Part shown: positions 1 through 64,000 of the stretch, one piece after another | Numbering within the stretch: the first letter of the stretch is position 1 | Layout: every line of letters starts with the position of its first letter | Assembly: GCA_019326865.1 (NCBI GenBank) | Contig: GCA_019326865.1_4101.1 | DNA from: a phage | Length of the DNA: 64,000 nucleotides | Strand: one strand, 5' to 3' | The notes under the pieces: model-generated | What the model saw: the letters and a program-made list of their open reading frames with translations, nothing else | Databases searched by the model: none | Told to the model about the DNA's origin: nothing | Position numbers and translations under genes: made by a program

Positions 1-818
1 GGATCATATTTTAGTCCATCAATTTCCCATTGATGATTACATCCATCACATTCAACTTCCATACTATGTGAAACTCCAATTTCAAGTACTTCATCCATTT
101 TTTCACGAATTAGTTTAAGAACTCCTTTTGATTGTTGACCAAGCCATTCATTAATGAATTCTTTTTCAACTACTTCATCGCCATCTGGAGTGATGATTTT
201 TGCAATAACTCCACCAATCATATCAAAGTTTAGTTGTGCCATATTTTCAAACACTTCAGAAAATATTTTTACTTTTTCCTCTTGTTCAATCTCAGCAGTT
301 TCTAGAAACTTAGTTTTCTGCTGCTCACTGAACATACGCTCAGCAAACGATGAATATTCTTTCCATGTTAGTGGTCTAAACTCTAAACGTAGTCCATTAT
401 CTAAATCAATAGATGGGATTTCTTCGAATGCTTGTGCAGTTTCAAGAAGATATGATAGATTACGTTCAAAACGACCTTCTTTTTCACATTCAGGACATAC
501 AGCGTTAATATCATATGTTTCTTCTTTAGATGCAACTTTAATAGCAATAAGAAGCATTTCAACGTCATTTACATATAACTCATCAGCATCAATAACATTA
601 GGAACACAGTTTTCAATGACACGTGATACTGCATCGCCGTTTAGTAACATATCTGGTGTATTGAGTGTCATTTCATCACGTGCACTACGTGCACAAACGC
701 CACATTTGACACCTTTTGGACCTAAAACTCCGTCTTTATAAGGAATAATTCCGTTACTAACTAATTTTGTACTGATCTCTTCAATTTTAGTGTACTTAGC
801 AAGTGGATTCATAGCCAT
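1..818 (-). CDS. hypothetical protein with paired-Cys (Zn-ribbon-like) motifs; 3' end lies outside the window
   Basis: ATG at 818-816 opens a minus-strand frame that stays open to the window edge; hand translation MAMNPLAKYTKIEEIS...CGVCARS...CPECEKEG...ECDGCNHQWEIDGLKYD. The listed + ORF 154..741 is its Ser-rich shadow. Confidence 0.5.
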   Translation of the reverse strand, partial: MAMNPLAKYTKIEEISTKLVSNGIIPYKDGVLGPKGVKCGVCARSARDEMTLNTPDMLLNGDAVSRVIENCVPNVIDADELYVNDVEMLLIAIKVASKEETYDINAVCPECEKEGRFERNLSYLLETAQAFEEIPSIDLDNGLRLEFRPLTWKEYSSFAERMFSEQQKTKFLETAEIEQEEKVKIFSEVFENMAQLNFDMIGGVIAKIITPDGDEVVEKEFINEWLGQQSKGVLKLIREKMDEVLEIGVSHSMEVECDGCNHQWEIDGLKYD

Positions 819-949
819 TTTTGTTAAATCTCCATGTAATAAATGTGTTTATAGTATTTATGAACTCAATAAAGATCAAATAAACCATTTTTTATAATCA
901 CAATAGTTTTATAAATATTTCTATAATACATTTATTAAAAGGGAATGTT

Positions 950-3154
950 ATGGCTGGAAATACAAGTGATTACCTACTCCAGCAGTTGGTTAATCAAACT
1001 AAAGATAACAACGATAGTTTGAGTGCTATACGTGAGTTATTGGCTGAAAATATAAAAAATGACAGAAAGAAGTCTGGTTCTAAAAGTGGAAAACGCAATA
1101 GTAGCAATTCATCAAGTACTGGAAATCGTGGTTCACGAACTAGTAACAAGAGTGCTGATGATAAAGAATTTGGTAAAATATTCAAATCATTATCATCGGA
1201 AGTATCAAATGTTGGTAAAACTATGATGAGCACTTCTGCAAATGTTAGTAATGTTGTCAATTCAATGGGAATGAGTGCATCTTCATTTGCTGGAACATTG
1301 TCAATGATTCCTGGTCCTGTTGGTGCAGCAGCAACTGCTTTTAAATTGGTCGCTGACGTTGGTATGGCAGTATATAATGTATTAAACGCACAACTTGAAG
1401 TTTATAATAGAATAAACAGTGCTGGTGTTGCCCTATCTGAAGGTTATGGTTCCATATTAAAAGGTGCAGGTGCATCAATGATGAGTGTTGATGCATTTGG
1501 TGAAGCATTACAAACACATAGTTCTGTTGTTGCACAATTGGATGGAGCATATGGTGATGGTGTTTCCACCTTTGGTAAATTATTGGGTACTGTACAACAG
1601 GCACAAAATCAATTAGGCTTATATGGGGTATCACAAAAAACACTAACTGATTTAACTGCACGTAATATTAAATTCCAAAAGCAATTTGGTGGAAGAGAAA
1701 TGTTACGTAGTATGGATCAAGCAAAAAGTACTGAACAGTTTGTCATGAGCATGACTAAGTTCAGTAAAAGTATGGGTGAGTCAGTTGATGCACTATTAAA
1801 TAAAACACAAAACTTAGATAAATCATTAGATACACGTTCAATGCAAATAGCATTACAGAACTATTCTGGGTTATCAGGTAAAGCAGCAGTCGAAACGTCA
1901 AAAGCATTTAACGAAGCTGCTGCGAGTATGGGTGATGTAGGTGCAGATTTCCTACGTTTAATTTCACATCGTTTAACCATAGGTGGTGTACCAGATGATT
2001 TATTGACTCCAGTACTTAATCAATTTGCTGACTTAGGTGAGAACTTGGTACGTAGTGGTGTTACTGATTCGCAAGAAATTCGTCGCCAGCAGATAGAATT
2101 TGTTAAAAAGAACAAAGAATTAATAAAGCAAGATTTATTACATCAGATTAATTTAGGAAACACTACTGCTGCAATCTTCAACCAACAACTGCTTGATATG
2201 GAAGCTGCGATAAACGATCCTAAGAGTCAACCAGCAGATAAACTAACACAATTCACTGATAGATTCAATAGATGGATTAGTAAAGAATTTTCTGCACCAT
2301 TTAATAAAATGTACGCAGATACTCAAAATTCTATTGCCGATTACCTTACTGATATTGCTGATCGAACCGATGGTGCATGGGAGTTTATTGGTCAGTTAGC
2401 ACTTGATGGGTTTGGTTTAGTTCCAATTGCGAAAGATGCAGTTGCGTATTTGGATAGGATTGGCGGTGAGTTTGAGCAGTGGTTAGACGGTTTAGGTACT
2501 GAAATTTTTGGTAGTGGATACAATAAAGTTTCAGAATCATTTAATAATTTCATGAATAACTTAATGGATTTACCTGGTAAATTATGGGATTCAGTCAAAG
2601 GTTGGTTTGGTGGTTCAAGTGATAAAGTAAAAGTTGATAATAACCCTGTTACTGATGGTGCTGAAAAAGTTAACAGCTACTTCGAAGAAAAAATGAATTC
2701 ATTTGGTGATTATATTTCTAATTCATTTGATCATTTTTTAAAATGGAATTCAAGCAGGAACTTCAAACAGCCCAAACCATTAGATGAATCTGTAGCAGAA
2801 AAACTTATTAGTAGTGGTCTTGAAAATAAACCAAGTGCAACTGCTAGAATAGAAAAATCTGAACATGTTGCACCTTATGTTACTATTACTCCTAAAACAT
2901 TCGATAAATCAGCATGGGGTCCGAATGAACCACCGATTCAAGCACAACCTGACGATTATGAGTCAATGAAAGCGATGATAAATAATGGTAGTAGTATGGC
3001 AAATGCTAATAATAATGCCACAATTTCAGAAGACATGAAAGAATTACTTAAAAAACTTGCTGATGTTAACGAGCAATCCCTATCTGCTGTACAACAGACA
3101 AATAACTATCTAAGAACTATCTCTGAAAACACTCAAGGTGAGAGAAACAGTTAA
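950..3154 (+). CDS. large hypothetical protein (734 aa), Ser/Asn/Gly-rich N-terminus, helical middle; possibly virion-associated
   Basis: Long ORF ending 12 nt before the portal gene; TATAAATA element at 910-917 upstream. No motif recognised. Confidence 0.55.
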   Translation: MAGNTSDYLLQQLVNQTKDNNDSLSAIRELLAENIKNDRKKSGSKSGKRNSSNSSSTGNRGSRTSNKSADDKEFGKIFKSLSSEVSNVGKTMMSTSANVSNVVNSMGMSASSFAGTLSMIPGPVGAAATAFKLVADVGMAVYNVLNAQLEVYNRINSAGVALSEGYGSILKGAGASMMSVDAFGEALQTHSSVVAQLDGAYGDGVSTFGKLLGTVQQAQNQLGLYGVSQKTLTDLTARNIKFQKQFGGREMLRSMDQAKSTEQFVMSMTKFSKSMGESVDALLNKTQNLDKSLDTRSMQIALQNYSGLSGKAAVETSKAFNEAAASMGDVGADFLRLISHRLTIGGVPDDLLTPVLNQFADLGENLVRSGVTDSQEIRRQQIEFVKKNKELIKQDLLHQINLGNTTAAIFNQQLLDMEAAINDPKSQPADKLTQFTDRFNRWISKEFSAPFNKMYADTQNSIADYLTDIADRTDGAWEFIGQLALDGFGLVPIAKDAVAYLDRIGGEFEQWLDGLGTEIFGSGYNKVSESFNNFMNNLMDLPGKLWDSVKGWFGGSSDKVKVDNNPVTDGAEKVNSYFEEKMNSFGDYISNSFDHFLKWNSSRNFKQPKPLDESVAEKLISSGLENKPSATARIEKSEHVAPYVTITPKTFDKSAWGPNEPPIQAQPDDYESMKAMINNGSSMANANNNATISEDMKELLKKLADVNEQSLSAVQQTNNYLRTISENTQGERNS

Positions 3155-3165
3155 GGACGAAAATA

Positions 3166-4905
3166 ATGAGTTGGAAACGACATATGACAGTGGGAAGGTC
3201 AAAGCTATCGACTATCCCAAATCAGTCCAATAATAGCAATAAATCAACAGGAACAAAAACCAATTTTGCTTCCTATCTTCCAGTTGTATATAATGGATTG
3301 GCAAACCGTACTGAACGTTATAGTCAGTATGAGCAAATGGACCAAGACCCTGAAATTAGAACTGCATTGAATATCATTGCTGACTTTTGTACTCAAAGTA
3401 CTGAAGATTATGGTTTACCATATAAAATAAAATACAAAGATGATATTGGAGATACTGAAGTAACAACGATTGAAGATCGTTTAGATGCATGGACTGAACA
3501 AAATGATTTTAAAACACGAATGTATGAGATTGTACGTGGTCTTTTGAAATATGGGGACCAGTTTTTTATCCGAGATCCAGAAACATTTGATTGGTATTGG
3601 GTGAGTCCAAAAAACGTCGAACAAGTATTTGTTAATGAAGCAACTGGGAAAACACCAGTAATTTATTACATACGTGATGTATCATTAAACTTAAAAGATA
3701 AAGTTTATAGTAATCTACAAGTTGGATTCGATAAAACCGCTTATCCTGGTGCTATTCCTACAACAATGGGTGGTGGTGGTTCTGTCGCTGCTGGCGGTGC
3801 ATCTGGATTCACTAGTCAAGGTAATACTGCTGACCCTTTCAGCACTAATGGTCAATTAGATGTTATTCCTGTTGGTGCAGAACACGTAATCCATTTGACG
3901 CTAAATACTGGACAAGATGGAGTATGGCCTTTTGGTACTAGTATACTTGAGGATGTATTCAAAGTTTATAAACAAAAAGAACTTCTAGAAGATAGTATCA
4001 TAATTTATCGTGTACAACGTGCTCCAGAACGTCGTGTTTTTAAAATCGATGTTGGTGATATGCAAGCACATCAGGCAATGGCTTATGTGGAAAGATTTAA
4101 AAACGAAATTCATCAGCGTAGAATACCTTCAAACAAAGGTGGAAGTACTTCTTTAATGGATGCAGCATATAATCCTTTAAGTATATTAGAAGATTACTTT
4201 TTCCCACAAACTTCTGAAGGTCGTGGTTCGGATGTTCAAACTTTACCAGGTGGTGATAACTTAGGGCAAATTGATGACTTACGCTACTTCAATAATAAAT
4301 TGATACGTGGTCTTCAAATACCAGCTTCCTATCTACCACAAGGTCCAGATGATGGTGGTGTTTCATTATTTGGTGATGGTGCAACACAAGCTATGGCAAG
4401 TGAATTACGATTCAATAATCAATGTATGCGTTATCAGCGTTTAGTTGCGAAACATTTTGATGCTGAATTCAAAAGATTTATGGTAAAAAATGGATATAAT
4501 ATTAGTACTTCATCATTTGAAGTCATTATGAATCCACCAATTAACTTAGCTTCTTATCGTAAAGCTGAATTGGATGCTAAATTAATTAATACATATCTAC
4601 CTCTTAATGATTTACCTTATATGGCTAAACAAACAATTCTTGAGAAAATGGGCTTTTCTAAAGCAGATATTGTTAAGAATGAACAAATGTGGTTACAAGA
4701 GAATCCACAAGATGGTTCTCAACCTTCTAGTGGTGAAGAAGATTCTGCTGGATTACAGTCTGTTGGTATTGATGCACCAAATGACCCAGGTATGGATCTT
4801 GGTATTGACGGTGATGGTAATTTAGAAAGTGCTGATTCCGAATATCAAGAACAACAAAGTGGAAGTGATGGTTTCAATCCTAATAATTTAGGCAATTCTT
4901 TTTAA
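3166..4905 (+). CDS. gp20: portal vertex protein (T4 gp20-like)
   Basis: Segment IIIYRVQRAPERRVFKIDVGDMQAHQAMAYVERFKN matches T4 gp20 [32 protein letters not shown]; size and position before the core/protease/scaffold/MCP genes. Confidence 0.85.
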   Translation: MSWKRHMTVGRSKLSTIPNQSNNSNKSTGTKTNFASYLPVVYNGLANRTERYSQYEQMDQDPEIRTALNIIADFCTQSTEDYGLPYKIKYKDDIGDTEVTTIEDRLDAWTEQNDFKTRMYEIVRGLLKYGDQFFIRDPETFDWYWVSPKNVEQVFVNEATGKTPVIYYIRDVSLNLKDKVYSNLQVGFDKTAYPGAIPTTMGGGGSVAAGGASGFTSQGNTADPFSTNGQLDVIPVGAEHVIHLTLNTGQDGVWPFGTSILEDVFKVYKQKELLEDSIIIYRVQRAPERRVFKIDVGDMQAHQAMAYVERFKNEIHQRRIPSNKGGSTSLMDAAYNPLSILEDYFFPQTSEGRGSDVQTLPGGDNLGQIDDLRYFNNKLIRGLQIPASYLPQGPDDGGVSLFGDGATQAMASELRFNNQCMRYQRLVAKHFDAEFKRFMVKNGYNISTSSFEVIMNPPINLASYRKAELDAKLINTYLPLNDLPYMAKQTILEKMGFSKADIVKNEQMWLQENPQDGSQPSSGEEDSAGLQSVGIDAPNDPGMDLGIDGDGNLESADSEYQEQQSGSDGFNPNNLGNSF

Positions 4906-4926
4906 ACATAAATAACAGTGTATAAG

Positions 4927-4952
4927 AATGAGGGTTTATATTAGCCCTCATT
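4927..4952 (+). terminator. hairpin after portal gene (aatgaggg / ccctcatt)
   Basis: 8-bp inverted repeat with 10-nt loop, followed by tttataat. Confidence 0.35.
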
Positions 4953-4978
4953 TATAATGCATATTTCAAGGAGATTGA

Positions 4979-5206
4979 ATGTTAAAGGACATCTTTGAAT
5001 CTAGCAGTGATTCAATGTACGACCCTGAAGATGATCAGAACGTATATAAAATTACTGACTCCAGAAAACCAAAACTAACATTACAAGTATTAAATAACTT
5101 AAGAAAGTATCGTGAATTTAAAGCACATGAGGAACAACGCCGCAAAAATGTGGTTGCTGTTGTTTATGCATCTACCCCAACAGGTGATGATTCTGGATTA
5201 ATGTAA
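4979..5206 (+). CDS. small hypothetical protein (possible prohead core protein, gp67 position)
   Basis: 75-aa ORF between portal and protease genes; call is positional only. Confidence 0.4.
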   Translation: MLKDIFESSSDSMYDPEDDQNVYKITDSRKPKLTLQVLNNLRKYREFKAHEEQRRKNVVAVVYASTPTGDDSGLM

Positions 5207-5250
5207 ATCAAAAATCGCACTTTTTTAAGCTTTTAAAAAAGGTGATTTTA

Positions 5251-5295
5251 TTCAGTACTAAATAATATCATACTTTATACGAATATAATATATCT
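5251..5295 (+). promoter_or_regulatory. conserved ~45-bp upstream block with TAAATAAT core (late-promoter-like)
   Basis: ttcagtactaaataatatcatactttatacgaatataatat is near-identical to the block at 7995-8040 upstream of the capsid gene. Confidence 0.45.
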
Positions 5296-5307
5296 ATGGA
5301 GGATATA

Positions 5308-6138
5308 ATGGCGAATTTAAAACTACTACAAGAAGCAATTGCGGCGTTTGCAAATGGTGAACAAGATATTGCTGATAAAAAAATGCGTAAGTATTTTGTT
5401 GAGCAAGCACAAGAAATTAACAAGAAGCTAGAAGAAAGCATGGAAGATGAAGACGAGGAAGTTGAAGTCGAAGATGAAGAACAGCTTGACGAAGATTTTG
5501 ATGTGCAACCAGATGCTGGTCTAAATGCTGAAATCGAATACACACTTGGTGAAGAAGATGAAAGTGCAGAAGATGAAGTTGAGTTTTCTGCTGATGCTGA
5601 TGGTGACGGTGAAGATGATGTTGATGTGGAAGTGAAGGCAGATGCTGATGTTCCTTCTGAAGATCAATGGGAATCAATTCAGGATGCTTTCCGTGGTTTA
5701 CAACAAATGTTTGATGAAATTGGTGATGGCGAAGTTGACCTAGATTCCGATGAAGAAGTTGAAGATAGTGAAGAAGAAGTCGGTGTTGACGGGGAAGACG
5801 AATTTGCTGACGTTGAATTCGGTGATGAAAAAATTGGTGAATCCTTCAAACTAGAAAAAGTTGCACCTGTCGACAAGAAAGAAAAAGCTGGTACTCATAC
5901 TAAATCCCCAGTAGCACCTGAAGCAAAATCCCCAGTAGCAGGAGCAGAACCAGTTAAATTTGCAAAGAAAACTGATCAAGCACCACTAGTAGACCTAGAT
6001 GATAAATCTGTTCTACCAAAAGATAACCTTGATCTTGGTAAAAATGCTCGCGGTGAAATGAAAGATGTAAAAGCACCAAAAACTACTGCATCAAATTCTA
6101 AATCACCACTAAGTAAAGCACAACCTAAAGTAAAATAA
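5308..6138 (+). CDS. highly acidic protein (possible prohead core or internal protein, gp68 position)
   Basis: RBS ggagga 5 nt upstream of ATG 5308; long D/E runs (EDEDEEVEVEDEEQ, DSDEEVEDSEEEV); lies between portal and protease. Confidence 0.5.
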   Translation: MANLKLLQEAIAAFANGEQDIADKKMRKYFVEQAQEINKKLEESMEDEDEEVEVEDEEQLDEDFDVQPDAGLNAEIEYTLGEEDESAEDEVEFSADADGDGEDDVDVEVKADADVPSEDQWESIQDAFRGLQQMFDEIGDGEVDLDSDEEVEDSEEEVGVDGEDEFADVEFGDEKIGESFKLEKVAPVDKKEKAGTHTKSPVAPEAKSPVAGAEPVKFAKKTDQAPLVDLDDKSVLPKDNLDLGKNARGEMKDVKAPKTTASNSKSPLSKAQPKVK

Positions 6139-6158
6139 ATAAATGAAAGGAGATCATT

Positions 6159-6782
6159 ATGAGTAGTATGATACGTGAATGGTCTTCATTCAATGATTCT
6201 AAAGTTGTTTTGGAACATCGTGATAATGGGTTTGGTGGGCGTGATTGTTACCTTCGTGGTATTGCAATTCAAGCAGACCAACGCAATTTGAACGAGAGAA
6301 TTTACCCTTTATCTGAAATTACAAGAGCAGTAAATAATATGAATCAGCGTTTAGCTAAAGGTGAAAGTATTCTTGTTGAATGTGACCATCCAGAAACACT
6401 GACTATTAATTTAGACCGAGTAGCAGCAATGATTACTAAGGTTTGGATGGAAGGTGCAAATGGTATGGCTGAAATCAAATTACTTGATACTGCACATGGT
6501 CAGAATATCCGTAAAATGCTAGAGGCTGGTGTAAAACTTGGTGTAAGTTCTCGCGGTTCCGGTAACGTAGATTATAATGGAATAGTTTCTGATTTTGAAA
6601 TTATCACTATTGATATTGTTGCTCAACCTAGTGCTCCAGAAGCATACCCAACAGCGGTATTTGAATCTCTGATGAGTAAGTACGGATCACCTTGTAATGG
6701 TTCTAAAAAAATCACTGAATCTAAAAAAGTAAATAATTTAGATTCTGAAATATACGATTTTTTCAAGAAATTAAAAGGTTAA
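6159..6782 (+). CDS. gp21: prohead core protease (T4 gp21-like)
   Basis: RIYPLSEI...LVECDHPETLTINLDRVAAMI...GVSSRGSG...IVAQPSAPEAY aligns with T4 gp21 LYPKRILE...GELNHPPRANVDP...GVSSRGLG...VWGPSAPDAW. Confidence 0.85.
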   Translation: MSSMIREWSSFNDSKVVLEHRDNGFGGRDCYLRGIAIQADQRNLNERIYPLSEITRAVNNMNQRLAKGESILVECDHPETLTINLDRVAAMITKVWMEGANGMAEIKLLDTAHGQNIRKMLEAGVKLGVSSRGSGNVDYNGIVSDFEIITIDIVAQPSAPEAYPTAVFESLMSKYGSPCNGSKKITESKKVNNLDSEIYDFFKKLKG

Positions 6783-6798
6783 CATTTTAAAAATATAA

Positions 6799-6824
6799 AT
6801 ATCTGTATGTTGAAGTACAGATAT
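6799..6824 (+). other. 9-bp-stem hairpin (atatctgta / tacagatat) in the protease-scaffold intergenic region
   Basis: Perfect inverted repeat immediately after a TATAAATA element at 6794-6801; no T-run follows. Confidence 0.4.
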
Positions 6825-6848
6825 TTCAGTACTTAAAGGAGAGAACGA

Positions 6849-7964
6849 ATGTCTAAATTAGAAAAGCTTCTAAAAGAATCATCTCTTTCTGATGAGGCAA
6901 AACAGCTAATTCAGGAAGCATGGAATGAAGAAAAGAACACACTAGCCGCAGAGATGCGTGAAGAAATGAAAGGCCGTTATCAGCAAGATTTGGCTGAACT
7001 AACCGAAGGATTGAACACTATGGTTACTCAAGTCATTGCTGAAGAAATGGGTGCTGTATATGAAGAGAAAAAACGTCTTGTTGAAGATCGTGTAACTCTA
7101 CGTAAAACACTAAGTAATTTCTCTGCGTTTTCAAATTCTGTTTTGGCTGAAGAAGTTAAACAAATGCGTAAAGAGCGTAAGCATCTACATGAATGCATGG
7201 GTAAATTCGTTAATTTTTCTAACGGTATCCTAGCAGAAGAACTAAAAGAATTCCACACAGAAAAACGTCAACTGGTTGAAGCTCGTGTAAAATTACTTGC
7301 AGAAGGTTCACGTCAAATTGCTGAAGCTCGTAATAACTTCATCAAACGTACATCTGAAAGTGCTGCTAAATATATTGCAGAGACAACACAGAAGAATCTA
7401 TATGCGTTAAAACAAGATCTAGTGGAAGCGAAACAAAATATGTTTGGTCGTAAAATCTTTGAAGCATTTGCTCAAGAATTTAATGTCAAACAATTCAATG
7501 AAAATTCATTGCTACGTTCACTAACTGAAACAATTAAATCTAAAGAAGATGAAATTGATCAAGTTAAGCAAGAACTACATGAAACTGTTAATGCGGTCAA
7601 AGCTGCTAAAACTAAACTACGTATTATGGAAGATGCACAAGCCCGTAATGCGATTATGTCTGAACTAGTAAAACCACTAACTGCACAGCAAAAACAAATT
7701 ATGGAATCCCTTCTAGCAACTTCACCTACTGAAAAGCTTAAAGAAGATTTCAGTAAGTACCATAAGTCAGTACTTAACGGTACTAAAGTAAATGAATCTG
7801 CTACCACTCGTCAAGCAGTTCAGTCTTCCGCTAAGAAAACTCTTGCAGAAGGTAAAGTGATCACTGGCAACCGTCAGGCTATTGTTGAAAGCGAAGAAAT
7901 GACCGCTGACGATATGGCATTCCTAAAAGAACTCGATGTTCTTTCGGGTATCAATAAAAAATAA
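6849..7964 (+). CDS. gp22: prohead scaffold protein (gp22-like, coiled-coil)
   Basis: K/E/L-rich helical 371-aa ORF directly between protease and major capsid genes; RBS aaaggagag. Confidence 0.6.
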   Translation: MSKLEKLLKESSLSDEAKQLIQEAWNEEKNTLAAEMREEMKGRYQQDLAELTEGLNTMVTQVIAEEMGAVYEEKKRLVEDRVTLRKTLSNFSAFSNSVLAEEVKQMRKERKHLHECMGKFVNFSNGILAEELKEFHTEKRQLVEARVKLLAEGSRQIAEARNNFIKRTSESAAKYIAETTQKNLYALKQDLVEAKQNMFGRKIFEAFAQEFNVKQFNENSLLRSLTETIKSKEDEIDQVKQELHETVNAVKAAKTKLRIMEDAQARNAIMSELVKPLTAQQKQIMESLLATSPTEKLKEDFSKYHKSVLNGTKVNESATTRQAVQSSAKKTLAEGKVITGNRQAIVESEEMTADDMAFLKELDVLSGINKK

Positions 7965-7994
7965 ACATTTTAAAGCATTTTAATAATCAATTTT

Positions 7995-8040
7995 TTCAGT
8001 TCTATAAATAATATCATACTGAAAAACGAATATAACATCT
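7995..8040 (+). promoter_or_regulatory. late-promoter-like element containing TATAAATA (8004-8011)
   Basis: ttcagttctataaataatatcatactgaaaaacgaatataacat; TATAAATA is the T4 late promoter consensus; ~45 nt upstream of the capsid gene. Confidence 0.5.
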
Positions 8041-8055
8041 TTAAGGAGATATATA

Positions 8056-9231
8056 ATGTCACAACTACTAAATGAATCCAAATGGGTAGCAGTAAAAGAG
8101 AAACTAGTTGAAGGTCTACAGGGTACTCGTAAGTCTGTAATGGAAACTGTTCTTGATAACCATCGTAAAGTTATGCTAACTGAATCCGCAACTTCTGGTG
8201 CAACTACCGCTGGTAATATCGCTACACTAAACAAAGTGATTCTACCAATTATGCGTCGTGTAATGCCAACTGTTATTGCTAACGAAATTATCGGTGTTCA
8301 GCCTATGACTGGTCCAGTCGGTCAAATTCACACCCTACGTGTACAATATGCTGATAATGCACCTGGTGTTATCGCTGGTGAAGAAATGCTTTCTCCATAC
8401 AAAATCGCTAAATCCTACTCTGGTGAACTAAATTCTGATAACAGCAATCCTCAAGCTGCTCCTACTAGCCAACTAGAAGGTACTATGGGTCGTCGCGTTA
8501 ACATCCGTATTCTACGTGAAACTGTTGAAGCGAAATCTCGTCGTCTATCTGCACGTTGGACTGTTGAATCTGCACAAGATGCTCAATCCCAACATGGTGT
8601 TGACGTTGAAGCAGAACTAATGGCTGCAATCGCTCAAGAAGTTACCGTAGAAATCGACCAAGAGCTACTAAGCCGTCTACGTGCACTACCAGGTGCTGCT
8701 GCTGTAACTTATGACCAATCTAAAGTTACTGGTGTTGCAACCTTCGTTGGTGATGAGCACGCTGCTCTAGCAACTCTAATTAACCGTCAAGCAAACGAAG
8801 TTGCTCGTCGTACTAAGCGTGGTGCTGCAAACTGGGCTGTTGTTTCCCCAACTGCACTAACCATTCTACAATCTGCTACTACTTCTAGCTTTGCACGTAC
8901 CACTGAAGGTACTTTCGAAGCACCAACTAACGTTAAGTTTGTAGGTACTCTAAACAGCACTATGCGTATTTTTGTTGATACTTATGCAAGTGATTCAGAA
9001 GATATTCTAATTGGTTATAAAGGTAATGCAGAAACTGATGCTGGTGTGTTTTATTGCCCATACATCCCACTAATGGCGTCCGGTACTGTAATGGACCCTA
9101 ACACTGGAGAACTCGTAACCACTTTCTTAACCAGATACGGGTACGTTCAGTTGACCGATAGCACCAGTTCACTAGGTAACGCTGCTGACTACTACAGCAA
9201 AATCGCTATCAAAAACGTTACTTTCATGTAA
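8056..9231 (+). CDS. gp23: major capsid protein (T4 gp23 family, compact 391 aa)
   Basis: IANEIIGVQPMTGPVGQIHTLRVQY vs T4 gp23 IAFDICGVQPMNSPTGQVFALRAVY; RILRETVEAKSRRLSA vs RIDKQVIEAKSRQLKA; ILIGYKGNAETDAGVFYCPYIPL vs FTVGYKGPNEMDAGIYYAPYVAL. Confidence 0.9.
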   Translation: MSQLLNESKWVAVKEKLVEGLQGTRKSVMETVLDNHRKVMLTESATSGATTAGNIATLNKVILPIMRRVMPTVIANEIIGVQPMTGPVGQIHTLRVQYADNAPGVIAGEEMLSPYKIAKSYSGELNSDNSNPQAAPTSQLEGTMGRRVNIRILRETVEAKSRRLSARWTVESAQDAQSQHGVDVEAELMAAIAQEVTVEIDQELLSRLRALPGAAAVTYDQSKVTGVATFVGDEHAALATLINRQANEVARRTKRGAANWAVVSPTALTILQSATTSSFARTTEGTFEAPTNVKFVGTLNSTMRIFVDTYASDSEDILIGYKGNAETDAGVFYCPYIPLMASGTVMDPNTGELVTTFLTRYGYVQLTDSTSSLGNAADYYSKIAIKNVTFM

Positions 9232-9274
9232 TATTGATTTTTGTAGAATTTATAGAATAAAAAACTTTTATACT

Positions 9275-9302
9275 AGGGACTCTTCGGAGTCCCTTTTTTT
9301 TG
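9275..9302 (+). terminator. rho-independent terminator after capsid gene
   Basis: agggactc-ttcg-gagtccct hairpin followed by a T-run. Confidence 0.75.
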
Positions 9303-9324
9303 GTTTTTATATAACTAAAAGATC

Positions 9325-9353
9325 TTGACAGCACTTAACAATTGTAGTATCAT
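9325..9353 (+). promoter_or_regulatory. sigma70-like promoter TTGACA-N17-TATCAT
   Basis: ttgaca at 9325-9330, tatcat at 9348-9353; sits upstream of the GTG start at 9388. Confidence 0.5.
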
Positions 9354-9387
9354 ACGTGTAAATAAAGAAAAGAACTCGGAGAAAATC

Positions 9388-10983
9388 GTGTTAGAAGAAA
9401 TCAAGAAGTTTTTATCAGAGAAAAATGTTCGTGGTGTTAAATCTGCTCTGCAAGCAAAATCTGTATACATTGAATTCCTGCGAGAGATGTTTGGTGATAT
9501 CGATCTTAATGAAATGATTTATATGGTATTGAATGATATTACTTCAGTGCCGAATGCTGAATGTGGTGACAAAGCTAAGTTTATAAGTATTACCGAAGGA
9601 TATTCTTACAAGTGCAATAAACCATTTCAAGGAAAAGGAAAATGCCTTATCTGTTGCTCCGCAGTTGCTAGGAAACGTAAAGAAACTTACAAAGAAAAAA
9701 CTGGTTATGATAACCCGGCACAGAATCCAGAAATTCAAAAGAAAATAGGGTATACCAATGAACAACGTTATGGCACTCGTATTGCTCAACAATCTGAACA
9801 AGTAAAGCAGAAATCAATAGAAACTAATATCAAAAAGTATGGCGTTGTTCATCCATCACAGTTGGAAAGTAATAAACAGCAACGTTTACAAACTGTACAA
9901 GAAAAGTATGGTATCAATAATGTATGGCAACTTAATAAAGGTCTTAGTGCACGTTATGAACAGTTTAAAACACGATTTGAACAGGATGGTAAATTTACTC
10001 TTTTAAGTGATGAATCCCATTATGATAATAGCAATGACGCAACTCATGCAATCATGCACTGGAAATGTAATGAATGTGGTAATGAGTTTGATAAAGTTGC
10101 TCTTTGCTTACGCTGCCCTAAGTGTGAACCATATTCATCCAGTACTGAAGAAGTTAATCTTTATAATTACATTACCTCTATCTATAGTGGTGTTGTTATT
10201 CAAAACAGCCGCAACATAATCAAAGGTAATGAAATTGATATTTTCATCCCAGAACTGAAACTTGGTATTGAGTTCAATGGTGAGTACTGGCATCGTGATG
10301 AAGTTCGTGGTAAAGACTATCATCAATCCAAATACTTCAAAATGAAGGAAGCAGGATACAAACTTATCACTATCTATAGTAATGAATGGTCAAATAAAAC
10401 TGAAATTGTTAAGAATCGTTTGAAAAGTTTGATTAGTGTGGATAGTAAAATCTATGCTCGTAAGTGTGAAGTTAGATTGGTTGTACATGAAGAATGTGAT
10501 AAATTTTTGTATGAACATCATATTCAAGGACCATGCCAATCATCAATCAAACTTGGACTTTACTATAATGATGATTTGGTTGCTTTGATGACATTTGGTG
10601 CACCACGATTTAACAAGCAGTATGAATATGAATTACTGCGTTATTGTTCTAAAGGAACAGTTGTTGGGGGTGCATCGAAACTGTTAAAACATTTTGAACG
10701 TATGTATCTTCCTAAATCTCTTCTTTCATACGCCGATATGAACTGGAGTACTGGTAATTTGTATGAAAAAATTGGTTTTACTTTAGAAGAAGTAACTCAA
10801 CCTGGTTATTTTTACTATGATAGAAAAAACGAAGTTGTTTATTCTCGCCATCAATGCCAAAAACAAAAACTTATTAAAAAATATAATTTTGATAGTTCTA
10901 TGACAGAGAAGGAAATGACAAAAGAATTAGGATACTTTAGAATCTATGATTGTGGTAACTTAGTTTATAAAAAGATTTACTAA
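9388..10983 (+). CDS. multi-domain putative nuclease, paralog 1 of 3 (Cys clusters, YGV repeats, Vsr/DUF559-like PD-(D/E)xK core, conserved C-terminal domain)
   Basis: GTG start with RBS ggaga 5 nt upstream; N-terminus VLEEIKKFLSEKN aligns with paralog 3 MIIDELKKFLKSKN; core motif IDIFIPELKLGIEFNGEYWH; C-terminal domain shared with 30327..31931 and 44978..46729. Confidence 0.7.
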   Translation: MLEEIKKFLSEKNVRGVKSALQAKSVYIEFLREMFGDIDLNEMIYMVLNDITSVPNAECGDKAKFISITEGYSYKCNKPFQGKGKCLICCSAVARKRKETYKEKTGYDNPAQNPEIQKKIGYTNEQRYGTRIAQQSEQVKQKSIETNIKKYGVVHPSQLESNKQQRLQTVQEKYGINNVWQLNKGLSARYEQFKTRFEQDGKFTLLSDESHYDNSNDATHAIMHWKCNECGNEFDKVALCLRCPKCEPYSSSTEEVNLYNYITSIYSGVVIQNSRNIIKGNEIDIFIPELKLGIEFNGEYWHRDEVRGKDYHQSKYFKMKEAGYKLITIYSNEWSNKTEIVKNRLKSLISVDSKIYARKCEVRLVVHEECDKFLYEHHIQGPCQSSIKLGLYYNDDLVALMTFGAPRFNKQYEYELLRYCSKGTVVGGASKLLKHFERMYLPKSLLSYADMNWSTGNLYEKIGFTLEEVTQPGYFYYDRKNEVVYSRHQCQKQKLIKKYNFDSSMTEKEMTKELGYFRIYDCGNLVYKKIY

Positions 10984-11000
10984 AATACGGGAGAATACGG

Positions 11001-11351
11001 ATGTTAACTGTATACAAATTTAACAAAGAAGAGTACTTAAAGAGTCAGTACTCAAATATAGAAATAAATGTTCCTTATGGTACGTTAGTTGGATATGATG
11101 AAGCCACTGAAACATTGTATTATAATGATGATAGATTGGATTATAGTTTAGATTCTTTCATAGAAGATATACTTAATACACAAACTGAAGATATGTTGTA
11201 TGAAGAATACATCGATCATTATAGAGAACGTATGTCGGTGCTGCATTCTGATGCTCCTGTACTAAACATAGCACAAGAACCATCGGAATTTCAGCCACAT
11301 AATCCTTTTCAACGTTTAATTGATATTGGTTTAAAATTCACTATTAGTTGA
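11001..11351 (+). CDS. hypothetical protein
   Basis: 116-aa ORF with RBS ggagaa upstream; no motif recognised. Confidence 0.4.
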   Translation: MLTVYKFNKEEYLKSQYSNIEINVPYGTLVGYDEATETLYYNDDRLDYSLDSFIEDILNTQTEDMLYEEYIDHYRERMSVLHSDAPVLNIAQEPSEFQPHNPFQRLIDIGLKFTIS

Positions 11352-11390
11352 TAGATAAATATCTCCATATTAATGATGGAGATTGAATCT

Positions 11391-11699
11391 ATGTCACAGA
11401 TATGTTATGTTATAATAAACTCTGCATGGCCTGACTATGTTAAGATTGGTTTCACTTCTAAATCTGAAATGACAGAGCGTTTGAGAACGTATCAGACAGC
11501 TACCCCGTTTCGTGATTTTGAAGTTTATCATGAAGTTCACTTTGAAGACGCACGTTTAGCTGAAAAAGAGATACATAAAAGGCTTAAACAAATGAATGCA
11601 ACTAGACAACCAAACACGGAGTGGTTTAAAATGTCTAAAAAAATAGCAGCAAACATCATTGATTCTGTGTGGGATGATATGGATAACGACTTGCTATAG
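11391..11699 (+). CDS. T5orf172 / GIY-YIG-superfamily-like small protein
   Basis: ICYVIINSAWPDYVKIGFT...RLRTYQTATP...EIHKRLK...EWFK fits the T5orf172 pattern as I recall it; RBS ggaga 9 nt before ATG 11391. Confidence 0.5.
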   Translation: MSQICYVIINSAWPDYVKIGFTSKSEMTERLRTYQTATPFRDFEVYHEVHFEDARLAEKEIHKRLKQMNATRQPNTEWFKMSKKIAANIIDSVWDDMDNDLL

Positions 11700-11739
11700 G
11701 AATAAATATAGTATATATTAATCATAAAGGGATTTATAC

Positions 11740-13335
11740 ATGAGCATAAGTTTTAATAACCCATTGGATACAATGACCAGTACTGGTGCTAATGGTTCTT
11801 TAGAATTAATAGTGCTTGGTGGTTCACCAACTAATCCAAGACCTATTCGTTTTAATTCGTCATCAGTCATTATACCAGTAAAAACATTACCTACTGGTGA
11901 GCAAGGTGCAATGGTTTTTGATAGAAATGAATTAGTTTTGAAGTATCATAACGGTACAAGTTGGGTTGCAGTATATGATACTGATACTATTTTGGAACCA
12001 ATTAGAATTTCATTGGATGAAGTAAATCGAAAATTAAATTTAAAAGTAGAAACCGTATCATATAGTAGCAGTGCTGTTCCAAGTGCAAGTATAAGTGGGA
12101 CTAATTTAAATATTGTATTCCCTACTGTAGCTACTGGCGGTTCAGGACCAACTGGACTTTACACTTCACTAAAACCTGGTGCTATTACACAATACGCATT
12201 GACATCTGGACAAAACGTTGCTAGTATACGTGAACAAATGTCGGGTCAAACCAATGGACAAAATGGTCGCAATGGCTCACAAGGTTCTCCGTGGAAAACA
12301 TCTGATGGTTGGTGTTTTGCTGATGGGATGTGGTGGCAATGGGAAGGCGAAAATGGTACAATTACTAAACAAGTACCAAACCTTAACAGAAACGCGTATT
12401 TAAAAGGAATATCCACATCAGGTGTAACTCAAATTGATGGTGTTATTAGTAGTAGTGGAAACATTAGCGGAACTGTTTTAAGTGTAGCACAGTTGCCATC
12501 TCACTCATTCAGTTTTAGTGGGACTACTAGTGCTGCTGGTCGTCATGGTCATAGTCAAGCACTAAAAGGTAATGACCGTAGTGGTCTAAATGCAATAACG
12601 TCGAGTAGAGATAATGGTATTCCAACTGTAATCAGTAATATTAATGAAGCACCTGACCACGTACACTCATTTAGTGGAAACACAAACACACTTGGTGGAA
12701 ATCAGCCACATTACCATAGCATTAGTAACGTTGATGTGGAACACTTTAACGTTGCATACCTATATAATATTGCTGAATCTAACGTTGCATTGAGCGAAAA
12801 AGTTGCAAATAAACGTTATGTACTGAAAACTGGTGATACAATGACTGGCTCATTGACTATTGCAAATAGTGCATCCATACAGTCAAATGATACATCATTA
12901 GTTCTTTATTTCCGTAATGCAAGTGGGGGCGAACGTGCAGCGGTATATCATAACTCATCAAACAACACCTTGAGATTACGTTCTGGTGGTGCAGAAGTAG
13001 CTGTAAACTCTTCGGGTAACTTGTCTGCTCCATCTTTAACTGTTTCTAATAACTCAGCTACTGTTGGTGGCAAAAATATTGTTCGTTCGATTAACGGAAA
13101 TGCAGCAGATGGTAATGGTAATGTGAATATTAAAATTGAAACTGGTGCAATTACTGCTATGAAATTTGGTGGTAAACAACAACTTAGTGTTTCTGATAAC
13201 ATATATCGTTCAGGATGGGTAATCACTGGTTGGGCAAATGGTGATAAAAAAGAACTACGTGGTGCTGGTTATTGGTCTGCTCCATTGTATTATTTGATTG
13301 GTAGTTCTTGGTACATCATCCCAACCGATAATTAA
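11740..13335 (+). CDS. putative tail fiber protein
   Basis: Ser/Thr/Gly/Asn-rich 531-aa protein containing KTGDTMTGSLTI, a motif recurrent in phage tail fibers. Confidence 0.5.
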   Translation: MSISFNNPLDTMTSTGANGSLELIVLGGSPTNPRPIRFNSSSVIIPVKTLPTGEQGAMVFDRNELVLKYHNGTSWVAVYDTDTILEPIRISLDEVNRKLNLKVETVSYSSSAVPSASISGTNLNIVFPTVATGGSGPTGLYTSLKPGAITQYALTSGQNVASIREQMSGQTNGQNGRNGSQGSPWKTSDGWCFADGMWWQWEGENGTITKQVPNLNRNAYLKGISTSGVTQIDGVISSSGNISGTVLSVAQLPSHSFSFSGTTSAAGRHGHSQALKGNDRSGLNAITSSRDNGIPTVISNINEAPDHVHSFSGNTNTLGGNQPHYHSISNVDVEHFNVAYLYNIAESNVALSEKVANKRYVLKTGDTMTGSLTIANSASIQSNDTSLVLYFRNASGGERAAVYHNSSNNTLRLRSGGAEVAVNSSGNLSAPSLTVSNNSATVGGKNIVRSINGNAADGNGNVNIKIETGAITAMKFGGKQQLSVSDNIYRSGWVITGWANGDKKELRGAGYWSAPLYYLIGSSWYIIPTDN

Positions 13336-13347
13336 TAGGAAAATAAT

Positions 13348-13890
13348 ATGCAAATTTATAAAGGATGGAAAGCTTATAAACCTAATCGTACTGAGGAAAA
13401 TGCAAATGGGATAGATGCAGGTGCTCTTTTCATTCAAGATGAAAATGGCAATGATTGGTATGATTTTATGAAATCACATGCTGATCGTAAAGACTTTTAT
13501 GTATTAGTTGATGAAGTAACTTCAGTTGTGATTGGATATGGTTATTCAGTTGTGGAAACATTTCCAATTGAAATGACATTGTGTATAGTAGAAGATATTA
13601 ATGAACTACCCGACGGTTTTTTAGAAAATCCAAAATACTTTGAACTCAAGAACGATAAGATAGTTTCTAGCAATGTTCTTAAGAAAGTAGAACTTGGATA
13701 TGCACTTGAATATGAGTTGGATTGGGTAAATTCAGAAATTAGTGTTCTAGCTGATGCTGAATTGTTTGAAGATCCTGAAGATCTTCCACCAATTCAAGAA
13801 CGTCTATTAAAACTTCGTCGTTATCGTTATGAACTCTCAAAAGTTGATCCTGAAGTAACTCCTGATTATGTTATACCAGCACGTCCTTAA
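13348..13890 (+). CDS. hypothetical protein (possible tail fiber assembly chaperone, by position)
   Basis: 180-aa ORF 12 nt after the fiber gene; positional inference only. Confidence 0.4.
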   Translation: MQIYKGWKAYKPNRTEENANGIDAGALFIQDENGNDWYDFMKSHADRKDFYVLVDEVTSVVIGYGYSVVETFPIEMTLCIVEDINELPDGFLENPKYFELKNDKIVSSNVLKKVELGYALEYELDWVNSEISVLADAELFEDPEDLPPIQERLLKLRRYRYELSKVDPEVTPDYVIPARP

Positions 13891-13900
13891 GGATTGAATG

Positions 13901-13938
13901 AAAACTGCTGCAAATTGTTTGTGGCAGTTTTTTATTTT
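13901..13938 (+). terminator. rho-independent terminator
   Basis: aaaactgctgcaaa / tttgtggcagtttt long stem (two G-U pairs) followed by ttatttt. Confidence 0.65.
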
Positions 13939-14046
13939 AATAGTTTATAGTTAAAAGAGTGTCTTGTAGAACAACTATCTTGTTTAACTTCATGCTAACC
14001 TATACAATGTTGCACCTGCCGTGTCAGAAAATTCATAGGATTTTTT

Positions 14047-14075
14047 TGGGACACTTTAAGAAGAACTGATATAAT
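14047..14075 (+). promoter_or_regulatory. promoter TGGGAC-N17-TGaTATAAT (extended -10)
   Basis: tgggac at 14047-14052, tgatataat at 14067-14075; member of a recurrent promoter family in this window. Confidence 0.55.
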
Positions 14076-14111
14076 ATAGTCATTCCACAATGTTCCTTAT
14101 GGAATGACTAT
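14076..14111 (+). promoter_or_regulatory. 11-bp inverted repeat immediately downstream of the promoter (operator or 5' leader hairpin)
   Basis: atagtcattcc ... ggaatgactat perfect inverted repeat starting right after the -10 element. Confidence 0.4.
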
Positions 14112-14149
14112 ATTTGATTATATAATTTATCACATGGAGATATACAAAA

Positions 14150-14452
14150 ATGGCTAAATCTAAAAAAGAAGTTAAAGTAGAAATTCGTGATCTAAACGAT
14201 GAACAACGTAAACGCCTCGGAGATGCACTTAATAACATTGTTGTACAACTTACTTTCATTGATGATACCAAAGCATCCTTGTCAGATTTTGTTTCTAGTA
14301 TTTCAGATGAACTAGGTATCAATGCATCTGATATCAAGCAAGCTGCACAGCGTATGTATAAAGGTGATTACTTTGATAAACAAAGCAAACTAGATAACAT
14401 CGAAACTATCCTAAGTGTTACTAATAATCTACCACAAGCAGATGATTACTAA
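14150..14452 (+). CDS. hypothetical protein
   Basis: 100-aa ORF with RBS ggaga; precedes the DNA polymerase gene. Confidence 0.45.
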   Translation: MAKSKKEVKVEIRDLNDEQRKRLGDALNNIVVQLTFIDDTKASLSDFVSSISDELGINASDIKQAAQRMYKGDYFDKQSKLDNIETILSVTNNLPQADDY

Positions 14453-14475
14453 TTTCTAATAAAATATATTAAATG

Positions 14476-14503
14476 GCCTCCAGTGACGGAGGCTTTCTTT
14501 TTA
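14476..14503 (+). terminator. hairpin plus T-run (gcctcc-agtgac-ggaggc tttcttttt)
   Basis: Inverted repeat followed by a T-rich tract; the polymerase gene begins ~30 nt later, so this may attenuate rather than terminate. Confidence 0.55.
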
Positions 14504-14531
14504 ACTTAATAAACGTAAGGGAATATAAACG

Positions 14532-17500
14532 ATGTATATCGATGCTTATATGGAACGTAAACGTACTGGTGATATTCTTCATGTTGTGGAACGTAAAAAT
14601 GGTAAACGCATTCTACGTGAATTGGACCCAGTATATGAATATTATGTTGAATCACCACAAGGAACACATAAAACTGTTTATGGTACAATGGCTAAACATT
14701 TTGAGTTTCAAACCCAAGCTCAAATGAATAAAAGTGTAGAGAAACACAAAAATGAAGGTCTACGTATTTTTGAAAGTGATTGTAATATCATATTCAAAAC
14801 CTTAGCTAAAGAATATATGGGGAAAGGTTCACCAGATTTGAATATCGTATTCTTCGATATTGAAACTGACTTCCATAAGAAATTTGGTTATGCTCCACCA
14901 TCGGACCCATTTAACCGCGTAACTGCCATTTCTTTATATCAATCATGGACTGGCAAAGATTATGTACTTACTTTACCACCAGTTGATATGGAAATTTATG
15001 AAGCACAAGATATTGTTCGTAAGCTAAATGAAGAAACAAATGATCCTAACAGTACTGTGATTCTATATACAGACGAAAAGGAAATGTTTATGGAATTCTT
15101 TAGTTTAATTGATGACTCTGATGTTATTTCAGGATGGAATAGTGAATTTTTTGATATTCCATATATGATCAATCGAACTAAAAAAATCTTCAATGAAGCA
15201 ACGACTGCTCGTTGGTGTTTATGGAATAAAAAACCAAATTCACGTGAAGCCGATAACTTTGGAAAAACTGTACAAACTTATGATCTGGTAGGACGTGTTC
15301 ATCTAGATTACTTGGCTTTGTATAAAAAACATGCTGGGCAAGTTGAACAATCTTATAAACTAGATTATATTGCTGAAAAAGTAACAAAAGAAAATAAAGT
15401 ATCTTATGAAGGTTCATTGGATAAACTTTATAGAGAAGATTACATTACTTTCTTGCGTTATTCTAAACAGGATAGTATTCTTCTTAAAAAGATTGATGCT
15501 AAATGTGACTACATCAACCTACATAATCGTCTTGCACATAAAGAGTGTGTACTTATTAGTACAACAATGGGTTCAGTAGCACTAATCGACACTGCTATTA
15601 TTAACTTAGCACATAGCCGTGGTGAAGTTGTTTTTAACAAAGCACCTAAAGACGATGTTGAGTTTGATCCAGAAATGGAATATTATAGTGAAGATGGTGA
15701 AGATGAAGAAGAGAAAATCAGTGCAAAAGCCGCAGGTGCATGGGTACAAGATCCAGTTTTGGGACTTGTAAGTGACCTTGGATGTACTGACTTTAACTCT
15801 CTTTATCCTACAGTTCTACGTACATTGGGAATGAGCACAGAATGTATTCTTGGTCAATTACGTCAAGATTATACGGATGCGTATCTTGCAGCTAAAATTC
15901 AGGAACAGAAAAATAAATCCAAATCTAGATCATTTGAACCAGACTGGACTGCCGCATGGCATGGTTTGTTTGCTGCTGTTGAGTTCACTATGGTTCATGA
16001 AAAGTCAGAAGAAACATTGATTGTAGATTTAGAAGATGGGAGTTCTTTTAAAGCAACTGGAAAAGAACTATATGATATTATTTTTGCAGAAGATAGTACT
16101 ATTGTTCTAAGTGCAAATGGAACCTTGTTTGATAAATCAAAATCTGGTGTAATTCCAGATATTCTTACACAATGGTATTCTGAACGTAAAGCTCAACAAA
16201 AAATGGTTATTGATTACAAACATATGTGTACTGATGGTTGGGAGTTTAATGGTCATGAAAAAGTTGAACCACTATTGACAAACTATACCCCAGGAACTAT
16301 GTTTAGAACTAATATCCATGATAACGATCCTGTATACTTACTTCGCAAAGAAATTGGCAAAGGACAATGGGATGAAGTTGCTAAGTTGATTGTAGAAAAT
16401 GGATTAGTACTTAAAGATGGTCGCATTTACTGTCCTAAAGAAGAAAAAGATTACTTCAAGCAACGTAGTGCTTTCTGGAAACAGAACCAACAGATTCGTA
16501 AAATTCTTCTAAACAGTCTATATGGTGCACTACTGAACAAAGGTTCTCGTTTCTTTGATAAGCGTTTGGGTCAATCTGTCACATTAACTGGTCGTTCGAT
16601 GACTAAGCATATGGCAAGTCGTATCAATGAAATTACAACTGGTGTATATATTCATCACGGCGGTTCTGTGATCTATGGGGACACTGACTCTGTGTACTTT
16701 AGTGTAACGCATTATCTAAAAGAACAAGGCATTCCATATAATTTATCTAAAGAAGAAATTGTTGATATGTATATTAAAATTGGTGAAGAAGTTGGTGAAT
16801 CTTTTCCATCATTTATGCATCAAATGTTCAACACTGGTATTGAAAAAGGTAAGATTGTTGGGGCAGACCTTGAGATGGTTGGTTCCCGTGGATTATTCTT
16901 GAAGAAAAAACGTTATGCAATTTTGAAGTACTGGGAAGATGGATTTCGCAAAGATATTGATGGTAAACCTGGTGAAATCAAAGCTATGGGTCTTGAAATT
17001 AAACGTTCAGATACACCAAAATACATCCAGAACTTCCTAGAAGAGACTCTAATTGCACTACTGGTAGGTGAGAATGAACAACAGTTAAAACAGCGTGTAC
17101 GTGCTTTTAAGGACGTATTTAAAGATATGCCTGTGCATGAAAAAGGCTCACCAAAAACTGTAAAAAACTACACAAATTTAGAGGCCGAATATCAACTAAC
17201 AGGTAAGTGTAAGGTTGGGCACGTTCTTGCTGGTATTCAATGGAACCGCTTACGTGAAGTTTATGATGATAAAACTGTCCCAGAAGTAACTGATGGAACA
17301 AAAGTAATTGTTTGTAACTTAAAAGATAATCCAATGGGGATTAAAGCAGTTGGTTATCCAATTGACTGTGTTGAGTATCTACCTGAATGGTTCTTAGAAC
17401 TACCATTTGACACTGAAAAAATGGAAGAGATTGTTCTAACTAAAAAATTAGAGAATATTTTTGGTATTTTAGATATGGATATTGGTATTCATGAAAAAAG

Positions 17501-17537
17501 TACTGCATCAGTAAACAATGGATTCTTCACTTGGTAA
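14532..17537 (+). CDS. gp43: DNA polymerase, family B (T4 gp43-like)
   Basis: Exo I motif FFDIETD; polymerase motif A TDFNSLYPTV (DxxSLYPS); motif C YGDTDSV; 1001 aa. Confidence 0.9.
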   Translation: MYIDAYMERKRTGDILHVVERKNGKRILRELDPVYEYYVESPQGTHKTVYGTMAKHFEFQTQAQMNKSVEKHKNEGLRIFESDCNIIFKTLAKEYMGKGSPDLNIVFFDIETDFHKKFGYAPPSDPFNRVTAISLYQSWTGKDYVLTLPPVDMEIYEAQDIVRKLNEETNDPNSTVILYTDEKEMFMEFFSLIDDSDVISGWNSEFFDIPYMINRTKKIFNEATTARWCLWNKKPNSREADNFGKTVQTYDLVGRVHLDYLALYKKHAGQVEQSYKLDYIAEKVTKENKVSYEGSLDKLYREDYITFLRYSKQDSILLKKIDAKCDYINLHNRLAHKECVLISTTMGSVALIDTAIINLAHSRGEVVFNKAPKDDVEFDPEMEYYSEDGEDEEEKISAKAAGAWVQDPVLGLVSDLGCTDFNSLYPTVLRTLGMSTECILGQLRQDYTDAYLAAKIQEQKNKSKSRSFEPDWTAAWHGLFAAVEFTMVHEKSEETLIVDLEDGSSFKATGKELYDIIFAEDSTIVLSANGTLFDKSKSGVIPDILTQWYSERKAQQKMVIDYKHMCTDGWEFNGHEKVEPLLTNYTPGTMFRTNIHDNDPVYLLRKEIGKGQWDEVAKLIVENGLVLKDGRIYCPKEEKDYFKQRSAFWKQNQQIRKILLNSLYGALLNKGSRFFDKRLGQSVTLTGRSMTKHMASRINEITTGVYIHHGGSVIYGDTDSVYFSVTHYLKEQGIPYNLSKEEIVDMYIKIGEEVGESFPSFMHQMFNTGIEKGKIVGADLEMVGSRGLFLKKKRYAILKYWEDGFRKDIDGKPGEIKAMGLEIKRSDTPKYIQNFLEETLIALLVGENEQQLKQRVRAFKDVFKDMPVHEKGSPKTVKNYTNLEAEYQLTGKCKVGHVLAGIQWNRLREVYDDKTVPEVTDGTKVIVCNLKDNPMGIKAVGYPIDCVEYLPEWFLELPFDTEKMEEIVLTKKLENIFGILDMDIGIHEKSTASVNNGFFTW

Positions 17538-17692
17538 GGAGTTAGATAATATGGTTATTGTAAATGAAATCGAACTAAATTATGATGAAGTAAACGACAC
17601 TTTCACCAATGCAGTATTGAACATTACTGAAGAAAGTGTAAATGATGCATGGGAAAAATATGTAGAATGGGCTGCATTACAAGGTAAAAATA

Positions 17693-17989
17693 ATGAGTAA
17701 TATATATAAGCGTATTGGAGAAGTTCTGGAAGGTAATGGTATCATTAATTCAGTTCTAGCATACGATAATAATGAAGAGATGGTTCTAATTGGTGCTGGC
17801 TTTACCCGCACTGGCTCGGTGGAAGTTGATGGCGAAATTGCTGATATCTACACTATTGTGAAAAAGCGTAACGTTGTTTTTGTGGATGATGTATATACAT
17901 TAAAAGACTTGGCAAATTTACGCAATAAAATTGGCATGAGTTCCACTATTGATAAACCTTATCTTAAACGTTGGAACACAAAATTCTGA
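17693..17989 (+). CDS. hypothetical protein
   Basis: 98-aa ORF between polymerase and clamp-like gene; no motif recognised. Confidence 0.35.
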   Translation: MSNIYKRIGEVLEGNGIINSVLAYDNNEEMVLIGAGFTRTGSVEVDGEIADIYTIVKKRNVVFVDDVYTLKDLANLRNKIGMSSTIDKPYLKRWNTKF

Positions 17990-18088
17990 TAAAAAATGAG
18001 ACAAGCATCATTTTTGAGATATAATGGTGCTTGTAGTAATCTGACATAAACACATTTTTGATTAACAAATAGAACGGAGAATTATATA

Positions 18089-18820
18089 ATGGATCTACGC
18101 AACGTATTACGTGACCTTGTAAACACAACCAGTGGTATTGACTTCTCTTGTATTGCTGTAAGTAGTGAAGACCGTGGTGAAGGGCAACGTGTATATCTAG
18201 AAGCGTACACAGATGACCGAACTCTAGTGATGCGAGCATATACTAAAGAGGATGTTCCTGAAGTTCAGGGTCGCTTTGGGTTAGGAAATCTAGGTCTTCT
18301 TCAGGGTCTAATGTCTCTAAAAACATACAGTACTGAAGGAACAACAATCACGTCAAATGTCAAAGACGGATCTGTAAAAAGTCTAGCATTTAAATCTGAA
18401 GATGCAAGCACTACATTTATGGTACAAGCTGAAAAACTTATTCCAGTACAACCACGTTTTCATGAACAACCATATGACGTACAGGTTATTCCTAGTGCAG
18501 CAAAAGTTCAAGAACTAAAGAGTTTTTCTGGTGTATTTAAATCATTCAGTTCTCTCGTAACTCCGTATACTGATGGTGACACACTATACTTTCACGTTGG
18601 TGAGAAAAACAAAAGCAACCACGTTGGTTCACTAGCTTTTTCTAAAACTGATGGAGAATTGGGACTTGGATTTGGATATAATATTGATCGAGTACTTCAA
18701 GCACTATCTCGTGTCTCTAATGCTGAATCTGTATCACTTGGTATCACAAAAACTGGTATGTTAAATGTCACACTAGATACTGGAATTGCTGTATACAAAT
18801 TTTATGTAACTGGTTGCTAA
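18089..18820 (+). CDS. gp45: sliding clamp (T4 gp45-like), tentative
   Basis: N-terminus LRDLVNTTSGI resembles T4 gp45 LKNFATINSGI; similar length (243 vs 228 aa) and location next to the polymerase. Confidence 0.5.
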   Translation: MDLRNVLRDLVNTTSGIDFSCIAVSSEDRGEGQRVYLEAYTDDRTLVMRAYTKEDVPEVQGRFGLGNLGLLQGLMSLKTYSTEGTTITSNVKDGSVKSLAFKSEDASTTFMVQAEKLIPVQPRFHEQPYDVQVIPSAAKVQELKSFSGVFKSFSSLVTPYTDGDTLYFHVGEKNKSNHVGSLAFSKTDGELGLGFGYNIDRVLQALSRVSNAESVSLGITKTGMLNVTLDTGIAVYKFYVTGC

Positions 18821-18829
18821 TATAAATAA

Positions 18830-18850
18830 CGGGGAACAAGTTGTTCCCCG
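18830..18850 (+). terminator. hairpin after clamp gene (ggggaac / gttcccc)
   Basis: 7-bp GC-rich stem; downstream tract only moderately T-rich. Confidence 0.4.
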
Positions 18851-18885
18851 AATTAGTTTGATTTAAAAGTAAAGGAATACAAAAA

Positions 18886-19092
18886 ATGCCATTATATACA
18901 TATCGTTGTGAAAAAGAAGAATGTAAACATAGTATGGAAAAAATTGTTAAAATTGCAAATCGTGATGAACCCCATGACTGCCCTAAATGTAATGGTAAAA
19001 AGACTATGAAGTTAGAAGTATTCACACCAGGTGATAAAGGTGCTAATCTTTATTTCCGTGGAAAATGGTTTGCAAATACTGGAGGTTACTGA
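18886..19092 (+). CDS. small Zn-ribbon protein (FmdB-like CxxC...CPxC)
   Basis: YTYRCEKEEC...DCPKCNG; 68 aa. Confidence 0.45.
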   Translation: MPLYTYRCEKEECKHSMEKIVKIANRDEPHDCPKCNGKKTMKLEVFTPGDKGANLYFRGKWFANTGGY

Positions 19093-19093
19093 T

Positions 19094-19393
19094 ATGAAAA
19101 TTAAAATGATTAATGATTACGTTCTTGTTCGTCAAATTGAAGCACAGAATAAAAGTTCTGGTGGTATTATTCTAGGGAATGTTGAGCCACCATGCATTGG
19201 TATGGTAATTTCCGTTGGTCCAGGTAAAGTTCTACCGAACGGACAACTAGCAGAGCATGATATTAAAGAAGGTGATATGGTTGTATTTGGACGTTCATCT
19301 TTGAACACCCCCCTAACTGAAGATCTTGGGGGTGGAGAAGACACATACTATGTAATGAAAATCGAAGAGATTTTTGGTAAGAAAAATGGCTAA
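19094..19393 (+). CDS. groES: GroES-family co-chaperonin (Hsp10 homolog)
   Basis: MKIKMINDYVLVRQIEAQNKSSGGIILG...GMVISVGPGKVLPNGQL...IKEGDMVVFGR...YYVMKIEEIFG follows the E. coli GroES pattern; RBS ggagg upstream of ATG 19094. Confidence 0.75.
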   Translation: MKIKMINDYVLVRQIEAQNKSSGGIILGNVEPPCIGMVISVGPGKVLPNGQLAEHDIKEGDMVVFGRSSLNTPLTEDLGGGEDTYYVMKIEEIFGKKNG

Positions 19394-20111
19394 AAATAAA
19401 TTTATACCATTTTGGATGATCCCTGCTCACTGGGGACTTTCTGGTAAGGCAAAAGAAATAGCCAAAGCATATTACTACAATGATGATTATGAAGCTGATA
19501 TGAAGATTGCAGAATTGACATATCTAACTCCATATGAAGTTGAAGTAGCACAATTGGATATCAAAAAGAAATATGGTGTAATAGAAGAGTTAGAATATCT
19601 AATTGCTATGCTAGATGTAGAATTGAAATATTCCAAAATCACTCGTGAACAGTATGATGTTAAAGTTCTTGATGCAAAATTGAGTACTGGTGCAATCACT
19701 GAAAAAGAATATGATATGGAAATCATCGAGCTAATGCCAGATGGTGATGAAAAAAGACTAAAGGCTATTGAATTTGCATATCGTTATGATGAAATCACAC
19801 AAAGTGAATATTCTAAGGAAATATACACACTTAGAAAAGAGCCTTGGATTGATTTGAATGTGGTTCTTGACCCTGAAACAAATGAAGTTGAGTTTGTGTT
19901 TGATTATAATGAATATTTCTGGAAAAAACTGAAAGCGGAAGGTCATCCAGGTAATGACGAAGAAGAAATTATCGATAATTTTGTTAGAGACTTAGGTCGC
20001 AAACTTGCTACAGATGATTTCAGTGATGATTATGACGCAAAGTTGGTGAGTGTGAACGAAGGATTAGACAAGCTACCTGGTTTACCTGAAGGGTTTCGTT
20101 CATATAGATAA
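19386..20111 (+). CDS. hypothetical protein
   Basis: ORF of ~240 aa; start ambiguous between 19374 and 19386. Confidence 0.45.
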   Translation: MAKNKFIPFWMIPAHWGLSGKAKEIAKAYYYNDDYEADMKIAELTYLTPYEVEVAQLDIKKKYGVIEELEYLIAMLDVELKYSKITREQYDVKVLDAKLSTGAITEKEYDMEIIELMPDGDEKRLKAIEFAYRYDEITQSEYSKEIYTLRKEPWIDLNVVLDPETNEVEFVFDYNEYFWKKLKAEGHPGNDEEEIIDNFVRDLGRKLATDDFSDDYDAKLVSVNEGLDKLPGLPEGFRSYR

Positions 20112-20117
20112 AATATA

Positions 20118-20148
20118 AAAAGGAGAGCGTGTGCTCTCCTTTTCTTTT
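20118..20148. terminator. bidirectional rho-independent terminator between convergent genes
   Basis: aggagagc-gtgt-gctctcct hairpin flanked by A-run upstream and T-run downstream. Confidence 0.7.
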
Positions 20149-20156
20149 GTAATATG

Positions 20157-20846
20157 TTAAACCAATGCTGGAAGGTATTGGAATAGTTTAATACCGAAAT
20201 CCCCTGCTGCATCAGCGGCCTGTGAACGTAGATAAACTTCAGTGACCCCATCTTTAGCAAGTAGTGGAACACCAGTTAGATCATCAATTAGTAGGCGACC
20301 TTCTTCATATTCAGTACTTGGAACGCCTTGTGGTGATTTTAGATCTTTGTTAAAAACACTAGCACGTTCAACTAGGAATGTGATAACAGACGCATCATCA
20401 ATACTAACTTTACCAGCACTAATAACACCATCTGGTGCGTTGGTGAAACCAGTAACTGGAAACACTTCACTACCATTTCCTGCAATGTTGGATGTTGCAA
20501 TAACAACTGCACGTTGTTGTACAACATCTACGATGCGTTTTACGTTAGTTTGTGCCGCATAGGATGCATTGTAATCTGATTCTAGTGATTCTAGAACGAA
20601 AGCAGAACCATCAACACGCTTGATACCTTTATCATTTAGGTATGCTAGAATTTCTTCTGGGATATCAGTGTTTAGAAAACGTTGTAAACCTACATAAGAG
20701 GAAACTGCTCCTGTTACAAGAACGTTCACGTCACCAAGTTTACTAATAGCAATAGATGCTAGGGCGTTAGTACCACAAAAGTAACCTAGAATACGCTCAA
20801 ATGAATACCCATTGATACGTTCAAAAGAAGTATTAGTATTTGACAT
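20157..20846 (-). CDS. hypothetical protein, tandem paralog A (possible virion structural protein)
   Basis: Shares QQRAVVIATSNIAG and RASVFNKDL with the neighbouring ORF 20862..21461. Confidence 0.55.
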   Translation of the reverse strand: MSNTNTSFERINGYSFERILGYFCGTNALASIAISKLGDVNVLVTGAVSSYVGLQRFLNTDIPEEILAYLNDKGIKRVDGSAFVLESLESDYNASYAAQTNVKRIVDVVQQRAVVIATSNIAGNGSEVFPVTGFTNAPDGVISAGKVSIDDASVITFLVERASVFNKDLKSPQGVPSTEYEEGRLLIDDLTGVPLLAKDGVTEVYLRSQAADAAGDFGIKLFQYLPALV

Positions 20847-20861
20847 AATATTACCTCTCTA

Positions 20862-21461
20862 TTATAGTTGAACTGGAAGAGCAGCACGTACTTTAATAGC
20901 TACAGCAGTAGATGCACCTGCATCACCAACACCATCAGTTCCTTGACTTACGAAAGTTTTAGTACGAAAAACTTTAGCTTGTGCAATAGATTTAGCTAGG
21001 TCAACAGTTGGATCAACTGGAGCAGGACATGCAGAACCTGGACGAACTTCTTGTTTATTAAATACGTCTTGACGTTCACAGATGAAAGTCAATGCAACAG
21101 AGTTAGCACCACCTTTAACATCAGTACCGCTAGTACCAAATGCAACTACGTTTGGGTTAGCATTTTTAAAATCTTCAGGAATAACAACTTCTGCATCAAG
21201 AGCAAGTAGTGAAGTCGTTACAAGAACAGCACGTTGCTGTAGTAGTTGAGTAACCATGAATAGGTTATATTGTGCATTGCTTAGTGCAGTTTGATATGCA
21301 TCAGCTTGAGCATCAGAACCATCGGACACAACTTTAGTAGTACCGATTTCAACATCAGTTGGTAGGTCGATTACGATGGTTACAAAACCGTTGTTGCCAC
21401 CCCACCATTCACGTGCAACACCAGACATACCATAGTTACGGTTAAAAGAATTAAGACTCAT
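20862..21461 (-). CDS. hypothetical protein, tandem paralog B (possible virion structural protein)
   Basis: QQRAVLVTTSLLAL and RQDVFNKQEV match paralog A; two TAAATAA-type elements lie upstream on the minus strand. Confidence 0.55.
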   Translation of the reverse strand: MSLNSFNRNYGMSGVAREWWGGNNGFVTIVIDLPTDVEIGTTKVVSDGSDAQADAYQTALSNAQYNLFMVTQLLQQRAVLVTTSLLALDAEVVIPEDFKNANPNVVAFGTSGTDVKGGANSVALTFICERQDVFNKQEVRPGSACPAPVDPTVDLAKSIAQAKVFRTKTFVSQGTDGVGDAGASTAVAIKVRAALPVQL

Positions 21462-21507
21462 GAAAATCTCCTTGTCGAATTTTGTGCAGGTTCATCCTGC
21501 TTAAAGT

Positions 21508-21584
21508 TATTTATCAAAAAATATTCCTAGCATTTAAATTTACTGGAATAATTAATGAATTTCTATGATATTATTTATCAAAAA
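21508..21584 (-). promoter_or_regulatory. two direct copies of tttttgataaataa (minus-strand sense), late-promoter-like
   Basis: Plus-strand ttatttatcaaaaa at 21508-21521 and 21571-21584; contains a TAAATAA core resembling T4 late TATAAATA. Confidence 0.4.
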
Positions 21585-27936
<6,352 letters not shown>

Positions 27937-28024
27937 GTAAACCGTCAAAGGAACAATGAAGTTTCTAAGACAATTGAAGCCAATTAACAAATAACAAAGA
28001 AACCCAAAATCAAGGAAGAAATAT

Positions 28025-29083
28025 ATGAAATCTCTAGCTGAAATTCGTGCACACCTAAAAGCAGAACAAGAAAAAGCAGAAGCACAAAAGAATGGTACAT
28101 TCACTGGTGAGCGTAAAGCTGATTCGTTTCTAGCTTTCTGGAACGTACCTTACAATGAACCACTAAATCTACGTTTTCTACCAGATGCTGATGAGTCCAA
28201 CCCATTCTTCTGGCGTGAACGTGACATGATCAACCTAACATTCAATGGTGTAGTCGGTATGCACACTGATAAAGTAACCGTACAAGTACCTTGTAATGAA
28301 ATGTGGGTTCCTAAATCTTGTCCGGTTCTGAAAGAAGTACGTCAATGGTTCCAAAGTGCGAATGAAACAGGGAATGAAGAACTAAAAGCAATGGCAGGTC
28401 GTTACTGGAAGAAAAAAACTTATCTAATGCAATGCTTTATTGCACCAGATAGTGTTGCAGTAAAAGACGACATTGCACCAGAAAATCCAATTCGCCGTAT
28501 TCTAGCTAACAAAGATATCTTTGATAAAGTTAAATCTATCCTACTAAACCCAGGTATCAAAGAATCCCCAACTCACTACGTTCAAGGTCGTGATTTTGGT
28601 ATTGTTAAAACTAAGAACGGTGGTGGATATAATAGCTACGACATGTCACAATTCTCCATGTCAGAGCGTCCACTAAACGAAGAAGAACTAGCAGCAATCG
28701 AAAAATATGGTCTATTCAATCTAAATGATTTTATGCCAAAACAACCAACTCCAGAAGAGTTGAAAGCAATCGAAGAAATGTTCGAAGCATCAGTAAATGG
28801 TGAAGCATATGATCCAGCACGTTGGGCATTTGCATATCGTCCAGCAGGTGTACCAAAGCCTAACACTGGAACTACCACTGTCACTGAATCAAAACCAACT
28901 CCTGCTCCAGTACAACAAGAGTCAACACCTGCACCAGTAGCACCTACTGTTCCAGTTACACCAGCACCACAAGCTGCTCCTGTAACCCCAGTCGCTACAC
29001 CAGCAGCATCTACGACTGAAGCACCAAAAGAACAACTATCTGCATCTGCACTAGTTGCTCGTTTGAAACAACAAGGTAAGTAA
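28025..29083 (+). CDS. gp32: ssDNA-binding protein (T4 gp32-like)
   Basis: LRFLP matches T4 gp32 IRFLP; Ala/Pro/Thr-rich C-terminal tail; position before uvsX; two promoters upstream. Confidence 0.6.
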   Translation: MKSLAEIRAHLKAEQEKAEAQKNGTFTGERKADSFLAFWNVPYNEPLNLRFLPDADESNPFFWRERDMINLTFNGVVGMHTDKVTVQVPCNEMWVPKSCPVLKEVRQWFQSANETGNEELKAMAGRYWKKKTYLMQCFIAPDSVAVKDDIAPENPIRRILANKDIFDKVKSILLNPGIKESPTHYVQGRDFGIVKTKNGGGYNSYDMSQFSMSERPLNEEELAAIEKYGLFNLNDFMPKQPTPEELKAIEEMFEASVNGEAYDPARWAFAYRPAGVPKPNTGTTTVTESKPTPAPVQQESTPAPVAPTVPVTPAPQAAPVTPVATPAASTTEAPKEQLSASALVARLKQQGK

Positions 29084-29101
29084 TAGTTTTTTGAAAAGTT
29101 A

Positions 29102-29128
29102 AGGGGCAACGGAGTTTGCCCCGTTTTA
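29102..29128 (+). terminator. rho-independent terminator
   Basis: ggggcaa-cggagt-ttgcccc hairpin followed by gtttt. Confidence 0.7.
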
Positions 29129-29153
29129 TTTCATAAAATTCAAGGAGAGAATT

Positions 29154-30275
29154 ATGAAAATGACAAGTGGTTTTGCGAACATTCTTAAAAACAGTACTGG
29201 TAGTGTAAAAAAGAATACTGGTGTTAGTGTTGGATTTCATGATCCAGATACATGGGTTAGTACTGGTAACTATGCACTAAATTACCGTATCAGTGGTTAT
29301 TTTGACCGTGGTATCCCACTAGGTAAAGTAACTATGTTTGCTGGTGAATCAGGTAGTGGTAAATCTTTTATTGTATCCGGTAACATCGCACGTGAAGCTC
29401 AACAACAAGGTATTTTTGTTGTAATGATTGACACAGAGAATGCTTTGGATTCAGATTGGCTACAAGCTCTTGGTGTTGACACTTCTGAAGAAAAACTTCT
29501 TAAAGTTAATATGGGTATGATTGGTGATGTAGCCAAATTCACTTATGAATTTATTGAAGGATATCGCAAAGAGTACGAAAATACACCTAAAGATGAACGC
29601 CAAAAAGTATTGTTCATTATCGATTCGATTGGTATGCTTAATACTGAAGTATCTAATGATCAAATGAAGGCTGGTAATCTTAAAGGTGATATGGGACATA
29701 AACCTAAGCAGCTAAAAGCATATATTACTAACTGTGTGAATTCTATTGGTTCACTAAATATTGGAATGGTTTGTGTGAACCATTCGTATGAATCACAGGA
29801 TATGTTTAATCCAGATCCTAAAGTGTCTGGTGGTAGTGGTTTGATTTATGCATCATCAATGGTGATTGCAATGGGTAAACTAAAACTAAAAGAAGATGAG
29901 GATGGTAATAAAACTTCCGATGTGAGTGGTATTCGCTCCAAATGTAAAGTTATGAAAACTCGTTATAATAAACCATTCGAGGAAGTCGAGATTAAGATTC
30001 CTTGGGATAAAGGTATGGACCCGCGTAGTGGTTTGTTGGATATGTTTGAAAAATATGGACTTATTGTTAAATCAGGTAACCGATTGATGTATGTTGATAT
30101 CGACACTGGTGAGCAAATCTTGAAATACCGCAAAGAATGGATGCGTAACGATGATTTATGTTTGGATTTGGTAATGCATCAATTTAAACGTCACCCACTG
30201 ATTGAAGAAGTCAAAGAGGAAGAAAAAGGTGATGAATCTTTTGGTGTAGATAGTTCAACTGATAGTACTGAATAA
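29154..30275 (+). CDS. uvsX: UvsX recombinase (RecA-like)
   Basis: Walker A GESGSGKS; DPRSGLLDMFEKYGLIVKSGNRLMY vs T4 UvsX DPYSGLLDMALELGFVVKPKNGWY. Confidence 0.9.
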   Translation: MKMTSGFANILKNSTGSVKKNTGVSVGFHDPDTWVSTGNYALNYRISGYFDRGIPLGKVTMFAGESGSGKSFIVSGNIAREAQQQGIFVVMIDTENALDSDWLQALGVDTSEEKLLKVNMGMIGDVAKFTYEFIEGYRKEYENTPKDERQKVLFIIDSIGMLNTEVSNDQMKAGNLKGDMGHKPKQLKAYITNCVNSIGSLNIGMVCVNHSYESQDMFNPDPKVSGGSGLIYASSMVIAMGKLKLKEDEDGNKTSDVSGIRSKCKVMKTRYNKPFEEVEIKIPWDKGMDPRSGLLDMFEKYGLIVKSGNRLMYVDIDTGEQILKYRKEWMRNDDLCLDLVMHQFKRHPLIEEVKEEEKGDESFGVDSSTDSTE

Positions 30276-30285
30276 TGATATGTTA

Positions 30286-30316
30286 TATGAATGGCCCGTA
30301 TGGGTCATTCTTTTTT
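30286..30316 (+). terminator. hairpin plus T-run overlapping the annotated 5' end of ORF 30291
   Basis: gaatggccc-gtat-gggtcattc followed by ttttttg; this is why the downstream start is placed at 30327. Confidence 0.55.
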
Positions 30317-30326
30317 GAGGATGTGT

Positions 30327-31931
30327 ATGATTGATATATCCAAATTATATAATATGATAAAAGACATTCCCCATCCTAATTCTCGTAAAAAAATACTAAT
30401 GGGGGAAATTTCCGAAGAAGATATGATGGAGTTCGGAACAACTGAATTAAAGCAGATTGATTATTGTATAATGAATAAATTAAAACATGTACCATTAGCA
30501 CCGTGCGGGGAAAATAAAAAATACCATAATGGAAAATATTTGAATGTATGTGAAAAATATAAACTTGGTGACAATCATTCATGTATAGTCTGTCATGAAA
30601 ATAAGACAAAAGAAACATTATCTAAAATGAAGAAAACTTCTTTATCTAAATATCAAACTGAATTTCCTAATCAGTCCATTGATGTAAAAAGAAAGATACG
30701 AGAAAATTCTAATTTTACTGAAGATGAAAAAAACGCAATTAATGAAAAGAAAAAAGAAACATCATTGAAACAATTCGGTACTGAACATCCAATGAAGAAT
30801 AGTACTGTTAAGTTGACACAAATTCAGTCCAGAAAAAAGACACAAGAGCAAACTAACAACAAAAGAATTAAAACTTTAATGCAGAAAAAAACATTAAATG
30901 TTTCTGAAAATTTGGATAAATCAAAATATGAAATTGTTGAATTGCGATTGGGGACTAATGTAAAAAGTACATTCAGGTGTTTACAGTGTGGACAACAATT
31001 TGATGCATTAAGTCATTGGGGATGTAAAGTTGTTTACTGTCCACAATGTGATGTTTCACCTATGCGTTCTAATATGGAAAATGATGTTGTATCTATCATA
31101 AAAGAAATAGAACCAACTATTGATATTGAACTTAATAATAGAAAAATCATAAAACCAAAAGAAATAGATATATATTTGCCTAAGTATAATTTGGGTATAG
31201 AAGTTAATGGAATGTACTGGCATTCTGATAAATTTAAGTCAGAAAACTATCATCAAGATAAAGTTAAAGCTGCTATGTCATCTGGAATGAAATTATTAAC
31301 AATTTATGATTATGATCTTTCAAAAAACAAAGATGTAATAGTTTCAATGATAAAAAATTCAATGAATAAATCTTCTTTTAATGTTTATGCAAGAAAATGT
31401 GAAATTAAAGAAGTACCTAAAGTTGAAGAACGTAATTTCCTAAACACCTATCATATTCAAGGATTTGTTGGTTCAAATATTTGTTATGGTTTGTATTATA
31501 ATTGCGAGTTAGTATCATTAATGTCTTTTGGTAAGCCAAGATTTAATAAAAATTTTGAATATGAAATTATACGATTTTGTTCAAAAGGTAATGTTGTTGG
31601 TGCAGCAGGGAAGTTATTAAAACATTTTGAGATAACTATCAAGCCTAAGTCATTGATTACATATGCTGATTTACGATATGGATATGGTAAAACTTATGAA
31701 AAAATAGGTTTTGAATACAAATATATTACTAAACCTGGATATTTTTATGTTAATGGAAAGGGTGATGTGGTTACTCGATATCAAGCACAAAAACATAAAC
31801 TTCTGAAGAAATACCCAGAATATCAAAATGAGACAAACATTACTGAATATGATATAATGGGGTCTGAAGGATATTTAAAGATATATGATTGTGGAAACGC
31901 TGTGTATGTGAAGGAATACAACAATGAATAA
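30327..31931 (+). CDS. multi-domain putative nuclease, paralog 2 of 3
   Basis: RBS gagg 6 nt before ATG 30327; core motif IDIYLPKYNLGIEVNGMYWH; C-terminal domain VYARKCEI...HIQG...FGKPRFNKNFEYEIIRFCSKGNVVGAAGKLLKHFE matches paralogs 1 and 3. Confidence 0.7.
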   Translation: MIDISKLYNMIKDIPHPNSRKKILMGEISEEDMMEFGTTELKQIDYCIMNKLKHVPLAPCGENKKYHNGKYLNVCEKYKLGDNHSCIVCHENKTKETLSKMKKTSLSKYQTEFPNQSIDVKRKIRENSNFTEDEKNAINEKKKETSLKQFGTEHPMKNSTVKLTQIQSRKKTQEQTNNKRIKTLMQKKTLNVSENLDKSKYEIVELRLGTNVKSTFRCLQCGQQFDALSHWGCKVVYCPQCDVSPMRSNMENDVVSIIKEIEPTIDIELNNRKIIKPKEIDIYLPKYNLGIEVNGMYWHSDKFKSENYHQDKVKAAMSSGMKLLTIYDYDLSKNKDVIVSMIKNSMNKSSFNVYARKCEIKEVPKVEERNFLNTYHIQGFVGSNICYGLYYNCELVSLMSFGKPRFNKNFEYEIIRFCSKGNVVGAAGKLLKHFEITIKPKSLITYADLRYGYGKTYEKIGFEYKYITKPGYFYVNGKGDVVTRYQAQKHKLLKKYPEYQNETNITEYDIMGSEGYLKIYDCGNAVYVKEYNNE

Positions 31932-32388
31932 ACCTTGGCATTGGATTATCAAAGATGATAAATCTAAAATTATTGAAATGATTGAGTTCTTTAACAAAGA
32001 AATTGAAGAGGCTCGTTGTGAAGTAAAGAAGATTGGCATCATTGAAAAAATTGCTCAAGAGATTCCTGGCTGGCATGAGACGCGTCTAAGCCAGCTCCAA
32101 GAACTTGAAGCAGTATTGGAAATGTTAGAAATTGAAATGCGTCAGATACAAGCCGAGAAGTTCAAATACTTTCTCGAAGGATACCGACGTGCACTATCTT
32201 CATCTGACTGTAAAAAGTATGTTGAAGGTGATAAAGATGTTTGTGAGTTAGCAGAACTTATAAACGAGGTATCTTATATAAGAAATACATATTCTAGTAT
32301 TGTTAAATCTTTAGAAATGAAAGCATTTCAATTGAATAACATTGTAAGGCTACGTGCTTCTGGTATAGAGGACGCACGTTTGGAATAA
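31924..32388 (+). CDS. hypothetical protein (weak UvsY-like pattern)
   Basis: 154 aa; C-terminal EGDKDVCELAELINE...AFQLNNIVRLR loosely resembles T4 UvsY ADKDVLKVDTSL...KHIQDMR. Uncertain. Confidence 0.4.
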   Translation: MNKPWHWIIKDDKSKIIEMIEFFNKEIEEARCEVKKIGIIEKIAQEIPGWHETRLSQLQELEAVLEMLEIEMRQIQAEKFKYFLEGYRRALSSSDCKKYVEGDKDVCELAELINEVSYIRNTYSSIVKSLEMKAFQLNNIVRLRASGIEDARLE

Positions 32389-32398
32389 TTATCATTAA

Positions 32399-32421
32399 GG
32401 ACGCATCCCGCGTCCTTTTTC
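32399..32421 (+). terminator. rho-independent terminator
   Basis: ggacgc-atcc-cgcgtcc hairpin followed by ttttt. Confidence 0.65.
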
Positions 32422-32438
32422 TATGTGAGATTAAACAA

Positions 32439-33257
32439 ATGACAAAATTAAATGAATTCTTATCAAATGTAGCAGTTCTTGATACTGAAACCACTGGTGT
32501 TGAAAGTGATGATGATATTATTGAATTTAGTATCTCATATCCATATACTTCACATGAAAACATTGATACTATTGATAACTATACATTGCGATATAAACCA
32601 CTGAAAGATATTCCACCAGAAGCATCGGCTGTTCACTTTATCAGTACTGAGGATGTAGCTAATTGTGTTGGGTATAAAGATGATTTAGATAACATAGATG
32701 CACTTATGGGATGCCGTAAGTATTTTGTTGGTCATAATGTACAATTTGACCGTAGAATGATGGTAGATAATGAATATAAATATCGTAACTCAGTTTCACA
32801 GTACTTACTCGATGAAGATAAATGGATTTGTACTCTTCGTTTGGCTAAGAAAATGTTTGCAGAAGATACCGAATATAAAAACTTAACTCTAAGTTATTTG
32901 TGGTATAAGTTTGGATGCCATCGAGATGTTCACAGACCTATTAATGCTCACGCGGCAAAAGATGATGTATTCATGTGTTATCAGGTTCTAATCAAATTGG
33001 TTGAAATTGCCATCGAACGTGGTCATATTGATTCCAATGGGGATATTGGTGAACAAATAGTAGCTTTTTGTAACACCCCAATGCGTTATCAATTCATGCC
33101 ATTTGGTAAACATAAAGGTGAGCCAATGAATACAGTACCATTGAATTACATTGAATGGATGATCACTAATAGTGACATTTTAGATGCAAGTAACCCTAAC
33201 TGTGATAAAGATTTAGTATATACATTTGAGTACGAATATAATACTCGAACTAATTAA
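32439..33257 (+). CDS. DEDD-family 3'-5' exonuclease (DexA/DnaQ-like)
   Basis: Exo I VLDTETTG and Exo II VGHNVQFD motifs. Confidence 0.65.
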   Translation: MTKLNEFLSNVAVLDTETTGVESDDDIIEFSISYPYTSHENIDTIDNYTLRYKPLKDIPPEASAVHFISTEDVANCVGYKDDLDNIDALMGCRKYFVGHNVQFDRRMMVDNEYKYRNSVSQYLLDEDKWICTLRLAKKMFAEDTEYKNLTLSYLWYKFGCHRDVHRPINAHAAKDDVFMCYQVLIKLVEIAIERGHIDSNGDIGEQIVAFCNTPMRYQFMPFGKHKGEPMNTVPLNYIEWMITNSDILDASNPNCDKDLVYTFEYEYNTRTN

Positions 33258-33272
33258 TAAAGGTAATCATGG

Positions 33273-34757
33273 ATGAAAACTTGTAAGTTAACCTTATTGG
33301 ATGAGGTGAATTGTAAATTTGAGGGACTTGATCCCTCAATTAGACAAAAGATGATTCGTGCAACTGAATATGTGTTACCATATGCAAAGTTCACACCAGC
33401 AGGACGTATTGGACGTTGGGATGGTAAAGTTCAGTTTATGAATTTAGGTGGAACAACTTATTATCATATGTTAGATAAGTTATTGCCTATTCTTGATGAA
33501 GCTAAGATTGACATTGAATTGGTAGATCATAGGGTAGATTATGGATTTAAATTTGACCCTATTGATGAAGATATTTTTAGTGATGTTGTATTCGGTGCAG
33601 GACACCACATGGAAGGTAAATCCATAAAACTACGTGAACATCAAGTTAATGCGGTTAATGCATGTTTGGCTAATCCACACGGATTACTATTGGCAGCTAC
33701 TGGTGCAGGTAAAACACTCATTACTGCTGCATTGTCAAAGAAAGTGCAAGAGTATGGACGTTCTGTTATAATAGTACCAAGTACTGACTTAGTACAACAA
33801 ACATATGATGACTATATTATGTGTGGGTTGGATACTGGTATGTTCTATGGTTCACAAAAAGATTTTGGTCACCAACATACTATTACAACGTGGCAATCAT
33901 TTAACTCTCTATGGAAGAAAACCAAGAAAGGTGAAATTGAATTAACTGAACAAGATGTTAATGATTTTATCGATGGAGTAGTTTGTGTTATCGTTGATGA
34001 GTGTCAAGGTGCAGGTGGTGACGCATTAGTTCAAGTACTATCTAAAGTTATGAACAACGTACCATTACGTTGGGGTCTTACTGGTACAATTCCGAAAGAT
34101 CCGGTTGTCGCCGCAAAAATCAAATGTAATGTTGGTGATGTTATATTTAAAATAACTGCAAAGGAATTACAAGATAAACAGATACTAAGTACATGTAATG
34201 TAAATTGCATAAAACTAAAAAGTAGTATGAAGTTTGCATCATATGCTGAAGAGTTGAAATACTTAGTAACTGACAGAGATAGAATGGCATATATAGCATC
34301 ATTGATATCTGCGTTATCTGAATCAGGAAACACTTTAGTTTTAGTAGATAGGCTTGAAGCGGGTGAGTTGTTATGTGAATTTTTAGGTATTCCCAAATCA
34401 GAATTTGTTCGTGGAGAAACTAAAAAGAAAGATCGAGAATCATCATATGGTGAAATTCGTTGGGCTGATAATAAAATACTTATTGCGACATACGGTGTTG
34501 CCAGTACTGGTATCAGTATTTCAAGGTTATACAATGTAGTATTGATTGAGCCAGGAAAAAGTTTTGTAAGAACTATACAATCAATCGGACGTGGATTACG
34601 CCGAGCAGAAGATAAAGACCATGTGGAAATATATGATATTAGTGGTTCTAATAAGTATAGTGCAAAACATTTACGTGAACGTTTAGCATATTATAAGGAA
34701 GCACAATATCCGCATAGTATAATAGATGTTAAAGATTGGGAAAACACAGCGGGATAA
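33273..34757 (+). CDS. uvsW: UvsW-like SF2 helicase
   Basis: Walker A ATGAGKT, motif II VDECQ; IIVPSTDL, ILIATYGVASTGISI and IQSIGRGLRR align with T4 UvsW IIVPTTAL, IIIVASYGVFSTGISV and LQTIGRVLRK. Confidence 0.8.
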   Translation: MKTCKLTLLDEVNCKFEGLDPSIRQKMIRATEYVLPYAKFTPAGRIGRWDGKVQFMNLGGTTYYHMLDKLLPILDEAKIDIELVDHRVDYGFKFDPIDEDIFSDVVFGAGHHMEGKSIKLREHQVNAVNACLANPHGLLLAATGAGKTLITAALSKKVQEYGRSVIIVPSTDLVQQTYDDYIMCGLDTGMFYGSQKDFGHQHTITTWQSFNSLWKKTKKGEIELTEQDVNDFIDGVVCVIVDECQGAGGDALVQVLSKVMNNVPLRWGLTGTIPKDPVVAAKIKCNVGDVIFKITAKELQDKQILSTCNVNCIKLKSSMKFASYAEELKYLVTDRDRMAYIASLISALSESGNTLVLVDRLEAGELLCEFLGIPKSEFVRGETKKKDRESSYGEIRWADNKILIATYGVASTGISISRLYNVVLIEPGKSFVRTIQSIGRGLRRAEDKDHVEIYDISGSNKYSAKHLRERLAYYKEAQYPHSIIDVKDWENTAG

Positions 34758-34769
34758 ACCCGCTGTTTG
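34746..34769 (+). terminator. hairpin acagcggg-ataaa-cccgctgt followed by ttgtg, overlapping the uvsW stop
   Basis: 8-bp GC-rich inverted repeat; a TGaTATAAT element (34770-34778) follows directly. Confidence 0.45.
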
Positions 34770-34812
34770 TGATATAATGTGTCATATGTAAACAACAAGG
34801 ATGTGGAATAAA

Positions 34813-35241
34813 ATGGAATTGAGATCTAGTATTGCTTTTGTCTGTGACCAAGAAACGTTAGAGGTTATGGATGTATTGTTGAATGATGATGGTATTATGG
34901 ATGACATGGTGTCTTCTCTTGACTATATTCCTGAACTAGAAACGGATGATACTAACGTATGGAGATGTAACATTGATGGCGATTCGTGGATTAATATCTA
35001 TGAATTACAAACACGAATTGATTCTAAGGTTGAATCATTGAAATATGATATCATCTATGCAAGTACTGATACAAAAACTTTTATTGATGTAGTAAGTCTA
35101 AGTGGTAATTTTGATTCATATCTTGATACTGATGTGGATAAAATTCAAGAGATGTGTGATACATACGGACTTGAATTTTATGGTGCAGAAGATTTGGATG
35201 ACGAAGACTATTACGATGATGAAGAAGAATCACAGTACTAA
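34813..35241 (+). CDS. hypothetical protein with acidic C-terminus
   Basis: RBS aagga; C-terminal DLDDEDYYDDEEESQY. Confidence 0.4.
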   Translation: MELRSSIAFVCDQETLEVMDVLLNDDGIMDDMVSSLDYIPELETDDTNVWRCNIDGDSWINIYELQTRIDSKVESLKYDIIYASTDTKTFIDVVSLSGNFDSYLDTDVDKIQEMCDTYGLEFYGAEDLDDEDYYDDEEESQY

Positions 35242-35250
35242 GGAGACGAT

Positions 35251-35748
35251 ATGAACGTATTAACACCAGAAAATACATCTTTTGATATGGATTTAGTAAC
35301 AGAACATATCCCTGAAGAAATGTATTGTGTTTTGGATTTAAGTCCAAATGGTGAATCTGATTTTTATTTTAGACATATTCTAAACACCGTATCATTTAAT
35401 AGTATTAGTGCTGATCTTCAAATTGGTGAAAAGATTATTCAAGTGCCTTTAGGATGGCAAATTATGTTAGGGGATGAAGAAACTGGTATGGTTGAGATGT
35501 GCACAATTGAAAACATTCTCAACATGAAAGAACCAAAAGCTTTTGTTTATAATCCTATCCGTTCGATGTATCCTAAGTTTGAGCCAGTAAAAGTACTACG
35601 TGTATTTGCTTTAACAACTAAGTGGCAAATTCCAATGCTACCGAAAAAGAATTTACTCTGTGTGCCGTTACATAGTGGTGAAAATCCACCATGTGTGTAC
35701 TTTGCAGATGAAAATGAAAAAATTCAAGATTTGTATCTAGGAGTATAA
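35251..35748 (+). CDS. hypothetical protein
   Basis: 165-aa ORF with RBS aaggaga. Confidence 0.45.
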   Translation: MNVLTPENTSFDMDLVTEHIPEEMYCVLDLSPNGESDFYFRHILNTVSFNSISADLQIGEKIIQVPLGWQIMLGDEETGMVEMCTIENILNMKEPKAFVYNPIRSMYPKFEPVKVLRVFALTTKWQIPMLPKKNLLCVPLHSGENPPCVYFADENEKIQDLYLGV

Positions 35749-35752
35749 AATA

Positions 35753-36595
35753 GTGTTTGATTTCAGTGATATTAAAAATAAGTCAGTCGATGATGATAAA
35801 CCAACACAGCAGTCTTTTTCTATTGCTGAATTTCTAAAACATATTGACCGTGCTGATTATAAGTTCTATAATGACATGACAGAAAAAGAACGAAAAGAGT
35901 TTACACCTTATACTGTTTTGCGATGGGTAAGCTCTTTGGATGATTCTCTTCAAGTTACATATCCAAGTAGTAAAGTTGAAAAAGTATTTGGTAAATGGAA
36001 AGCTGGTGGTAAGGAAACATTAACTGAACTAGTAACTGAATTGAAGTCTTCTGGGACTAATGTTTCATCAGTAACCAAGTACTGTCACGGTGACTATGAT
36101 TGGCGTATTAAATTTGCGGTTCAATCTAAAGATGCTGCACAAAAATTAATATCATCAATGACAGAATTTGGTGTAACTGGTTCTGAAATTGTGTCATTAG
36201 TAGATACTGAAGTTGTAAAATATCAACTTATTATGCTGAATGACATGGTTAATGATGGTTTTTGGGATATGAAAGAACATCCAGAATTAGTATATCAACT
36301 TATGTGCTCAGTGCATGATATGATTGGTGGACAAGAAATGCCCCGTAATTGGTTGAATTTTTCTAAAAATTTCAAAAAAGCAAACAATGAACTATTTGAA
36401 TTAATTAAAAGTTCACAACCTGATACTATTTCTACTCAAATGAATGAAGATGAATATAAAATTGTTTTATTACAGTATGATAAAAAATCATTTGAAACAT
36501 TTCTTGACAATAATGGTTTACAAGATAATGAAAAGAAATCTATGATGAAATTGTTTAAAGATGAATGTAAAAAATATGGAAAAGAAATCAAGTAA
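35753..36595 (+). CDS. hypothetical protein
   Basis: 280-aa ORF; no motif recognised. Confidence 0.45.
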   Translation: MFDFSDIKNKSVDDDKPTQQSFSIAEFLKHIDRADYKFYNDMTEKERKEFTPYTVLRWVSSLDDSLQVTYPSSKVEKVFGKWKAGGKETLTELVTELKSSGTNVSSVTKYCHGDYDWRIKFAVQSKDAAQKLISSMTEFGVTGSEIVSLVDTEVVKYQLIMLNDMVNDGFWDMKEHPELVYQLMCSVHDMIGGQEMPRNWLNFSKNFKKANNELFELIKSSQPDTISTQMNEDEYKIVLLQYDKKSFETFLDNNGLQDNEKKSMMKLFKDECKKYGKEIK

Positions 36596-37286
36596 TAAAG
36601 TATACACCTGTAAATTTTGTGACCGTGAATTTAAACGAGAAGAAACTGTCAGCACACATAAATGTATAAAACGTGACCGATACGAAGACCGCCAAAGCCG
36701 CCAGATGATGGAGGCTTTTCGTATATATATGCAATTTATGGAATTGAATAAGTTCCCATTTAAAAAAGGCGTGGAGCCTTTTATTGCTTTTATAAAATCG
36801 AAGTACTTTAATGATTTTTATAGTTTCGCAGAATACTATTTGAATAATAGAGATATTATAAATGTGGACGAGTTTGTAAAGAACTTGATTATCACTAACA
36901 GACCAATTACTGAATGGAGTACGTATAAAGCAAAAGATGAATGGATATTAAAAACTATTCGTGCAGAACATCCAAAAGAAGCTATTGCACGAAGTGTAAT
37001 ATCATTGGTTGAATGGGCTGAAAAGTTGAATGTACAATGGAACACCTTCTTTGAAAATGTAAGTTCTGCTCGTGCAATTGCATGGATAGAGAGTGGTAAA
37101 ATTTCACCGTGGATTATATGGCTTGCTCCTAAAAAAAGTACTAATAAGTTTTTTAAAAAACTATCAAACTCAGAAATTGAATATATACTTAAATACATCG
37201 ATCCAAGTTATTTTGAAATAAAAACTATAAAATACAAAAAGGATTGTGATGAAATTAAGATTATGCTATGTGAGGCAGGATTATGA
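36561..37286 (+). CDS. hypothetical protein with N-terminal C2H2-like Zn-finger motif
   Basis: YTCKFCDREFKREETVSTHKC; start ambiguous (36561 or 36576). Confidence 0.4.
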   Translation: MNVKNMEKKSSNKVYTCKFCDREFKREETVSTHKCIKRDRYEDRQSRQMMEAFRIYMQFMELNKFPFKKGVEPFIAFIKSKYFNDFYSFAEYYLNNRDIINVDEFVKNLIITNRPITEWSTYKAKDEWILKTIRAEHPKEAIARSVISLVEWAEKLNVQWNTFFENVSSARAIAWIESGKISPWIIWLAPKKSTNKFFKKLSNSEIEYILKYIDPSYFEIKTIKYKKDCDEIKIMLCEAGL

Positions 37287-37612
37287 ATGGAAAAAGTATA
37301 TATAACAAAATACCAGAAGGGTATGTACCTGTACCTAAAGAACAAAAATCAAAACAAATATCTCTACTTCGACAAGGATCTATTACTGAAATAACACTAG
37401 ATGGCAAAACATTTCAAGTTCACGATCCGGCTCGTGTTGAAAAAATAATTTCTTTAGTTGAAAGACATGAAGAGCGATTTTTTAGTTTGAGTCAGGAGTT
37501 AGCAAAGACAAAACAAAATTGTAAAATATTAGAGAAACAAATATCAACGTTAGTTAATACAGTTAAACAGTTACAGGAGCAAATAAAAAATGCAGGATTT
37601 GACCGATTCTAA
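37283..37612 (+). CDS. hypothetical coiled-coil protein
   Basis: 109-aa ORF with overlapping stop/start. Confidence 0.4.
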   Translation: MNGKSIYNKIPEGYVPVPKEQKSKQISLLRQGSITEITLDGKTFQVHDPARVEKIISLVERHEERFFSLSQELAKTKQNCKILEKQISTLVNTVKQLQEQIKNAGFDRF

Positions 37613-38228
37613 ACATTATAGAAAGGCCCGAACTGATATTGACATTGACTTCAAGGATAGTAAAAGTGTAATTGCAAAACTTCCTTGTGTACGAAGTACT
37701 GAAAAAATTACGGAGGATGGTTTAATCCCCCATAATAGTGGTGTTCATTTTGACAATATACCAACTGATCCAATTACTGGTTTGGCTAGTATACAATATA
37801 AAGAAGCTGAAAGGTTAGGATATCAAAAAGTTGATATTCTTTCACAGTCAGCTTACATGTATGTTCGTGATAGAGAACATTTAAAAGAACTAATGAATCA
37901 GGAACCAAATTGGGATTTATTGTTAGAACCCGAAATAGTAGAGCATCTCTCGCAAATTAAAAAACATGTAACATTGTTAAATGTATGGAAGCCTAAATCA
38001 ATAGACGAACTGGCAATGTTTATTGCCATGATTCGCCCAGGAAAAAGGCAGTGCCAAAGTATGAACACATGGGACGAGGTAAAAGCCACCATATGGGACT
38101 ACAGTACTATTGGCACGGACCAAGCAGGAAATAAATTACGATATTTCAAAAAGCCACATGCTTATGCATATAGCTTAATGATTGTTGTACAACTAAATGC
38201 TTTAGTTGAACATCTTACTTCTTCTTAA
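37590..38228 (+). CDS. hypothetical protein (C-terminal motif KKPHAYAYSLM; see findings)
   Basis: 212-aa ORF; motif resemblances are ambiguous. Confidence 0.45.
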   Translation: MQDLTDSKHYRKARTDIDIDFKDSKSVIAKLPCVRSTEKITEDGLIPHNSGVHFDNIPTDPITGLASIQYKEAERLGYQKVDILSQSAYMYVRDREHLKELMNQEPNWDLLLEPEIVEHLSQIKKHVTLLNVWKPKSIDELAMFIAMIRPGKRQCQSMNTWDEVKATIWDYSTIGTDQAGNKLRYFKKPHAYAYSLMIVVQLNALVEHLTSS

Positions 38229-38568
38229 GTGCCACATTACGACGTTTGATGCGTTTCTGTGGCAAATTGCTTAAAGAAACTACTGGACCACATACGAAAT
38301 TCACCGATTGTGTATCGAATCTCTGTGTGTACGGTTCAAATTTCTCCATCTCTTCTTGAAAGAATAGACAAACTGGAATGGTTCTATTACTTTGCCACCA
38401 CCAATCATGTGCTATACTTAACAATTCGTCTTGCATTGATTCATTCATATCATCGAAACAATAAAGAGTTGTATACTGTTTGCTTTTGATTTTGATGATA
38501 CCAATAAACGTTTTACCATCATACTGGATTACAGTAATGAATGGTGGGATAGTGTTATATTGATTCAT
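38215..38568 (-). CDS. hypothetical protein, lone minus-strand ORF with basic C-terminus
   Basis: 117-aa ORF convergent with 37590..38228 and divergent from 38626..39603; the overlapping + ORF 38259..38489 looks less protein-like. Confidence 0.35.
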   Translation of the reverse strand: MNQYNTIPPFITVIQYDGKTFIGIIKIKSKQYTTLYCFDDMNESMQDELLSIAHDWWWQSNRTIPVCLFFQEEMEKFEPYTQRFDTQSVNFVCGPVVSLSNLPQKRIKRRNVALKKK

Positions 38569-38625
38569 ATTAGTTCCATAAATATTAGTATAAATTTATA
38601 CCTATTATTTATGGAAGGAAAAACT

Positions 38626-39603
38626 ATGGCTCATCACGGCGTGTTTATGTACCCTTATAACCAGGAAGTATCATTGGGCAATTTTAATATGCCATTTAGT
38701 AATGAAAAACTAACTATCTATCGAGGGGCAAATAATAATTTATCTTTTACTGTTCACAACGCTGATGGAAAATATACTTTATTGAAAGATAATGAATATC
38801 TTACATTTATGATTTTTGATGCACGAAATAATACTAAACTATTTGATGTTGTATTGGAAAAGCAAGAACCAAGTTGGTTATCAGAAAGTGGTCAAGCTCG
38901 TCAAACATTGGGAAATAAAAAGAAAGTATACTATGGATGTATTGTTCCAGCAGGAGTTATTCAAGATACCAGTCCTGGTTCCAAATATAGATGGAGCATT
39001 ACTAAAGTAACTATGGATGGTTCACTTATAGAACCAACACAATATCTATACACTGGAATGAACTTTGAGGCATCAGCGGAGCTAATAATTTCAGACCAAG
39101 CAGCCCCAGTATTTGTTCCTAGTACTGAAATATCTACAGACAAAAATCCAGCCTGGACATCAATAAAGCGTTTATATAATGAACCAATTGGTAATGGTAT
39201 GATAGGTGAGTATGATATACTAGCATCAACTCCACTTCCAGCACAAATGCAGTATGGGTTGGTTGATGGGCTAAGTAGCATTGCAATCTATTTTGATAAA
39301 TTCATTGGAAGAATACAGTTACAAGGATGTTTGTGTAATAATGTACCTAATGATAATGAAAATTATAAATGGTTTATAATCAAATTAGATGGAAAGGATT
39401 ATATTGAAAATGGGATTGATATTGATGGATTTCCAAAAGAGCTTGATGGTATTCAAGCATTTAATTTCAAAGGAAATTATATGTGGTTGCGAATCGTAGT
39501 AGCAATTCATCCTAAAAATGTTCCAGTACCATACGACTATGCTGCTGTGCGAAAAGTGTATAATCCTTTATTAACTGTACCTAAAATTTTGATTCGCAGG
39601 TGA
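38626..39603 (+). CDS. hypothetical protein
   Basis: RBS ggaagga 5 nt before ATG 38626; 325 aa. Confidence 0.5.
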   Translation: MAHHGVFMYPYNQEVSLGNFNMPFSNEKLTIYRGANNNLSFTVHNADGKYTLLKDNEYLTFMIFDARNNTKLFDVVLEKQEPSWLSESGQARQTLGNKKKVYYGCIVPAGVIQDTSPGSKYRWSITKVTMDGSLIEPTQYLYTGMNFEASAELIISDQAAPVFVPSTEISTDKNPAWTSIKRLYNEPIGNGMIGEYDILASTPLPAQMQYGLVDGLSSIAIYFDKFIGRIQLQGCLCNNVPNDNENYKWFIIKLDGKDYIENGIDIDGFPKELDGIQAFNFKGNYMWLRIVVAIHPKNVPVPYDYAAVRKVYNPLLTVPKILIRR

Positions 39604-39629
39604 GACAAAATTAGAAGGTGTGCTATAAT
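39601..39629 (+). promoter_or_regulatory. promoter TGAGAC-N17-TGcTATAAT
   Basis: tgagac at 39601-39606 and gtgtgctataat at 39618-39629; upstream of the primase gene. Confidence 0.55.
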
Positions 39630-39658
39630 CATTTGTAAGAAAAGACAAGGATTAACTT

Positions 39659-40714
39659 ATGAACGCTGTACAAAACATAATGGCACAAATAATGAATGAT
39701 CCAGTACCTTCAATTGGTACATGGTCACATCACAATTGTCCAGCTTGCGTGTTCAGAGGACATTCAAGGCCGGATACAAAGCACCGTGGTAATCATATGT
39801 TCAATGCAGATGGTTCCGTATCATATAACTGCTTTAACTGTAGTTTAAAAACGGGTTGGCAGCCTGGAAAATATATGAGCAAAGATATGGAGTCTTTGCT
39901 CATTTCTTTTGGTGCACAAGATAAAGAAATAGAATTAGTTAAGTTTTATATTAAAGAAATGGTTGATAGTGGAGATTACGCTACACAAGAAACGGTTGTA
40001 TCAAAATTATATGATAGAATAACTGTGCGTGATTTACCATCAAATGCTAAAACATTTTGGGAATGGGCTTCTTTACCAGAAGACAAAATTCCCCGAGAAT
40101 TTTTGAGTGTTTTGCATAACGTCAATGAACGAAATCCATACTTGTTAGATTTAGAATTATATTGGTCACCCAATAAAGAACATAAAATGTATGACAGGTT
40201 TATTATTCCTTATTTCATGAATGGAAAAATCATTGGATACACAGCAAGACACAAATTAAAAGATCCTGGAAGTACATACAGGTTTATAAATCAAGTAAGT
40301 ACTAATATACTATACAATTATGATTTATTAAAAGATGATAGAATAAAAACAATTTTAGTATGTGAGGGACCATTGGATGCTGCATTGATGGGTGGGGTAT
40401 CTGCAAATAACTTTAAACTATCAAATGTACAAATTGATGTATTAAAAGATGCACAACAAAAAGGTAAAAAAATAGTTATTGTTCCAGACCGAGACAAAGA
40501 TGGATTAATAACAATAGAACAAGCACTTGAAAATGGATTCAGTGTGTCGTTCCCAGACTTTGGTGCAGTAAGAGAAGGGAGCACTATACGTCACGTCAAA
40601 GATTTTGAAGAAGCTTGTTCACGATTTGGAAGATTGTTTTGCTTACAATTAATACACGATAGTATAGTAGATGAGCCATTTTATATCAAAGCTCAAACAG
40701 AAAAATGGATGTAA
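39659..40714 (+). CDS. gp61: DNA primase (T4 gp61-like; Zn-ribbon plus TOPRIM)
   Basis: N-terminal HHNCPACVF...CFNCS zinc-binding motifs; TOPRIM ILVCEGPLDAALMGG and IVIVPDRDKDG. Confidence 0.75.
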   Translation: MNAVQNIMAQIMNDPVPSIGTWSHHNCPACVFRGHSRPDTKHRGNHMFNADGSVSYNCFNCSLKTGWQPGKYMSKDMESLLISFGAQDKEIELVKFYIKEMVDSGDYATQETVVSKLYDRITVRDLPSNAKTFWEWASLPEDKIPREFLSVLHNVNERNPYLLDLELYWSPNKEHKMYDRFIIPYFMNGKIIGYTARHKLKDPGSTYRFINQVSTNILYNYDLLKDDRIKTILVCEGPLDAALMGGVSANNFKLSNVQIDVLKDAQQKGKKIVIVPDRDKDGLITIEQALENGFSVSFPDFGAVREGSTIRHVKDFEEACSRFGRLFCLQLIHDSIVDEPFYIKAQTEKWM

Positions 40715-40736
40715 TACATATAATGAGGGAACATAG

Positions 40737-42257
40737 ATGATTCAAAGCACAATGGATGTGAAACAATATGGGATTAATGCACAACAATACTTATTATCTC
40801 AGATTTTCAGTAATCCTGATTTATATGTACGTTGTAAAAATATCCTTAAACCTGAATATTTTGATAAAACATTTCATGAAAGTATTAAGTACGTTCATGA
40901 TTATGCTGCAAAATATAGTTCATCACCGACTTTAAAAGATATTGAAGTTAAAGGTGGTTATCAATACGATCAATATGAAGTTCAAGAATTACATAAACAA
41001 TCAGTACTGGATACATGTGGTGAATTTTGTCGACACAAAGCATTAGCATTAGCTGTGGAAAAGGGAATGGAACTTGTCCATCAGAAAAAATATGGTGGGA
41101 TAGAAGAACTAATTCGTGAAGCAATGCTGGTAACTGTACAGAATGAGTTGGGCTTGGACATTTTTGAAAATCCAGAAGATACTATTCGTTCACTAAGTTC
41201 AATGCAAGGGTCATTTAAGAGTGGATGGGAAACACTTGATTACAAACTTTTCGGTGGTTTTGGGCGTAGAGAGTTAGAGATTTTCGCGGCTGCATCAGGT
41301 GGTGGTAAATCAGTAGTGCTGCAAAATTTAGCAGTTAACTTTGCTAAAGCTGGAATGAATGGTGCATATATCTCACTAGAACTAGCTGAAGAGTTGGTTG
41401 CGGTTCGTATCTATGGTATGATGACTGAATCGAAACTCAGTAACGTAAAAAATGAAGCTGAAAAGATTGGGTTTGCTGTTAAAGTTGAAGGTAAAAACAG
41501 TGGTATGTTGCGTATTAAACGCTTACCTGAATCTGTGACAACAACTGACGATATCGAAAGTTATCTACGTGAATTACAAATTAAGATGGAAATCAAACTT
41601 GATTATGTATGTGTGGACTATTTGGACCTATTAACTTCTAATCGTCTTGGTCCAAATGATAAATCCAATACATTTACTAAAGATAAATTTGTATCAGAAG
41701 AATTACGTGCTCTTGCATCCAAAATGGATTTGACTGTATTCACTGCATCTCAGTTTAACCGTAGTGGTATGGATGAAGATAAGAAAAGTCAAAGTCAGAT
41801 TGCTGGTGGTATTTCAAAAATTTATACTGCGGATAACGTAATTTATATTGAAGCAAAAAAAGAAACTGGGGAATTATGGTTTGATTTTCAAAAAACACGT
41901 AACAGTAGTGCAGTAGGTTCTCGCTTACGTATGTCATATGATATTGACTCATTGCGAGTTCTTGATCACGCAACTACAGTACAACAAATGGAAACAGAAG
42001 GCAACGGGTTCCGTCACAGTGGTGTTTCTAAGATTGGTGGAGGAAATATGGCATTACCACCTAGTACAATGCAAACATTGCGTCATACGCTTTCTGGTGC
42101 ATCAAATCCATTATCTACACAACCAAACAAACAAGTATTACTAAATACTGAGAGTGCTCCTAACACCACAACACAAAATGAATTACAGCCCCCGCAGCCA
42201 CATGCAGGTTCTGAACGTGCTCACGCAATGAAGCAATGGTTAAATCAAAGGAAATAA
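40737..42257 (+). CDS. gp41: replicative DNA helicase (DnaB family, T4 gp41-like)
   Basis: Walker A AASGGGKS; DnaB-like layout; adjacent to primase. Confidence 0.8.
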   Translation: MIQSTMDVKQYGINAQQYLLSQIFSNPDLYVRCKNILKPEYFDKTFHESIKYVHDYAAKYSSSPTLKDIEVKGGYQYDQYEVQELHKQSVLDTCGEFCRHKALALAVEKGMELVHQKKYGGIEELIREAMLVTVQNELGLDIFENPEDTIRSLSSMQGSFKSGWETLDYKLFGGFGRRELEIFAAASGGGKSVVLQNLAVNFAKAGMNGAYISLELAEELVAVRIYGMMTESKLSNVKNEAEKIGFAVKVEGKNSGMLRIKRLPESVTTTDDIESYLRELQIKMEIKLDYVCVDYLDLLTSNRLGPNDKSNTFTKDKFVSEELRALASKMDLTVFTASQFNRSGMDEDKKSQSQIAGGISKIYTADNVIYIEAKKETGELWFDFQKTRNSSAVGSRLRMSYDIDSLRVLDHATTVQQMETEGNGFRHSGVSKIGGGNMALPPSTMQTLRHTLSGASNPLSTQPNKQVLLNTESAPNTTTQNELQPPQPHAGSERAHAMKQWLNQRK

Positions 42258-42260
42258 TAA

Positions 42261-42533
42261 ATGTCTAGTAAATCCAATAAAAAGAATCTACTTGATAGTA
42301 TAGTTGACTATACCCCAGAGAAAGATACGTTACAGAGTTTTAGTAATCGTGCAGATCATGCAATAAACTCTGTGATACATTTATTGGAGAGCATTGAAGA
42401 TGAATTTAACCAAACTGATGCTGAAGATTTGAAAAAGCGTTTATTTCTAAGTATAAAAAACCGAGATTATAAAAAGTTTCAAAAAGGGTTAGAGAACATA
42501 GCACTTGATGAAAAACGTAATAAGGGTAATTAA
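42261..42533 (+). CDS. hypothetical protein
   Basis: 90-aa ORF. Confidence 0.35.
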   Translation: MSSKSNKKNLLDSIVDYTPEKDTLQSFSNRADHAINSVIHLLESIEDEFNQTDAEDLKKRLFLSIKNRDYKKFQKGLENIALDEKRNKGN

Positions 42534-42695
42534 TATGAAGAAAAAGAATATTAAAGAGAATGCATCCACAGCATCTACTTCGGCAGGTGCAATTGCATCT
42601 GTCAGTACTGGTTTACATTATCCATTACATCGTAGATTGCCTCCAACTAACTTCTTTGGGTATAAAATAGTAGATATAAAAGATAAGGATAAAGA

Positions 42696-43088
42696 ATGAA
42701 ACCATATACTTTCTACACGATACATACTGTAGTAGATATTGGTGACGGTAAAACTCCAACAATCATAGATTCAAAATTCACTGGTGCTATGAACTTGTCT
42801 AGGTTGTTGGAAGCAATTATGGTATATGATTATCCTATGATGGTAAGTGTTGTTAAAAATGAAGTTGATTTATATAAAGATAATAATTCATCTTTTTATA
42901 ATATACCAATTTCATGGGGTAAATGTACAATAAGCACATTTAAATTCGCTATACCAATGGACGTCGAACTTCGATTACATGGTATTCCATTAGTTCTACC
43001 AACTGAACTAAATGGGAAACGAATAACTAAATTTATTACATCTGGTGATGATATCAACATTAGCATCAGTAAACAGACCTTTTCTTAA
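42696..43088 (+). CDS. hypothetical protein
   Basis: 130-aa ORF. Confidence 0.4.
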   Translation: MKPYTFYTIHTVVDIGDGKTPTIIDSKFTGAMNLSRLLEAIMVYDYPMMVSVVKNEVDLYKDNNSSFYNIPISWGKCTISTFKFAIPMDVELRLHGIPLVLPTELNGKRITKFITSGDDINISISKQTFS

Positions 43089-43144
43089 TTGTGATAAATA
43101 TCATAAAGCAAGACAGAGGTCTTTTTTTATTTTATGGAGAAAAT

Positions 43145-44089
43145 ATGGATATAAATCAAACAGCAACCGAACTTCAAAAGTTCGCAGACGCACATAATTT
43201 GAATGTTGATGTTTCTGTCATTCTTGATAATATGGATGCAGGTGATTTCATTACTTTAAATTCTGCGATTGATAATTCTGATAATCGTGAAATATTTCAA
43301 ATTTTGCAAAAATATAAAGCACAGATGAGTGAGTGTTATGAATATTTCAGTTCTAATAATTTAAATAAACATATCAATGAAAGTACTGAGCTACATAGCA
43401 TTGTTGATGCAATGACTCTAACACAACTGGAAGAGACATACACTAAAAAATATACTTATTCTGAAACATCAAAGCTAACGACCCAAGAATTAAAAGCGAT
43501 TGTATTTGAAGATTTTCAAAATCAAGCAACCCAAATGCAATCTAAACAAATTGCTAAAATGAATGTTTCCCAAGGTCAACAACAAGTTAATCCACAAACT
43601 CAAGCTAAAATGAAACAGGCTGAGTTACAAAGGAACGCTAATAATATGAAAGTTAGTGTTCCTGGAACACAAAGCGGTACGGATTCAGTAGAGCCTGTTG
43701 TTGGTGTAGATCCAGGTCAAACACCTGAGCAAACATTGGTAATTACTAAAAGCGGTACTAAACCAAATGAGTTAAATGTTTTCCCATTGAATGATGTGAA
43801 TCCAATCGATAGCCAAAATAATCCAATACGCGAGGAAAAATCTCCACAGGAAATTAACAGTGAATTAATGGGAGATGCAAGTTTAGAGCCTGATAGTAAT
43901 CCTGATTCACCATCACCATTATCACATCATGCACCAGGTATGGGTGAAATGATTCATGCTATTTCTGATATTGAAAAGGAAGATGATATTTACGGTGACG
44001 AAAGTGTAATGGCAAATCAGTCTCAATCGGATAATGATGATATGGTAGATCAAATTATTGATTATTGTCATCGTATGCGAGGTCGTTAA
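43145..44089 (+). CDS. hypothetical Gln-rich protein
   Basis: RBS ggaga before ATG 43145. Confidence 0.4.
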   Translation: MDINQTATELQKFADAHNLNVDVSVILDNMDAGDFITLNSAIDNSDNREIFQILQKYKAQMSECYEYFSSNNLNKHINESTELHSIVDAMTLTQLEETYTKKYTYSETSKLTTQELKAIVFEDFQNQATQMQSKQIAKMNVSQGQQQVNPQTQAKMKQAELQRNANNMKVSVPGTQSGTDSVEPVVGVDPGQTPEQTLVITKSGTKPNELNVFPLNDVNPIDSQNNPIREEKSPQEINSELMGDASLEPDSNPDSPSPLSHHAPGMGEMIHAISDIEKEDDIYGDESVMANQSQSDNDDMVDQIIDYCHRMRGR

Positions 44090-44307
44090 TGAGAACAGTA
44101 ATGAATGTGTATGGTCACAATACGATGGTTTCTAATGAAGAATACAAACTATTACAAAAGATAAAAGCACGTGGAACTGTTCCAGTTGAAAAGGTTAATG
44201 AATATTATCAAGAACTTGCTGATAAAATGGTATCACGTGGTGTTCTAAATAAAATAGAAAATGTTGACGGTACTGAATCATATCAAACAGTTAGGAGTAG
44301 TAAATGA
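44089..44307 (+). CDS. hypothetical small protein
   Basis: ATG overlapping the upstream stop (TAATG). Confidence 0.3.
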   Translation: MRTVMNVYGHNTMVSNEEYKLLQKIKARGTVPVEKVNEYYQELADKMVSRGVLNKIENVDGTESYQTVRSSK

Positions 44308-44981
44308 ATTACGAATATGATCAACAATCAGTCAATCAGATGGCTGATTTGTTAAGTGGTCTTAATGATATTGAAGCTGGTGAGACACATGATGCGGCTG
44401 GTGTACCATATAAAGCTAGTGGTGATATTGGTGCAATGACTGCTATTTTAACTTCATTAAATGAAGCGGGTATGGATTATGGTATTGAACCTGAACAGAC
44501 ACATCCGAAGGTTGTGTCATATAACGCACCATTTAACGAACACATGAATGGACAACAACATGTTCAGCCTGTGATGCAACGTTCACCTTCTAAACCGAAA
44601 ACCAATTGGAGTTTAGTAGAAGAAAAGGTACAAGGCACGAAATCTACTAAAGTTTATAGTATTAAGTGTAACCATAGTTCACAAATTATCATGAATAATA
44701 TTATGATGTATGAAGCAGCACTTACTTTAGTTAACCTTCTTAACGAAGGGCGAATGTTGACAGATGCTAAAGTTCTTGGTATAATTAGTTCGGGTTTGCA
44801 ATACACAAATGTAATAAGCGAAGCATTAAAAGCAGCCCATAAACGCCAACGTGTACTTAATGAATCAAAGTATGATGAAGCAAAAGATTTAGATATAATC
44901 ATTGCAGAAAAGAAAGCAGAAGCGTATAAATTAAAAGAGCGTGTATTAAACTTTCTTAAAAATGAAGGGTACATCACTTGA
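44304..44981 (+). CDS. hypothetical protein
   Basis: 225-aa ORF. Confidence 0.45.
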   Translation: MNYEYDQQSVNQMADLLSGLNDIEAGETHDAAGVPYKASGDIGAMTAILTSLNEAGMDYGIEPEQTHPKVVSYNAPFNEHMNGQQHVQPVMQRSPSKPKTNWSLVEEKVQGTKSTKVYSIKCNHSSQIIMNNIMMYEAALTLVNLLNEGRMLTDAKVLGIISSGLQYTNVISEALKAAHKRQRVLNESKYDEAKDLDIIIAEKKAEAYKLKERVLNFLKNEGYIT

Positions 44982-46729
44982 TTATAGATGAATTGAAGAA
45001 ATTCTTAAAAAGCAAAAACAAAAAAACATGGGTTAAGTTGGTAAGCAATAATGAAGTGTATTTTAAATATGTTCGTGAATTATTCCCAACTAAACCCATG
45101 AATGAAGCATTGTATCTTATAATGAACGATATGGTATGTGCACCATCTGCCCCATGTGGCTCTGAATGTAAATTTATTAATGGTTCATATGATAAGTATT
45201 GTTCTAAGCCAACAAAACCAAACAAAAATCGTGATAATGGTTTTTGTGTAGTATGCAATGAGCATTGGAAGAACGCCAAACTCAAAAATACTAAACAAAA
45301 ATGCCTTGATGCTTATGGAGTCGAATATCATTGGCAAAGAAATGATGTGAAGGACAAAATAAAAAGTACTAATATGAAACGATATGGCGTTGAGCACAAT
45401 TCGCATATCGAACATGTTCTTGAAAAAAGAAAGGAAACCTTCATTAAAAGATATGGTGTTGAATCACCTTTAGCATCTGTTGAAATTCGTGATAAGATAA
45501 AAGCAACAAACATTGAAAAATATGGTGTTGAAAATTATGGAAGTACTGATGAATGTATAGAAAAACGAAATAAAACAATGATGGATTTATATGGTGTTAA
45601 TAATGCACAACATGTAACGAAATTTTTAAATGAATCAAAGGTTACGAAAGCTAAAATTAGGTATGATAAAATTTTATCTATTATTAACCCTTCATATAAA
45701 GAACTTTTTGAATATGATGACTTGATAGATTCAACTAATGAAAGTAAACTTCCGTATTATTGTGAAATACACAAAGGGCTGTTTTATAGTAATTATAAAT
45801 ATGGTATAGTTTGTAGTGTTTGTAATCCACCCGTGTATAGTTCCATACAAAATGAAATAAAGAATTTTGTATCAACATTGACTGAATGTGACATTATTAT
45901 GAATGATCGAAGTAATGGGTATGAATATGATATATACATCCCTGAACTCCAGATAGCAATAGAAGTTAATGGAATGTATTGGCACAAAAGTGATATGGTT
46001 GATAAGTATTATCATAGGACAAAAACAATAAATTCGATTGAACGTGGAATTAGATTGATACATATATTTGAAGATGAATGGTACAGTAAACAGGAAATTA
46101 TTAAAAATAGATTAATGAACGTTTTTCAATGTTCTAGTAAGATTTATGCCAGAAAATGTATTGTTAAAAAAATTAACACAAATATTTGTTATGATTTCTT
46201 GAACACTAATCACATACAAGGATATACTAAAACTGGAATAAACTATGGTTTGTTTTATAAACAAGAACTGATTGCAGTAATGACGTTCAGTAAAAGTCGA
46301 TATGATAAAAAATTTGAATATGAGCTAATACGATATTGCTCACGTGGAACGGTTGTTGGTGGGGCTGGTAAATTATTGTCTGCATTTGAGCGTGATTACA
46401 AACCATTGTCGTTGATGAGCTACGCAGACTTGAATTGGGGTTCTGGGCAGTTATACATATCTCTTAATTTTGAAAATTTGGGATATACCGAACCCAAATA
46501 TTTTTATTATGATCCAAAAACAAAACAGCGTTTTTCTAGACAAAAATTTAGAAAACATAAATTGATTGAAATGGGCCACGACTCATCTAAAACTGAAGAA
46601 GAGATATGCTTAGGTGAAATTGGATTGTATAAAATATACGATTCTGGCAATTGCAAATTTGCTAAATATTATTACAACATAAACATTACAGGAGATATTG
46701 AAAAATGTCCAAATCGTACAAAAAACTAA
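44978..46729 (+). CDS. multi-domain putative nuclease, paralog 3 of 3
   Basis: TTG start overlapping the upstream stop, RBS gaaggg 8 nt upstream; YGV repeats (RYGVEHNSH, RYGVESPLA, KYGVENYGS, LYGVNNAQH); core motif YDIYIPELQIAIEVNGMYWH; C-terminal domain conserved with paralogs 1 and 2. Confidence 0.7.
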   Translation: MIIDELKKFLKSKNKKTWVKLVSNNEVYFKYVRELFPTKPMNEALYLIMNDMVCAPSAPCGSECKFINGSYDKYCSKPTKPNKNRDNGFCVVCNEHWKNAKLKNTKQKCLDAYGVEYHWQRNDVKDKIKSTNMKRYGVEHNSHIEHVLEKRKETFIKRYGVESPLASVEIRDKIKATNIEKYGVENYGSTDECIEKRNKTMMDLYGVNNAQHVTKFLNESKVTKAKIRYDKILSIINPSYKELFEYDDLIDSTNESKLPYYCEIHKGLFYSNYKYGIVCSVCNPPVYSSIQNEIKNFVSTLTECDIIMNDRSNGYEYDIYIPELQIAIEVNGMYWHKSDMVDKYYHRTKTINSIERGIRLIHIFEDEWYSKQEIIKNRLMNVFQCSSKIYARKCIVKKINTNICYDFLNTNHIQGYTKTGINYGLFYKQELIAVMTFSKSRYDKKFEYELIRYCSRGTVVGGAGKLLSAFERDYKPLSLMSYADLNWGSGQLYISLNFENLGYTEPKYFYYDPKTKQRFSRQKFRKHKLIEMGHDSSKTEEEICLGEIGLYKIYDSGNCKFAKYYYNINITGDIEKCPNRTKN

Positions 46730-47340
46730 TGGAAACTGCTTCTCGTGCTGAAGCAATGAAATTCATTAAATTGAATGAATCTAACATTGAAAAGGCGGAA
46801 ATCGTCCTTTCAGTTAAAGGTGAAATTGTTGATAAATTACAACGTCAATCAGAGGTTATTAATAACATGGGTGTTGACGTATTAGGCCCACTACTAGATC
46901 GTATTAAAGCAGAACAAGGTCTAGATGCTGCTCAGAATTTTAGTGATAATGTTCGTCATCTACTACAACATGCGGTAGCCACATTGATGGATGTAAAAGA
47001 TAAAATCAGTACAGAAACACTCAAATTGACTGGTGATATTACCGATGGTCCTGATGTTTCTGATATTGGCAGTGAAGACGTTGATATTGATATTGCAGCC
47101 GATACACCAACTTTTGATATGGATGCTGATGCAGATTTTGAAGATGATATTATTTCTGAACCAGTTCCAACCGAGCGTGAAATGAAGGAATCGGTAAAAC
47201 CACGTAAAGTTGGAGTAAAAATGGAAAGTATTCGTGGTACTGTAGGTACTAAATACTTTAGTTCAAAAGATGAAATGAAAACCTGGCTCTCAGAGAATGA
47301 AAAGAAAGTCAAGCGTGTTCTAGGATATGTTAAAAAATAA
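46705..47340 (+). CDS. hypothetical protein with acidic central region
   Basis: RBS aggaga 9 nt before ATG 46705; overlaps the end of paralog 3 by 25 nt. Confidence 0.45.
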   Translation: MSKSYKKLMETASRAEAMKFIKLNESNIEKAEIVLSVKGEIVDKLQRQSEVINNMGVDVLGPLLDRIKAEQGLDAAQNFSDNVRHLLQHAVATLMDVKDKISTETLKLTGDITDGPDVSDIGSEDVDIDIAADTPTFDMDADADFEDDIISEPVPTEREMKESVKPRKVGVKMESIRGTVGTKYFSSKDEMKTWLSENEKKVKRVLGYVKK

Positions 47341-47356
47341 TTAAGGATAAATCTAC

Positions 47357-47692
47357 ATGAGATTTAGTGATCTTACTGAAGAGGCTCCTGGTAAGGATAT
47401 ACGCAATATGATTACTACTATTGCGTTGTCTTTAATGTCAACGGGCCGAGAAGATGTAAATGTTCAATCTTTGATTTCAGAAATCAAAAAGAGAACTAAT
47501 ATTGATGTTCCATACAATGTAATGATGGATATTTTGAATTCCCTTCCTTTTGTACAGGATGCCAATTCCGATGTTGTAACTTTTGTTGGAAATTCAGAAG
47601 AAGGTTCAGGTGAATTAGAACAAGATTCTGAAGATCAAGTTGAAGATTGGGCAACAAAAGCTGCGGTGTCAGCAAATAAACAAAAAAACTGA
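47357..47692 (+). CDS. hypothetical protein
   Basis: 111-aa ORF. Confidence 0.4.
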   Translation: MRFSDLTEEAPGKDIRNMITTIALSLMSTGREDVNVQSLISEIKKRTNIDVPYNVMMDILNSLPFVQDANSDVVTFVGNSEEGSGELEQDSEDQVEDWATKAAVSANKQKN

Positions 47693-47718
47693 GACAAATA
47701 AAAATATAATGCTATAAT
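47690..47718 (+). promoter_or_regulatory. promoter TGAGAC-N17-TGcTATAAT
   Basis: tgagac at 47690-47695 and tgctataat at 47710-47718. Confidence 0.55.
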
Positions 47719-47731
47719 TAGGAGTACACGG

Positions 47732-48451
47732 ATGTACACACCACCAATTGTTAGCAGATATACATATGTTGGTTATAATAGAATTGAAGGCGGCCCCGAA
47801 GGTCGCCTTTATTCAACTCCAACGGGTAATCTGCCGTCAGTAACAACAATTCTAAGTGCGACCTCAAATGATGAGGGATTAAAGAAGTGGAGAGAATTTG
47901 TTGGTGAAGAAAAGGCTAATGAAATTACATTAGAAGCATGTACTGTTGGTACTTTTATGCATGAGAACTTAGAATTTAGATTAGAAGGTAAACCAGATCA
48001 TGAAGGTGGGATGCCAATCCGAGTTCTTGCACGTAGAATGGCTGATAAGATTCAGCAAGAGGCATGGCCTAGAATTAATGAAGTGTGGGGACAGGAAGTT
48101 CCATTATACTATGAAGGGTTATGGGCTGGAACTACAGACCTAGTGGGTGTTCATGATGGAATTCCCACCATTATGGATTATAAAAATTCTCGCAAGGTTA
48201 AGAATTGGGCACAAATTGAAAATTATCGTATGCAGATTGCAGCGTATGCATTAGCACATAATCAAATGTTTGGGACGAATATTGAACGTGGTGTGATTTT
48301 CATCTGTGTAAGAAAAGATCCTAATAATCTACAATATCAAGAGTTTGTTATTGAAGGACAAGACTTCAAGGATGCTGTTAATATGTGGATTGAGCGTGTT
48401 GAGCAATACTATATTTTGCGTGGAGAAATTGAATCAAATGGAGCAGCATAA
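47732..48451 (+). CDS. putative PD-(D/E)xK-family nuclease (tentative)
   Basis: GTTDLVGVHDGIPTIMDYKNSRK resembles a D...(D/E)xK core; RBS aggag upstream. Confidence 0.4.
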   Translation: MYTPPIVSRYTYVGYNRIEGGPEGRLYSTPTGNLPSVTTILSATSNDEGLKKWREFVGEEKANEITLEACTVGTFMHENLEFRLEGKPDHEGGMPIRVLARRMADKIQQEAWPRINEVWGQEVPLYYEGLWAGTTDLVGVHDGIPTIMDYKNSRKVKNWAQIENYRMQIAAYALAHNQMFGTNIERGVIFICVRKDPNNLQYQEFVIEGQDFKDAVNMWIERVEQYYILRGEIESNGAA

Positions 48452-48992
48452 AAAAATGAAACAAGACCTATATACAATTCGTGCATTGGAAAGTAAAGGG
48501 TATAATTTGGAAGAAATCATTAAACTGAGTGAACAAGAAATTGATAATCTTGATTTATCACATAAACTGATTCTAAATATCAAAGATTATAAACAGCGTG
48601 GTGCAAAACCAGTAGAAGAAATTAAAGAACAAATTGCACAAGATATTAGTATCGATGAGGTATCACGCAATGTCCCGCCAGAAGTAATTCAAGAGTATGC
48701 TGTTAATAGTGATGAGCAATTGAAAGTTTCTGAAGAAGTTGAAACTATTACAGAAGAACTTACCCCTGAAGTAGAAGAAGATGAAATTGTTATTGAGCGT
48801 GTAGTTTCTTCTAAAGAAGATTTGGATATTATCAAAGAAGCACTACAAACAAAAGAACTTAAAAGTGTATCCAGTTATGTAAAACATCTAAAATCTCTAG
48901 TTCCAGAACAAATTCTCTCTTCTGTAGATAGCTCAGTTGTATCACAACTAATCAATGAGCGTATTACTGAAGTTAAAGAAAAAGCTAAATAA
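48438..48992 (+). CDS. hypothetical acidic protein
   Basis: Internal ATG 48438 chosen to avoid a long overlap with the upstream gene; start uncertain. Confidence 0.4.
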   Translation: MEQHKKMKQDLYTIRALESKGYNLEEIIKLSEQEIDNLDLSHKLILNIKDYKQRGAKPVEEIKEQIAQDISIDEVSRNVPPEVIQEYAVNSDEQLKVSEEVETITEELTPEVEEDEIVIERVVSSKEDLDIIKEALQTKELKSVSSYVKHLKSLVPEQILSSVDSSVVSQLINERITEVKEKAK

Positions 48993-49020
48993 TCCTATAA
49001 TACTATAGGAGATGGTTTTT

Positions 49021-49602
49021 ATGGCACAACAACAAATTGCGTTACAACAAGTAAGAACTGGTAAACAGCGAGATTTACCAGATGCATTAGAAAAAGGTCA
49101 GATTGGATTCAGTACTGATGTGGGTCGTGTTTTCATCGGTCTTCCATCATCATCTGACCCTGCCAGTTTAGTTGCTGGTAGAACGTGGACAACTGACCCT
49201 AATTCGGGTAAAGAAAACGTTGAAATAATTACAGAATTTTCGCCGTGGCGAACGGTTTCTAAAATAATCAACAGACCGTTTAAAGTTGACCTTCCACTAA
49301 ATCAAGAAAAAATTGAAGTTATTCTTGAAAGTGATAGTCGAGTGTTTATTGATTATATTGCATATGATGATTCTGAAGAAGTATTGGAATCTGGAACCGT
49401 GCAAATTGTAACTATTGGAAACAAATCAATGTTTGCACAGTCTAATAATACAAATCGAAATGATGCAATTATCTCGATTTCATTTGAAGATCCTGCATAT
49501 GATTCCACAACTGGAAATATGCAATTTAACATAGTAAATTCGGATTATTTAAATTCAGGATATCATATAGAATTTGTATATCGTGGGTGGGACAAACCTT
49601 AA
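49021..49602 (+). CDS. hypothetical protein
   Basis: RBS aggag before ATG 49021. Confidence 0.4.
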   Translation: MAQQQIALQQVRTGKQRDLPDALEKGQIGFSTDVGRVFIGLPSSSDPASLVAGRTWTTDPNSGKENVEIITEFSPWRTVSKIINRPFKVDLPLNQEKIEVILESDSRVFIDYIAYDDSEEVLESGTVQIVTIGNKSMFAQSNNTNRNDAIISISFEDPAYDSTTGNMQFNIVNSDYLNSGYHIEFVYRGWDKP

Positions 49603-49625
49603 AAGGCGGTCCCGCCTTTTTCTTC
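49602..49625 (+). terminator. rho-independent terminator
   Basis: aaaggcgg-tc-ccgccttt hairpin followed by ttcttcc. Confidence 0.65.
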
Positions 49626-49668
49626 CACTAAAAAAAGAAATTTACATCAAAAAAAACAAGGATGACAC

Positions 49669-51987
49669 ATGATTAACGTAACCAAGCGTAATGGAATGAA
49701 AGAACCGTTATCATTGGATAAGATCCATCAGATTTTATTTTTCGCTGCTGAAGGTCTAAGTGGTATTTCAGTTTCTGAAATTGAAATTCGTGCACAACTT
49801 CAGTTTTATGAAGGTATTGAAACTAGTACTATTCATGATATTCTGATTAAAGCAGCCGCAGAACTTATTTCAGAAGATACACCAAATTACCAATATGTTG
49901 CTGGTAGATTATTAAACTATAGTATTCGTAAGCAAGTATATGGGCAGTATGACCCGATTAAATATGCTGCTCATCTTCAAGAAATGGTTGATATCAAAAT
50001 ATATGATCCTGAAATTCTTGAAAAATATACTCTTCAAGAAATAGAAGAGCTTGGGCGTTATATCAAACATAAACGTGACGATAAATTTACTTATGTTGCA
50101 ATGCGACAATGGGAAGGAAAATACCTTTACAAAAACCGCGTTACTAAGAAAATTTATGAAACTCCACAAATGGCATATATGACTATTGCCGCAATCATTT
50201 TTATGGAGTATGATCGTTCCGTTCGTATGTCATATGTTAAAAAGTTTTATGATGCAGTAAGTAACTTTGACATTAGTCTTCCTACACCTATTATGGCTGG
50301 TCTACGTACAAACACACGTCAGTTTAGCTCTTGTGTAGTTCTAAATGTTGGTGACAGCTTGGATAGTATTGGTTCATCTAACCACGCCATTCTACGTTAT
50401 ATTTCACGTAAAGCTGGTCTTGGTATTAATATGGGCCGCATTCGTGCCTTGGATTCCGAGATTCGTTCAGGTGATGCAGTACATACTGGATTGATTCCGT
50501 TCATTGCAGCTACTGCTAAAACTGTTAAAAGCTGTTCACAAGGTGGTGTTCGTGGTGGAGCAGCAACTGTTCACTTCCCATTGTGGCATTTGGAATTTGA
50601 TAACTTGGTAGTTCTTAAAAACAACAAAGGAACTGAGTTTAACCGTGTACGTCAACTGGACTATTGTTTCCAAGTAAACAAAACTTTGTATCAACGTTTG
50701 GTTGATGGAAAGAATATCACGTTCTTTAGTCCTAATGAAGTTCCTGGGTTATATGATGCATTCTGCTCTGATCAAAAAGAATTTGAAAAGCTATATAAAA
50801 AATACGAATCTGACCAAAGCATCCGTAAAAAATCCGTACCTGCTGTTGAAGTATTCAGTACTTTAATGACGGAACGTGCAGAAACTGGTCGTATCTATAT
50901 TCAAAATATTGACCATACAAACACACACTCAACATTTATTGAATCAAATGCTCCTATCGAGCAATCCAACTTGTGTCAGGAAATCGCACTACCATCTGTG
51001 CCATTTGATGATATTAATACTGGTAAAGGTTTGATTAGTTTATGTACCTTGAGTGCAATCAACTGGGGTAACTTTGACCGTCCAGAAGAGATGGAAACTG
51101 CATGTGATCTTTCTGTTCGTGCTCTTGACTCACTTTTAGACTATCAAGACTATCCAGTAGTTCATGCGGATCGAGCAACAAAAATGTATCGTCCACTAGG
51201 TGTTGGTATTATTAACTTTGCCTATTTCCTTGCTAAACGTGGTTTACGTTATAATGAAGCTGCACTGGAAACAGTTAACGAATGGGCTGAAGCATGGTCT
51301 TACTATCTAATTAAATCGTCTGTACAGCTTGCTAAAGAGAAAGGTAAATGTGAAGGATTTGATAATCTAAAATATGCCAAAGGTATCCTTCCAATTGATA
51401 CTTATAAATCTGATATTGATGAATTAGTAACTAAAGAACTAAAACAAGATTGGGAATCTTTGCGTGAAGATATCAAAGAATATGGCATTCGTAACGCAAC
51501 AACCATGGCATTAATGCCAGCAGAAACAAGTGCACAAATCAGTAACAGTACTAACGGTATTGAAAAACCACGTTCTCTCGTAACTAAGAAACTATCTAAG
51601 GATGGTATTCTTAAACAAGTAGTTCCTGAAATTAATAAATTAAAAAACAAATATGATTTATTATGGGAACAAAAAGATAACATTGGTTATCTACAAATTT
51701 GTGGTGTTCTACAAAAATACATTGACCAAAGCATCAGTGTTAATACCAGTTATAACCCAGCACACTTCCCTGATGGGAAGTTGCCAATGTCGACTCTCCT
51801 AACTGAGCTTATGTATGCATATAAGGTTGGTTTGAAAAATCTTTATTATCATAATACAAATGATGGTTCAGATGAAGTAGACGTTGAAAAAGTACTGAAA
51901 GAAGCTGCAAAACCAGAATCAGGGCAGTTCGTGTTACCTACACTATCGGACTTAGATGAAGGTGATTGTGATAGTTGTAAAATCTAA
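49669..51987 (+). CDS. nrdA: ribonucleotide reductase class I alpha subunit
   Basis: N-terminal ATP-cone-like start MINVTKRNGMKEPLSLDKI; 772 aa with conserved catalytic-region Cys; paired with nrdB downstream. Confidence 0.85.
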   Translation: MINVTKRNGMKEPLSLDKIHQILFFAAEGLSGISVSEIEIRAQLQFYEGIETSTIHDILIKAAAELISEDTPNYQYVAGRLLNYSIRKQVYGQYDPIKYAAHLQEMVDIKIYDPEILEKYTLQEIEELGRYIKHKRDDKFTYVAMRQWEGKYLYKNRVTKKIYETPQMAYMTIAAIIFMEYDRSVRMSYVKKFYDAVSNFDISLPTPIMAGLRTNTRQFSSCVVLNVGDSLDSIGSSNHAILRYISRKAGLGINMGRIRALDSEIRSGDAVHTGLIPFIAATAKTVKSCSQGGVRGGAATVHFPLWHLEFDNLVVLKNNKGTEFNRVRQLDYCFQVNKTLYQRLVDGKNITFFSPNEVPGLYDAFCSDQKEFEKLYKKYESDQSIRKKSVPAVEVFSTLMTERAETGRIYIQNIDHTNTHSTFIESNAPIEQSNLCQEIALPSVPFDDINTGKGLISLCTLSAINWGNFDRPEEMETACDLSVRALDSLLDYQDYPVVHADRATKMYRPLGVGIINFAYFLAKRGLRYNEAALETVNEWAEAWSYYLIKSSVQLAKEKGKCEGFDNLKYAKGILPIDTYKSDIDELVTKELKQDWESLREDIKEYGIRNATTMALMPAETSAQISNSTNGIEKPRSLVTKKLSKDGILKQVVPEINKLKNKYDLLWEQKDNIGYLQICGVLQKYIDQSISVNTSYNPAHFPDGKLPMSTLLTELMYAYKVGLKNLYYHNTNDGSDEVDVEKVLKEAAKPESGQFVLPTLSDLDEGDCDSCKI

Positions 51988-51992
51988 ATAAA

Positions 51993-52021
51993 AAAATCCC
52001 GCTTCGGCGGGATTATTTTTA
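51993..52021 (+). terminator. rho-independent terminator
   Basis: aatcccgc-ttcg-gcgggatt hairpin followed by attttt. Confidence 0.8.
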
Positions 52022-52034
52022 ACGGAGTGATATA

Positions 52035-52808
52035 ATGAAAGTTGATTATTTTAAACCAATTAATATTGGTTTCATTGAGGAATTTTGGGATGATTTGGAC
52101 ATGGATATGATTGTTCGCCATCAAAAGCTTCCAGACGATTTCATTAAGAAGCATTTTGATAAAATGAACCCTAACATGTTGGCTCGTTATCAAACTATGT
52201 CAATTGATTTCTTAAAAGAAAAGTGGGAATGGTTCGATAAGAACGTTCTGGCAACATATGTTGTCATGCCACTGGAACTCATTAAAGAAAAGTGGGATGA
52301 TTTTAAAGATAACTGTCTTGGAACAGTTGCAAAATACCAAAAAATGTCATTGGATTTTATACAAGAAAAATGGGATGACTTTGTAGAGTTTAAAGATGGT
52401 GTAATGTCAGAAATCTCTCGTTACCAAAAATTAACTCTGGATTTCATTCAAGATAAGTGGGAATATATAGATAAGAATTATATTTCTTATTATCAAACTT
52501 TAACTGTTGATTTCATCAAAGATAACTTAACAGAACTGAACATTGCTGCGGTATCTGCATTCCAAATTATTTCTGATGATGTTCGAAATCTTATGGGATT
52601 GGCTGCACCAGCAGCAACCATTACCGGAAACCAAATATTATCTCTAGACCCATGTGTGGATGGTATGGCACGATATAACGCCCATACTCCTGATAACACA
52701 ACAGTACTGACATGGAATGAATTATTACAAAAACACTTGGGTACACAGGACGGAATTCGTGATATCCATTGGTTGTCTTATAAACTAGGACATAACATCA
52801 ATACATAA
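52035..52808 (+). CDS. tandem-repeat protein (about seven ~23-29-aa repeats, consensus (R/K)YQxLSLDFIxEKWDxFDKNxL)
   Basis: Repeats RHQKLPDDFIKKHFDKMNPNMLA / RYQTMSIDFLKEKWEWFDKNVLA / KYQKMSLDFIQEKWDDFVEF... / RYQKLTLDFIQDKWEYIDKNYIS / YYQTLTVDFIKDNLTELNIAAVS. Confidence 0.6.
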   Translation: MKVDYFKPINIGFIEEFWDDLDMDMIVRHQKLPDDFIKKHFDKMNPNMLARYQTMSIDFLKEKWEWFDKNVLATYVVMPLELIKEKWDDFKDNCLGTVAKYQKMSLDFIQEKWDDFVEFKDGVMSEISRYQKLTLDFIQDKWEYIDKNYISYYQTLTVDFIKDNLTELNIAAVSAFQIISDDVRNLMGLAAPAATITGNQILSLDPCVDGMARYNAHTPDNTTVLTWNELLQKHLGTQDGIRDIHWLSYKLGHNINT

Positions 52809-52827
52809 TATATAAGGAAATATATAA

Positions 52828-53952
52828 ATGTCCGTTTTTAAAATTAACGAAAAATCACACTTAGAAAAAAATATGTTTTTTGATGAAAGTGTTGACATTC
52901 AACGATTTGAAAGTGTAAAATATTCAGCACTAGAGAAACTAACTGAACAACAAAAAAGTTTCTTCTGGACCCCAGGAGAAGTTGATGTATCTAAAGATAA
53001 AATTGATTTTGCCAACCTTAATGATTCAGAGAAGCACATTTTTACCTCTAACTTGAAACGTCAAATTCTTCTTGATTCTGTACAAGGTCGTGGTCCAAAC
53101 CTAATGCTACTACCATATGCATCACTACCTGAATTAGAGAACTTTATTGAGACATGGGCATTCTTTGAAGGTGCGATTCATAGTAAATCATATACTCATA
53201 TTATTCGTAACATTTACCCTAATCCATCTGAAGTGTTTGATACTATGTTGGACATTCCAGAAATCACAGATTGTGCGGCTGATGTGTCTAAGTATTATGA
53301 TGAACTGGATGAGCTAGGTACATGGTATAAAGTACTGGGTGAAGGAACTCACAATGTCAATGGTAAAACTATTGTTGTTGATATGTACGAACTTAAAAAG
53401 AAAATGTGGTTGTGTCTGAATAGTATTAACATCCTTGAGGGTGTGCGTTTTTACGCTAGTTTTGCCTGTTCGTGGGCCTACGCCGAAAACAAGCTTATGG
53501 AAGGTAATGCCAAAATTATTCGTCTAATTTGTCGTGATGAAAATTTACACTTAGCGGCAACACAAATGATTCTTCGCCTACTTAAGAAAGAAGATCTAGA
53601 CTTTGCAAAAATTGCAGAAGAGTGTTATGATGAAGTACTGGAAATGTTCATGTCTGCAATCCGTCAAGAAGAAGCTTGGGCAGATTTCCTCTTTAAAGAT
53701 GGTTCAATCATTGGACTAAATGCAGAAATCCTAAAACAATATGTTCGCTGGATTGGTTCTAAGCGTATGTCAGCACTAGGAATTAAATGTCCATATACTG
53801 TATCTAAGAGTAACCCACTACCTTGGACTGAGCATTGGGTTAGTGGTGGTTCAGTACAAGTTGCACCGCAAGAAACTGAAATAAGTTCTTACATCATTGG
53901 TGGTATTGTTAATGATATCCAAGGAGATACATTCACGCCATTCAAACTATAA
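52828..53952 (+). CDS. nrdB: ribonucleotide reductase class I beta subunit
   Basis: Ferritin-like layout with FFWTPGEVDVSKD and ILEGVRFYASFACSWAYAE. Confidence 0.85.
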   Translation: MSVFKINEKSHLEKNMFFDESVDIQRFESVKYSALEKLTEQQKSFFWTPGEVDVSKDKIDFANLNDSEKHIFTSNLKRQILLDSVQGRGPNLMLLPYASLPELENFIETWAFFEGAIHSKSYTHIIRNIYPNPSEVFDTMLDIPEITDCAADVSKYYDELDELGTWYKVLGEGTHNVNGKTIVVDMYELKKKMWLCLNSINILEGVRFYASFACSWAYAENKLMEGNAKIIRLICRDENLHLAATQMILRLLKKEDLDFAKIAEECYDEVLEMFMSAIRQEEAWADFLFKDGSIIGLNAEILKQYVRWIGSKRMSALGIKCPYTVSKSNPLPWTEHWVSGGSVQVAPQETEISSYIIGGIVNDIQGDTFTPFKL

Positions 53953-53963
53953 ATTAAAACTAA

Positions 53964-53990
53964 AAAGGGATTCATAGAATCCCTTTTCTT
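53964..53990 (+). terminator. rho-independent terminator
   Basis: agggattc-ata-gaatccct hairpin followed by tttctt. Confidence 0.75.
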
Positions 53991-54003
53991 ATGGGTATTA
54001 TAT

Positions 54004-54171
54004 ATGAAAGATATTTTTACAATAGATGCAAACGTTATATATGATTTTTATCTTACTGGTGGTGTGAAGGTAACGGGTACAGTGATTGATGTTTGTGATA
54101 ATGGTATAATCTTAAGTGATGGAACTAGAGTTGTCCAAACACACATCATTATGTTTGTTCCACATGTATGA
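54004..54171 (+). CDS. small ORF (55 aa) with Sm/Hfq-like strand pattern; tentative
   Basis: Below the ORF-track cutoff; MKDIFTIDANVIYDFYLTGGVKVTGTVIDVCDNGIILSDGTRVVQTHIIMFVPHV resembles the Hfq pattern G.K..G.I...D...I.L.....Q.V.KH.I....P; no clear RBS. Confidence 0.3.
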   Translation: MKDIFTIDANVIYDFYLTGGVKVTGTVIDVCDNGIILSDGTRVVQTHIIMFVPHV

Positions 54172-54177
54172 TTTTTT

Positions 54178-54207
54178 TGGAACAAAACAGAATAAATGTG
54201 CTATAAT
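54178..54207 (+). promoter_or_regulatory. promoter TGGAAC-N18-TGcTATAAT
   Basis: tggaac at 54178-54183 and tgctataat at 54199-54207. Confidence 0.45.
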
Positions 54208-54223
54208 GAATTTTGTAAAATAA

Positions 54224-55606
<1,383 letters not shown>

Positions 55607-55607
55607 T

Positions 55608-55640
<33 letters not shown>

Positions 55641-55641
55641 C

Positions 55642-57044
<1,403 letters not shown>

Positions 57045-57129
57045 TGTTAATCTCCAATCTTATTGTTATTTTTATAAAGTATTTACCCATTTTTATGTTT
57101 TATATAGTTTATATGGAGAAGGAAGTAAT

Positions 57130-58432
<1,303 letters not shown>

Positions 58433-58459
58433 CTTGAAATGTAGAAATCAGTCGAGGGA

Positions 58460-59803
58460 ATGATGAGTAAAATTAAGCTTACGGATAAGCAACAAGAAAT
58501 CTTTGATGATTTTATAGATCGTGTTTACAACTATGCAGGTAAGACAATTTCAGTTTTATCTGCACCAGCAGGAACTGGAAAAACATTCACTACCGCTGAG
58601 ATTGTAAAAGCATTATGTAAAAACTATAATATTGCAGTAACTTCACCTACACATAAAGCCAATGCGGTTATTCGCAATATGCTAATTAACAATGCTGGTC
58701 TTACTAAGGAAGACGCACAAGTTAGTACTATACATTCTTTTTTAGGATTGAAATTAGTATATGAAAAGAATCGTCAAGTACTAAAACATGACCCACAGAG
58801 TAAAGTCAGCAACACGAACGTTGATATTCTTATTGTTGATGAGTGTAGTATGATTTCAGATGAACTATTTCAGCATATACAGGACCAATTGTGGCGTGTC
58901 CGTCGAGCAGTTTTATTCATTGGTGATCGTTGTCAGTTACCACCAGTTGAGTCGGAAGGTACGATGGGGGAGACTAAATTGTCCCCTACATTTGATGTGC
59001 CTGTTCAGTATGAATTAACTGAGGTTTTACGCCAAGCATTGGATAATCCTATTCTGGCAATTGCAACTGCAATTCGTGAGTGTATTGGGACTAGTAAAAA
59101 TCCATTTGATATTATGCACCAAACCCATGGGTTGAGCACTATTACACCTATAGATGATGAAGATTTATTTCTAAATGTTTATCGTGAATTTATAATGGAA
59201 AATAAGGGGTCATCTAAAAAAATATTTGATTTTGTAAATGAAAATAAAATTCTAGCATACACAAATTATAGAGTTAATTTGGCTAATATTTACATTAGAA
59301 GTCAATTATTTGAAGTTCCAGATGAATTTACTAAAGGTGAACCAATTGTTTTTGAAAGTATAACTGAGAATAGCCCTTATGTAGTACAACAAATAATTCA
59401 ATGTCCTGAAGTAAAACGTGAAAGTTTTATGGGTATTGATTGTTGGCAATTCCGTTTACCAAATGGTAGTTATATTTTGGGTGTAGGACCAGAGACAAGA
59501 ATTGCGATGGACGAAAAACTTGATAAACTTGTTAAGGATATTGAGAAAAAAGAAATAAACCCATTGACAAAGAAACCATATATGTGGCAGGATTATTATG
59601 TTATAAAGAATAAATTACATATCATTAATTATCCGTATGCAACAACTGTTCATAAATCGCAAGGAAGTACTTTTGACAACATTTGGTTTGACACTGATTT
59701 TATTGAACGCATAGGAACTAATGATACGAAGTGTAGAATTTTATACACAGCAATGACCCGTCCTAGATATAGTGTTATTCTGAGACAGAACGCCCGATTC
59801 TAA
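58460..59803 (+). CDS. dda: Dda-like SF1B DNA helicase
   Basis: Walker A APAGTGKT; motif II ILIVDECSMI; C-terminal TVHKSQGSTF. Confidence 0.75.
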   Translation: MMSKIKLTDKQQEIFDDFIDRVYNYAGKTISVLSAPAGTGKTFTTAEIVKALCKNYNIAVTSPTHKANAVIRNMLINNAGLTKEDAQVSTIHSFLGLKLVYEKNRQVLKHDPQSKVSNTNVDILIVDECSMISDELFQHIQDQLWRVRRAVLFIGDRCQLPPVESEGTMGETKLSPTFDVPVQYELTEVLRQALDNPILAIATAIRECIGTSKNPFDIMHQTHGLSTITPIDDEDLFLNVYREFIMENKGSSKKIFDFVNENKILAYTNYRVNLANIYIRSQLFEVPDEFTKGEPIVFESITENSPYVVQQIIQCPEVKRESFMGIDCWQFRLPNGSYILGVGPETRIAMDEKLDKLVKDIEKKEINPLTKKPYMWQDYYVIKNKLHIINYPYATTVHKSQGSTFDNIWFDTDFIERIGTNDTKCRILYTAMTRPRYSVILRQNARF

Positions 59804-59886
59804 CATACTAAATAATATACTTAAATATTTTTGATTTTTAATCATAAATAATCAAAAGTGTTTTGTATTATGGAGAAGAATATACA

Positions 59887-60453
59887 ATGAACAATTTACT
59901 ACATGTATTTAAAATTGAAGTTGCAGGAACGAATCTAGATAATATCCCATATTATATGTATGGTGATTATGATTCATCTTCTACAACTACTGCCCCAACC
60001 GATAAGCAAACTACTGATAAATCAGTTGCACTTTTGCGTTATCTACAACTTTCACGTTTGTTATCAACATATTCAGTACCAGTTTATAGTAATGTTGAGT
60101 TTTCTACACCAGGAACTGCCAAAACTATCCCATCTGGTGCAACTATTACCGTTGGGTATATTAGTTATCAGCCGTTTCTAAGTACTTTGAGTGATGTAGA
60201 ACTAGCTAAATTAACAACTGAAGATATGAAAACCGCGAAAGCTGCTGAAATTATTCAAAATCTAATTAATGATTCATTGAAAGGTAACGGAACTACAGCT
60301 ATTGTTAATGAAGAAGTCACTGTACAGAAAACCATCAAACGAAACAAAAATGCACTAAGTACGGATGAAGTTGCATTCATTGAATATGAGAATGTGTTCC
60401 TTGATGTCCCCTCAGTTGAGGATGCATCCGTAGTATCTTACGTTAAATTATAA
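59887..60453 (+). CDS. hypothetical protein
   Basis: RBS ggaga 10 nt before ATG 59887. Confidence 0.4.
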   Translation: MNNLLHVFKIEVAGTNLDNIPYYMYGDYDSSSTTTAPTDKQTTDKSVALLRYLQLSRLLSTYSVPVYSNVEFSTPGTAKTIPSGATITVGYISYQPFLSTLSDVELAKLTTEDMKTAKAAEIIQNLINDSLKGNGTTAIVNEEVTVQKTIKRNKNALSTDEVAFIEYENVFLDVPSVEDASVVSYVKL

Positions 60454-60476
60454 TTTTATAATATGGAGTTCTTGAC

Positions 60477-60671
60477 ATGGCAGACAAAACATTTTATGAT
60501 CGTATTATTGAAGACAAGGGAGTTTTTGATAAGGTGGTTTATGACTTAGAACTTATGATCAAAGACGCACCAAATCCACGAGTACGAACACAAGCAGAAT
60601 TTGCAAAAACTTATCTTGTTCAAGTTCAAGCAATCTGTGAAGCAATTAAAAAACACAATGATAGAACTTGA
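60477..60671 (+). CDS. hypothetical small protein
   Basis: RBS ggag upstream; 64 aa. Confidence 0.4.
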   Translation: MADKTFYDRIIEDKGVFDKVVYDLELMIKDAPNPRVRTQAEFAKTYLVQVQAICEAIKKHNDRT

Positions 60672-60696
60672 CAGAACCAACGTTCTATCCTATAAT
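60668..60696 (+). promoter_or_regulatory. consensus sigma70 promoter TTGACA-N17-TATAAT
   Basis: ttgaca at 60668-60673, tataat at 60691-60696, exactly 17-bp spacer; upstream of the IF3-like gene. Confidence 0.7.
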
Positions 60697-60740
60697 TACT
60701 ATTGAACAAAACATTAAAATCATATTGGAGCTTTTATTAC

Positions 60741-61803
<1,063 letters not shown>

Positions 61804-61818
61804 AATATAGATTAAAAA

Positions 61819-63981
<2,163 letters not shown>

Positions 63982-64000
63982 TGCCAAGTAAAAGTAAAAA

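Follow-up and report, generated by a model that had tools for sequence, protein, structure and literature searches.

Probable T4-type late promoters in two similar blocks upstream of head genes in an Asteriusvirus jumbo coliphage

Results

The head-gene region and its closest relatives

The window, a stretch of 64,000 nucleotides (contig GCA_019326865.1_4101.1 of assembly GCA_019326865.1), is 99% identical to Escherichia phage UE-S1 of the genus Asteriusvirus, and its positions equal UE-S1 positions minus 312,294. The head-gene region (4900-9300) is 99.0% identical to UE-S1 and 94-95% identical to 121Q, PBECO4, phAPEC6 and G17; these five phages are Asteriusvirus jumbo myoviruses of ~350 kb with E. 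coli as host. The region contains the following genes.

3166-4905, plus strand: portal gene
4979-5206, plus strand: gene for a 75-aa product
5308-6138, plus strand: acidic virion structural protein gene (PHROG 15696, virion structural protein, E 1.9e-124)
6159-6782, plus strand: prohead protease gene
6849-7964, plus strand: scaffold gene
8056-9231, plus strand: major capsid protein gene; strong terminator at 9275-9294

The acidic structural protein gene likely starts at the ATG at 5308; the listed open reading frame begins at 5296. We refer to the intergenic regions before the acidic protein gene (5207-5307), before the capsid gene (7965-8055) and before the scaffold gene as IG-A, IG-B and IG-C, respectively.

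Two similar blocks upstream of the acidic protein and capsid genes

The first-pass annotation had described two near-identical blocks of about 45 bp preceding the acidic protein and major capsid genes. Both strings are present and both genes lie downstream as described, but the extents had to be corrected: the first string comprises 41 nt and ends at 5291, not 5295, and the second comprises 44 nt.

5251-5291, plus strand: block 1, in IG-A, before the acidic virion structural protein gene
5258-5264, plus strand: core CTAAATA at -12 to -6, predicted start A5270
5298-5310, plus strand: Shine-Dalgarno GGAGGA (5298-5303) and ATG (5308-5310) of the acidic structural protein gene, read from the sequence
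7995-8038, plus strand: block 2, in IG-B, before the major capsid gene
8003-8010, plus strand: core TATAAATA, with the 7-mer at 8004-8010 (-12 to -6), predicted start A8016
8043-8058, plus strand: Shine-Dalgarno AAGGAG (8043-8048) and ATG (8056-8058) of the major capsid gene

In a global alignment the blocks share 36 identities in 44 columns, with one 2-nt and one 1-nt gap, and the likeness extends past them across the entire IG-A and IG-B (local score 76). When the 100-nt upstream regions of the window were compared (2701 pairs; mean score 16.8, sd 3.3), this pair scored highest with 73, the runner-up reaching 35. Block 2 contains the exact 8-mer TATAAATA; block 1 does not, differing from it at two positions, and reads ACTAAATA, as does the orthologous site of RaK2. 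The Shine-Dalgarno region of the acidic protein gene, GGAGGATATAATG, is kept in most genera. The predicted 40-nt leader of the capsid gene is unstructured (-1.8 kcal/mol, z +0.7). A leader hairpin that would present the Shine-Dalgarno site (ATATC...GATAT) was considered and rejected: it is weak (-4.4 and -1.8 kcal/mol, z ~0), and it is invariant and thus uninformative.

Distribution of the core

The exact 8-mer TATAAATA is not enriched in the window (6 copies vs 10.8 expected); what is informative is the 7-mer combined with where it occurs. ATAAATA has only about half the expected number of copies, 21 vs 40.0 (sd 7.0). Fourteen of these 21 are in the sense orientation and fall within -90 to -9 of one of the 74 called gene starts, a zone that makes up 4.7% of strand space (binomial P 2.5e-14); only 2 of the 21 occur antisense in the same zone. 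The longer word TAAATAATAT is present in 6 copies vs 1.2 expected. The ATAAATA copies of the window have a strong bias in position and strand. In the adjacent 50 kb of UE-S1, 9 of 11 copies precede annotated genes, mostly baseplate or tail genes plus one lysozyme gene. A word that is rare within genes and concentrated just 5' of them is what a functional promoter word would show. Some copies are too near a start codon to serve that gene as a promoter (6135, 11355).

The other cores listed in the first-pass annotation are all present (910-917, 6794-6801, GATAAATAAT at 26508-26517, and 21508-21514 and 21572-21578 on the minus strand). We mapped about 17 candidate late-promoter sites in the window, including, besides the two blocks, those given here with an adjoining hairpin.

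855-917, divergent cores: 855-861 (minus strand) before a baseplate-hub-like gene and 911-917 (plus strand) before a 734-aa structural gene, following the annotation notes of G17
4908-4914, plus strand: core ATAAATA just past the portal stop codon, before the 75-aa gene, predicted start 4920
4926-4953: strong hairpin after the 4908 core (-21.8 kcal/mol, z -4.7)
6794-6801, plus strand: core TATAAATA before the scaffold gene, predicted start A6807
11702-11708, plus strand: core ATAAATA, 32 nt before the tail fibre gene 11740-13335
21508-21578, minus strand: two cores (21508-21514 and 21572-21578, the second being GATAAATAATATCATAG) before a minus-strand paralogue pair
26509-26515, plus strand: core ATAAATA, 30 nt before gene 26545-27849
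38578-38612: divergent, mutually palindromic cores, 38578-38584 (plus strand) and 38606-38612 (minus strand)
59808-59850, plus strand: CTAAATAATAT at 59808 and ATAAATA at 59844, before gene 59863-60453
61839-61845, plus strand: core ATAAATA in the loop of a terminator hairpin (-22.7 kcal/mol, z -6.4), 30 nt before gene 61875-62420

The genes downstream of cores that were scanned match PHROG families of virion structural proteins: the acidic protein gene 5308-6138, both members of the 20157-21461 paralogue pair (PHROG 9326), gene 26545-27849 (PHROG 13484) and gene 38611-39603. Other core-bearing genes are annotated as tail fibre or baseplate hub, to which UE-S1 adds the lysozyme gene. Replication genes instead carry GTGNTATAAT, found before those for RNase H (21619), SSB (28025), primase (39659) and others; it has 8 copies vs 1.3 expected, every one on the plus strand. 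Divergent intergenic regions must contain promoters. Two of them hold one core per late gene (855/911 and 38578/38606); in another, 21462-21618, the cores are directed towards the structural paralogues and GTGCTATAAT towards the RNase H gene.

Architecture of the candidate promoters and predicted start site

We built a logo from 25 candidate sites, located in the window and in UE-S1 and chosen on the motif ATAAATA/CTAAATA; it has information only in the 7-mer itself and in an A located 12 positions after its first base (19 of 25 sites). There is no informative column between -42 and -13 relative to the start in these 25 sites that could represent a -35 or other upstream element. The late promoters of T4 have TATAAATA at -13 to -6, and other T4-like phages show little conservation of the T at -13; phage Aeh1 uses the variant CTAAATA, beginning at -12 (PMC1524935). 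If the T4 numbering (PMC1524935) is applied to our sites, the conserved A falls exactly at +1. Our literature search found no transcript map and no data on 5' ends or timing for Asteriusvirus; for PA5oct, an RNA-seq study reports only sigma-70-like motifs.

The blocks also contain TATAAT (5284-5289) and TATAAC (8031-8036), and one could assume that they are ordinary promoters of the host sigma-70, or targets of a phage RpoD-like sigma factor. The first of these hexamers is perfect, and these phages do encode a fuller RpoD-like sigma factor in addition to the late-type sigma described below. However, a sigma-70 consensus scan of positions 700-12000 returned fewer hits than shuffled sequences and no plus-strand hexamer pair in IG-A or IG-B. 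The TATAAT in IG-A is not conserved, being TGTAAT in G17 and BF17 and absent in other genera, and transcripts started from it would have just a few nucleotides ahead of the Shine-Dalgarno site. Furthermore, the clear extended -10 class of the window, GTGNTATAAT, precedes replication genes and not the blocks. We therefore regard this explanation as highly improbable.

Conservation of the core in relatives

The orthologous intergenic regions were compared in 12 relatives: G17, BF17, JNE01, PHA46, EJP2, CBB, GAP32, fHe-Yen9-04, RaK2, XaC1, a Vibrio phage and PA5oct. Wherever the intergenic region exists, nATAAATA is invariant before the small, acidic protein, scaffold and capsid genes, while the flanks drift. 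At the capsid-gene promoter ATAAATAA is invariant in 15 distinct orthologous sequences. Downstream of the core, most enterobacterial genera and XaC1 continue with an A, three bases that vary and then CATAC, which is replaced by (C/T)ATAT in RaK2 and the Vibrio phage. In PA5oct and environmental relatives (64-69% capsid protein identity) the capsid gene is joined directly to the scaffold gene and there is no promoter between them. The CBB genome paper describes the ATAAATA motif upstream of structural genes, at 35 sites in CBB and in GAP32 as well; it reports a gp55-like sigma factor, with neither gp33 nor gp45 found (Buttimer et al. 2017, PMC5259590).

A gp55-like sigma factor gene and its possible partners

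The first-pass annotation had proposed a search for a gp55-like late sigma factor and a gp33-like co-activator elsewhere. The former is present in UE-S1. The 308-aa product of UES1_539 matches PHROG 12791, annotated as sigma factor for late transcription (E 1e-153), and, over residues 154-291, PHROG 234, annotated as late sigma transcription factor (E 1e-17). No hit was obtained with this protein in Pfam or among PDB sequences. The gene lies outside the window, ending about 4.8 kb upstream of the position that corresponds to the first base in the 99%-identical UE-S1 genome, and it adjoins genes for subunits of a recombination endonuclease, which we take to be gp47/46-like, in the gene order of T4. 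By analogy with T4, this gp55-like protein would be the factor that reads the (A/C)TAAATA motif.

The co-activator was not recovered: neither gp33 nor gp45 homologues are among the 30 proteins scanned against PHROGs. The genome of 121Q encodes a gp44-like clamp loader (PHROG 168, E 1e-78), which suggests that a clamp exists. A minimal sigma factor, a gp33 orthologue and a PCNA-type clamp have been described in group 2 jumbo phages (Iyer et al. 2021, PMC7824862). Given that the 30 scanned proteins include no gp33 or gp45 homologue and that the CBB authors found none either, the mechanism of activation may differ from that of T4.

Hairpins around the candidate promoters

Each of the three intergenic regions has a hairpin or inverted repeat.

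7992-8000, plus strand: IG-B inverted repeat, 5' arm TTTTTCAGT, which includes the TTCAGT flank pointed out in the first-pass annotation
8018-8026, plus strand: IG-B inverted repeat, 3' arm ACTGAAAAA, at +3 to +11 of the predicted late transcript
6799-6824, plus strand: IG-C RNA-type hairpin of 10 bp, arms 6799-6808 and 6815-6824, predicted start 6807
5211-5249, plus strand: IG-A AU-rich hairpin followed by TTTTATT (-13.8 kcal/mol, z -5.6), just 5' of block 1

The arms in IG-B form a perfect 9-bp inverted repeat whose 17-nt loop holds TATAAATAATATCAT; as RNA, the hairpin has -6.8 kcal/mol (z -3.6). Taken from one sequence alone, the repeat departs from chance only modestly (P 0.02), since the left-hand flank is rich in T and the right-hand one in A. 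Across 15 distinct orthologous sequences, aligned in a register anchored on the T-run and the C and thus independent of the right arm, 91.9% of cells pair, vs 44-67% in slid controls. Two pairs changed in a compensatory manner, A-U to U-A in 6 sequences and C-G to U-A in 2, giving the series CAGT/ACTG, CTGT/ACAG and TTGT/ACAA, which probably represents just two or three events. A G.U pair is found in RaK2, and the terminal pair alternates between U-A and U.G. A pattern scan of IMG/VR in which only the right arm was fixed returned a complementary left arm in every Rak2-like hit; among the unrelated hits, most of them A/T-rich DNA, a left arm occurred once, as a 7-nt match. RNAalifold gave no consensus for the whole of IG-B, where MAFFT had set the left arm out of register. 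Since the arms contain G.U pairs and the loop varies in length (15-22 nt), we favour a sense-strand RNA hairpin over a palindrome bound by a protein. The predicted start at 8016 falls between the arms, so this hairpin could fold only in RNA that reads through from the scaffold gene.

The IG-C hairpin begins inside TATAAATA: its 5' arm overlaps the last 3 nt of the 8-mer and the predicted start. A transcript from 6807 would therefore be without the 5' arm, and here too only read-through RNA would fold. Across genera 96% of cells are paired; four pairs have one-sided changes of the G.U type, and one pair is compensatory. The IG-A hairpin lies entirely upstream of its promoter and occurs in the same place in all genera with different stem sequences; it looks like a terminator or 3' stabiliser of the upstream portal/small-gene transcript. 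Around the IG-A promoter itself no consistent inverted repeat was found, the arms being 4-7 bp long and shifting in position. A search of positions 4800-8300 against Rfam gave only a chance-level match to the L20 leader (E 0.57). The Shine-Dalgarno sites (8043-8048, and AAGGAG at ~6837-6842 in IG-C) are outside the conserved helices, and the one of the capsid gene is touched only by a low-frequency, non-significant extended fold (z -1.3). The IG-B and IG-C hairpins may be intercistronic processing or stability elements.

These structures raise the possibility that AUAAAUA is not a promoter at all but an RNA signal, such as an endonuclease site in a loop, within a processing, stability or translational element of a polycistronic head transcript. 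The G.U pairs and compensatory changes in IG-B and IG-C are consistent with such a role, and so is the placement of the core in a loop (IG-B), a 5' arm (IG-C) and a terminator loop (61839). Nevertheless, the core is also found in divergent regions that no upstream transcript can reach (855/911, 21508/21572, 38578/38606), many core sites are without a hairpin, and the A at the +1 predicted from T4 and the gp55-like sigma fit a promoter. As hairpins and promoters can coexist, the RNA structure is an added layer more than an alternative, and we consider it very unlikely that it replaces the promoter function.

A joint reading would have the head-module promoters purposely placed within conserved RNA hairpins, namely in the loop of the one in IG-B, in the 5' arm of the one in IG-C and in the terminator loop at 61839. 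Read-through RNA would fold and be processed, stabilised or terminated, RNA started locally would escape, and this would set the ratio of scaffold to capsid protein. In its radical version, the hairpin extruded in replicating DNA would offer a single-stranded -10 element to a minimal gp55-like sigma and thereby replace activation by gp33 and gp45. We regard this reading as unlikely.

Why the two blocks are alike

A blastn search with 74 nt of IG-B finds the long block in exactly two places in nearly every Asteriusvirus genome, and in one place in other genera, among the matches listed. Within a single genome, IG-A and IG-B are 0.74-0.76 identical in Asteriusvirus vs 0.57-0.67 elsewhere. The IG-A of the window is 0.75 identical to its own IG-B and 0.65 identical to the orthologous IG-A of other genera, whereas the IG-A sequences of PHA46, EJP2, CBB and Yen904 are 0.74-0.88 identical to each other. 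The 10-mer ACGAATATAA is invariant in IG-B and absent from the IG-A of other genera; its copy in IG-A (5279) drifts within the genus, to ACGAATGTAA in G17 and ATGAATGTAA in BF17. The segment upstream of the capsid gene is 94.7-100% identical in 37 Asteriusvirus records among the matches listed, and IG-B is nearly invariant in the genus. The simplest account of this pattern is that about 45 bp of a capsid-type promoter and leader overwrote part of IG-A in the ancestor of Asteriusvirus. The overwrite would have come on top of an older layout common to both regions, consisting of a T-run, the core, CATAC, an A-rich leader and GGAG(G)ATATAATG.

The first-pass annotation had taken the conserved flanks as a sign of an extended recognition element. 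If this were the case, the whole block of about 45 bp would be a composite element: TTCAGT upstream of the core and ATCATACT and ACGAATATAA downstream of it would, like the core itself, be contacted by the late polymerase or by an accessory activator or repressor that serves only the most highly expressed head genes. This interpretation finds support in the match of the blocks over 36 of 44 columns, which makes them the top outlier pair, in the lysozyme-gene site of UE-S1, where TTCAGTACT directly precedes ATAAATAA, and in TTTTTC(A/T)G, which is kept upstream of the capsid core in every enterobacterial genus examined. However, the 25 sites have no class-wide conservation beyond the core and +1, and the long block exists as two copies in Asteriusvirus only. 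The distance from TTTTTC to the core varies between genera (4-7 nt), ACGAATATAA in IG-A changes within the genus and is missing from the orthologous IG-A elsewhere, and the flanks in IG-B covary as base pairs, which indicates a hairpin and not two independent contacts. A composite element is thus quite unlikely, and the flanks are better explained by the arms of the inverted repeat, by a leader and ribosome-binding region common to both blocks, and by partial copying from one site to the other. A long identity between two promoters need not imply a longer recognition site. The word TTCAGTWCT, which we had considered as a flank motif, occurs 125 times vs 47 expected; this is due to a genome-wide excess of AGTACT (82 vs 16), mostly from the AGT-ACT codon pair, and the word is not promoter-specific.

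At the other extreme, the long likeness might be neutral, left behind by a duplication or gene conversion that occurred locally and recently, without any function beyond that of other intergenic DNA. IG-A is indeed closer to its own IG-B than to its orthologues, and it varies within the genus. Yet both sites keep the core, the start region with CATAC and the Shine-Dalgarno region across most enterobacterial genera, and a neutral origin does not fit the near-invariance of IG-B within Asteriusvirus. The conversion component is, moreover, already part of our preferred explanation, and we give pure neutrality the lowest probability among the explanations considered.

Discussion

We think it probable that each block consists of a T4-type late promoter and the 5' leader of a gene for an abundant head protein, and that the additional likeness between the blocks is not recognised by the polymerase. 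The proposal of late promoters in the first-pass annotation is supported by the bias in position and strand, the structural genes downstream, the A at +1, the invariance of the core in 12 relatives, the gp55-like sigma and the published prediction for CBB and GAP32. The promoter would be a 7-bp element, (A/C)TAAATA at -12 to -6, without a -35 element, read by the core of the host RNA polymerase together with the gp55-like late sigma of the phage. Transcription would begin six bases downstream, at A5270 and A8016, and produce a leader of about 40 nt that is predicted to be A/U-rich and unstructured, with a strong Shine-Dalgarno site. The additional likeness may have three sources: the initial transcribed sequence CATAC, common to most enterobacterial genera; the inverted-repeat arms that bracket the capsid promoter (7992-8000/8018-8026); and the partial overwrite of the 5251 region by capsid-type sequence that we infer for the ancestor of Asteriusvirus.

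This provides a usable definition of a late promoter for the Asteriusvirus jumbo coliphages, several of which have been proposed for therapy: (A/C)TAAATA at -12 to -6 with a start A six bases downstream. Together with the separate GTGNTATAAT class, the definition could help to annotate operons and timing and to choose strong late promoters for engineering. The scaffold and capsid promoters embedded in hairpins are a small, testable lead on how the ratios of head proteins might be set.

Comparison with known late promoters

The late promoters of T4 (TATAAATA at -13 to -6, served by gp55, gp33 and the gp45 clamp) have the same kind of short -10-type element composed only of A and T, without a -35 element. 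The candidate sites share with them the same seven bases, ATAAATA, the same distance to a start A (predicted in our case), the placement before virion structural and lysis genes, and a gp55-family sigma gene located next to genes for recombination endonuclease subunits. In contrast to T4, conservation does not extend to the first T of the 8-mer, and position -12 can be a C, as in Aeh1. The sigma factor also differs: gp55 of T4 has about 185 aa, whereas the protein encoded here has 308 aa, with about 150 extra N-terminal residues (the PHROG 234 profile has 181 positions). Homologues of gp33 and gp45, both part of the T4 system, were not identified among the 30 proteins scanned.

A late promoter of this type has already been predicted for the relatives CBB and GAP32 (PMC5259590); our finding is real but ordinary. 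The phages belong to the same group (Rak2-like), the 7-mer and its placement before structural genes are the same, and the window's sites align with their orthologues before the capsid and structural genes in CBB and GAP32. The CBB work concerns a different genus (Mimasvirus), and the motif was reported with A/T-rich downstream sequence; the available part of that paper makes no mention of the start-site A, the inverted repeat at the capsid promoter or the two-copy block specific to Asteriusvirus (PMC5259590).

The hairpins resemble those of the T4 genes e, soc, 49 and I-TevI, in which the DNA specifying the 5' strand of an RNA hairpin contains a late promoter (McPheeters 1986; reviewed in PMC3014915). 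As in these genes, the 5' arms in IG-B and IG-C lie upstream of or across the predicted late start, such that read-through RNA could fold and locally started RNA could not. In hairpins of the gene e type, however, the 3' arm sequesters the Shine-Dalgarno site or the AUG. The 3' arms in IG-B and IG-C do not; they are located at +3 to +11 and +9 to +18, respectively, about 15-20 nt upstream of the Shine-Dalgarno site. Because they are clear of it, no occlusion is predicted, and we do not assign IG-B and IG-C to control of the T4 gene e type. A further difference is that the upstream transcripts in the head module would also be late, so no discrimination between early and late messages would be needed.

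Late-type cores at terminators and gene starts

One of the ATAAATA cores, the predicted T4-type late promoter 7-mer, lies inside a terminator, and two others face away from each other between genes:

61810-61874: intrinsic-terminator hairpin (CTCCAAGAT...ATCTTGGAG, then T7) whose loop holds ATAAATA at 61839
38578-38612: two divergent late-type cores forming a near-perfect palindrome (CCATAAATA...TATTTATGG)

The hairpin is strong in the predicted fold (-22.7 kcal/mol, z -6.4). Transcripts arriving from upstream would stop at this terminator, and those initiated in the loop would be missing the hairpin's 5' arm and would read on past it. The divergent pair has a minus-strand gene on one side and a virion structural gene on the other. 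The ORF list probably misplaces the start of an ORF here, at TTG 38560; the annotation of Escherichia phage UE-S1 implies a start near 38611 instead.

A second start codon is also in question. The gene for the acidic structural protein starts at ATG 5296 both in the ORF list and in the annotation of UE-S1. The in-frame ATG 5308 is favoured instead by a conserved GGAGGA (5298-5303) and by how the relatives G17, BF17 and CBB are annotated.

A second promoter-like class and an over-represented hexamer

Beside ATAAATA, the window contains a second promoter-like class, GTG(A/C)TATAAT, with eight copies against 1.3 expected:

21604, 27850, 27927, 34769, 39620, 52027, 54198, 58113: GTG(A/C)TATAAT sites, all on the plus strand

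Where the downstream genes can be named, they function in replication or recombination (RNase H, SSB, primase), and several copies carry a GGACA(A/G)AC-like box (repeat family D8) about 14-16 nt upstream. Most likely these sites serve as early or middle promoters, and the RpoD-like sigma of the phage may read them.

The palindrome AGTACT occurs 82 times in the whole window against an expectation of 16.0 (sd 3.8), a density of about one per 780 bp. Examples are:

5254-5259, 6828-6833, 7769-7774: copies of AGTACT

Of these copies, 51 are the in-frame codon pair AGT-ACT. Counted as a codon pair, AGT-ACT is likewise in excess, with 52 occurrences where the number of Ser-Thr dipeptides and the codon usage predict 17. 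Among the relatives compared, the hexamer excess is also found in those from enterobacterial genera that we examined and in XaC1, and it is absent from the Vibrio phage and PA5oct. This suggests selection for AGTACT, acting on either the DNA or the RNA.

Repeats in large ORFs

Three diverged copies of a 144-nt segment, 62-71% identical to one another, are each enclosed in a large ORF:

10554-10697: copy in ORF 9325-10983
31487-31630: copy in ORF 30291-31931
46246-46389: copy in ORF 44978-46729, a putative homing endonuclease according to the UE-S1 annotation

The large ORFs that carry these copies resemble a family of paralogous genes for mobile endonucleases. UE-S1 and G17 have different genes after the capsid gene.

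Late transcription in related and unrelated phages

Three features outside the window concern clamp loading and the late promoter layout:

L161 45868-49604: gp44-like clamp loader of phage 121Q (PHROG 168, E 1e-78), just past the window end
L096, L100, L105, L111, L115, L116, L120, L136, L141, L155, L158: unrelated environmental phage group from IMG/VR
L014 38540-38600, minus strand: two tandem ATAAATA cores before the UE-S1 lysozyme gene UES1_534

The 121Q clamp loader is flanked by proteins without an assigned function, including the 267-aa product of gene 64 (PHROG 15954), which could be a diverged sliding clamp and, as a candidate clamp, bears on whether a clamp activates late transcription. 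In the environmental group a terminator hairpin is followed by a T-run and then TATAAATAACTTCATACAGAAAAGAAGTT, with an ATG some 20 nt downstream. Because it is seen in this unrelated group, the layout of ATAAATAA, 3-4 bases and (C/T)ATAC may be more widespread among T4-like late promoters.

The second of the two lysozyme gene cores directly follows TTCAGTACT. In the predicted fold, sequence 5' of both cores pairs with the interval from the Shine-Dalgarno sequence to the AUG; the layout of this fold, whose energy is not significant (z +0.5), is reminiscent of T4 gene e.

Follow-up and report, generated by a model that had tools for sequence, protein, structure and literature searches.

Three probable Hef-type homing endonuclease genes with a predicted Mom-like domain in an Asteriusvirus jumbo coliphage

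Results

Three Intact Paralogues in One Jumbo Phage

The window, that is, the whole stretch of 64,000 nt analyzed here, derives from an Asteriusvirus, a 121Q/PBECO4-like jumbo coliphage with UE-S1 and ph0011 as nearest relatives, and not from a T4-like phage proper, the setting suggested by the original prediction. It contains three intact paralogues of one common architecture, all on the + strand and with the ends first proposed: HefA (9388..10983, 531 aa, GTG start) in the slot that follows the major capsid gene, HefB (30327..31931, 534 aa, ATG start) exactly between uvsX and uvsY, and HefC (44978..46729, 583 aa, TTG start). In tblastn comparisons they are 34–37% identical to each other over nearly their full length (E 1e-74 to 1e-100), and searches with the three copies returned no fourth one in the window. 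Their three-way alignment, with 39% identity to the first sequence, displays all the motifs previously quoted for them.

Of the three proposed start codons, GTG 9388 is supported: the ATG of the ph0011 orthologue aligns with it, and a GGAGA ribosome-binding site lies ahead; the longest HefA open reading frame begins at an upstream TTG (9325), which is the -35 hexamer of a promoter-like TTGACA-17-TATCAT site (9325..9353, + strand), located within the insert, 35 nt 5' of the GTG. With 11/12 matches this site is a consensus match only, and such sites are no commoner in the region than in shuffled sequence. On its left side the variable slot is bounded by the terminator hairpin of the capsid gene (9275..9294, + strand), kept in all relatives. 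The ATG of HefB (30327) is preceded by GAGGA, and the database call for a 99%-identical metagenomic protein has the same length of 534 aa. Apart from that protein, no relative exceeds 48% identity; HefB has no close relative among deposited phage genomes. The TTG of HefC (44978) overlaps the upstream stop codon, while the 3' end of the gene overlaps the start of the next one.

A Variable N-Terminal Part

In the full-length AlphaFold model of HefA (pLDDT 95.1), residues 1–48 (9388..9531, + strand) form a four-helix bundle. The first Cys cluster (C59, C76, C86, and C89, within residues 55–90; 9550..9657, + strand) is placed on a β-hairpin of the model and is probably a zinc ribbon; C59, C76, and C86 are each kept in at least 90% of 122 family sequences. 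Residues 87–198 (9646..9981, + strand) consist of repeats of a helix plus a YG(V)xxP loop, modeled as five long helices and recognized by Pfam as DUF7487 in HefA (E 2e-12) and HefC (E 2e-19). The repeat period is 23 residues, with YG(V) at 104, 127, 150, and 173 in HefA and at 135, 158, 181, and 204 in HefC; in HefB the repeats are degenerate and there is no DUF7487 match. A Foldseek search with the full-length model produced GNAT matches only, thus no fold match for the repeats. In other members of the family this array is replaced by different N-terminal modules. In HefA we infer it to be a DNA-recognition array; the variable N-terminal part as a whole is likely the target-recognition module.

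A Vsr-Like Nuclease Core

A second zinc ribbon follows in HefA (residues 222–250; 10051..10137, + strand), with C227, C230, C243, and C246 and weak Pfam zinc-ribbon matches. Conservation of C227, C243, and C246 reaches at least 90% in the same 122 sequences, and the cluster reads CxxC...CxxC in HefA and HefB and CxxH...CxxC in HefC. The predicted EDxHD-type, Vsr-like nuclease domain spans residues 252–349 of HefA (10141..10434) and, by alignment, about residues 249–346 of HefB (31071..31364) and 286–383 of HefC (45833..46126, where the conserved residues are also found), all on the + strand. It contains the core motif IDI(Y/F)(I/L)P...IE(V/F)NG.YWH. The family profile matches the homing endonuclease I-Bth0305I (PDB 3r3p, E 4e-7), with D196 and H213 of the latter opposite D284 and H302. 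Conservation in the family is nearly complete (E282 and D284, 120/122 each; E295, H302, and K315, 122/122 each; H312, 121/122), and all six residues are intact in the three copies. The EDxHD residues E255/E282, D284, N297, and H302 are likewise conserved, with a Gln at position 255 in HefC. Unlike in I-Bth0305I, the final Asp of the motif (D222; D97 in Vsr) is replaced, in both HMMER alignments, by His312 of HefA; this loss is common to all 122 family sequences compared and not peculiar to the window proteins.

Judged from sequence profiles, the core is thus of the Vsr-like PD-(D/E)xK type. A PD-(D/E)xK relationship, on which the original prediction had staked its case, is found in the 3r3p match; the Vsr-like part of the proposed Vsr/DUF559 assignment stands, but the Pfam thresholds for these models are not reached. 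Pfam Vsr (PF03852) is not listed at E≤1 for any of the three proteins, the only related match being MTES_1575 at 22–25 bits (cut-off 38.2), and a homologue in phage G8 scores 16.4 bits against DUF559 (cut-off 20.6). In the Foldseek search with the full-length model, which returned GNAT matches only, no independent fold match to the nuclease domain was seen.

A C-Terminal Domain Related to Mom

The C-terminal block YARKC...HIQG...YAD, originally left unassigned, is confirmed in all copies, and models and profiles identify it as a Mom-family GNAT domain, a genuine relative of Mom. It covers residues 354–531 of HefA (10447..10980), 31377..31928 in HefB, and, from alignment and conserved residues, 46139..46672 in HefC, all on the + strand. 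With the isolated HefA domain as modeled (pLDDT 95.5), the top Foldseek match in the PDB is Mom of phage Mu (8bv8, E 4e-7, TM 0.61), and generic GNATs follow at E 1e-4 or worse. In hhalign the domain matches a Mom-family profile with 92.7% probability (E 4e-7), and is convincing only with that profile, the single Mom sequence (NC_000929) giving 24% probability only. Pfam Mom (PF25680) has no match at E≤1 in the three window proteins; two homologues, P0018 and P0075, pass it with 32.4 and 30.1 bits (cut-off 27.1).

The likeness extends in part to the pocket. The equivalents of Mom H58, R111, and Y159 (H378, R418, and Y459) are invariant in the 122 sequences; that of D149 is Asp in 101/122 and D450 in all three copies; that of R151 is Arg in 67/122, Arg in HefB (where the Asp-x-Arg pair is kept as ADLR), and Asn in HefA and HefC. 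The placement of S124 is ambiguous, hhalign setting it opposite V426 and the GNAT motif A register near G428; at a candidate position, S430, HefA has Ser, whereas the other two copies have Gly. A glycine-rich loop ahead of helix 3 (G427, G428, and A429) is conserved in the family alignment and presumably recalls the motif A loop by which GNATs bind cofactor phosphates. It is a canonical glycine loop, unlike the RNSESR of Mu Mom. Two extra helices (492–499 and 507–514) sit between late strands of the HefA model, beyond the end of the hhalign alignment. The domain resembles Mu Mom (8bv8; PF25680) in its GNAT fold, and these helices may correspond to the additional two-helix insertion of Mom. In Mom itself, activity depends on H58, R111, S124, D149, R151, and Y159, and an HTH-like insertion is essential for momylation (PMC13219725).

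An Already Named Family

All three proteins match PHROG 3339 ("homing endonuclease") over the whole profile at E 1e-107 to 1e-134 (HefA, 4e-132; HefB, 5e-107; HefC, 4e-134) and also PHROG 559 (E 1e-75 to 1e-90), whose members are encoded within group I introns in Bastillevirinae (PMC11878797). Homologues occur in 424 phage records, many annotated as Hef-like or EDxHD homing endonucleases; the family is therefore not the unrecognized one that it first appeared to be. Nor are the size and copy number exceptional, as had been thought: large proteins with the full architecture are the family norm, 16,930 cluster representatives were counted for the C-terminal domain alone, the majority from proteins of 400–700 aa, and three copies in 37 kb compare with 11–12 matching places per ~130 kb in Campylobacter phages. 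PADLOC matched only a homing-endonuclease model and no defence or anti-defence model, and a NCBIfam search of the proteins gave nothing meaningful. In Tequatrovirus G8 a full-length homologue lies between nrdA and nrdB. Hef reportedly replaces mobE, as the title of the 2005 report by Sandegren and colleagues has it. The nrdA/nrdB position is the mobE slot of T4 (PMC2790892).

Three Slots, Empty in Most Close Relatives

Alignment of the flanking DNA to related phages shows that each gene is precisely inserted between conserved neighbors, at a slot that is empty in most close relatives, and distant relatives of each paralogue (44–66% identical) occupy the same slot in other phages. Insertion at three different places is thereby corroborated, with precise junctions and empty alleles for all three, and the pattern is not that of a vertically inherited core gene with ordinary synteny.

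The first slot is empty in PBECO4, filled by an unrelated gene (zinc-finger plus T5orf172) in 121Q, and occupied by Hef in UE-S1 and in ph0011, the latter with a 66%-identical HefA orthologue. Further relatives, at 48% identity, lie directly after gp23, where the capsid protein is 77% identical. A cluster of mostly synonymous substitutions at the capsid-gene 3' end (8976..9175, + strand) is a candidate target or co-conversion region for HefA: in comparison with PBECO4, the last 86 codons hold 26 synonymous and 1 nonsynonymous codon differences. Capsid polymorphism tracking the presence of Hef was not seen among five phages, which show a mosaic pattern.

At the second slot, the uvsX stop overlaps the uvsY start (TAATG) in Hef-less relatives. 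This slot was vacant in all relatives examined: the empty-slot span is present in 29/30 records listed, and the UE-S1 junction is empty too. HefB itself was found in the uvsX/uvsY slot of no other phage in the collection, in which no record covers 80% of the query; relatives at 44–48% identity lie just upstream of uvsY, one of them shown between recA/uvsX and uvsY. Here Hef is 44% identical as against 94% for UvsX. The diverged 3' end of uvsX (30034..30275, + strand) is a candidate target or co-conversion region for HefB, with 5–13 mismatches per 40 nt to ph0011 compared with 0–2 upstream, and some of its variants are common to a second Hef-bearing contig. At both slots the divergence tracts, of ~250 bp, are confined to the upstream side.

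The third slot is occupied only in UE-S1 and ph0011 among the 32 relatives listed, the other 30 showing the empty-slot span. Its flanks are annotated in 121Q as a hypothetical protein and a virion structural protein, and not as the small early genes originally supposed. A hef of RaK2, aligned with HefC across 92% of its length at 46% identity, has orthologous flanking genes, thus the same slot in a second genus. Since the flanking genes are at a similar identity (49–58%), the HefC slot would also be compatible with long vertical inheritance and repeated losses.

Discussion

In this study, we examined three large paralogous genes of a jumbo coliphage. Our findings argue strongly, with some room for other readings, that they are homing endonuclease genes of the free-standing kind and belong to the Hef, Vsr-like EDxHD family, in which Hef-type enzymes were placed by Taylor et al. 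(2011; PMC3239194). They are new members of an already named selfish gene family. The selfish behavior of the three genes is well supported, in accordance with that part of the original prediction; a recent proliferation by duplication within this genome is not, the copies being only 34–37% identical and each belonging to its own slot-specific lineage. We infer cleavage, target position, and homing as follows. In a cell co-infected with a gene-less relative, the enzyme would cleave the DNA of this competitor within or close to the conserved neighboring gene, be it at the 3' end of the capsid gene, at that of uvsX, or at the third slot. When the break is then repaired by recombination with the Hef-bearing genome, the gene would be copied into the empty slot together with some flanking sequence.

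The closest known systems are Hef of the T4-related phage U5 and the Hef-like genes of RaK2, K64-1, the Campylobacter Fletchervirus and Firehammervirus, and LIMEstone, with which homology is full length (tblastn coverage 89–100%), even though identity is only 30–46%. As in the present phage, these genes stand free between conserved genes, in several copies per genome; the T4-type Hef has its slot at nrdA/nrdB, a target other than those of HefA, HefB, and HefC. Homing experiments with Hef (Sandegren et al. 2005) are cited here from later papers (PMC3296691; PMC3239194). The prototype of the EDxHD class, I-Bth0305I, shares the Vsr-like core, in which the positions of the catalytic Glu, Asp, Asn, and His align, as well as a phage origin and a modular DNA-binding N-terminus. 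Unlike the three proteins described here, it is intron-encoded, 266 aa long, equipped with NUMOD/HTH modules, and devoid of a GNAT domain.

This last domain counts against the homing reading: a GNAT domain with conserved active-site residues is not obviously needed by a homing endonuclease. Mu Mom, which stands alone instead of being fused to a nuclease, modifies double-stranded DNA directly with Gly-tRNA-Gly, as shown in 2026 (PMC13219725). Because the Mom-like domain is part of the constant core of the Hef proteins and its Mom-type pocket residues are conserved, we suggest that a flipped adenine is its probable site of DNA binding and that it may modify this base.

One possibility, which we hold to be a minority view with some merit, is that the domain is catalytically dead and purely structural, a dimerization module that pairs two nicking domains, or a DNA clamp. 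It belongs to the core that stays constant while the N-terminal modules vary; Mom is a tight dimer (PMC13219725) and I-Bth0305I acts as one (PMC3239194); and the R151 equivalent, variable across the family, is missing in HefA and HefC. Since the Mom dimer contact W48 is not retained, an interface, if present, would be a different one. However, the invariance of the H58, R111, and Y159 equivalents and of the glycine loop is not easily accounted for if the domain is only a scaffold, in sequences compared down to 33% identity to HefA overall and 40–68% within the Mom-like domain.

A second reading starts from the opposite premise. Fusions of Mom to REase-fold nucleases in jumbo phages were reported by Iyer, Anantharaman, Krishnan, Burroughs, and Aravind (2021; PMC7824862), and our three proteins are instances of them, in architecture and in class of phage. 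These authors proposed conflict systems akin to restriction–modification: in a single chain, the Mom domain would modify the adenines of the phage's own DNA, and the nuclease would destroy the unmodified DNA of the host or of a superinfecting phage. The gene would then benefit the phage instead of being purely selfish, a role compatible with homing. The relationship to Mom, the direct action of Mom on double-stranded DNA, the conserved glycine-rich loop, and the retention of the H58, R111, and Y159 equivalents in every sequence, and of D149 and R151 in most, speak for such an activity. Yet both HefA and HefC have Asn at the position of R151, and the R151A mutant of Mom has no detectable activity (PMC13219725); the three proteins have no Pfam Mom score at E≤1, and defence and anti-defence models are without a match. 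Moreover, a generally useful protection should persist in close relatives, most of which lack each copy, and slot-specific lineages tie the enzyme to one position, a hallmark of homing and not of general restriction. Because of these lineages and of the empty alleles, homing is favored over the conflict reading, which appears rather improbable to us.

The remaining reading, that the three are ordinary vertically inherited repair genes (e.g. for Vsr-type mismatch nicking), would draw on the Vsr-like fold and on the old HefC lineage with its shared slot in a second genus, but is hardly credible: it is already contradicted by the pattern of presence and absence, each gene missing in most close relatives at otherwise collinear junctions, by the unrelated nuclease in the same slot of 121Q, by a divergence of Hef far faster than that of the flanking genes, and by the absence of PF03852 at E≤1.

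To recognize three homing endonuclease genes of the Hef type in this jumbo coliphage is, for the most part, routine annotation. Beyond it, the Hef or EDxHD homing endonucleases and the "Mom–REase fusions" turn out to be the same proteins, a link that we did not find in the literature searched. This raises an unlikely possibility: Hef-type homing endonucleases might be bifunctional, with an active Mom-like adenine modifier, using an aminoacyl-tRNA or an acyl-CoA, that marks the enzyme's own target sites and so confers self-immunity. Adenine modification by a homing endonuclease is now directly testable, since the activity of Mom has been shown, the equivalents of H58, R111, D149, and Y159 are kept, and nearly 17,000 cluster representatives of the C-terminal domain are at hand; the phage described here offers three natural variants at the R151 and candidate S124 positions, plus known empty-slot alleles. 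If true, such an activity would explain how a phage spares its own genome where the insertion of a free-standing gene leaves the target undisrupted, and homing and restriction–modification would be two faces of one enzyme.

Three Hef Genes in an Asteriusvirus

All three ORFs of the original prediction are present on the + strand: HefA (9388-10983, 531 aa), HefB (30327-31931, 534 aa) and HefC (44978-46729, 583 aa). They share 34-37% identity in pairs over nearly their full length (tblastn, E 1e-74 to 1e-100), and tblastn finds no fourth copy in the window. The common architecture proposed for them holds as well. Every motif listed is visible in the three-way alignment: an N-terminal and a second Cys cluster, the IDIYIP...IEVNG.YWH core, YG(V) repeats that recur strictly every 23 residues in HefA and HefC and are degenerate in HefB, and a well-conserved C-terminal block of ~180 residues. 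The chosen start codons (GTG, ATG and TTG) are reasonable, being supported by orthologue alignment, GGAGA/GAGGA sites, matching protein length and a stop overlap. The ATG of the orthologue in phage ph0011 aligns with the HefA GTG (9388), which has GGAGA upstream; the HefB ATG (30327) follows a GAGGA and yields 534 aa, the length of a 99%-identical database protein; and the HefC TTG (44978) overlaps the stop codon of the upstream gene. A near-consensus promoter-like site (TTGACA-17-TATCAT, 9325-9353) is situated just past the capsid-gene terminator, and the TTG opening the longest HefA ORF belongs to its -35 hexamer. In phage UE-S1 the HefA orthologue is annotated from the corresponding upstream start (552 aa), probably 21 codons too long. 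Megablast places the window in the genus Asteriusvirus (121Q/PBECO4-like jumbo coliphages, ~350 kb), with UE-S1 and ph0011 as closest records. Its core genes gp23, uvsX and uvsY are T4-like, but the phage itself is not T4-like in the narrow sense. The Hef genes are AT-richer than their surroundings (GC 32.8%, 27.7% and 29.7% for HefA, HefB and HefC vs. 34% for the window and 35-43% for flanking genes).

A Vsr-Like Nuclease Within a Modular Protein

The full-length AlphaFold model of HefA (pLDDT 95.1) has six parts: an N-terminal four-helix bundle, a beta-hairpin with the first Cys cluster, the YG(V) repeats (Pfam DUF7487) as five long helices, a second zinc ribbon, an alpha/beta nuclease and a GNAT domain. 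For the nuclease core, Pfam returns REase_MTES_1575 alone, below threshold; a profile of the three proteins matches the catalytic domain of I-Bth0305I (PDB 3r3p, E 4e-7; single sequence, E 0.002), the prototype of Vsr-like EDxHD homing endonucleases. D284 and H302 (HefA numbering throughout) align with the catalytic Asp and His that are mutated in the 3r3p crystal construct. E295, H302 and K315 do not vary among 122 aligned family members, and E282, D284 and H312 hardly do; all six are intact in HefA, HefB and HefC. The Vsr-like core suggested earlier is borne out. The last Asp of the I-Bth0305I-type EDxHD motif lies opposite His312 in the Hef clade, whose motif is therefore E-D-x-H-H. In other members of the family the N-terminal part is swapped for treble-clef zinc fingers, DUF723 or NUMOD-like modules, and the zinc ribbon, nuclease and Mom-like core are retained. 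A variable N-terminus on a constant core is the usual modular layout of homing endonucleases, which suggests that Hef specificity resides in the N-terminus and that the Mom-like domain is part of the working core.

The C-Terminal Domain Belongs to the Mom Family

The C-terminal domain, originally left unassigned, is a member of the family of Mom, the DNA-modifying enzyme of phage Mu. Pfam registers no PF25680 (Mom protein family) match in HefA, HefB or HefC themselves, and two homologues exceed its threshold. The AlphaFold model of HefA residues 348-531 (122 input sequences, pLDDT 95.5) has Mu Mom as its closest PDB match (8bv8, E 4e-7, TM 0.61), ahead of ordinary GNAT acetyltransferases, and a profile of the domain aligns with that of 120 Mom relatives over 119 columns (92.7% probability, E 4e-7). 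In this profile-profile alignment Mom H58, R111 and Y159 correspond to Hef H378, R418 and Y459, invariant in the 122 sequences; D149 corresponds to D450 (Asp in 101 of 122), and R151 to position 452 (Arg in 67 of 122), an Arg in HefB and an Asn in HefA and HefC. All five matter for Mom activity, R151A being inactive (PMC13219725). The domain occurs in 16,930 cluster representatives (E<=1e-3), nearly always at the C-terminus of 400-700 aa proteins. Three database proteins of ~215 aa (P0399, P0441, P0480), 46-51% identical to it and comprising little else, could be stand-alone Mom-like enzymes close to the fused domain, or truncated gene calls.

A Known Family with Slot-Specific Lineages

The family is not novel: Taylor et al. 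2011 already placed Hef-type enzymes among Vsr-like nucleases (PMC3239194), and the Mom fusion is likewise in the literature. All three proteins match PHROG 3339 "homing endonuclease" end to end (HefA E 4e-132, HefB 5e-107, HefC 4e-134) and PHROG 559 over their C-terminal four-fifths; in Bastillevirinae, members of PHROG 559 are encoded within introns (PMC11878797). By tblastn, homologues occur in 424 phage records, with up to 12 matching places per genome in Campylobacter phages; many are annotated as "Hef-like homing endonuclease", "hef" or "homing endonuclease EDxHD". Tequatrovirus G8 carries a full-length homologue between nrdA and nrdB. By the title of Sandegren et al. 2005, hef reportedly replaces mobE. 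The nrdA/nrdB interval is the mobE slot in T4 (PMC2790892). The three Hef proteins are thus new members of a known, abundant family, and HefB is a new allele, with <=38% identity to deposited phages and <=48% to metagenomic proteins except one 99%-identical copy.

Each paralogue has its own slot-specific lineage. On two metagenomic contigs gp23 is directly followed by a relative of HefA (48% identical); two others carry a relative of HefB (44-48%) just before uvsY, in one case between recA/uvsX and uvsY; and the hef of RaK2, from another genus, is 46% identical to HefC and flanked by orthologues of the HefC neighbours. Metagenomic contig SRR31729320_40141 (2-1878) has a tandem pair of Hef-like genes upstream of uvsY; the partial ORF preceding P0241 shows a typical Mom-like C-terminal end (…YQKIYDSGNLVYIKKYKE). 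Hef evolves away much faster than its neighbours (44% vs. 94% identity for UvsX; 48% vs. 77% for the capsid protein).

Insertion Slots and Empty Alleles

Alignment of the flanks with relatives lacking the genes, as the original prediction had proposed, revealed precise insertions and empty alleles at all three slots. Slot 1, after the capsid gene, has conserved borders in every relative: the capsid-gene terminator on one side and the start of the following gene on the other. The interval is ~40 bp long in PBECO4 and holds a Hef gene in UE-S1, ph0011 (just 66% identical to HefA) and the window. In 121Q the same slot holds an unrelated 365-aa protein (gp604, 1879-2976 of the 121Q locus), in which treble-clef zinc fingers (DUF4379, DUF723) are accompanied by a weak match to T5orf172; slot 1 is therefore a hot spot for nuclease genes of different kinds. 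A stand-alone 108-aa T5orf172/MUG113 (GIY-YIG-like) domain protein (Pfam E 4e-13), annotated in relatives as a GIY-YIG nuclease family protein, is encoded two genes downstream of HefA (11373-11699, +). At slot 2, uvsX and uvsY overlap in relatives (TAATG); HefB is inserted exactly at this overlap, its stop codon overlapping the uvsY start, and no phage-collection record has a gene there. The 51-nt uvsX-HefB spacer (30276-30326) contains a short GC-rich inverted repeat running into a T-run (GGCCCGTATGGGTCATTCTTTTTT), with GAGGA after it, and may be a terminator and ribosome-binding site brought along by the insert. Between uvsY and the exonuclease gene, UE-S1 carries an additional 239-aa gene (1993-2712 of the UE-S1 locus), absent from the window, for which there are only weak DUF723 and thioredoxin-like matches; it may be another mobile insert. 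At slot 3, HefC is found in UE-S1 and ph0011, and the other 30 of the relatives listed are empty. Just upstream of slots 1 and 2, tracts of ~250 bp are dense in substitutions relative to empty alleles, and the downstream flanks are nearly identical to them. The capsid-gene 3' tract (8976-9175), adjoining the HefA insertion, is mostly synonymous, does not track Hef presence and is a mosaic among five phages; the uvsX 3' tract (30034-30275), adjoining HefB, also includes amino-acid changes, and some of its variants are common to two Hef-bearing genomes.

Probable Homing and Possible Roles of the Mom-Like Domain

We observe directly how the proteins are built, that their nuclease residues are intact, that the insertions are precise and that empty alleles and slot-specific lineages exist; cleavage, target position and homing itself we infer. 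The best-supported reading is that the three genes are free-standing homing endonuclease genes: the enzyme would cut a competing genome close to its empty slot, which recombinational repair would then fill with a copy of the hef gene. Mom-REase fusions of jumbo phages were already described by Iyer et al. 2021, who read them as restriction-modification-like (PMC7824862), and a generally protective system of this kind would be compatible with homing; as the main role of Hef it is opposed by a sporadic, slot-bound distribution. The Mom-like domain could take part in recognition by binding a flipped adenine, could modify DNA for self-immunity or a restriction-modification-like function, or could mediate dimerisation; it sits in the constant core and has a conserved pocket, both of which speak against a passive linker. 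The proteins annotated as Hef-like homing endonucleases are also those described as Mom-REase fusions, an equation stated in no paper found by our literature searches, and with this link the function of the Mom-like domain becomes a sharp, testable question.

Follow-up and report, generated by a model that had tools for sequence, protein, structure and literature searches.

A Hef-like homing endonuclease gene very probably forms a mobile cassette between the capsid gene and two core genes of an Asteriusvirus-type jumbo coliphage

Hef and Hef-like endonucleases (Hef of phage U5; F-LimIII, VII, VIII, and X of Dickeya phage LIMEstone1; the Campylobacter Hef genes) are encoded by free-standing genes in intergenic slots beside conserved essential genes, often several per genome. 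Hef itself reportedly homes, as Sandegren et al. are said to have described in 2005. Enzymes of the Hef type have been placed in the I-Bth0305I (EDxHD) family (Taylor et al. 2011), whose prototype (PDB 3r3p) is intron encoded, binds DNA through NUMOD/HTH elements, and carries its nuclease at the C terminus. T4 has segD between genes 23 and 24 and segA downstream of uvsX, and free-standing endonucleases cut hundreds of base pairs from their own gene, co-converting flanking DNA (PMC2988022). Homing endonuclease genes cluster beside capsid genes and serve as markers of where genetic exchange begins and ends (PMC10055350). ICP1 and T5-like phages have homing endonucleases that use the T5orf172 domain (Barth, Dunham and Seed 2023). 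Mu Mom, a tRNA-dependent DNA adenine glycyl-transferase of the GNAT fold (PDB 8bv8), is a stand-alone protein; R111, S124, and R151 are essential for its activity, as are H58, D149, and Y159. Jumbo-phage Mom-nuclease fusions were predicted to be modification-plus-restriction modules by Iyer et al. 2021 (PMC7824862), who also cited QAY00453.1 as conserved and proposed that it acts in recombination or in resolving junctions.

The window, as we call the whole 64,000-nucleotide stretch of phage DNA that was analyzed, comes from an Asteriusvirus-type jumbo coliphage whose best genome match is UE-S1 (96.8%). The original prediction, which was based on the letters alone, spoke of a T4-like phage; this is loosely right in that the capsid protein is homologous to gp23 (Pfam Gp23, 5.5e-90) and Pfam assigns the protease to Peptidase_S77, while the genome itself is of the Asteriusvirus type. 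The prediction described an accessory island between the capsid and tail fiber genes, and its three open reading frames, capsid terminator, and sigma70-like promoter were all found where it had placed them. The features of the locus are as follows.

9107-9188, + strand: near-saturated synonymous patch at the 3' end of the capsid gene (pi, alignments)
9189-9231, + strand: almost invariant end of the capsid gene, last 43 nt (pi = 0.009 for 9207-9231 in 17 phages; alignment)
9232-9274, + strand: spacer from the capsid stop codon to the terminator, allele specific (alignments)
9275-9302, + strand: intrinsic terminator of the capsid gene, with an 8-bp G+C-rich stem at 9275-9294 and a T-run to ~9302 (terminator scan)
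9325-9353, + strand: sigma70-like promoter in the insert, TTGACA at 9325, 17-nt spacer, TATCAT ending at 9353
9388-10983, + strand: gene 1, Hef-like free-standing homing endonuclease gene, 531 aa, GTG start, ribosome binding site (RBS) GGAG at 9377-9380
9388-10137, + strand: variable N-terminal region of gene 1, aa 1-250, with helices, zinc ribbons, and DUF7487
10141-10434, + strand: Vsr-like nuclease domain of gene 1, aa 252-349, EDxHD/I-Bth0305I family
10435-10980, + strand: Mom-like GNAT-fold domain of gene 1, aa 350-531
11001-11351, + strand: gene 2, conserved 116-aa gene (phrog_15724, 9e-57)
11354-11383, + strand: late-promoter-like motif and RBS hairpin before gene 3, GATAAATA, matching 7 of 8 positions of the T4 late-promoter consensus TATAAATA
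11391-11699, + strand: gene 3, stand-alone T5orf172 (GIY-YIG-related) protein, 102 aa (108 aa if read from 11373)

The stretch from about 9232 or 9303 to 11000 is very probably a free-standing homing-endonuclease cassette inserted between the capsid gene and the 116-aa gene, with genes 2 and 3 lying outside it. Its contents are a sigma70-like promoter, an RBS, the 531-aa reading frame, and a GGGAG (10989-10993) by which the insert supplies gene 2 with a replacement RBS. Alignments place the borders sharply. The stem of the capsid terminator is kept in all relatives, similarity to empty-slot genomes ends in its T-run, and it resumes exactly at the gene 2 ATG. The promoter that had been predicted for the island is present as a consensus match only. 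It agrees with the consensus at 11 of 12 positions and is the top match within 9000-14200, an interval with no general excess of promoter-like matches (23 found versus 23.8 expected). The sequence at 9325-9353 occurs only in the window and UE-S1 and is missing from empty sites; the inserts of ph0011 and A4 have a TTGACA of their own. The cassette is inferred to use this putative promoter.

We defined the slot as the interval from the capsid-gene terminator to the start codon of the 116-aa gene. It is empty in at least seven phages (PBECO4, fEgEco12, SD-1, SD-2, SD-6, SD-15, and CMSTMSU). In 121Q and 11 other phages it holds a 365-aa DUF4379/DUF723/T5orf172 endonuclease gene, of which G17 and 8 others carry a shorter, ~305-aa variant; the T5orf172 endonuclease gene of SHEFM2K and JNE01 encodes 332 aa and shares just 26% identity with that of 121Q, and Turkey5 has a 406-aa reading frame. 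The Hef-like gene occupies the slot solely in the window, UE-S1 (99%), and ph0011 (66%). At least three other, unrelated zinc-finger/T5orf172 endonuclease genes fill it in more than 20 phages, and two of these occupants, 121Q gp604 and SHEFM2K M2K_0506, have a zinc-finger-plus-T5orf172 homing architecture. Because it has been colonized repeatedly by unrelated homing endonuclease genes of this sort, the slot after the capsid gene is a real hotspot for mobile elements; the element in the window is itself of a known kind. Where relatives have neither an empty slot nor the Hef-like gene, at least four other types of gene occupy it. With at least five alternative states among about 35 closely related genomes, beside a capsid-gene patch recoded at constant protein sequence, the slot amounts to a natural experiment in selfish-element competition.

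Gene 1 belongs to the Hef-like family, and its protein combines a variable N terminus, a Vsr-like nuclease, and a Mom-like GNAT C terminus. Its product matches phrog_3339, "homing endonuclease" (2e-132), and tblastn found matches at 1,022 places in 417 phage records. Many of them are annotated as Hef-like homing endonucleases, and those so annotated occur in T4-like, Campylobacter, Dickeya, Klebsiella, and Tenacibaculum phages. One homologue adjoins nrdB in T4-like phiR1-RT, and Campylobacter phages carry 11 to 12 copies. The Hef and Hef-like endonucleases introduced above are direct sequence homologues and share the core of nuclease plus C-terminal domain (gene 1 aa ~243-528). They differ in that many Hef-like proteins have only 270 to 300 aa, the gene 1 N terminus with its zinc ribbons and DUF7487 repeats being longer, and in that the slot between the capsid gene and the 116-aa gene has not been described for Hef. 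Taken alone, gene 1 is ordinary and adds one jumbo-phage case to the known Hef-like homing endonuclease genes.

The AlphaFold2 model of the gene 1 protein has a mean pLDDT of 92. The N terminus consists of four helices, a zinc ribbon, three helical DUF7487 repeats of ~29 aa, and a second zinc ribbon; aa 96-184 match Pfam DUF7487 (1.7e-12). In this region the three copies of the gene in the window are merely 12 to 36% identical to each other, and some homologues (P0084 and P0093) have DUF4379/DUF723 in its place. We infer that this fast-evolving part is a target-recognition module. The nuclease domain has a Vsr-like PD-(D/E)xK fold homologous to I-Bth0305I, with the conserved D284, N297, and H302 aligned with D196, N208, and H213. 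The last Asp of the EDxHD motif is replaced: the position of I-Bth0305I D222 is an invariant His (H312) in the gene 1 family, followed by K315, which aligns with K225. A conserved Glu ~30 residues upstream is a candidate equivalent of E170. The predicted catalytic Asp, Glu, and His residues are invariant across 46 homologues and intact in all three window copies. Unlike intron-encoded I-Bth0305I, gene 1 is free-standing, and its nuclease is central, with the Mom-like domain after it.

That Mom-like domain is the best-conserved portion of the protein. It has a GNAT fold, and Mu Mom is its closest solved structure (8bv8; Foldseek, E = 3e-6). Pfam Mom (PF25680) matches 16 of 22 homologous C-terminal domains at E values up to 1 (best, 5.5e-8); the copy in the window falls short of the model, and a PDB profile search with the domain returned weak generic GNAT matches, with Mom itself not among them. 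Residues were mapped on a weak alignment to Mu Mom (hhalign probability 5%, E = 0.0072), in which the equivalents of R111 and Y159, and probably of H58, are invariant in the family and that of D149 is Asp in 37 of 46 homologues and in the window copy. The equivalent of R151 is Asn in the window copy and Arg in just 17 of the 46, and alignment without structural superposition assigned no conserved Ser to the S124 position. Gene 1 thus lacks part of the residue set that Mom requires (R111, S124, and R151, along with H58, D149, and Y159) and, given the Asn and the unplaced Ser, is not filed as an active Mom enzyme. It further differs from stand-alone Mu Mom in being fused to a nuclease and in the variability of the R151 equivalent across the family. 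In the AlphaFold2 model, two helices at aa 491-513 may match the HTH-like insertion of Mom.

Strong conservation of a Mom-like domain meets no obvious need in a homing enzyme and counts against a homing reading of gene 1. It is doubtful that the domain is active and modifies adenines in or beside the site that the enzyme itself targets. If it does, the element brings its own immunity, as a mobile homing system in which one polypeptide both modifies and cleaves. Hef-like genes might then need no prior resistant target polymorphisms to invade a site, and the top conservation of the Mom-like domain in a family found at more than 1,000 places in about 400 sequenced phages could be explained. A literature search found nothing linking Mom, GNAT, and Vsr, nor Hef-like proteins with an acetyltransferase.

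Gene 1 had been labeled the first of a set of paralogs, and tblastn indeed located two further copies in the window, at ~30432-31919 (paralog 2) and ~45056-46672 (paralog 3), each 36 to 37% identical to it. Paralog 2 sits precisely at the overlapping stop and start codons of uvsX and uvsY and is missing from all 51 related records, UE-S1 included; paralog 3 was found among relatives solely in UE-S1 and ph0011. All three thus show sporadic presence in intergenic slots between conserved genes. Alleles in the gene 1 slot are closer to each other (66 to 99%) than to the paralogs in other slots (36%). Beside paralog 2, a tract of ~240 nt at the 3' end of uvsX (30034-30275) diverges from the otherwise near-identical ph0011. 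An imported flanking tract in a near-identical background, together with the uniqueness of the copy among the 51 relatives, indicates from sequence comparison that paralog 2 was recently gained. Both neighborhoods, downstream of a capsid gene and of uvsX, match those that host segD and segA in T4. Gene 1 also resembles these genes in having a putative promoter of its own and in the distant cleavage site and co-conversion of flanks that would be expected of it; Seg proteins are GIY-YIG enzymes unrelated to gene 1, and the likeness is one of lifestyle and location, not ancestry.

A second divergent tract lies upstream of gene 1. Seventeen Asteriusvirus sequences encode the same last 60 amino acids of the capsid protein, and at 9107-9188 pi reaches 0.20 to 0.24, versus 0.01 to 0.06 in most neighboring intervals (17 phages). 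Between the window and UE-S1, 29 of these 82 positions differ, against ~0 to 1% over the rest of 6700-11800. The window haplotype of the patch is that of phages with the 121Q-type endonuclease (4 to 8 differences), whatever their genomic background; the UE-S1 haplotype differs from it, and that of ph0011 is close to the empty-site type. The patch is a candidate cleavage target or co-conversion tract for the slot endonucleases. As it does not cleanly track occupancy by the Hef-like gene, it may record the activity of T5orf172 endonucleases and not that of gene 1. The two flanking polymorphisms, at 9107-9188 relative to UE-S1 and at 30034-30275 relative to ph0011, are consistent with co-conversion and do not single out the responsible enzyme. 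The almost invariant 9189-9231 probably serves as the left homology anchor when slot contents are swapped. The adjoining spacer exists in one version common to the window and UE-S1 and another common to most other phages.

By analogy with the Seg and Mob enzymes of T4 and with Hef, the gene 1 enzyme would, in a mixed infection, cut a genome lacking the cassette, probably at the conserved 3' end of the capsid gene, 120 to 200 nt upstream of the slot. The break would be repaired off the cassette-bearing genome, and repair would bring in the cassette plus a short flanking tract. The carrier genome is proposed to be protected because this tract is synonymously recoded.

Genes 2 and 3 behave differently from gene 1. 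Their order and position are unchanged in all relatives examined, with the slot full or empty, and Erwinia Eneladusvirus pEa_SNUABM_19 retains both (116-aa protein, 31% identity; T5orf172 protein, 69%). dN/dS is 0.04 to 0.16 for the 116-aa gene and 0.02 to 0.03 for the T5orf172 gene. On these comparisons, both are core genes of the clade and not island cargo. The gene 2 protein had no match in Pfam, NCBIfam, PADLOC, or a PDB profile search; merely 12 close homologues were found, and its AlphaFold2 model (pLDDT, 47.7) was too poor for a fold search.

The 103 aa originally given for gene 3 is essentially right. Its start is likely the ATG at 11391, judging from a GGAG placed 9 nt ahead of it and from a PHROG profile match that begins at residue 7; this start gives 102 aa. 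The T5orf172 pattern noticed in it is genuine (Pfam T5orf172, E = 3.7e-13; 50.3 bits versus a cutoff of 20). Its 32 ortholog clusters are all 100 to 108 aa long, comprise the nuclease domain only, and are 63 to 93% identical, with Y6, K18, G20, T22, R30, E58, and E77-W78 invariant in 17 orthologs. The gene is present as a single copy at a fixed position in ~63 related records plus the Erwinia phage. Like the T5orf172 homing endonucleases of ICP1 and T5-like phages, gene 3 has the T5orf172 domain with an intact catalytic motif; unlike them, it is not sporadic, and none of the 32 clusters has the fused CapR, DUF723, or DUF4379 DNA-binding domains, all of which 121Q gp604 has. Its single copy, its occurrence in all relatives, and the strong purifying selection on it are not the behavior of a homing element. 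A decayed fragment of a T5orf172 homing endonuclease was considered and rejected, there being no BLASTP similarity to 121Q gp604 and strong purifying selection. The ortholog in Ecwhy_1 is QAY00453.1, the example cited by Iyer et al. 2021, which makes gene 3 orthologous to their group 2.2 jumbo-phage T5orf172 protein. For gene 3, a role as a recombination or structure-specific nuclease is likelier than one in homing.

The original prediction was that the whole three-gene block at 9388-11699 is one accessory nuclease island, moving as a unit. All three genes do lie on the same strand between two structural genes, two of them have nuclease domains, and T5orf172 is used both by bona fide homing endonucleases elsewhere and by the alternative occupants of this slot. 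The synteny comparison of the capsid-to-fiber interval refutes the unit, however: gene 1 is absent from many relatives, and genes 2 and 3 stay in place across genera. The prediction was to fall if all three genes recurred here in all relatives, and on that point the outcome is divided, with two of the three present throughout. Similarity to empty-slot genomes resumes at the gene 2 ATG, dN/dS is 0.02 to 0.16, and the small T5orf172 protein has neither a DNA-binding domain nor BLASTP similarity to the T5orf172 region of the 121Q occupant, all of which makes movement as one block most improbable. The "mobile-element landing site" of the prediction survives for gene 1, whose slot varies among relatives, and fails for genes 2 and 3. 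Nor are two nuclease genes stacked as an island; one is a selfish insert, and the other is a clade-core gene without a DNA-binding domain.

For gene 1, two separate literatures name the same proteins, one as "Hef-like homing endonucleases" and the other as "Mom-nuclease fusions" for modification plus restriction. Under the latter name, gene 1 would be a weapon, placing a Mom-type acyl group on the phage's own adenines while the nuclease degrades unmodified DNA of the host or of a superinfecting phage. This has been predicted in print (PMC7824862), and it gains from the C-terminal domain being a genuine Mom relative by Foldseek and Pfam and the most conserved part of the protein, with the R111, Y159, and D149 equivalents, and probably H58, largely or wholly kept. 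A fixed defense gene would hardly be expected to behave as this one does, though: three copies, 36% identical and with differing N termini, occupy intergenic slots of a single 64-kb stretch, and each is present or absent among near-identical genomes, with imported flanks, as a selfish element would be. The Asn at R151, the unplaced S124, and the failure of the window copy to match Pfam Mom also argue against the weapon, which we consider unlikely. A domesticated or decaying, immobile copy, with the slot polymorphism left by old insertions and differential loss, is less probable still. The window and UE-S1 cassettes are 99.4% identical in protein and 95 to 100% identical per 100-nt interval, so little apart that no recent event is directly visible, and the 66% identity of the ph0011 allele in the same slot implies long residence. 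Yet none of the three paralogs has lost a predicted catalytic residue, paralog 2 points to a recent gain, and the 82-nt capsid patch has been exchanged between genomes otherwise ~100% identical. Together, the evidence for mobility, drawn from comparisons of sequences, favors Hef-like homing of gene 1 over modification and restriction.

Gene 3 is an annotation lesson in that a T5orf172/GIY-YIG gene beside a structural gene is not always mobile; this one is a core gene with what looks like T4-style late translational control. The motif GATAAATA abuts an 8-bp hairpin that sequesters the gene 3 RBS GGAG (dG, -14.2 kcal/mol; z, -2.1), and gene 3 is apparently expressed at late times from a promoter of the T4 late type, its RBS hidden by the hairpin. 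Matches to TATAAATA are not enriched (6 found versus 10.8 expected); it is their placement upstream of the scaffold and capsid genes alone that is suggestive. The motif and hairpin at 11354-11383 are conserved in 15 Asteriusvirus sequences, and the Erwinia phage retains the gene 3 RBS hairpin with compensatory arms (UACCCC/GGGGUG).

The capsid-to-tail-fibre interval harbours a hotspot for selfish endonuclease genes, and the predicted mobile unit in the window is gene 1 alone, together with its promoter and flanking spacer. The window belongs to an Asteriusvirus-type jumbo coliphage; the nearest relative on record is Escherichia phage UE-S1, with 96.8% identity over 8000-13138. The features listed in the original prediction (terminator, promoter-like site, three ORFs and T5orf172 pattern) were all located in the sequence.

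Layout of the interval and its neighbours
6159-6782: prohead protease
6849-7964: scaffold
8056-9231: gp23-like major capsid protein
9275-9302: terminator
9325-9353: promoter-like site TTGACA, 17 nt, TATCAT; 11 of 12 positions match; top site of the region
9388-10983: gene 1 (paralog 1), 531-aa ORF, GTG start at 9388, GGAG 8 nt upstream of the start
11001-11351: gene 2, 116-aa ORF between gene 1 and the T5orf172 gene
11391-11699: gene 3, T5orf172 ORF; likeliest start ATG 11391, giving 102 aa; Pfam T5orf172 E 3.7e-13
11740-13335: tail fibre
13348-13890: tail-fibre assembly protein
from 14532: DNA polymerase

Related phages differ in the space between the capsid-gene terminator and the start codon of the 116-aa gene (slot 1). 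In junction alignments, similarity to genomes in which slot 1 is empty stops in the terminator T-run and picks up again at precisely the start codon (ATG) of the 116-aa gene. The claim that the interval is a mobile-element landing site held for gene 1, since slot 1 content varies among relatives, but not for genes 2 and 3, which occupy the same position in relatives.

Contents of slot 1 in the window and related phages
Empty: PBECO4, fEgEco12, SD-1, SD-2, SD-6, SD-15, CMSTMSU
365-aa DUF4379/DUF723/T5orf172 endonuclease: 121Q, UB, JP4, WPEC3, ELP-22, SP27, phAPEC6, Ec-M-J, CRJP21, Turkey3, BF17, A4
About 305-aa variant of the 365-aa endonuclease: G17, slurp01, Sharanji, IA-38, ECO103 4-12-1, EC22.5-2, Ecwhy_1, WPEC5, E9.1
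332-aa T5orf172 endonuclease, 26% identical to that of 121Q: SHEFM2K, JNE01 (probably also TH47)
406-aa ORF: Turkey5
Hef-like gene (gene 1 here): window, UE-S1 (99%), ph0011 (66%)

Some of these records need comment. The CMSTMSU record is flagged UNVERIFIED_ORG and has its capsid gene in three overlapping ORFs (56-1228 of the compared locus); the split probably reflects sequencing frameshifts, and the record is to be handled with care. The UE-S1 annotation places the Hef-like ORF at 2824-4482 of the compared locus (552 aa), with a TTG start codon that falls within the predicted -35 box; a start at the GTG, which has a proper RBS and gives 531 aa, is more plausible. The ph0011 product is annotated as 532 aa.

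On comparative grounds, genes 2 and 3 are core genes. Their position is unchanged in all Asteriusvirus genomes compared, and also in an Eneladusvirus, Erwinia phage pEa_SNUABM_19, whose counterparts of the 116-aa and T5orf172 proteins are 31% and 69% identical, respectively. The dN/dS ratio was 0.04 to 0.16 for the 116-aa gene against six relatives and 0.02 to 0.03 for gene 3 in the three of six comparisons with unsaturated dS. The gene 3 protein belongs to a tight ortholog family of 100 to 108 aa with invariant motif residues. It has no zinc-finger DNA-binding domain, in contrast with both the homing T5orf172 enzymes of Barth et al. (PMC10055350) and the alternative occupants of slot 1, which carry one. 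Its Ecwhy_1 ortholog, QAY00453.1, was given by Iyer et al. 2021 (PMC7824862) as an example of a conserved jumbo-phage T5orf172 protein, for which a recombination or junction-resolving role was proposed. In PADLOC, the gene 3 protein also hits the candidate defence family PDC-S57 (E 5.5e-17), with a weaker match to PD-Lambda-1; we interpret this as reflecting a shared domain and nothing more, since the 102-aa protein covers positions 5-93 of a 212-position profile. For the 116-aa protein, no family was detected in Pfam, NCBIfam, PADLOC or a PDB profile search, and its AlphaFold2 model (pLDDT 47.7) was too low in confidence for use.

The leader of gene 3 is reminiscent of a T4 arrangement that limits translation to late transcripts starting inside a hairpin. 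Within 11354-11391, GATAAATA matches the T4 late-promoter consensus at 7/8 positions and is directly abutted by an 8-bp hairpin at 11361-11383, AUCUCCAU/AUGGAGAU, predicted to sequester the GGAG ribosome-binding site of gene 3. The hairpin is kept in 15 Asteriusvirus sequences and is preserved in the Erwinia phage by compensatory arms (UACCCC/GGGGUG). Exact copies of TATAAATA precede the scaffold gene by 48 nt (6794-6801) and the capsid gene by 46 nt (8003-8010), and AATAAATA is found ahead of the tail-fibre gene (about 11702-11709). While TATAAATA, with 6 copies, all on the + strand, shows no overall enrichment in the window, the placement of these motifs before scaffold, capsid and tail-fibre genes suggests that they are T4-type late promoters.

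Gene 1 is a member of a known family, the Hef-like homing endonucleases. It matched phrog_3339 (“homing endonuclease”; PHROGs, 2e-132), and tblastn against phage genomes found homologues at 1022 places in 417 records, frequently annotated as Hef-like homing endonucleases. The matches include an nrdB-adjacent copy in T4-like phiR1-RT, the Dickeya LIMEstone group, RaK2 and Campylobacter phages with 11 to 12 copies each; the common core spans about aa 243-528. With a cut-off of E 1e-5, the metagenomic family runs to more than 2489 proteins. In the AlphaFold2 model (mean pLDDT 92; 46 homologues in the alignment), the central domain is a predicted Vsr-like nuclease, and the only significant PDB match of its profile was 3r3p (E 2.6e-8). 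Residues D284, E295, H302, H312 and K315 are invariant in 46/46 sequences. The EDxHD family was defined on I-Bth0305I and said to include “bacteriophage Hef type homing endonucleases” (Taylor et al. 2011); the gene 1 family differs from I-Bth0305I in having His at the position of D222.

The other parts of the gene 1 protein differ in conservation. Between the window's three paralogs, identity is 12 to 36% in the zinc-ribbon/DUF7487 N-terminal part, 29 to 40% in the nuclease and 46 to 53% in the C-terminal domain. Some homologues have DUF4379/DUF723 zinc fingers in place of the zinc-ribbon/DUF7487 N-terminus, and we read this variable region as a putative target-recognition module. The best Foldseek PDB match of the C-terminal 180 residues was phage Mu Mom (8bv8, E 3e-6), with generic GNATs ranking below. 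With the Pfam Mom model (PF25680), 16 of 22 C-terminal domains from homologues gave a match (best E 5.5e-8), but that of gene 1 itself did not. Mom residues were placed by aligning the domain with Mu Mom in hhalign and reading the result against the mutagenesis data of PMC13219725. In this weak alignment, the equivalents of R111 and Y159 are invariant in the homologues, H58 has a probable equivalent, the D149 position is Asp in 37/46 and no equivalent of S124 could be identified; the position of R151, which is essential in Mu Mom (PMC13219725), is Asn in gene 1 and Arg in only 17/46. Because of the R151 and S124 results, we call the domain Mom-like by similarity and do not claim Mom activity. 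Jumbo-phage Mom domains fused to restriction-endonuclease-fold domains were described previously, with a predicted modification-plus-restriction function (Iyer et al. 2021, PMC7824862). The most interesting question raised by gene 1 is why a homing endonuclease family retains a highly conserved Mom-like domain.

The presence/absence pattern of paralogs 2 and 3, the two further gene 1-like copies, resembles that of gene 1 among relatives. Paralog 2 (30291-31931) lies exactly at the uvsX/uvsY stop/start overlap, which is TAATG in every relative, and lengthens uvsY by one codon (MNKPW versus MKPW); it was found in none of 51 related phage records, UE-S1 included. UE-S1 and ph0011 are the only relatives with paralog 3 (44978/45056-46729); relatives' annotations describe the genes on either side of it as hypothetical or as virion structural proteins.

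Sequences beside two of these insertions carry signs of exchange. Between 6700 and 11800, the window and UE-S1 are 98 to 100% identical in nearly all 100-nt windows, with a minimum of 95% outside 9100-9199, where identity is only 70%. In an alignment of capsid 3′ ends from 17 Asteriusvirus sequences and one Erwinia phage, the last 60 codons encode one protein sequence in 17/18 (all 17 Asteriusvirus). Nucleotide diversity (pi) nevertheless reaches 0.20 to 0.24 at 9107-9181 and 8982-9006, against 0.01 to 0.06 in most adjacent windows. Positions 8982-9006 and 9107-9188 are two near-saturated synonymous patches in an otherwise highly conserved 3′ end, with changes that include serine codon family switches (AGY versus TCN). 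The 82-nt patch at 9107-9188 has 29 differences between the window and UE-S1 but only 4 to 8 between the window and each of four sampled phages whose slot 1 holds a 121Q-type endonuclease gene. Two of these four, A4 and Turkey3, have a divergent genome background. Because the window's patch resembles theirs all the same, the patch haplotype appears to be uncoupled from genome background and would go along with the slot occupant.

At the uvsX 3′ end beside paralog 2, a stretch of about 240 nt (30034-30275) is divergent from ph0011, which is elsewhere near-identical. Free-standing endonucleases cut away from their own gene and co-convert flanking DNA (PMC2988022), and nuclease genes mark genetic-exchange boundaries, frequently next to capsid genes (PMC10055350). 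T4 carries segD between genes 23 and 24 and segA after uvsX (PMC2988022), the same two neighbourhoods as those of gene 1, after the capsid gene, and paralog 2. The patch and uvsX tract patterns agree with these published descriptions, and the patch may be the target of one of the endonucleases found in the slot.

Farther downstream, identity to UE-S1 is 84 to 95% in the tail-fibre gene body (about 11800-13000), falls to 23 to 50% with gaps at about 13100-14100 (tail-fibre C-terminus and assembly protein) and is back at 98 to 100% from about 14200. This divergence (11800-14100) looks like a host-range module swap.

Follow-up and report, generated by a model that had tools for sequence, protein, structure and literature searches.

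Positions 14047-14075 of the window, the 64,000-nt stretch of phage DNA analysed here, carry on the + strand a predicted M-class promoter of the form TGGGACA-N16-TGATATAAT, which follows a T-tract and precedes a 100-aa ORF (14150-14452) and the DNA polymerase gene (14532-17537). Orthologous sites are found in EC.P1, fENko-Kae01 (Kae01), CBB and XbC2, and the counterparts in UE-S1 (GGGACA...TGATACACT) and G17 (GAGACA...TGATACAAT) have been kept at the same place even though the flanks cannot be aligned to either phage. The window belongs to an Asteriusvirus-type jumbo coliphage with a genome of 34% GC. It is 98-99% identical to UE-S1 in the segments common to both, and about 91% identical to 121Q, PBECO4 and G17. 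The lineages compared were Asteriusvirus, EC.P1, Kae01, RaK2, CBB and XbC2, and the complete related genome of ECO103 4-12-1 (ECO103) was used for whole-genome scans.

A motif family and its gene context

The original prediction listed eight sites in which an extended -10 element follows a GGGAC/GAGAC-type hexamer. All eight were found, and scanning the window with a position weight matrix (PWM) brings the total to 11 strong sites, every one of them on the + strand, adding 17997-18025 (GAGACA, with AGA for TGn), 31829-31858 (GAGACA, N17) and 58094-58122 (AGGACA). Aligned on TATAAT, the family has the layout (A/T tract)-T-G(G/A)GACA-N16(17)-TATAAT. The TG of the extended -10 lies at -15/-14, so that the 29-nt span described originally is TGRGAC-N17-TATAAT; its heading, which placed N17 ahead of TGnTATAAT, was slightly mis-stated, the element preceding TGnTATAAT being N14. 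TATAAT is present in 11/11 sites and TGn in all but 17997-18025 (10/11), and ten of the 11 match the architecture TGRRAC/RRGACA-N16-17-TATAAT.

All sites described below are on the + strand. The candidate promoter at 17997-18025 (TGAGACA-N16-(AGA)TATAAT; PWM score 34.6) precedes an ORF (18089-18820) whose fENko-Kae01 orthologue is annotated as resembling the gp45 sliding clamp, and it has orthologous sites at Kae01 5160, CBB 5006 and XbC2 4231. At 21585-21613, TGGGAAA-N16-TGCTATAAT lies before rnh, which encodes an RNase H-like 5'-3' exonuclease and has its probable start codon at 21676; orthologues of this site occur in 6/6 lineages. The gene for a gp32-like ssDNA-binding protein (28025-29083, with a Pfam gp32 match) is preceded by a tandem pair of predicted promoters, CGGGACA-N16-TGATATAAT upstream (27831-27859; top PWM score, 41.6) and TAGGACA-N16-TGCTATAAT downstream (27908-27936), and pairs 76-87 bp apart also precede gp32 in EC.P1, Kae01, CBB and XbC2.

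Within the 3' end of a homing-endonuclease gene and before uvsY (31924-32388, matching Pfam UvsY), TGAGACA-N17-TGATATAAT is found at 31829-31858. The homing-endonuclease ORF (30291-31931) matches phrog_3339 (5e-107). Window positions 30246-31922 are missing in UE-S1, and the inserted ORF is unlike the endonuclease at the same locus in RaK2. A weaker candidate, CGGGATA-N16-TGATATAAT (34750-34778), precedes ORF 34801-35241; it was originally noted as a weak site at 34770-34778. The uvsW-like gene ends in a terminator hairpin (34746-34766), inside which the GGGATA box of this site lies. Every related lineage examined keeps a site here, downstream of uvsW, with boxes GGGATA in EC.P1, GGGATGA in Kae01, TGAATG in RaK2 and GGAATG in CBB and XbC2.

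Further predicted promoters precede the DNA primase gene (39659-40714, identified by synteny) and a PD-(D/E)XK nuclease gene (47732-48451), both of the form TGAGACA-N16-TGCTATAAT. In the former (39601-39629; orthologues in EC.P1, Kae01, CBB and XbC2) the TGA of the box also serves as stop codon for the preceding gene; in the latter (47690-47718) the -10 element adjoins the ribosome-binding site, and the arrangement of TGCTATAAT followed by AGGAGTAC recurs in EC.P1, Kae01, CBB and XbC2. TGGAACA-N17-TGCTATAAT (54178-54207) lies before small ORFs (54236-54875) and a MazG-like pyrophosphohydrolase gene identified by synteny, and has orthologues in EC.P1, RaK2, Kae01, CBB and XbC2. The motif match CAGGACA-N16-TGATATAAT (58094-58122; PWM score 33) falls inside the RNase HI gene (57986-58432), in which the Pfam RNase_H match begins at residue 9, some 340 nt upstream of dda (58460). 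It is conserved in ECO103 and EC.P1, a conservation for which coding constraint could account, and no equivalent was seen in Kae01, CBB and XbC2; it may be an internal promoter, of uncertain function.

Placement ahead of + strand genes in intergenic gaps was originally stated for all the sites then listed; of the 11, nine are at gaps or gene junctions, and the added 31829-31858 and 58094-58122 are intragenic. At the junction sites, the estimated start of transcription falls 7-160 nt ahead of the next + strand start codon. Strand bias extends beyond the window, with 40/40 PWM matches in the whole ECO103 genome on the gene-sense strand.

A frequency no higher than expected in AT-rich DNA had been named beforehand as grounds for refuting the family. 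In the window, the + strand has 7 copies of RRGACA-N16-TATAAT and the - strand 0, against an expected mean of 0.13 and a maximum of 1 in 300 dinucleotide-preserving shuffles, and TGNTATAAT alone is observed 16 times (15/16 on the + strand) where 7.9 are expected. The generic sigma70 consensus is not enriched (92 matches in 13501-33500, against 93 in shuffled sequence). Since the generic scan stays at expectation while the family is enriched, the signal reflects a specific family rather than AT-richness. One further occurrence of TGATATAAT, at 52028-52036, was rejected as a promoter, lying in a ribosome-binding-site/start-codon context directly after a terminator. On sequence grounds, the observation that the repeated motif constitutes a real family is confirmed; that its members are phage promoters, and when they would act, is inferred.

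Orthologous positions and lineage-specific boxes

Promoters of this class have been predicted before. In silico analysis of Pectobacterium phage CBB put forward a set of 'divergent RpoD-like promoters' ('Promoter 1', TGAAACG-N13-TGGTATAAT), with 11/18 CBB sites ahead of DNA-synthesis genes and one ahead of the gp55-like sigma gene CBB_244, and stated that the class was also identified in Cronobacter phage GAP32 (PMC5259590, Table S6). The class is therefore already known from CBB and GAP32, and the window holds its Asteriusvirus form. Both forms share an identical 29-nt geometry (6-nt box, 17 nt, TATAAT, with TGn before the -10), a common set of downstream genes at orthologous positions, and a genome in which an RpoD-like sigma gene lies among early-type promoters. 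They differ in the box, which is TG(G/A)GACA in the window and TG(A/G)AAC(G/A) in CBB and XbC2: the published CBB consensus TGAAACG is replaced in the window by T-G(G/A)GACA, and only 54178-54207 (TGGAACA) resembles it. A literature search found no published description of the class in Asteriusvirus phages, and the paper on RaK2 does not analyse promoters or sigma factors.

The promoter architecture recurs at orthologous positions in the five other lineages, in RaK2 partly. Window sites are matched one-for-one in CBB and XbC2 ahead of the small ORF and polymerase gene, the clamp-like gene, rnh, gp32 (as a tandem pair), the post-uvsW ORF, the genes for primase and nuclease, and the pre-MazG ORFs. 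Given this orthology of position, we regard the box difference between window and CBB as lineage-specific variation within one class.

Box types are consistent within lineages, with GGGACA-type boxes in Asteriusvirus, EC.P1 and fENko-Kae01, TGAAC(A/G) in RaK2 and TG(A/G)AAC(G/A) in CBB and XbC2. Sense/antisense counts of RGGACR/GAGACR are 8/0 in the window, 9/0 in EC.P1 and 8/0 in Kae01, against 0/0 in both RaK2 and CBB; GRAACR gives 7/0 in CBB and 8/0 in XbC2, and TGAACR 6/1 in RaK2. G is almost invariant at box positions 1-3 in the compared sites. Instead of approaching TTGACA or being degenerate, as in a sigma70 promoter, the window box is conserved, has G at positions 1-3 and agrees with TTGACA in at most 4/6 positions. 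The original observation that the upstream element differs from both TTGACA and the T4 MotA box is borne out by this G(G/A)GACA consensus and by the absence of any TGCTT-type element at the sites.

The hosts have essentially the same region 4 in their primary sigma factors. The TTGACA early class and the TGnTATAAT element are likewise constant across lineages (for TTGACA, ECO103 compared with CBB Table S5). Given that the box differs by lineage while the TTGACA class does not, the specificity determinant would be phage-encoded, which supports the phage-specific transcription class suggested originally. Vibrio phage 2.275.O was considered as an additional distant lineage for the covariation test and left out; it is not comparable, because it presents AATGTTATAAT(T/A)A with no -35 box and its sigma factor keeps both tryptophans.

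Candidate readers of the upstream box

The RpoD-like sigma gene of this phage group lies outside the window. Its UE-S1 copy is UES1_148 (phrog_351, 2e-53), the orthologue in Sharanji matches Pfam sigma regions 2, 3 and 4, and the ECO103 gene, located via the Sharanji annotation, lies at 18826-19788, with TTGACA promoters a few genes upstream (21383 and 22745). A tblastn search of the complete ECO103 genome with the C-terminal part of E. coli RpoD missed this gene, the best match being an unrelated ORF (E = 1.2). UES1_539, located some 5 kb before the window begins, is annotated as 'putative RNA polymerase sigma factor' and has no Pfam match; it was rejected as the reader of these promoters and is taken as a gp55-like late factor because it adjoins gp46/47-like genes. 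Going by UE-S1, its closest relative, the phage would carry an RpoD-like sigma gene (regions 2-4), set among early-type promoters, as well as a gene for a gp55-like late sigma factor.

Comparison of region 4.2 indicates that the box tracks the recognition helix of the phage RpoD-like sigma factor, a link that we draw here and that is absent from the CBB paper (PMC5259590). GGGACA-type boxes accompany the helices SRSS(V/I)HRKY (Asteriusvirus), ARSSLHRKY (EC.P1) and SRTSLHRCY (Kae01), GAAACG-type boxes accompany SKATLSRRY (CBB, XbC2), and the TGAACA box of RaK2 is found with VRGTLHYKF. The Kae01 sigma factor has 46% identity to that of CBB and 37% to that of Asteriusvirus, and its helix and box are still Asteriusvirus-like. 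At the equivalents of sigma70 R584/E585/R588/Q589 these factors have R/S/H/R, K/A/S/R or R/G/H/Y, and a ~10-residue insertion lies ahead of the recognition helix. The RaK2 pair of box and helix is at odds with a simple one-residue code.

We estimate at roughly 55% the probability that the sites are middle-class promoters of a RaK2/121Q-type (Asteriusvirus) phage, used by host core RNA polymerase together with the phage RpoD-like sigma factor, which is probably what reads the class. This factor would direct the host core enzyme to M-class promoters, with region 4.2 reading T-G(G/A)GACA and regions 2-3 reading the extended -10 TGnTATAAT, and the A/T tract further upstream may play the part of an UP-like element. 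Several observations run counter to this reading. The sigma70 residues usually credited with reading the -10 and TG elements are lost from the phage factor (W433/W434 are replaced by S/S or T/T, H455 by Y and E458 by V, with Q437 and T440 also changed in Asteriusvirus) and yet the -10 is perfect, which fits a reading of the -10 by host sigma70 at least equally well; and the covariation of box and helix amounts to only two or three independent evolutionary changes. If the phage factor does read the extended -10 without the conserved W433/W434, H455 and E458, its reading of the -10 and TG would therefore be non-canonical. A perfect extended -10 also means that host sigma70 may fire M-class promoters at a basal level. 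On a broader claim we place odds somewhat short of even: that the RaK2/121Q/CBB-type sigma factors and their middle promoters form orthogonal sigma/promoter pairs, in which a few region 4.2 substitutions have re-programmed -35 specificity at least twice (GGGACA, GAAACG, TGAACA) while the canonical extended -10 is still read.

Sigma appropriation would explain the perfect -10 differently. Host sigma70 would read TGnTATAAT and a phage DNA-binding protein, MotA/AsiA-like in role but non-homologous, would read the box at about -35 to -29, leaving the RpoD-like sigma factor with another role. T4-type middle promoters are likewise built from a sigma70 -10 and an upstream box specific to the phage. 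The textbook primary-sigma extended -10 in every lineage and the loss of W433/W434, H455 and E458 from the phage factor fit this arrangement, and the variation of the box among lineages needs only some phage-encoded reader. A phage activator other than a sigma factor could indeed co-vary with the box equally well. The correspondence with T4 extends to a -10 that is often extended, to replication-type genes of a T4-related module and, in the proposed cascade, to a middle tier before a gp55-type late sigma factor. The T4 MotA box, (a/t)(a/t)(a/t)TGCTTtA, is centred near -30, 11-13 bp from the -10; in the window, TGRGACA instead occupies the -35 position (-35 to -29), its 16-17 bp spacer is rigid, and no site has a TGCTT-type element. 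T4 also lacks a full RpoD-like sigma factor, which this phage group has and which appropriation would leave without a promoter class, and the box follows the region 4.2 helix of that factor. Searches by tblastn of the complete ECO103 genome and the window with T4 AsiA and MotA, a weak test that could miss remote homologues, returned nothing below E = 0.3, and the best AsiA-like ORF matched no Pfam family. We consider appropriation unlikely.

Less probable again, to the point of being clearly doubtful, is that these are plain host sigma70 promoters, for which TGnTATAAT, the UP-like tract and a partial -35 (xxGACA, 16 bp) would suffice, the G-rich positions being kept for some other purpose such as strength tuning. 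Extended -10 promoters can do without a -35 element. The likeness to E. coli extended -10 promoters is close, with a perfect TATAAT, TG at -15/-14 (often TGTGn) and an upstream A/T-rich UP-like tract; the Asteriusvirus box agrees with TTGACA in 4/6 positions, and in TTGACA promoters TG lies directly before TATAAT, as a trade-off between -35 strength and extended -10 predicts. A weakened -35 should nevertheless drift to A/T at 34% GC, whereas in the window it is not degenerate: a conserved, G-rich and lineage-specific box, its G nearly invariant, replaces TTGACA. That box is constant within lineages and different between them (GGGACA, GAAACG, TGAACA) while the TTGACA class is unchanged, and in CBB and XbC2 it agrees with TTGACA in only 2/6 positions.

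It is very improbable that the sites are something other than promoters, whether TATAAT-like words arising by chance in AT-rich sequence or a repeat that serves, for example, in replication or packaging: generic sigma70-like matches do stay at the shuffled level (92 vs 93) and TGATATAAT at 52028 clearly belongs to a ribosome-binding-site/start-codon context, but the family's own pattern shows more than 50-fold enrichment and is strictly strand-specific, placed ahead of genes and conserved at orthologous positions in six lineages, with a bipartite fixed-spacer layout typical of sigma70-family promoters.

Position in a proposed regulatory cascade

The genes downstream of the sites are replication and recombination genes, in keeping with the early/replication-type targets originally described; the class would be a middle one and not the earliest, in that ECO103 small-ORF stretches, taken as early regions, use TTGACA/TTGCAA promoters. 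Matches to the TTGACA pattern number 69 in ECO103, where TG rather than TGn directly precedes TATAAT, and promoters of this kind occur in the window at 44757-44785 and 60668-60696. Segregation is not absolute, with M-type matches also at 8-60 kb of ECO103 amid dense TTGACA promoters. Ahead of structural genes the window has (A/C)TAAATA (e.g. at 911, 4908, 5258, 6795, 8004, 11355, 11702 and 26509). M-class sites are distinct from such T4-type late promoters (gp55/gp33; a TATAAATA-like -10 and no -35 element) in having TATAAT and not TAAATA. No fourth promoter class was seen on the main coding strand of ECO103 by k-mer enrichment in 247 intergenic segments and visual inspection of the 122 segments without TTGACA- or M-type sites; the survey yielded only terminators, ribosome-binding sites, late-type TAAATA and early-cassette words, plus an opposite-strand motif at 328-345 kb.

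Three promoter classes thus stand beside three sigma factors (host sigma70, phage RpoD-like and gp55-like), and the preferred reading, with the phage RpoD-like factor at M-class promoters, would arrange them as a cascade. Host sigma70 would act first at TTGACA promoters, leading to synthesis of the phage sigma factor, whose gene in relatives sits among small ORFs and TTGACA-type promoters in a presumed early region. The phage sigma factor would then act at M-class promoters, driving genes for replication, recombination and nucleotide metabolism and, in UE-S1, where an M-class promoter is predicted upstream of it, the gp55-like late sigma gene. The late factor would finally act at (A/C)TAAATA promoters upstream of structural genes. 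In Bacillus phage SPO1, gp28, a phage-encoded sigma70-family factor, redirects the host core enzyme to new middle -35 and -10 elements (see also PMC13401047). The proposed cascade resembles SPO1 in passing from a host sigma factor for early genes to a phage-encoded one for middle genes. At SPO1 gp28 promoters both elements (AGGAGA, TTTnTTT) differ from the host consensus; in the window only the -35 box does, and the -10 is host-like.

As a promoter class this one had been predicted earlier in CBB and GAP32, and the advance is incremental. The motif helps to correct start codons and transcription-unit boundaries, as for rnh in the window and the gp55-like gene of UE-S1. For this group of 350-kb coliphages, the analysis provides a proposed regulatory map of three promoter classes and three sigma factors in which the M class would govern the genes for replication and also, in UE-S1, the one for the late sigma factor. 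The pairing of lineage-specific boxes with region 4.2 helices offers a testable hypothesis on the evolution of -35 specificity, and the sigma/promoter pairs could serve as orthogonal parts with E. coli core polymerase.

A predicted promoter family on the gene-sense strand

Aligned on TATAAT, the predicted middle promoters studied here (M-class promoters) share an A- or T-tract, a T, the box G(G/A)GACA, a spacer of 16 (occasionally 17) bp and TGn followed by TATAAT, with AGGACA, GGAACA, GGGAAA and GGGATA as hexamer variants. All eight sites of the original prediction were recovered, at 14047-14075, 21585-21613, 27829-27859, 27908-27936, 34770-34778, 39601-39629, 47690-47718 and 54178-54207. Scanning the window with a position-weight matrix built from the sites yielded 11 strong matches, all on the + strand, which carries nearly all window genes, and added 17997-18025, 31829-31858 and 58094-58122. 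Against the concern that such a motif is no more frequent than AT-rich DNA would make it, RRGACA-N16-TATAAT has seven occurrences on the + strand and none on the - strand, compared to a mean of 0.13 and a maximum of 1 in 300 dinucleotide-preserving shuffles. Because a generic sigma70 consensus scan revealed no enrichment (92 versus 93 expected), the signal is this specific family and not AT-richness. A promoter reading of TGATATAAT at 52028 was rejected, as it covers a ribosome-binding site and start codon directly after a terminator.

Nine of the 11 sites are located in short gaps or span gene ends, and their estimated transcription starts fall 7-160 nt before the next + strand start codon. 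Using also synteny and PHROGs for gene identity, these sites precede a 100-aa ORF followed by the DNA polymerase gene, a clamp-like ORF, rnh, a gp32-like gene (tandem pair), the ORF following uvsW, primase, a PD-(D/E)XK nuclease gene and small ORFs preceding a MazG-like gene, all on the + strand; at 39601 and 47690, the TGA of the box doubles as the upstream gene's stop codon. Contrary to the expectation that all sites occupy intergenic gaps ahead of + strand genes, the other two sites are intragenic: 31829-31858 falls within a homing-endonuclease gene, at its 3' end, and 58094-58122 inside the RNase HI gene. The endonuclease gene (ORF 30291-31931, 546 aa; phrog_3339 at 5e-107) lies between uvsX and uvsY, where UE-S1, a relative otherwise 98-99% identical, lacks it; the promoter brought by this insertion would re-drive uvsY. 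RaK2 also has an endonuclease gene at this junction, but an unrelated one.

Megablast of window positions 14000-22000 against phage records matched Asteriusvirus jumbo coliphages (UE-S1 at 99.5% identity; 121Q, PBECO4, G17 and Sharanji at ~91.5%) and, farther away, Klebsiella, Erwinia, Cronobacter and Pectobacterium phages of the RaK2/GAP32/CBB group. UE-S1 is collinear with the window apart from 30246-31922, which it lacks, and 13137-14131, which contains the 14047-14075 site. The latter segment, comprising the C-terminal end of the tail fibre, an assembly gene and an intergenic region, aligns to neither UE-S1 nor G17, suggesting that a receptor-binding module has been swapped. The window, UE-S1 and G17 nevertheless all keep the M-class promoter ahead of the polymerase unit, in different sequence, with TATAAT, TACACT and TACAAT as respective -10 elements.

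Directly after the -10 of this promoter lies a strong hairpin (14076-14111, -15.1 kcal/mol), whose equivalent, with a T-run, is annotated as a terminator in UE-S1 (fragment ~19960-19995) and G17 (fragment 2959-2984). Its 5' arm contains the predicted start site, so transcripts arriving from upstream might terminate here while those of the promoter itself escape. A terminator-like hairpin with a T-run (14475-14494) also separates the 100-aa ORF (14150-14452; weak match to PHROG 'transcriptional regulator') from the DNA polymerase start codon (14532), and read-through may be needed for the polymerase to be expressed; a terminator is annotated at the equivalent place in G17. At the nuclease gene, the -10 directly adjoins the ribosome-binding site (47713-47734; TATAAT-TAGGAG-N7-ATG), as in EC.P1, fENko-Kae01 (Kae01), CBB and XbC2, and the transcript would have a leader of ~7 nt, without most of the Shine-Dalgarno sequence.

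Predicted early and late promoter classes

In the complete, unannotated 352-kb genome of the relative ECO103 4-12-1 (ECO103), the iterated matrix identified 40 sites, exclusively on the gene-sense strand and mostly within 60-265 kb. A second class, the canonical TTGACA/TTGCAA-N16-17-TATAAT, produced 69 pattern matches concentrated among small ORFs at 0-60 kb and 300-322 kb, stretches taken to be early regions. Those at 300-322 kb make up a stereotyped cassette that includes a 5' hairpin and is present in ~20 copies at 301-321 kb: AAAAAGTACTTGCA-N-GCGTATAATGTTTTACATC, a GGGGAA...TTCCCC hairpin and a ribosome-binding site, with small ORFs downstream. In the window, canonical TTGACA-N17-TATAAT promoters occur at 44757-44785, inside a coding region (a related TTAACT-N17-TATAAT occupies the counterpart position in RaK2), and at 60668-60696, ahead of an IF-3-like gene.

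T4-late-promoter-like (A/C)TAAATA(A/T) motifs, several with the form (A/C)TAAATAATATCATAC, are found in the window at 911, 4908, 5258, 6795, 8004, 11355, 11702, 26509, 59844 and 61839, in gaps preceding structural genes, among them those for portal, prohead protease, major capsid protein and tail fibre. A k-mer enrichment analysis, together with inspection of the other ECO103 intergenic segments, revealed no fourth class on the main strand. On the opposite strand, at 328-345 kb, a repeated unit consisting of a terminator hairpin (GCCAGTAC...GTACTGGC) and then TTGATTAAATATAGTATAATGAA precedes each gene, and resembles a further conserved regulatory motif, in this case for a block of leftward genes.

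Among 6-bp palindromes, AGTACT far outnumbers all others, with 82 copies in the window and 919 in the 352 kb of ECO103 (~120 expected from base composition; the next, TTTAAA, has 406), and at least eight G+C-rich 6-bp palindromes are wholly missing. CAGTACTG also makes up the 3' portion of the spacer in many early promoters. The palindrome pattern suggests selection tied to a restriction, modification or binding system.

Lineage-specific boxes and their proposed reader

We compared the syntenic 50-kb replication regions and sigma genes of EC.P1, RaK2, Kae01, CBB and XbC2. Orthologous junctions in EC.P1, Kae01, CBB and XbC2 carry a box-N16/17-TGnTATAAT arrangement, including the gp32 tandem pair, and RaK2 has clear equivalents at four junctions. 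The -10 part is constant across lineages and the box is lineage-specific: T-G(G/A)GACA in the window (121Q type) and EC.P1, TTGGGACAA (mostly N17) in Kae01, TGAAC(A/G) in RaK2 and TG(A/G)AAC(G/A) in CBB and XbC2. In a cross-table, each lineage's own box obtained 6-9 matches, and those of other lineages 0-2. ECO103 and CBB have an identical TTGACA class and, to our knowledge, the hosts of these phages hardly differ in region 4 of their primary sigma factors. A conserved box that differs by lineage next to a constant TTGACA class therefore points to a phage-encoded reader, lending comparative support to the proposal of a phage-specific promoter class.

The corresponding region 4.2 helices of the phage-encoded RpoD-like sigma factors, aligned to sigma70 T583-E591, read SRSS(V/I)HRKY (window, 121Q type), ARSSLHRKY (EC.P1), SRTSLHRCY (Kae01), VRGTLHYKF (RaK2) and SKATLSRRY (CBB, XbC2), directly preceded in all of them by an insertion of ~10 residues. 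The Kae01 factor is 46% identical to that of CBB and 37% to that of Asteriusvirus; since it nonetheless has helix residues (R..S.HR) and a GGGACA box in common with Asteriusvirus, the box follows the helix and not overall relatedness, in a covariation comprising only two or three independent changes. Genetic and structural work on sigma70 (Gardella 1989; Siegele 1989; Campbell 2002) reportedly shows that, in the -35 hexamer, position 3 is contacted by R588 and position 5 by R584. From Asteriusvirus to CBB, the residue equivalent to 588 changes from H to S and that equivalent to 584 from R to K, and the box changes from G to A at position 3 and from A to G at position 6, a pairing that is suggestive only.

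We infer, with a probability of about 0.55, that the phage RpoD-like sigma factor reads the M-class promoters. Its alignment to E. coli sigma70 covers residues 373-578 (E = 1e-14), and it retains F419, K426, F427, T429 and Y430, but lacks W433/W434 (S/S or T/T) and, in Asteriusvirus, also Q437 and T440. H455 and E458, the sigma70 residues that read the TG motif, are changed as well, yet M-class promoters display a perfect primary-sigma extended -10, often TGTGnTATAAT. This leaves three readings: the phage factor may read the extended -10 in a non-canonical way; both sigma factors may use these promoters; or the work may be divided in the manner of T4 MotA/AsiA, with host sigma70 reading the -10 and a phage protein the box. 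A weak test, covering the ECO103 genome and the window, found no AsiA or MotA homologue. The distant relative Vibrio phage 2.275.O (318-349 kb), whose 399-aa sigma factor keeps both region 2.3 tryptophans, has AATGTTATAAT(T/A)A ahead of polymerase-region genes, without a conserved -35 box.

Three sigma factors (host sigma70, phage RpoD-like and the gp55-like late factor) are available for three promoter classes, TTGACA promoters lie a few genes upstream of the ECO103 sigma gene, and an M-class promoter precedes the UE-S1 gp55-like gene. The most economical model is hence a three-step cascade, in which host sigma70 would transcribe the phage sigma gene, the phage sigma factor would act at M-class promoters to transcribe replication genes as well as the late sigma gene, and the late factor would transcribe structural genes. 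The annotated GTG start of the UE-S1 gp55-like gene (UES1_539; fragment 364-460) overlaps its M-class promoter (GGGACA-N16-TGCTATAAT, ~365-393); the gene probably starts instead with the ATG at ~451 (MTNRPKRKKY...).

Relation to the promoter classes of CBB

Our literature search located no promoter description for Asteriusvirus phages, and the RaK2 paper contains none. For CBB, three classes have been predicted: 18 RpoD-like promoters with a UP-like element, concentrated in a presumed early region that also carries an RNA polymerase sigma factor (regions 2, 3 and 4); 18 'divergent RpoD-like' promoters that combine a classic -10 with TGAAACG as -35, mostly before DNA-synthesis genes and once before the gp55-like sigma gene; and ATAAATA late promoters (PMC5259590). 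Sequences in its Table S6, such as TGAAACGTAAGGAATTTTTCTGCTATAAT, match the window sites exactly in their 29-nt geometry (PMC5259590). The M-class is the Asteriusvirus version of a promoter class already predicted in CBB and GAP32.

Follow-up and report, generated by a model that had tools for sequence, protein, structure and literature searches.

A GroES-type co-chaperonin gene in an Asteriusvirus jumbo phage, and its probable use as a lid for host GroEL

The co-chaperonin gene and its neighbourhood

The 64,000 nucleotide stretch of phage DNA analysed here, referred to as the window, contains a gene for a GroES/Cpn10-type co-chaperonin, which is the middle member of a three-gene unit (Table 1). 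With the stop codon counted in its coordinates, the reading frame consists of an ATG start, 99 codons in all, and the stop. The product (MKIKMINDYVLVRQIEAQNKSSGGIILGNVEPPCIGMVISVGPGKVLPNGQLAEHDIKEGDMVVFGRSSLNTPLTEDLGGGEDTYYVMKIEEIFGKKNG) has 99 aa, a mass of 10.7 kDa and a pI of 5.0. Both the coordinates and the 99-aa length given in the initial annotation agree with the reading frame and its translation.

Table 1. Features of the co-chaperonin locus and related genes in the window.
Feature	Coordinates	Strand	Basis and remarks
gp23-type major capsid protein, 391 aa	8056..9231	+	Pfam Gp23 302.9 bits; candidate client, inferred
243-aa 'hypothetical' ORF, PCNA-like	18089..18820	+	AlphaFold and Foldseek; lies two genes 3′ of the DNA polymerase
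GC-rich hairpin (CGGGGAAC-loop-GTTCCCCG)	18830..18850	.	Terminator scan; between the 243-aa gene and the zinc-ribbon gene
FmdB-type zinc-ribbon gene, 68 aa	18886..19092	+	PF09723, TIGR02605
Shine-Dalgarno GGAGG	19081..19085	+	8 nt 5′ of the GroES ATG; read from the sequence
GroES/Cpn10-type co-chaperonin gene	19094..19393	+	ORF, translation, Pfam, PHROG, PDB phmmer, AF2 and Foldseek
GGIILG codons, residues 23-28; G24-I25-I26-L27 the putative GroEL-binding mobile-loop tip	19160..19177	+	Alignment, conservation
Roof beta-hairpin codons, residues 44-58 (GKVLPNGQLAEHDIK)	19223..19267	+	Ungapped alignment to E. coli GroES 46-60
241-aa acidic protein, 28.3 kDa, RefSeq 'virion structural protein'	19386..20111	+	phrog_13349 394 bits
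Bidirectional terminator-like hairpin closing the three-gene unit	20117..20144	.	Terminator scan; UE-S1 annotates a terminator there

The DNA of the window is 99.2 % identical at the nucleotide level to Escherichia phage UE-S1 (358 kb) and approximately 91.7 % identical to 121Q, PBECO4, phAPEC6 and their relatives. The source is therefore an Asteriusvirus of the 121Q/PBECO4 group, a Rak2-like E. coli jumbo myovirus of about 350 kb to which no family is assigned. It had been described as a T4-like phage, which holds in so far as the window encodes a T4-type major capsid protein, portal (Portal_T4, 375.6 bits), prohead protease (Peptidase_S77) and family B DNA polymerase; taken strictly, an Asteriusvirus is not T4-like.

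The co-chaperonin is 100 % identical to the 'co-chaperone GroES' of UE-S1 (UTS53930), 97 % identical to its counterparts in 121Q, PBECO4 and phAPEC6, 76 % to that of RaK2, and approximately 56 % to those of CBB and GAP32. Between the window and 121Q there are 17 synonymous and three non-synonymous codon changes in this gene (dN/dS of 0.04), and the dN/dS against RaK2 is 0.17. Judged from these codon comparisons, the gene is under strong purifying selection.

In the GenBank record of UE-S1, the coding sequence is given a start 24 nt further 5′, at TTG 19070, making a product of 107 aa. The codon of RaK2 that matches TTG 19070 is an in-frame TGA, and in CBB there is a TGA directly before the gene's own start. 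Because the upstream extension is closed by stop codons in these two phages, ATG 19094 is the better start, and a longer N-terminus, whether from TTG 19070 or GTG 19031, was ruled out. On this comparison of sequences, the start that has been conserved is ATG 19094 with the GGAGG before it.

The unit consists of the zinc-ribbon gene, a 1 nt spacer, the co-chaperonin gene and, after an 8 nt overlap between its stop and the following ATG (ATGGCTAA), the gene for the 241-aa protein. It is conserved across Asteriusvirus, Alcyoneusvirus and Mimasvirus, and the same overlap is present in 121Q, RaK2, CBB and phAPEC6. The wider order, which is DNA polymerase, small ORFs, the 243-aa gene, zinc ribbon, GroES, the 241-aa gene, two virion genes on the opposite strand, and RNase H, is kept in 121Q, phAPEC6, RaK2 and CBB, with one extra gene in CBB.

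The small FmdB-like zinc-ribbon gene that was noted upstream of the co-chaperonin stands, since its product scores above the cut-off both for PF09723 (41.9 bits, cut-off 34.4) and for TIGR02605, the FmdB family zinc ribbon (44.2 bits, cut-off 31.3). The protein is conserved in 121Q, RaK2 and CBB, and Cys8, Cys13, Cys32 and Cys35 are invariant in four phages. The 241-aa protein is likewise conserved at the protein level across the phages compared; it had no match in Pfam, and a sequence search of the PDB was empty. It carries a strongly conserved motif, FDYNEYFWKKL..GHPGNDE.EIIDN. Among the rows of the phAPEC6 virion proteome considered here, gp210, gp211 and gp215c are present, without gp212c (the 241-aa orthologue) or gp213c, the GroES (PMC7247149). 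As far as those rows go, the gap for GroES fits a non-structural assembly factor.

Two hairpins flank the unit. The stem of that at 18830..18850 is kept in 121Q and phAPEC6, where the loops differ; RaK2 has a compensatory change in the stem (GGGGAAA..TTTCCCC). A weak T-run lies downstream, and this hairpin may be a leaky terminator or an element for RNA stability or processing. Directly upstream of it, at 18821 and 57 nt 5′ of the zinc-ribbon ATG, is a match to the T4-type late promoter, TATAAATA, conserved within Asteriusvirus only. This candidate was rejected; the window has no excess of the motif (six found, 10.8 expected), and the match is not kept in RaK2, so that it is no evidence of late expression. 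A scan of the window for sigma-70 promoters likewise found no enrichment (18 found, 16.4 expected).

Three other genes in the window merit mention. The 243-aa ORF is a 'hypothetical protein' in 121Q, RaK2, CBB, phAPEC6 and UE-S1, and had no sequence match in Pfam or the PDB. From end to end, its AlphaFold model (pLDDT 92, pTM 0.89) resembles PCNA sliding clamps, with TM-scores of 0.65-0.73 and 517 PDB matches at E<=1e-3, so that the protein models as a PCNA-like sliding clamp. According to the CBB paper, a gp45 homologue could not be detected in this clade (PMC5259590), and in the part of the phAPEC6 mass spectrometry considered here the orthologue, gp215c, is virion-associated (PMC7247149). 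In the large terminase ORF (23855..26512, + strand, 885 aa), matches to LAGLIDADG_3 (aa 289-350) and Hom_end (aa 283-363) precede the terminase ATPase domain, which is of T4 type (aa 429-636). The position of these homing-endonuclease domains in the sequence suggests an intein; the terminase of CBB has been reported as two ORFs (PMC5259590). Directly after the capsid gene, a 552-aa ORF (9325..10983, + strand) matches DUF7487 and, weakly and below the Pfam cut-off, the restriction-endonuclease-like REase_MTES_1575. On these matches, a mobile nuclease gene may have inserted itself into the head module here.

Family membership and conserved features of the protein

The product had been called a GroES-type co-chaperonin from its sequence pattern, and the profile and structural searches bear this out. 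It matches Pfam Cpn10 (PF00166) end to end, residues 2-96 lying on profile positions 1-92 of 93, with 61.9 bits (E 5.8e-17) against a gathering score of 21.1; as controls, E. coli GroES scores 104.3 bits and T4 gp31 scores 30.8 bits. It also matches phrog_3188, co-chaperonin GroES (97.2 bits, E 7.6e-28). The best phmmer matches in the PDB are Thermus Cpn10 (1.7e-12) and E. coli GroES (6.4e-10), BLASTP aligns residues 1-67 with E. coli GroES at 39 % identity over 67 aa (E 7e-15), and hhalign of a 20-homologue profile against E. coli GroES gives a probability of 98.5 %. An AF2 model built on the homologue alignment has a mean pLDDT of 76.7, and the top 27 matches to it in a Foldseek search of the PDB are all Cpn10/GroES chains (probability 1.00, TM-scores of 0.6-0.7). 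The size of the protein and its modelled structure agree with the single-domain beta-barrel of approximately 10 kDa that makes up the GroES fold. The protein is almost certainly a Cpn10 homologue.

All 15 NCBIfam GroES models (NF001526-NF001539 and NF011106) matched, with E-values from 3e-15 to 0.06, none of them above its curated cut-off; the best score is 56 bits, where the cut-off is 120. Scores this far below the cut-offs make the protein a divergent GroES. Together with a nearest solved relative that is from Thermus and not enterobacterial, this shortfall points to an old phage lineage rather than to a recent copy of a host gene. The C-terminal third in particular aligns poorly to bacterial GroES and contains a four-residue insertion, LGGG (residues 77-80), which is found in the GroES of Asteriusvirus and of RaK2-type phages.

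The sequence strings on which the first assignment had drawn are all in the protein: GGIILG at residues 23-28 (nt 19160..19177), GPG at residues 42-44 and YYVMKIEEIFG at residues 85-95. Within the first of these, G24-I25-I26-L27 aligns with G24-I25-V26-L27 of E. coli GroES at the same residue numbers. In E. coli GroES, I25-V26-L27 are the residues that contact GroEL. Among 20 homologues (56-90 % identity), G24, I25 and L27 are invariant and I26 is at least 90 % conserved. The AF2 model has a low-confidence stretch at residues 19-27, in which residues 19-21 and 24-27 have a pLDDT under 50; a flexible mobile loop would be expected to look like this. In a joint alignment, the loop is two residues shorter than that of E. 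coli GroES. There is no gap in the alignment of residues 44-61 with E. coli GroES 46-63, and the roof hairpin is thus kept.

There are 30 invariant positions among the 20 homologues, including, beside those of the loop tip, P33, C34, the turn at G42 and G44, H55, and YVMKI..FGK at the C-terminus. P33 and C34 (19190..19195) and, in the roof hairpin, H55 (19256..19258) are invariant in 20 out of 20 phage homologues and are not features of E. coli GroES.

Compared with bacterial GroES (E. coli P0A6F9; Thermus thermophilus Cpn10, PDB 1wnr and 4v4o), the phage protein is alike in length, fold, loop tip at residues 24-27 and roof hairpin. It differs in its shorter loop, which carries an invariant Pro-Pro-Cys, in the invariant His55 of its roof hairpin, in its divergent C-terminal third with the LGGG insertion and in a basic FGKKNG tail. 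Also, the gene does not share an operon with groEL, and a co-chaperonin gene without an adjacent groEL is usual in phages (PMC5649160). There is no substantive difference from the GroES of other Rak2-like phages (UE-S1, 121Q, PBECO4, phAPEC6, RaK2, CBB and GAP32), in which the neighbouring genes and the 8 nt overlap are as in the window.

Proposed action on host GroEL

A GroEL homologue was sought within the window and none was found. Likewise, E. coli GroEL was compared by tblastn with the phage collection, and Escherichia is not among the organism groups listed for the 252 records matched; the smallest group listed has seven records, and there are at least 33 Escherichia records of Asteriusvirus type. 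On the evidence of the window and the phage collection, a phage GroEL partner was therefore rejected for Asteriusvirus, and it follows that the phage GroES most likely acts on the GroEL of the host.

On the model of bacterial GroES, the protein would assemble as a dome of seven subunits, the flexible loops of which, through their G24-I25-I26-L27 tips, would dock on the apical domains of the GroEL ring of the host. The docked dome would close the folding chamber in an ATP-dependent cycle, and in this way the phage protein would supply, or replace, the lid on host GroEL during infection. The most probable use of the lidded chamber would be the folding of phage structural proteins. Compatibility of the divergent phage protein with E. 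coli GroEL is assumed here, and it is from analogy that we infer that the protein forms heptamers, that it binds GroEL and which protein is its client. It is likely that the protein is a lid for host GroEL that is used in the folding of phage proteins.

The leading candidate for the client is the 42 kDa gp23-type major capsid protein. In T4, folding of gp23 needs GroEL and the phage co-chaperonin (PMC3012670). That the capsid protein would be the main client of the phage GroES is, on this analogy, an evenly balanced proposition. According to the part of the phAPEC6 paper considered here, the T=28 capsid contains 1620 copies of the identical, 42 kDa capsid protein of phAPEC6 and 121Q (PMC7247149).

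The alternative that survives best is that the protein works independently of GroEL, as a dedicated assembly factor for the 241-aa protein or as a partner of the zinc-ribbon protein within the three-gene module. This would account for the tight coupling of the genes, with a 1 nt spacer and an 8 nt overlap, in an order conserved in three genera, for the clade-specific invariant P33, C34, H55 and FGK tail that bacterial GroES does not have, and for NCBIfam GroES scores below the cut-offs. However, phage genes often overlap, which is no proof of a physical partnership, and the G-I-I-L tip, located where E. coli GroES has it and flexible in the model, is hard to explain without GroEL binding. A role of this kind is therefore unlikely. 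There is a similarly small chance that in the Rak2 clade GroES, the zinc-ribbon protein and the 241-aa virion-associated protein make up a dedicated assembly module that is more than a spare lid. Such a module, which could be read from the invariant Pro33, Cys34 and His55, the short mobile loop, the basic C-terminal tail and the tight gene coupling, could retune host GroEL to phage clients, with a cycle timing or client preference unlike that of gp31, or could act partly without GroEL.

It is considerably less probable that the protein is a host-takeover factor, competing with host GroES to redirect GroEL or to block it for host proteins. The phage does have a lid and no chamber, and, in the passages considered here, T4 gp31 and RB49 CocO are able to replace GroES on GroEL (PMC5259590 citing Keppel, 2002; PMC3012670). 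Against this, the gene is located among structural and replication genes and not in an early host-takeover region, and there is no sign in the sequence of an inhibitory variant. Use as a lid for the folding of phage proteins thus remains the preferred reading, and its precedent is the co-chaperonin of T4.

Comparison with T4 gp31 and significance for jumbo phages

T4 gp31 and RB49 CocO (phrog_931; PDB 1g31 and 2cgt) share the basic fold of the phage GroES; they are phage lids for host GroEL with a gp23-type capsid protein as client, features that would extend to the protein described here by analogy. The initial annotation had the protein as a true GroES homologue, not of the gp31 type, and this subtype is upheld. 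Against phrog_3188 the protein scores 97 bits, where E. coli GroES scores 108 bits; against phrog_931, the PHROG of gp31, it and the E. coli GroES control both score 15.6 bits (E 0.023 for the phage protein), compared with 169 bits for T4 gp31. The probability from hhalign of the family profile is 2.5 % against gp31, compared with the 98.5 % against E. coli GroES. BLASTP gave no alignment to T4 gp31, for which the query was 100 % identical to the product of T4 gene 31, there were no gp31 chains among the PDB sequence matches, and no gp31-type gene was found within the 64 kb window. Membership of the gp31 family was rejected on BLASTP, PHROGs, hhalign and the PDB sequence search.

The earlier description of gp31 as a structurally distinct analogue of GroES does not hold. 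As gp31 itself matches Pfam Cpn10, and its structure 1g31 is found at rank 29 in the Foldseek list for the model, gp31 belongs to the GroES fold as a divergent member. A profile search placing the protein in the gp31 family, or outside Hsp10, had been named as what would refute the assignment. When run, it did neither, the Cpn10 match being well above the gathering score and that to phrog_931 only 15.6 bits. With gp31 inside the Cpn10 fold, such a check must be read as a choice between the GroES subtype and the gp31 subtype. Mobile-loop and roof-hairpin features define functional viral co-chaperonins and tell the GroES kind from the gp31 kind (Marine et al., 2017; PMC5649160). On the published description (PMC5649160) and the joint alignment, the mobile loop of gp31 is lengthened, its C-terminus is extended and it lacks a roof hairpin; none of this applies to the protein of the window.

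A second GroES paralogue, represented by gp131 of CBB (7407..7688), belongs to the Cpn10 family and has 44 % identity to Salmonella GroES. It is present in CBB, GAP32, BF, fHe-Yen9-03/04, the Erwinia SNUABM phages, XbC2, Hallingskeid and EJP2; a search with CBB gp131 did not find it in Asteriusvirus or RaK2-type records. This paralogue, which occurs in Mimasvirus, Eneladusvirus and related phages such as EJP2, is closer to host GroES and adjoins a tyrosyl-tRNA synthetase gene. The joint alignment has the roof hairpin deleted both in T4 gp31 and in CBB gp131, the latter through an eight-residue deletion.

It is thought that T4 needs gp31 because its 56 kDa gp23 wants a larger chamber (PMC3012670). 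That the phage GroES is likewise a gp31/CocO-type co-chaperonin, enlarging the GroEL chamber for an oversized capsid protein, could draw on the gp23-type capsid protein of this phage, on the fold that gp31 and GroES have in common and on the Pfam Cpn10 match of gp31. It is nevertheless extremely unlikely, given the phrog_931 and hhalign results, the lack of a BLASTP alignment, a mobile loop that is two residues shorter than that of E. coli and not longer, the retained roof hairpin, and a capsid protein of 42 kDa compared with the 56 kDa of T4 gp23. Equally improbable is a partnership with a phage-encoded GroEL in a complete viral chaperonin system, for although there are phages with a GroEL gene, and a few with both genes (PMC5649160), there is no GroEL-like ORF in the window, and Asteriusvirus is not among the matches of a tblastn search that picked up phage GroELs as divergent as 21-27 % identity.

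From the roof that is kept and the mobile loop that is two residues shorter, a chamber of the ordinary GroES size is expected for the phage GroES acting on host GroEL, rather than the enlarged chamber of gp31. An ordinary chamber should be sufficient for a capsid protein of 42 kDa.

The gene is already known: GenBank and RefSeq both annotate it, and it belongs to the core genes of the Rak2-like clade. The name 'co-chaperonin GroES' is used in RefSeq for 121Q (gp615, YP_009102202), PBECO4, RaK2, K64-1, GAP32, CBB, BF and fHe-Yen9-04, and the orthologues are labelled gp213c in phAPEC6, ORF104 in RaK2 and gp268 in CBB. In the XacN1 paper, GroES is among the orthologues conserved in the Rak2-like clade and absent from T4 (PMC5852040), and the CBB paper reports two GroES-like ORFs in CBB together with the T4/RB49 precedent (PMC5259590). 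More broadly, a co-chaperonin gene is present in 165 out of 2178 phage genomes (Marine et al.; PMC5649160). As the gene had already been named GroES and listed as a core gene of the clade, it carries little weight as a discovery. No experimental study of a Rak2-like GroES was found in the literature.

E. coli makes its own GroES, and the advantage of a phage copy could lie in its dosage after host shut-off, in its client specificity or preference, or in host range or independence from variation in host GroES. Supply is one possible reason for a phage GroES, the T=28 capsid needing 1620 capsid subunits. The puzzle is that a capsid protein of 42 kDa should fit the ordinary GroEL-GroES chamber, yet the phage keeps an ordinary-looking GroES under strong purifying selection. 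An explanation would be informative about jumbo phages, be it on their chaperone supply, their client specificity or their host range.
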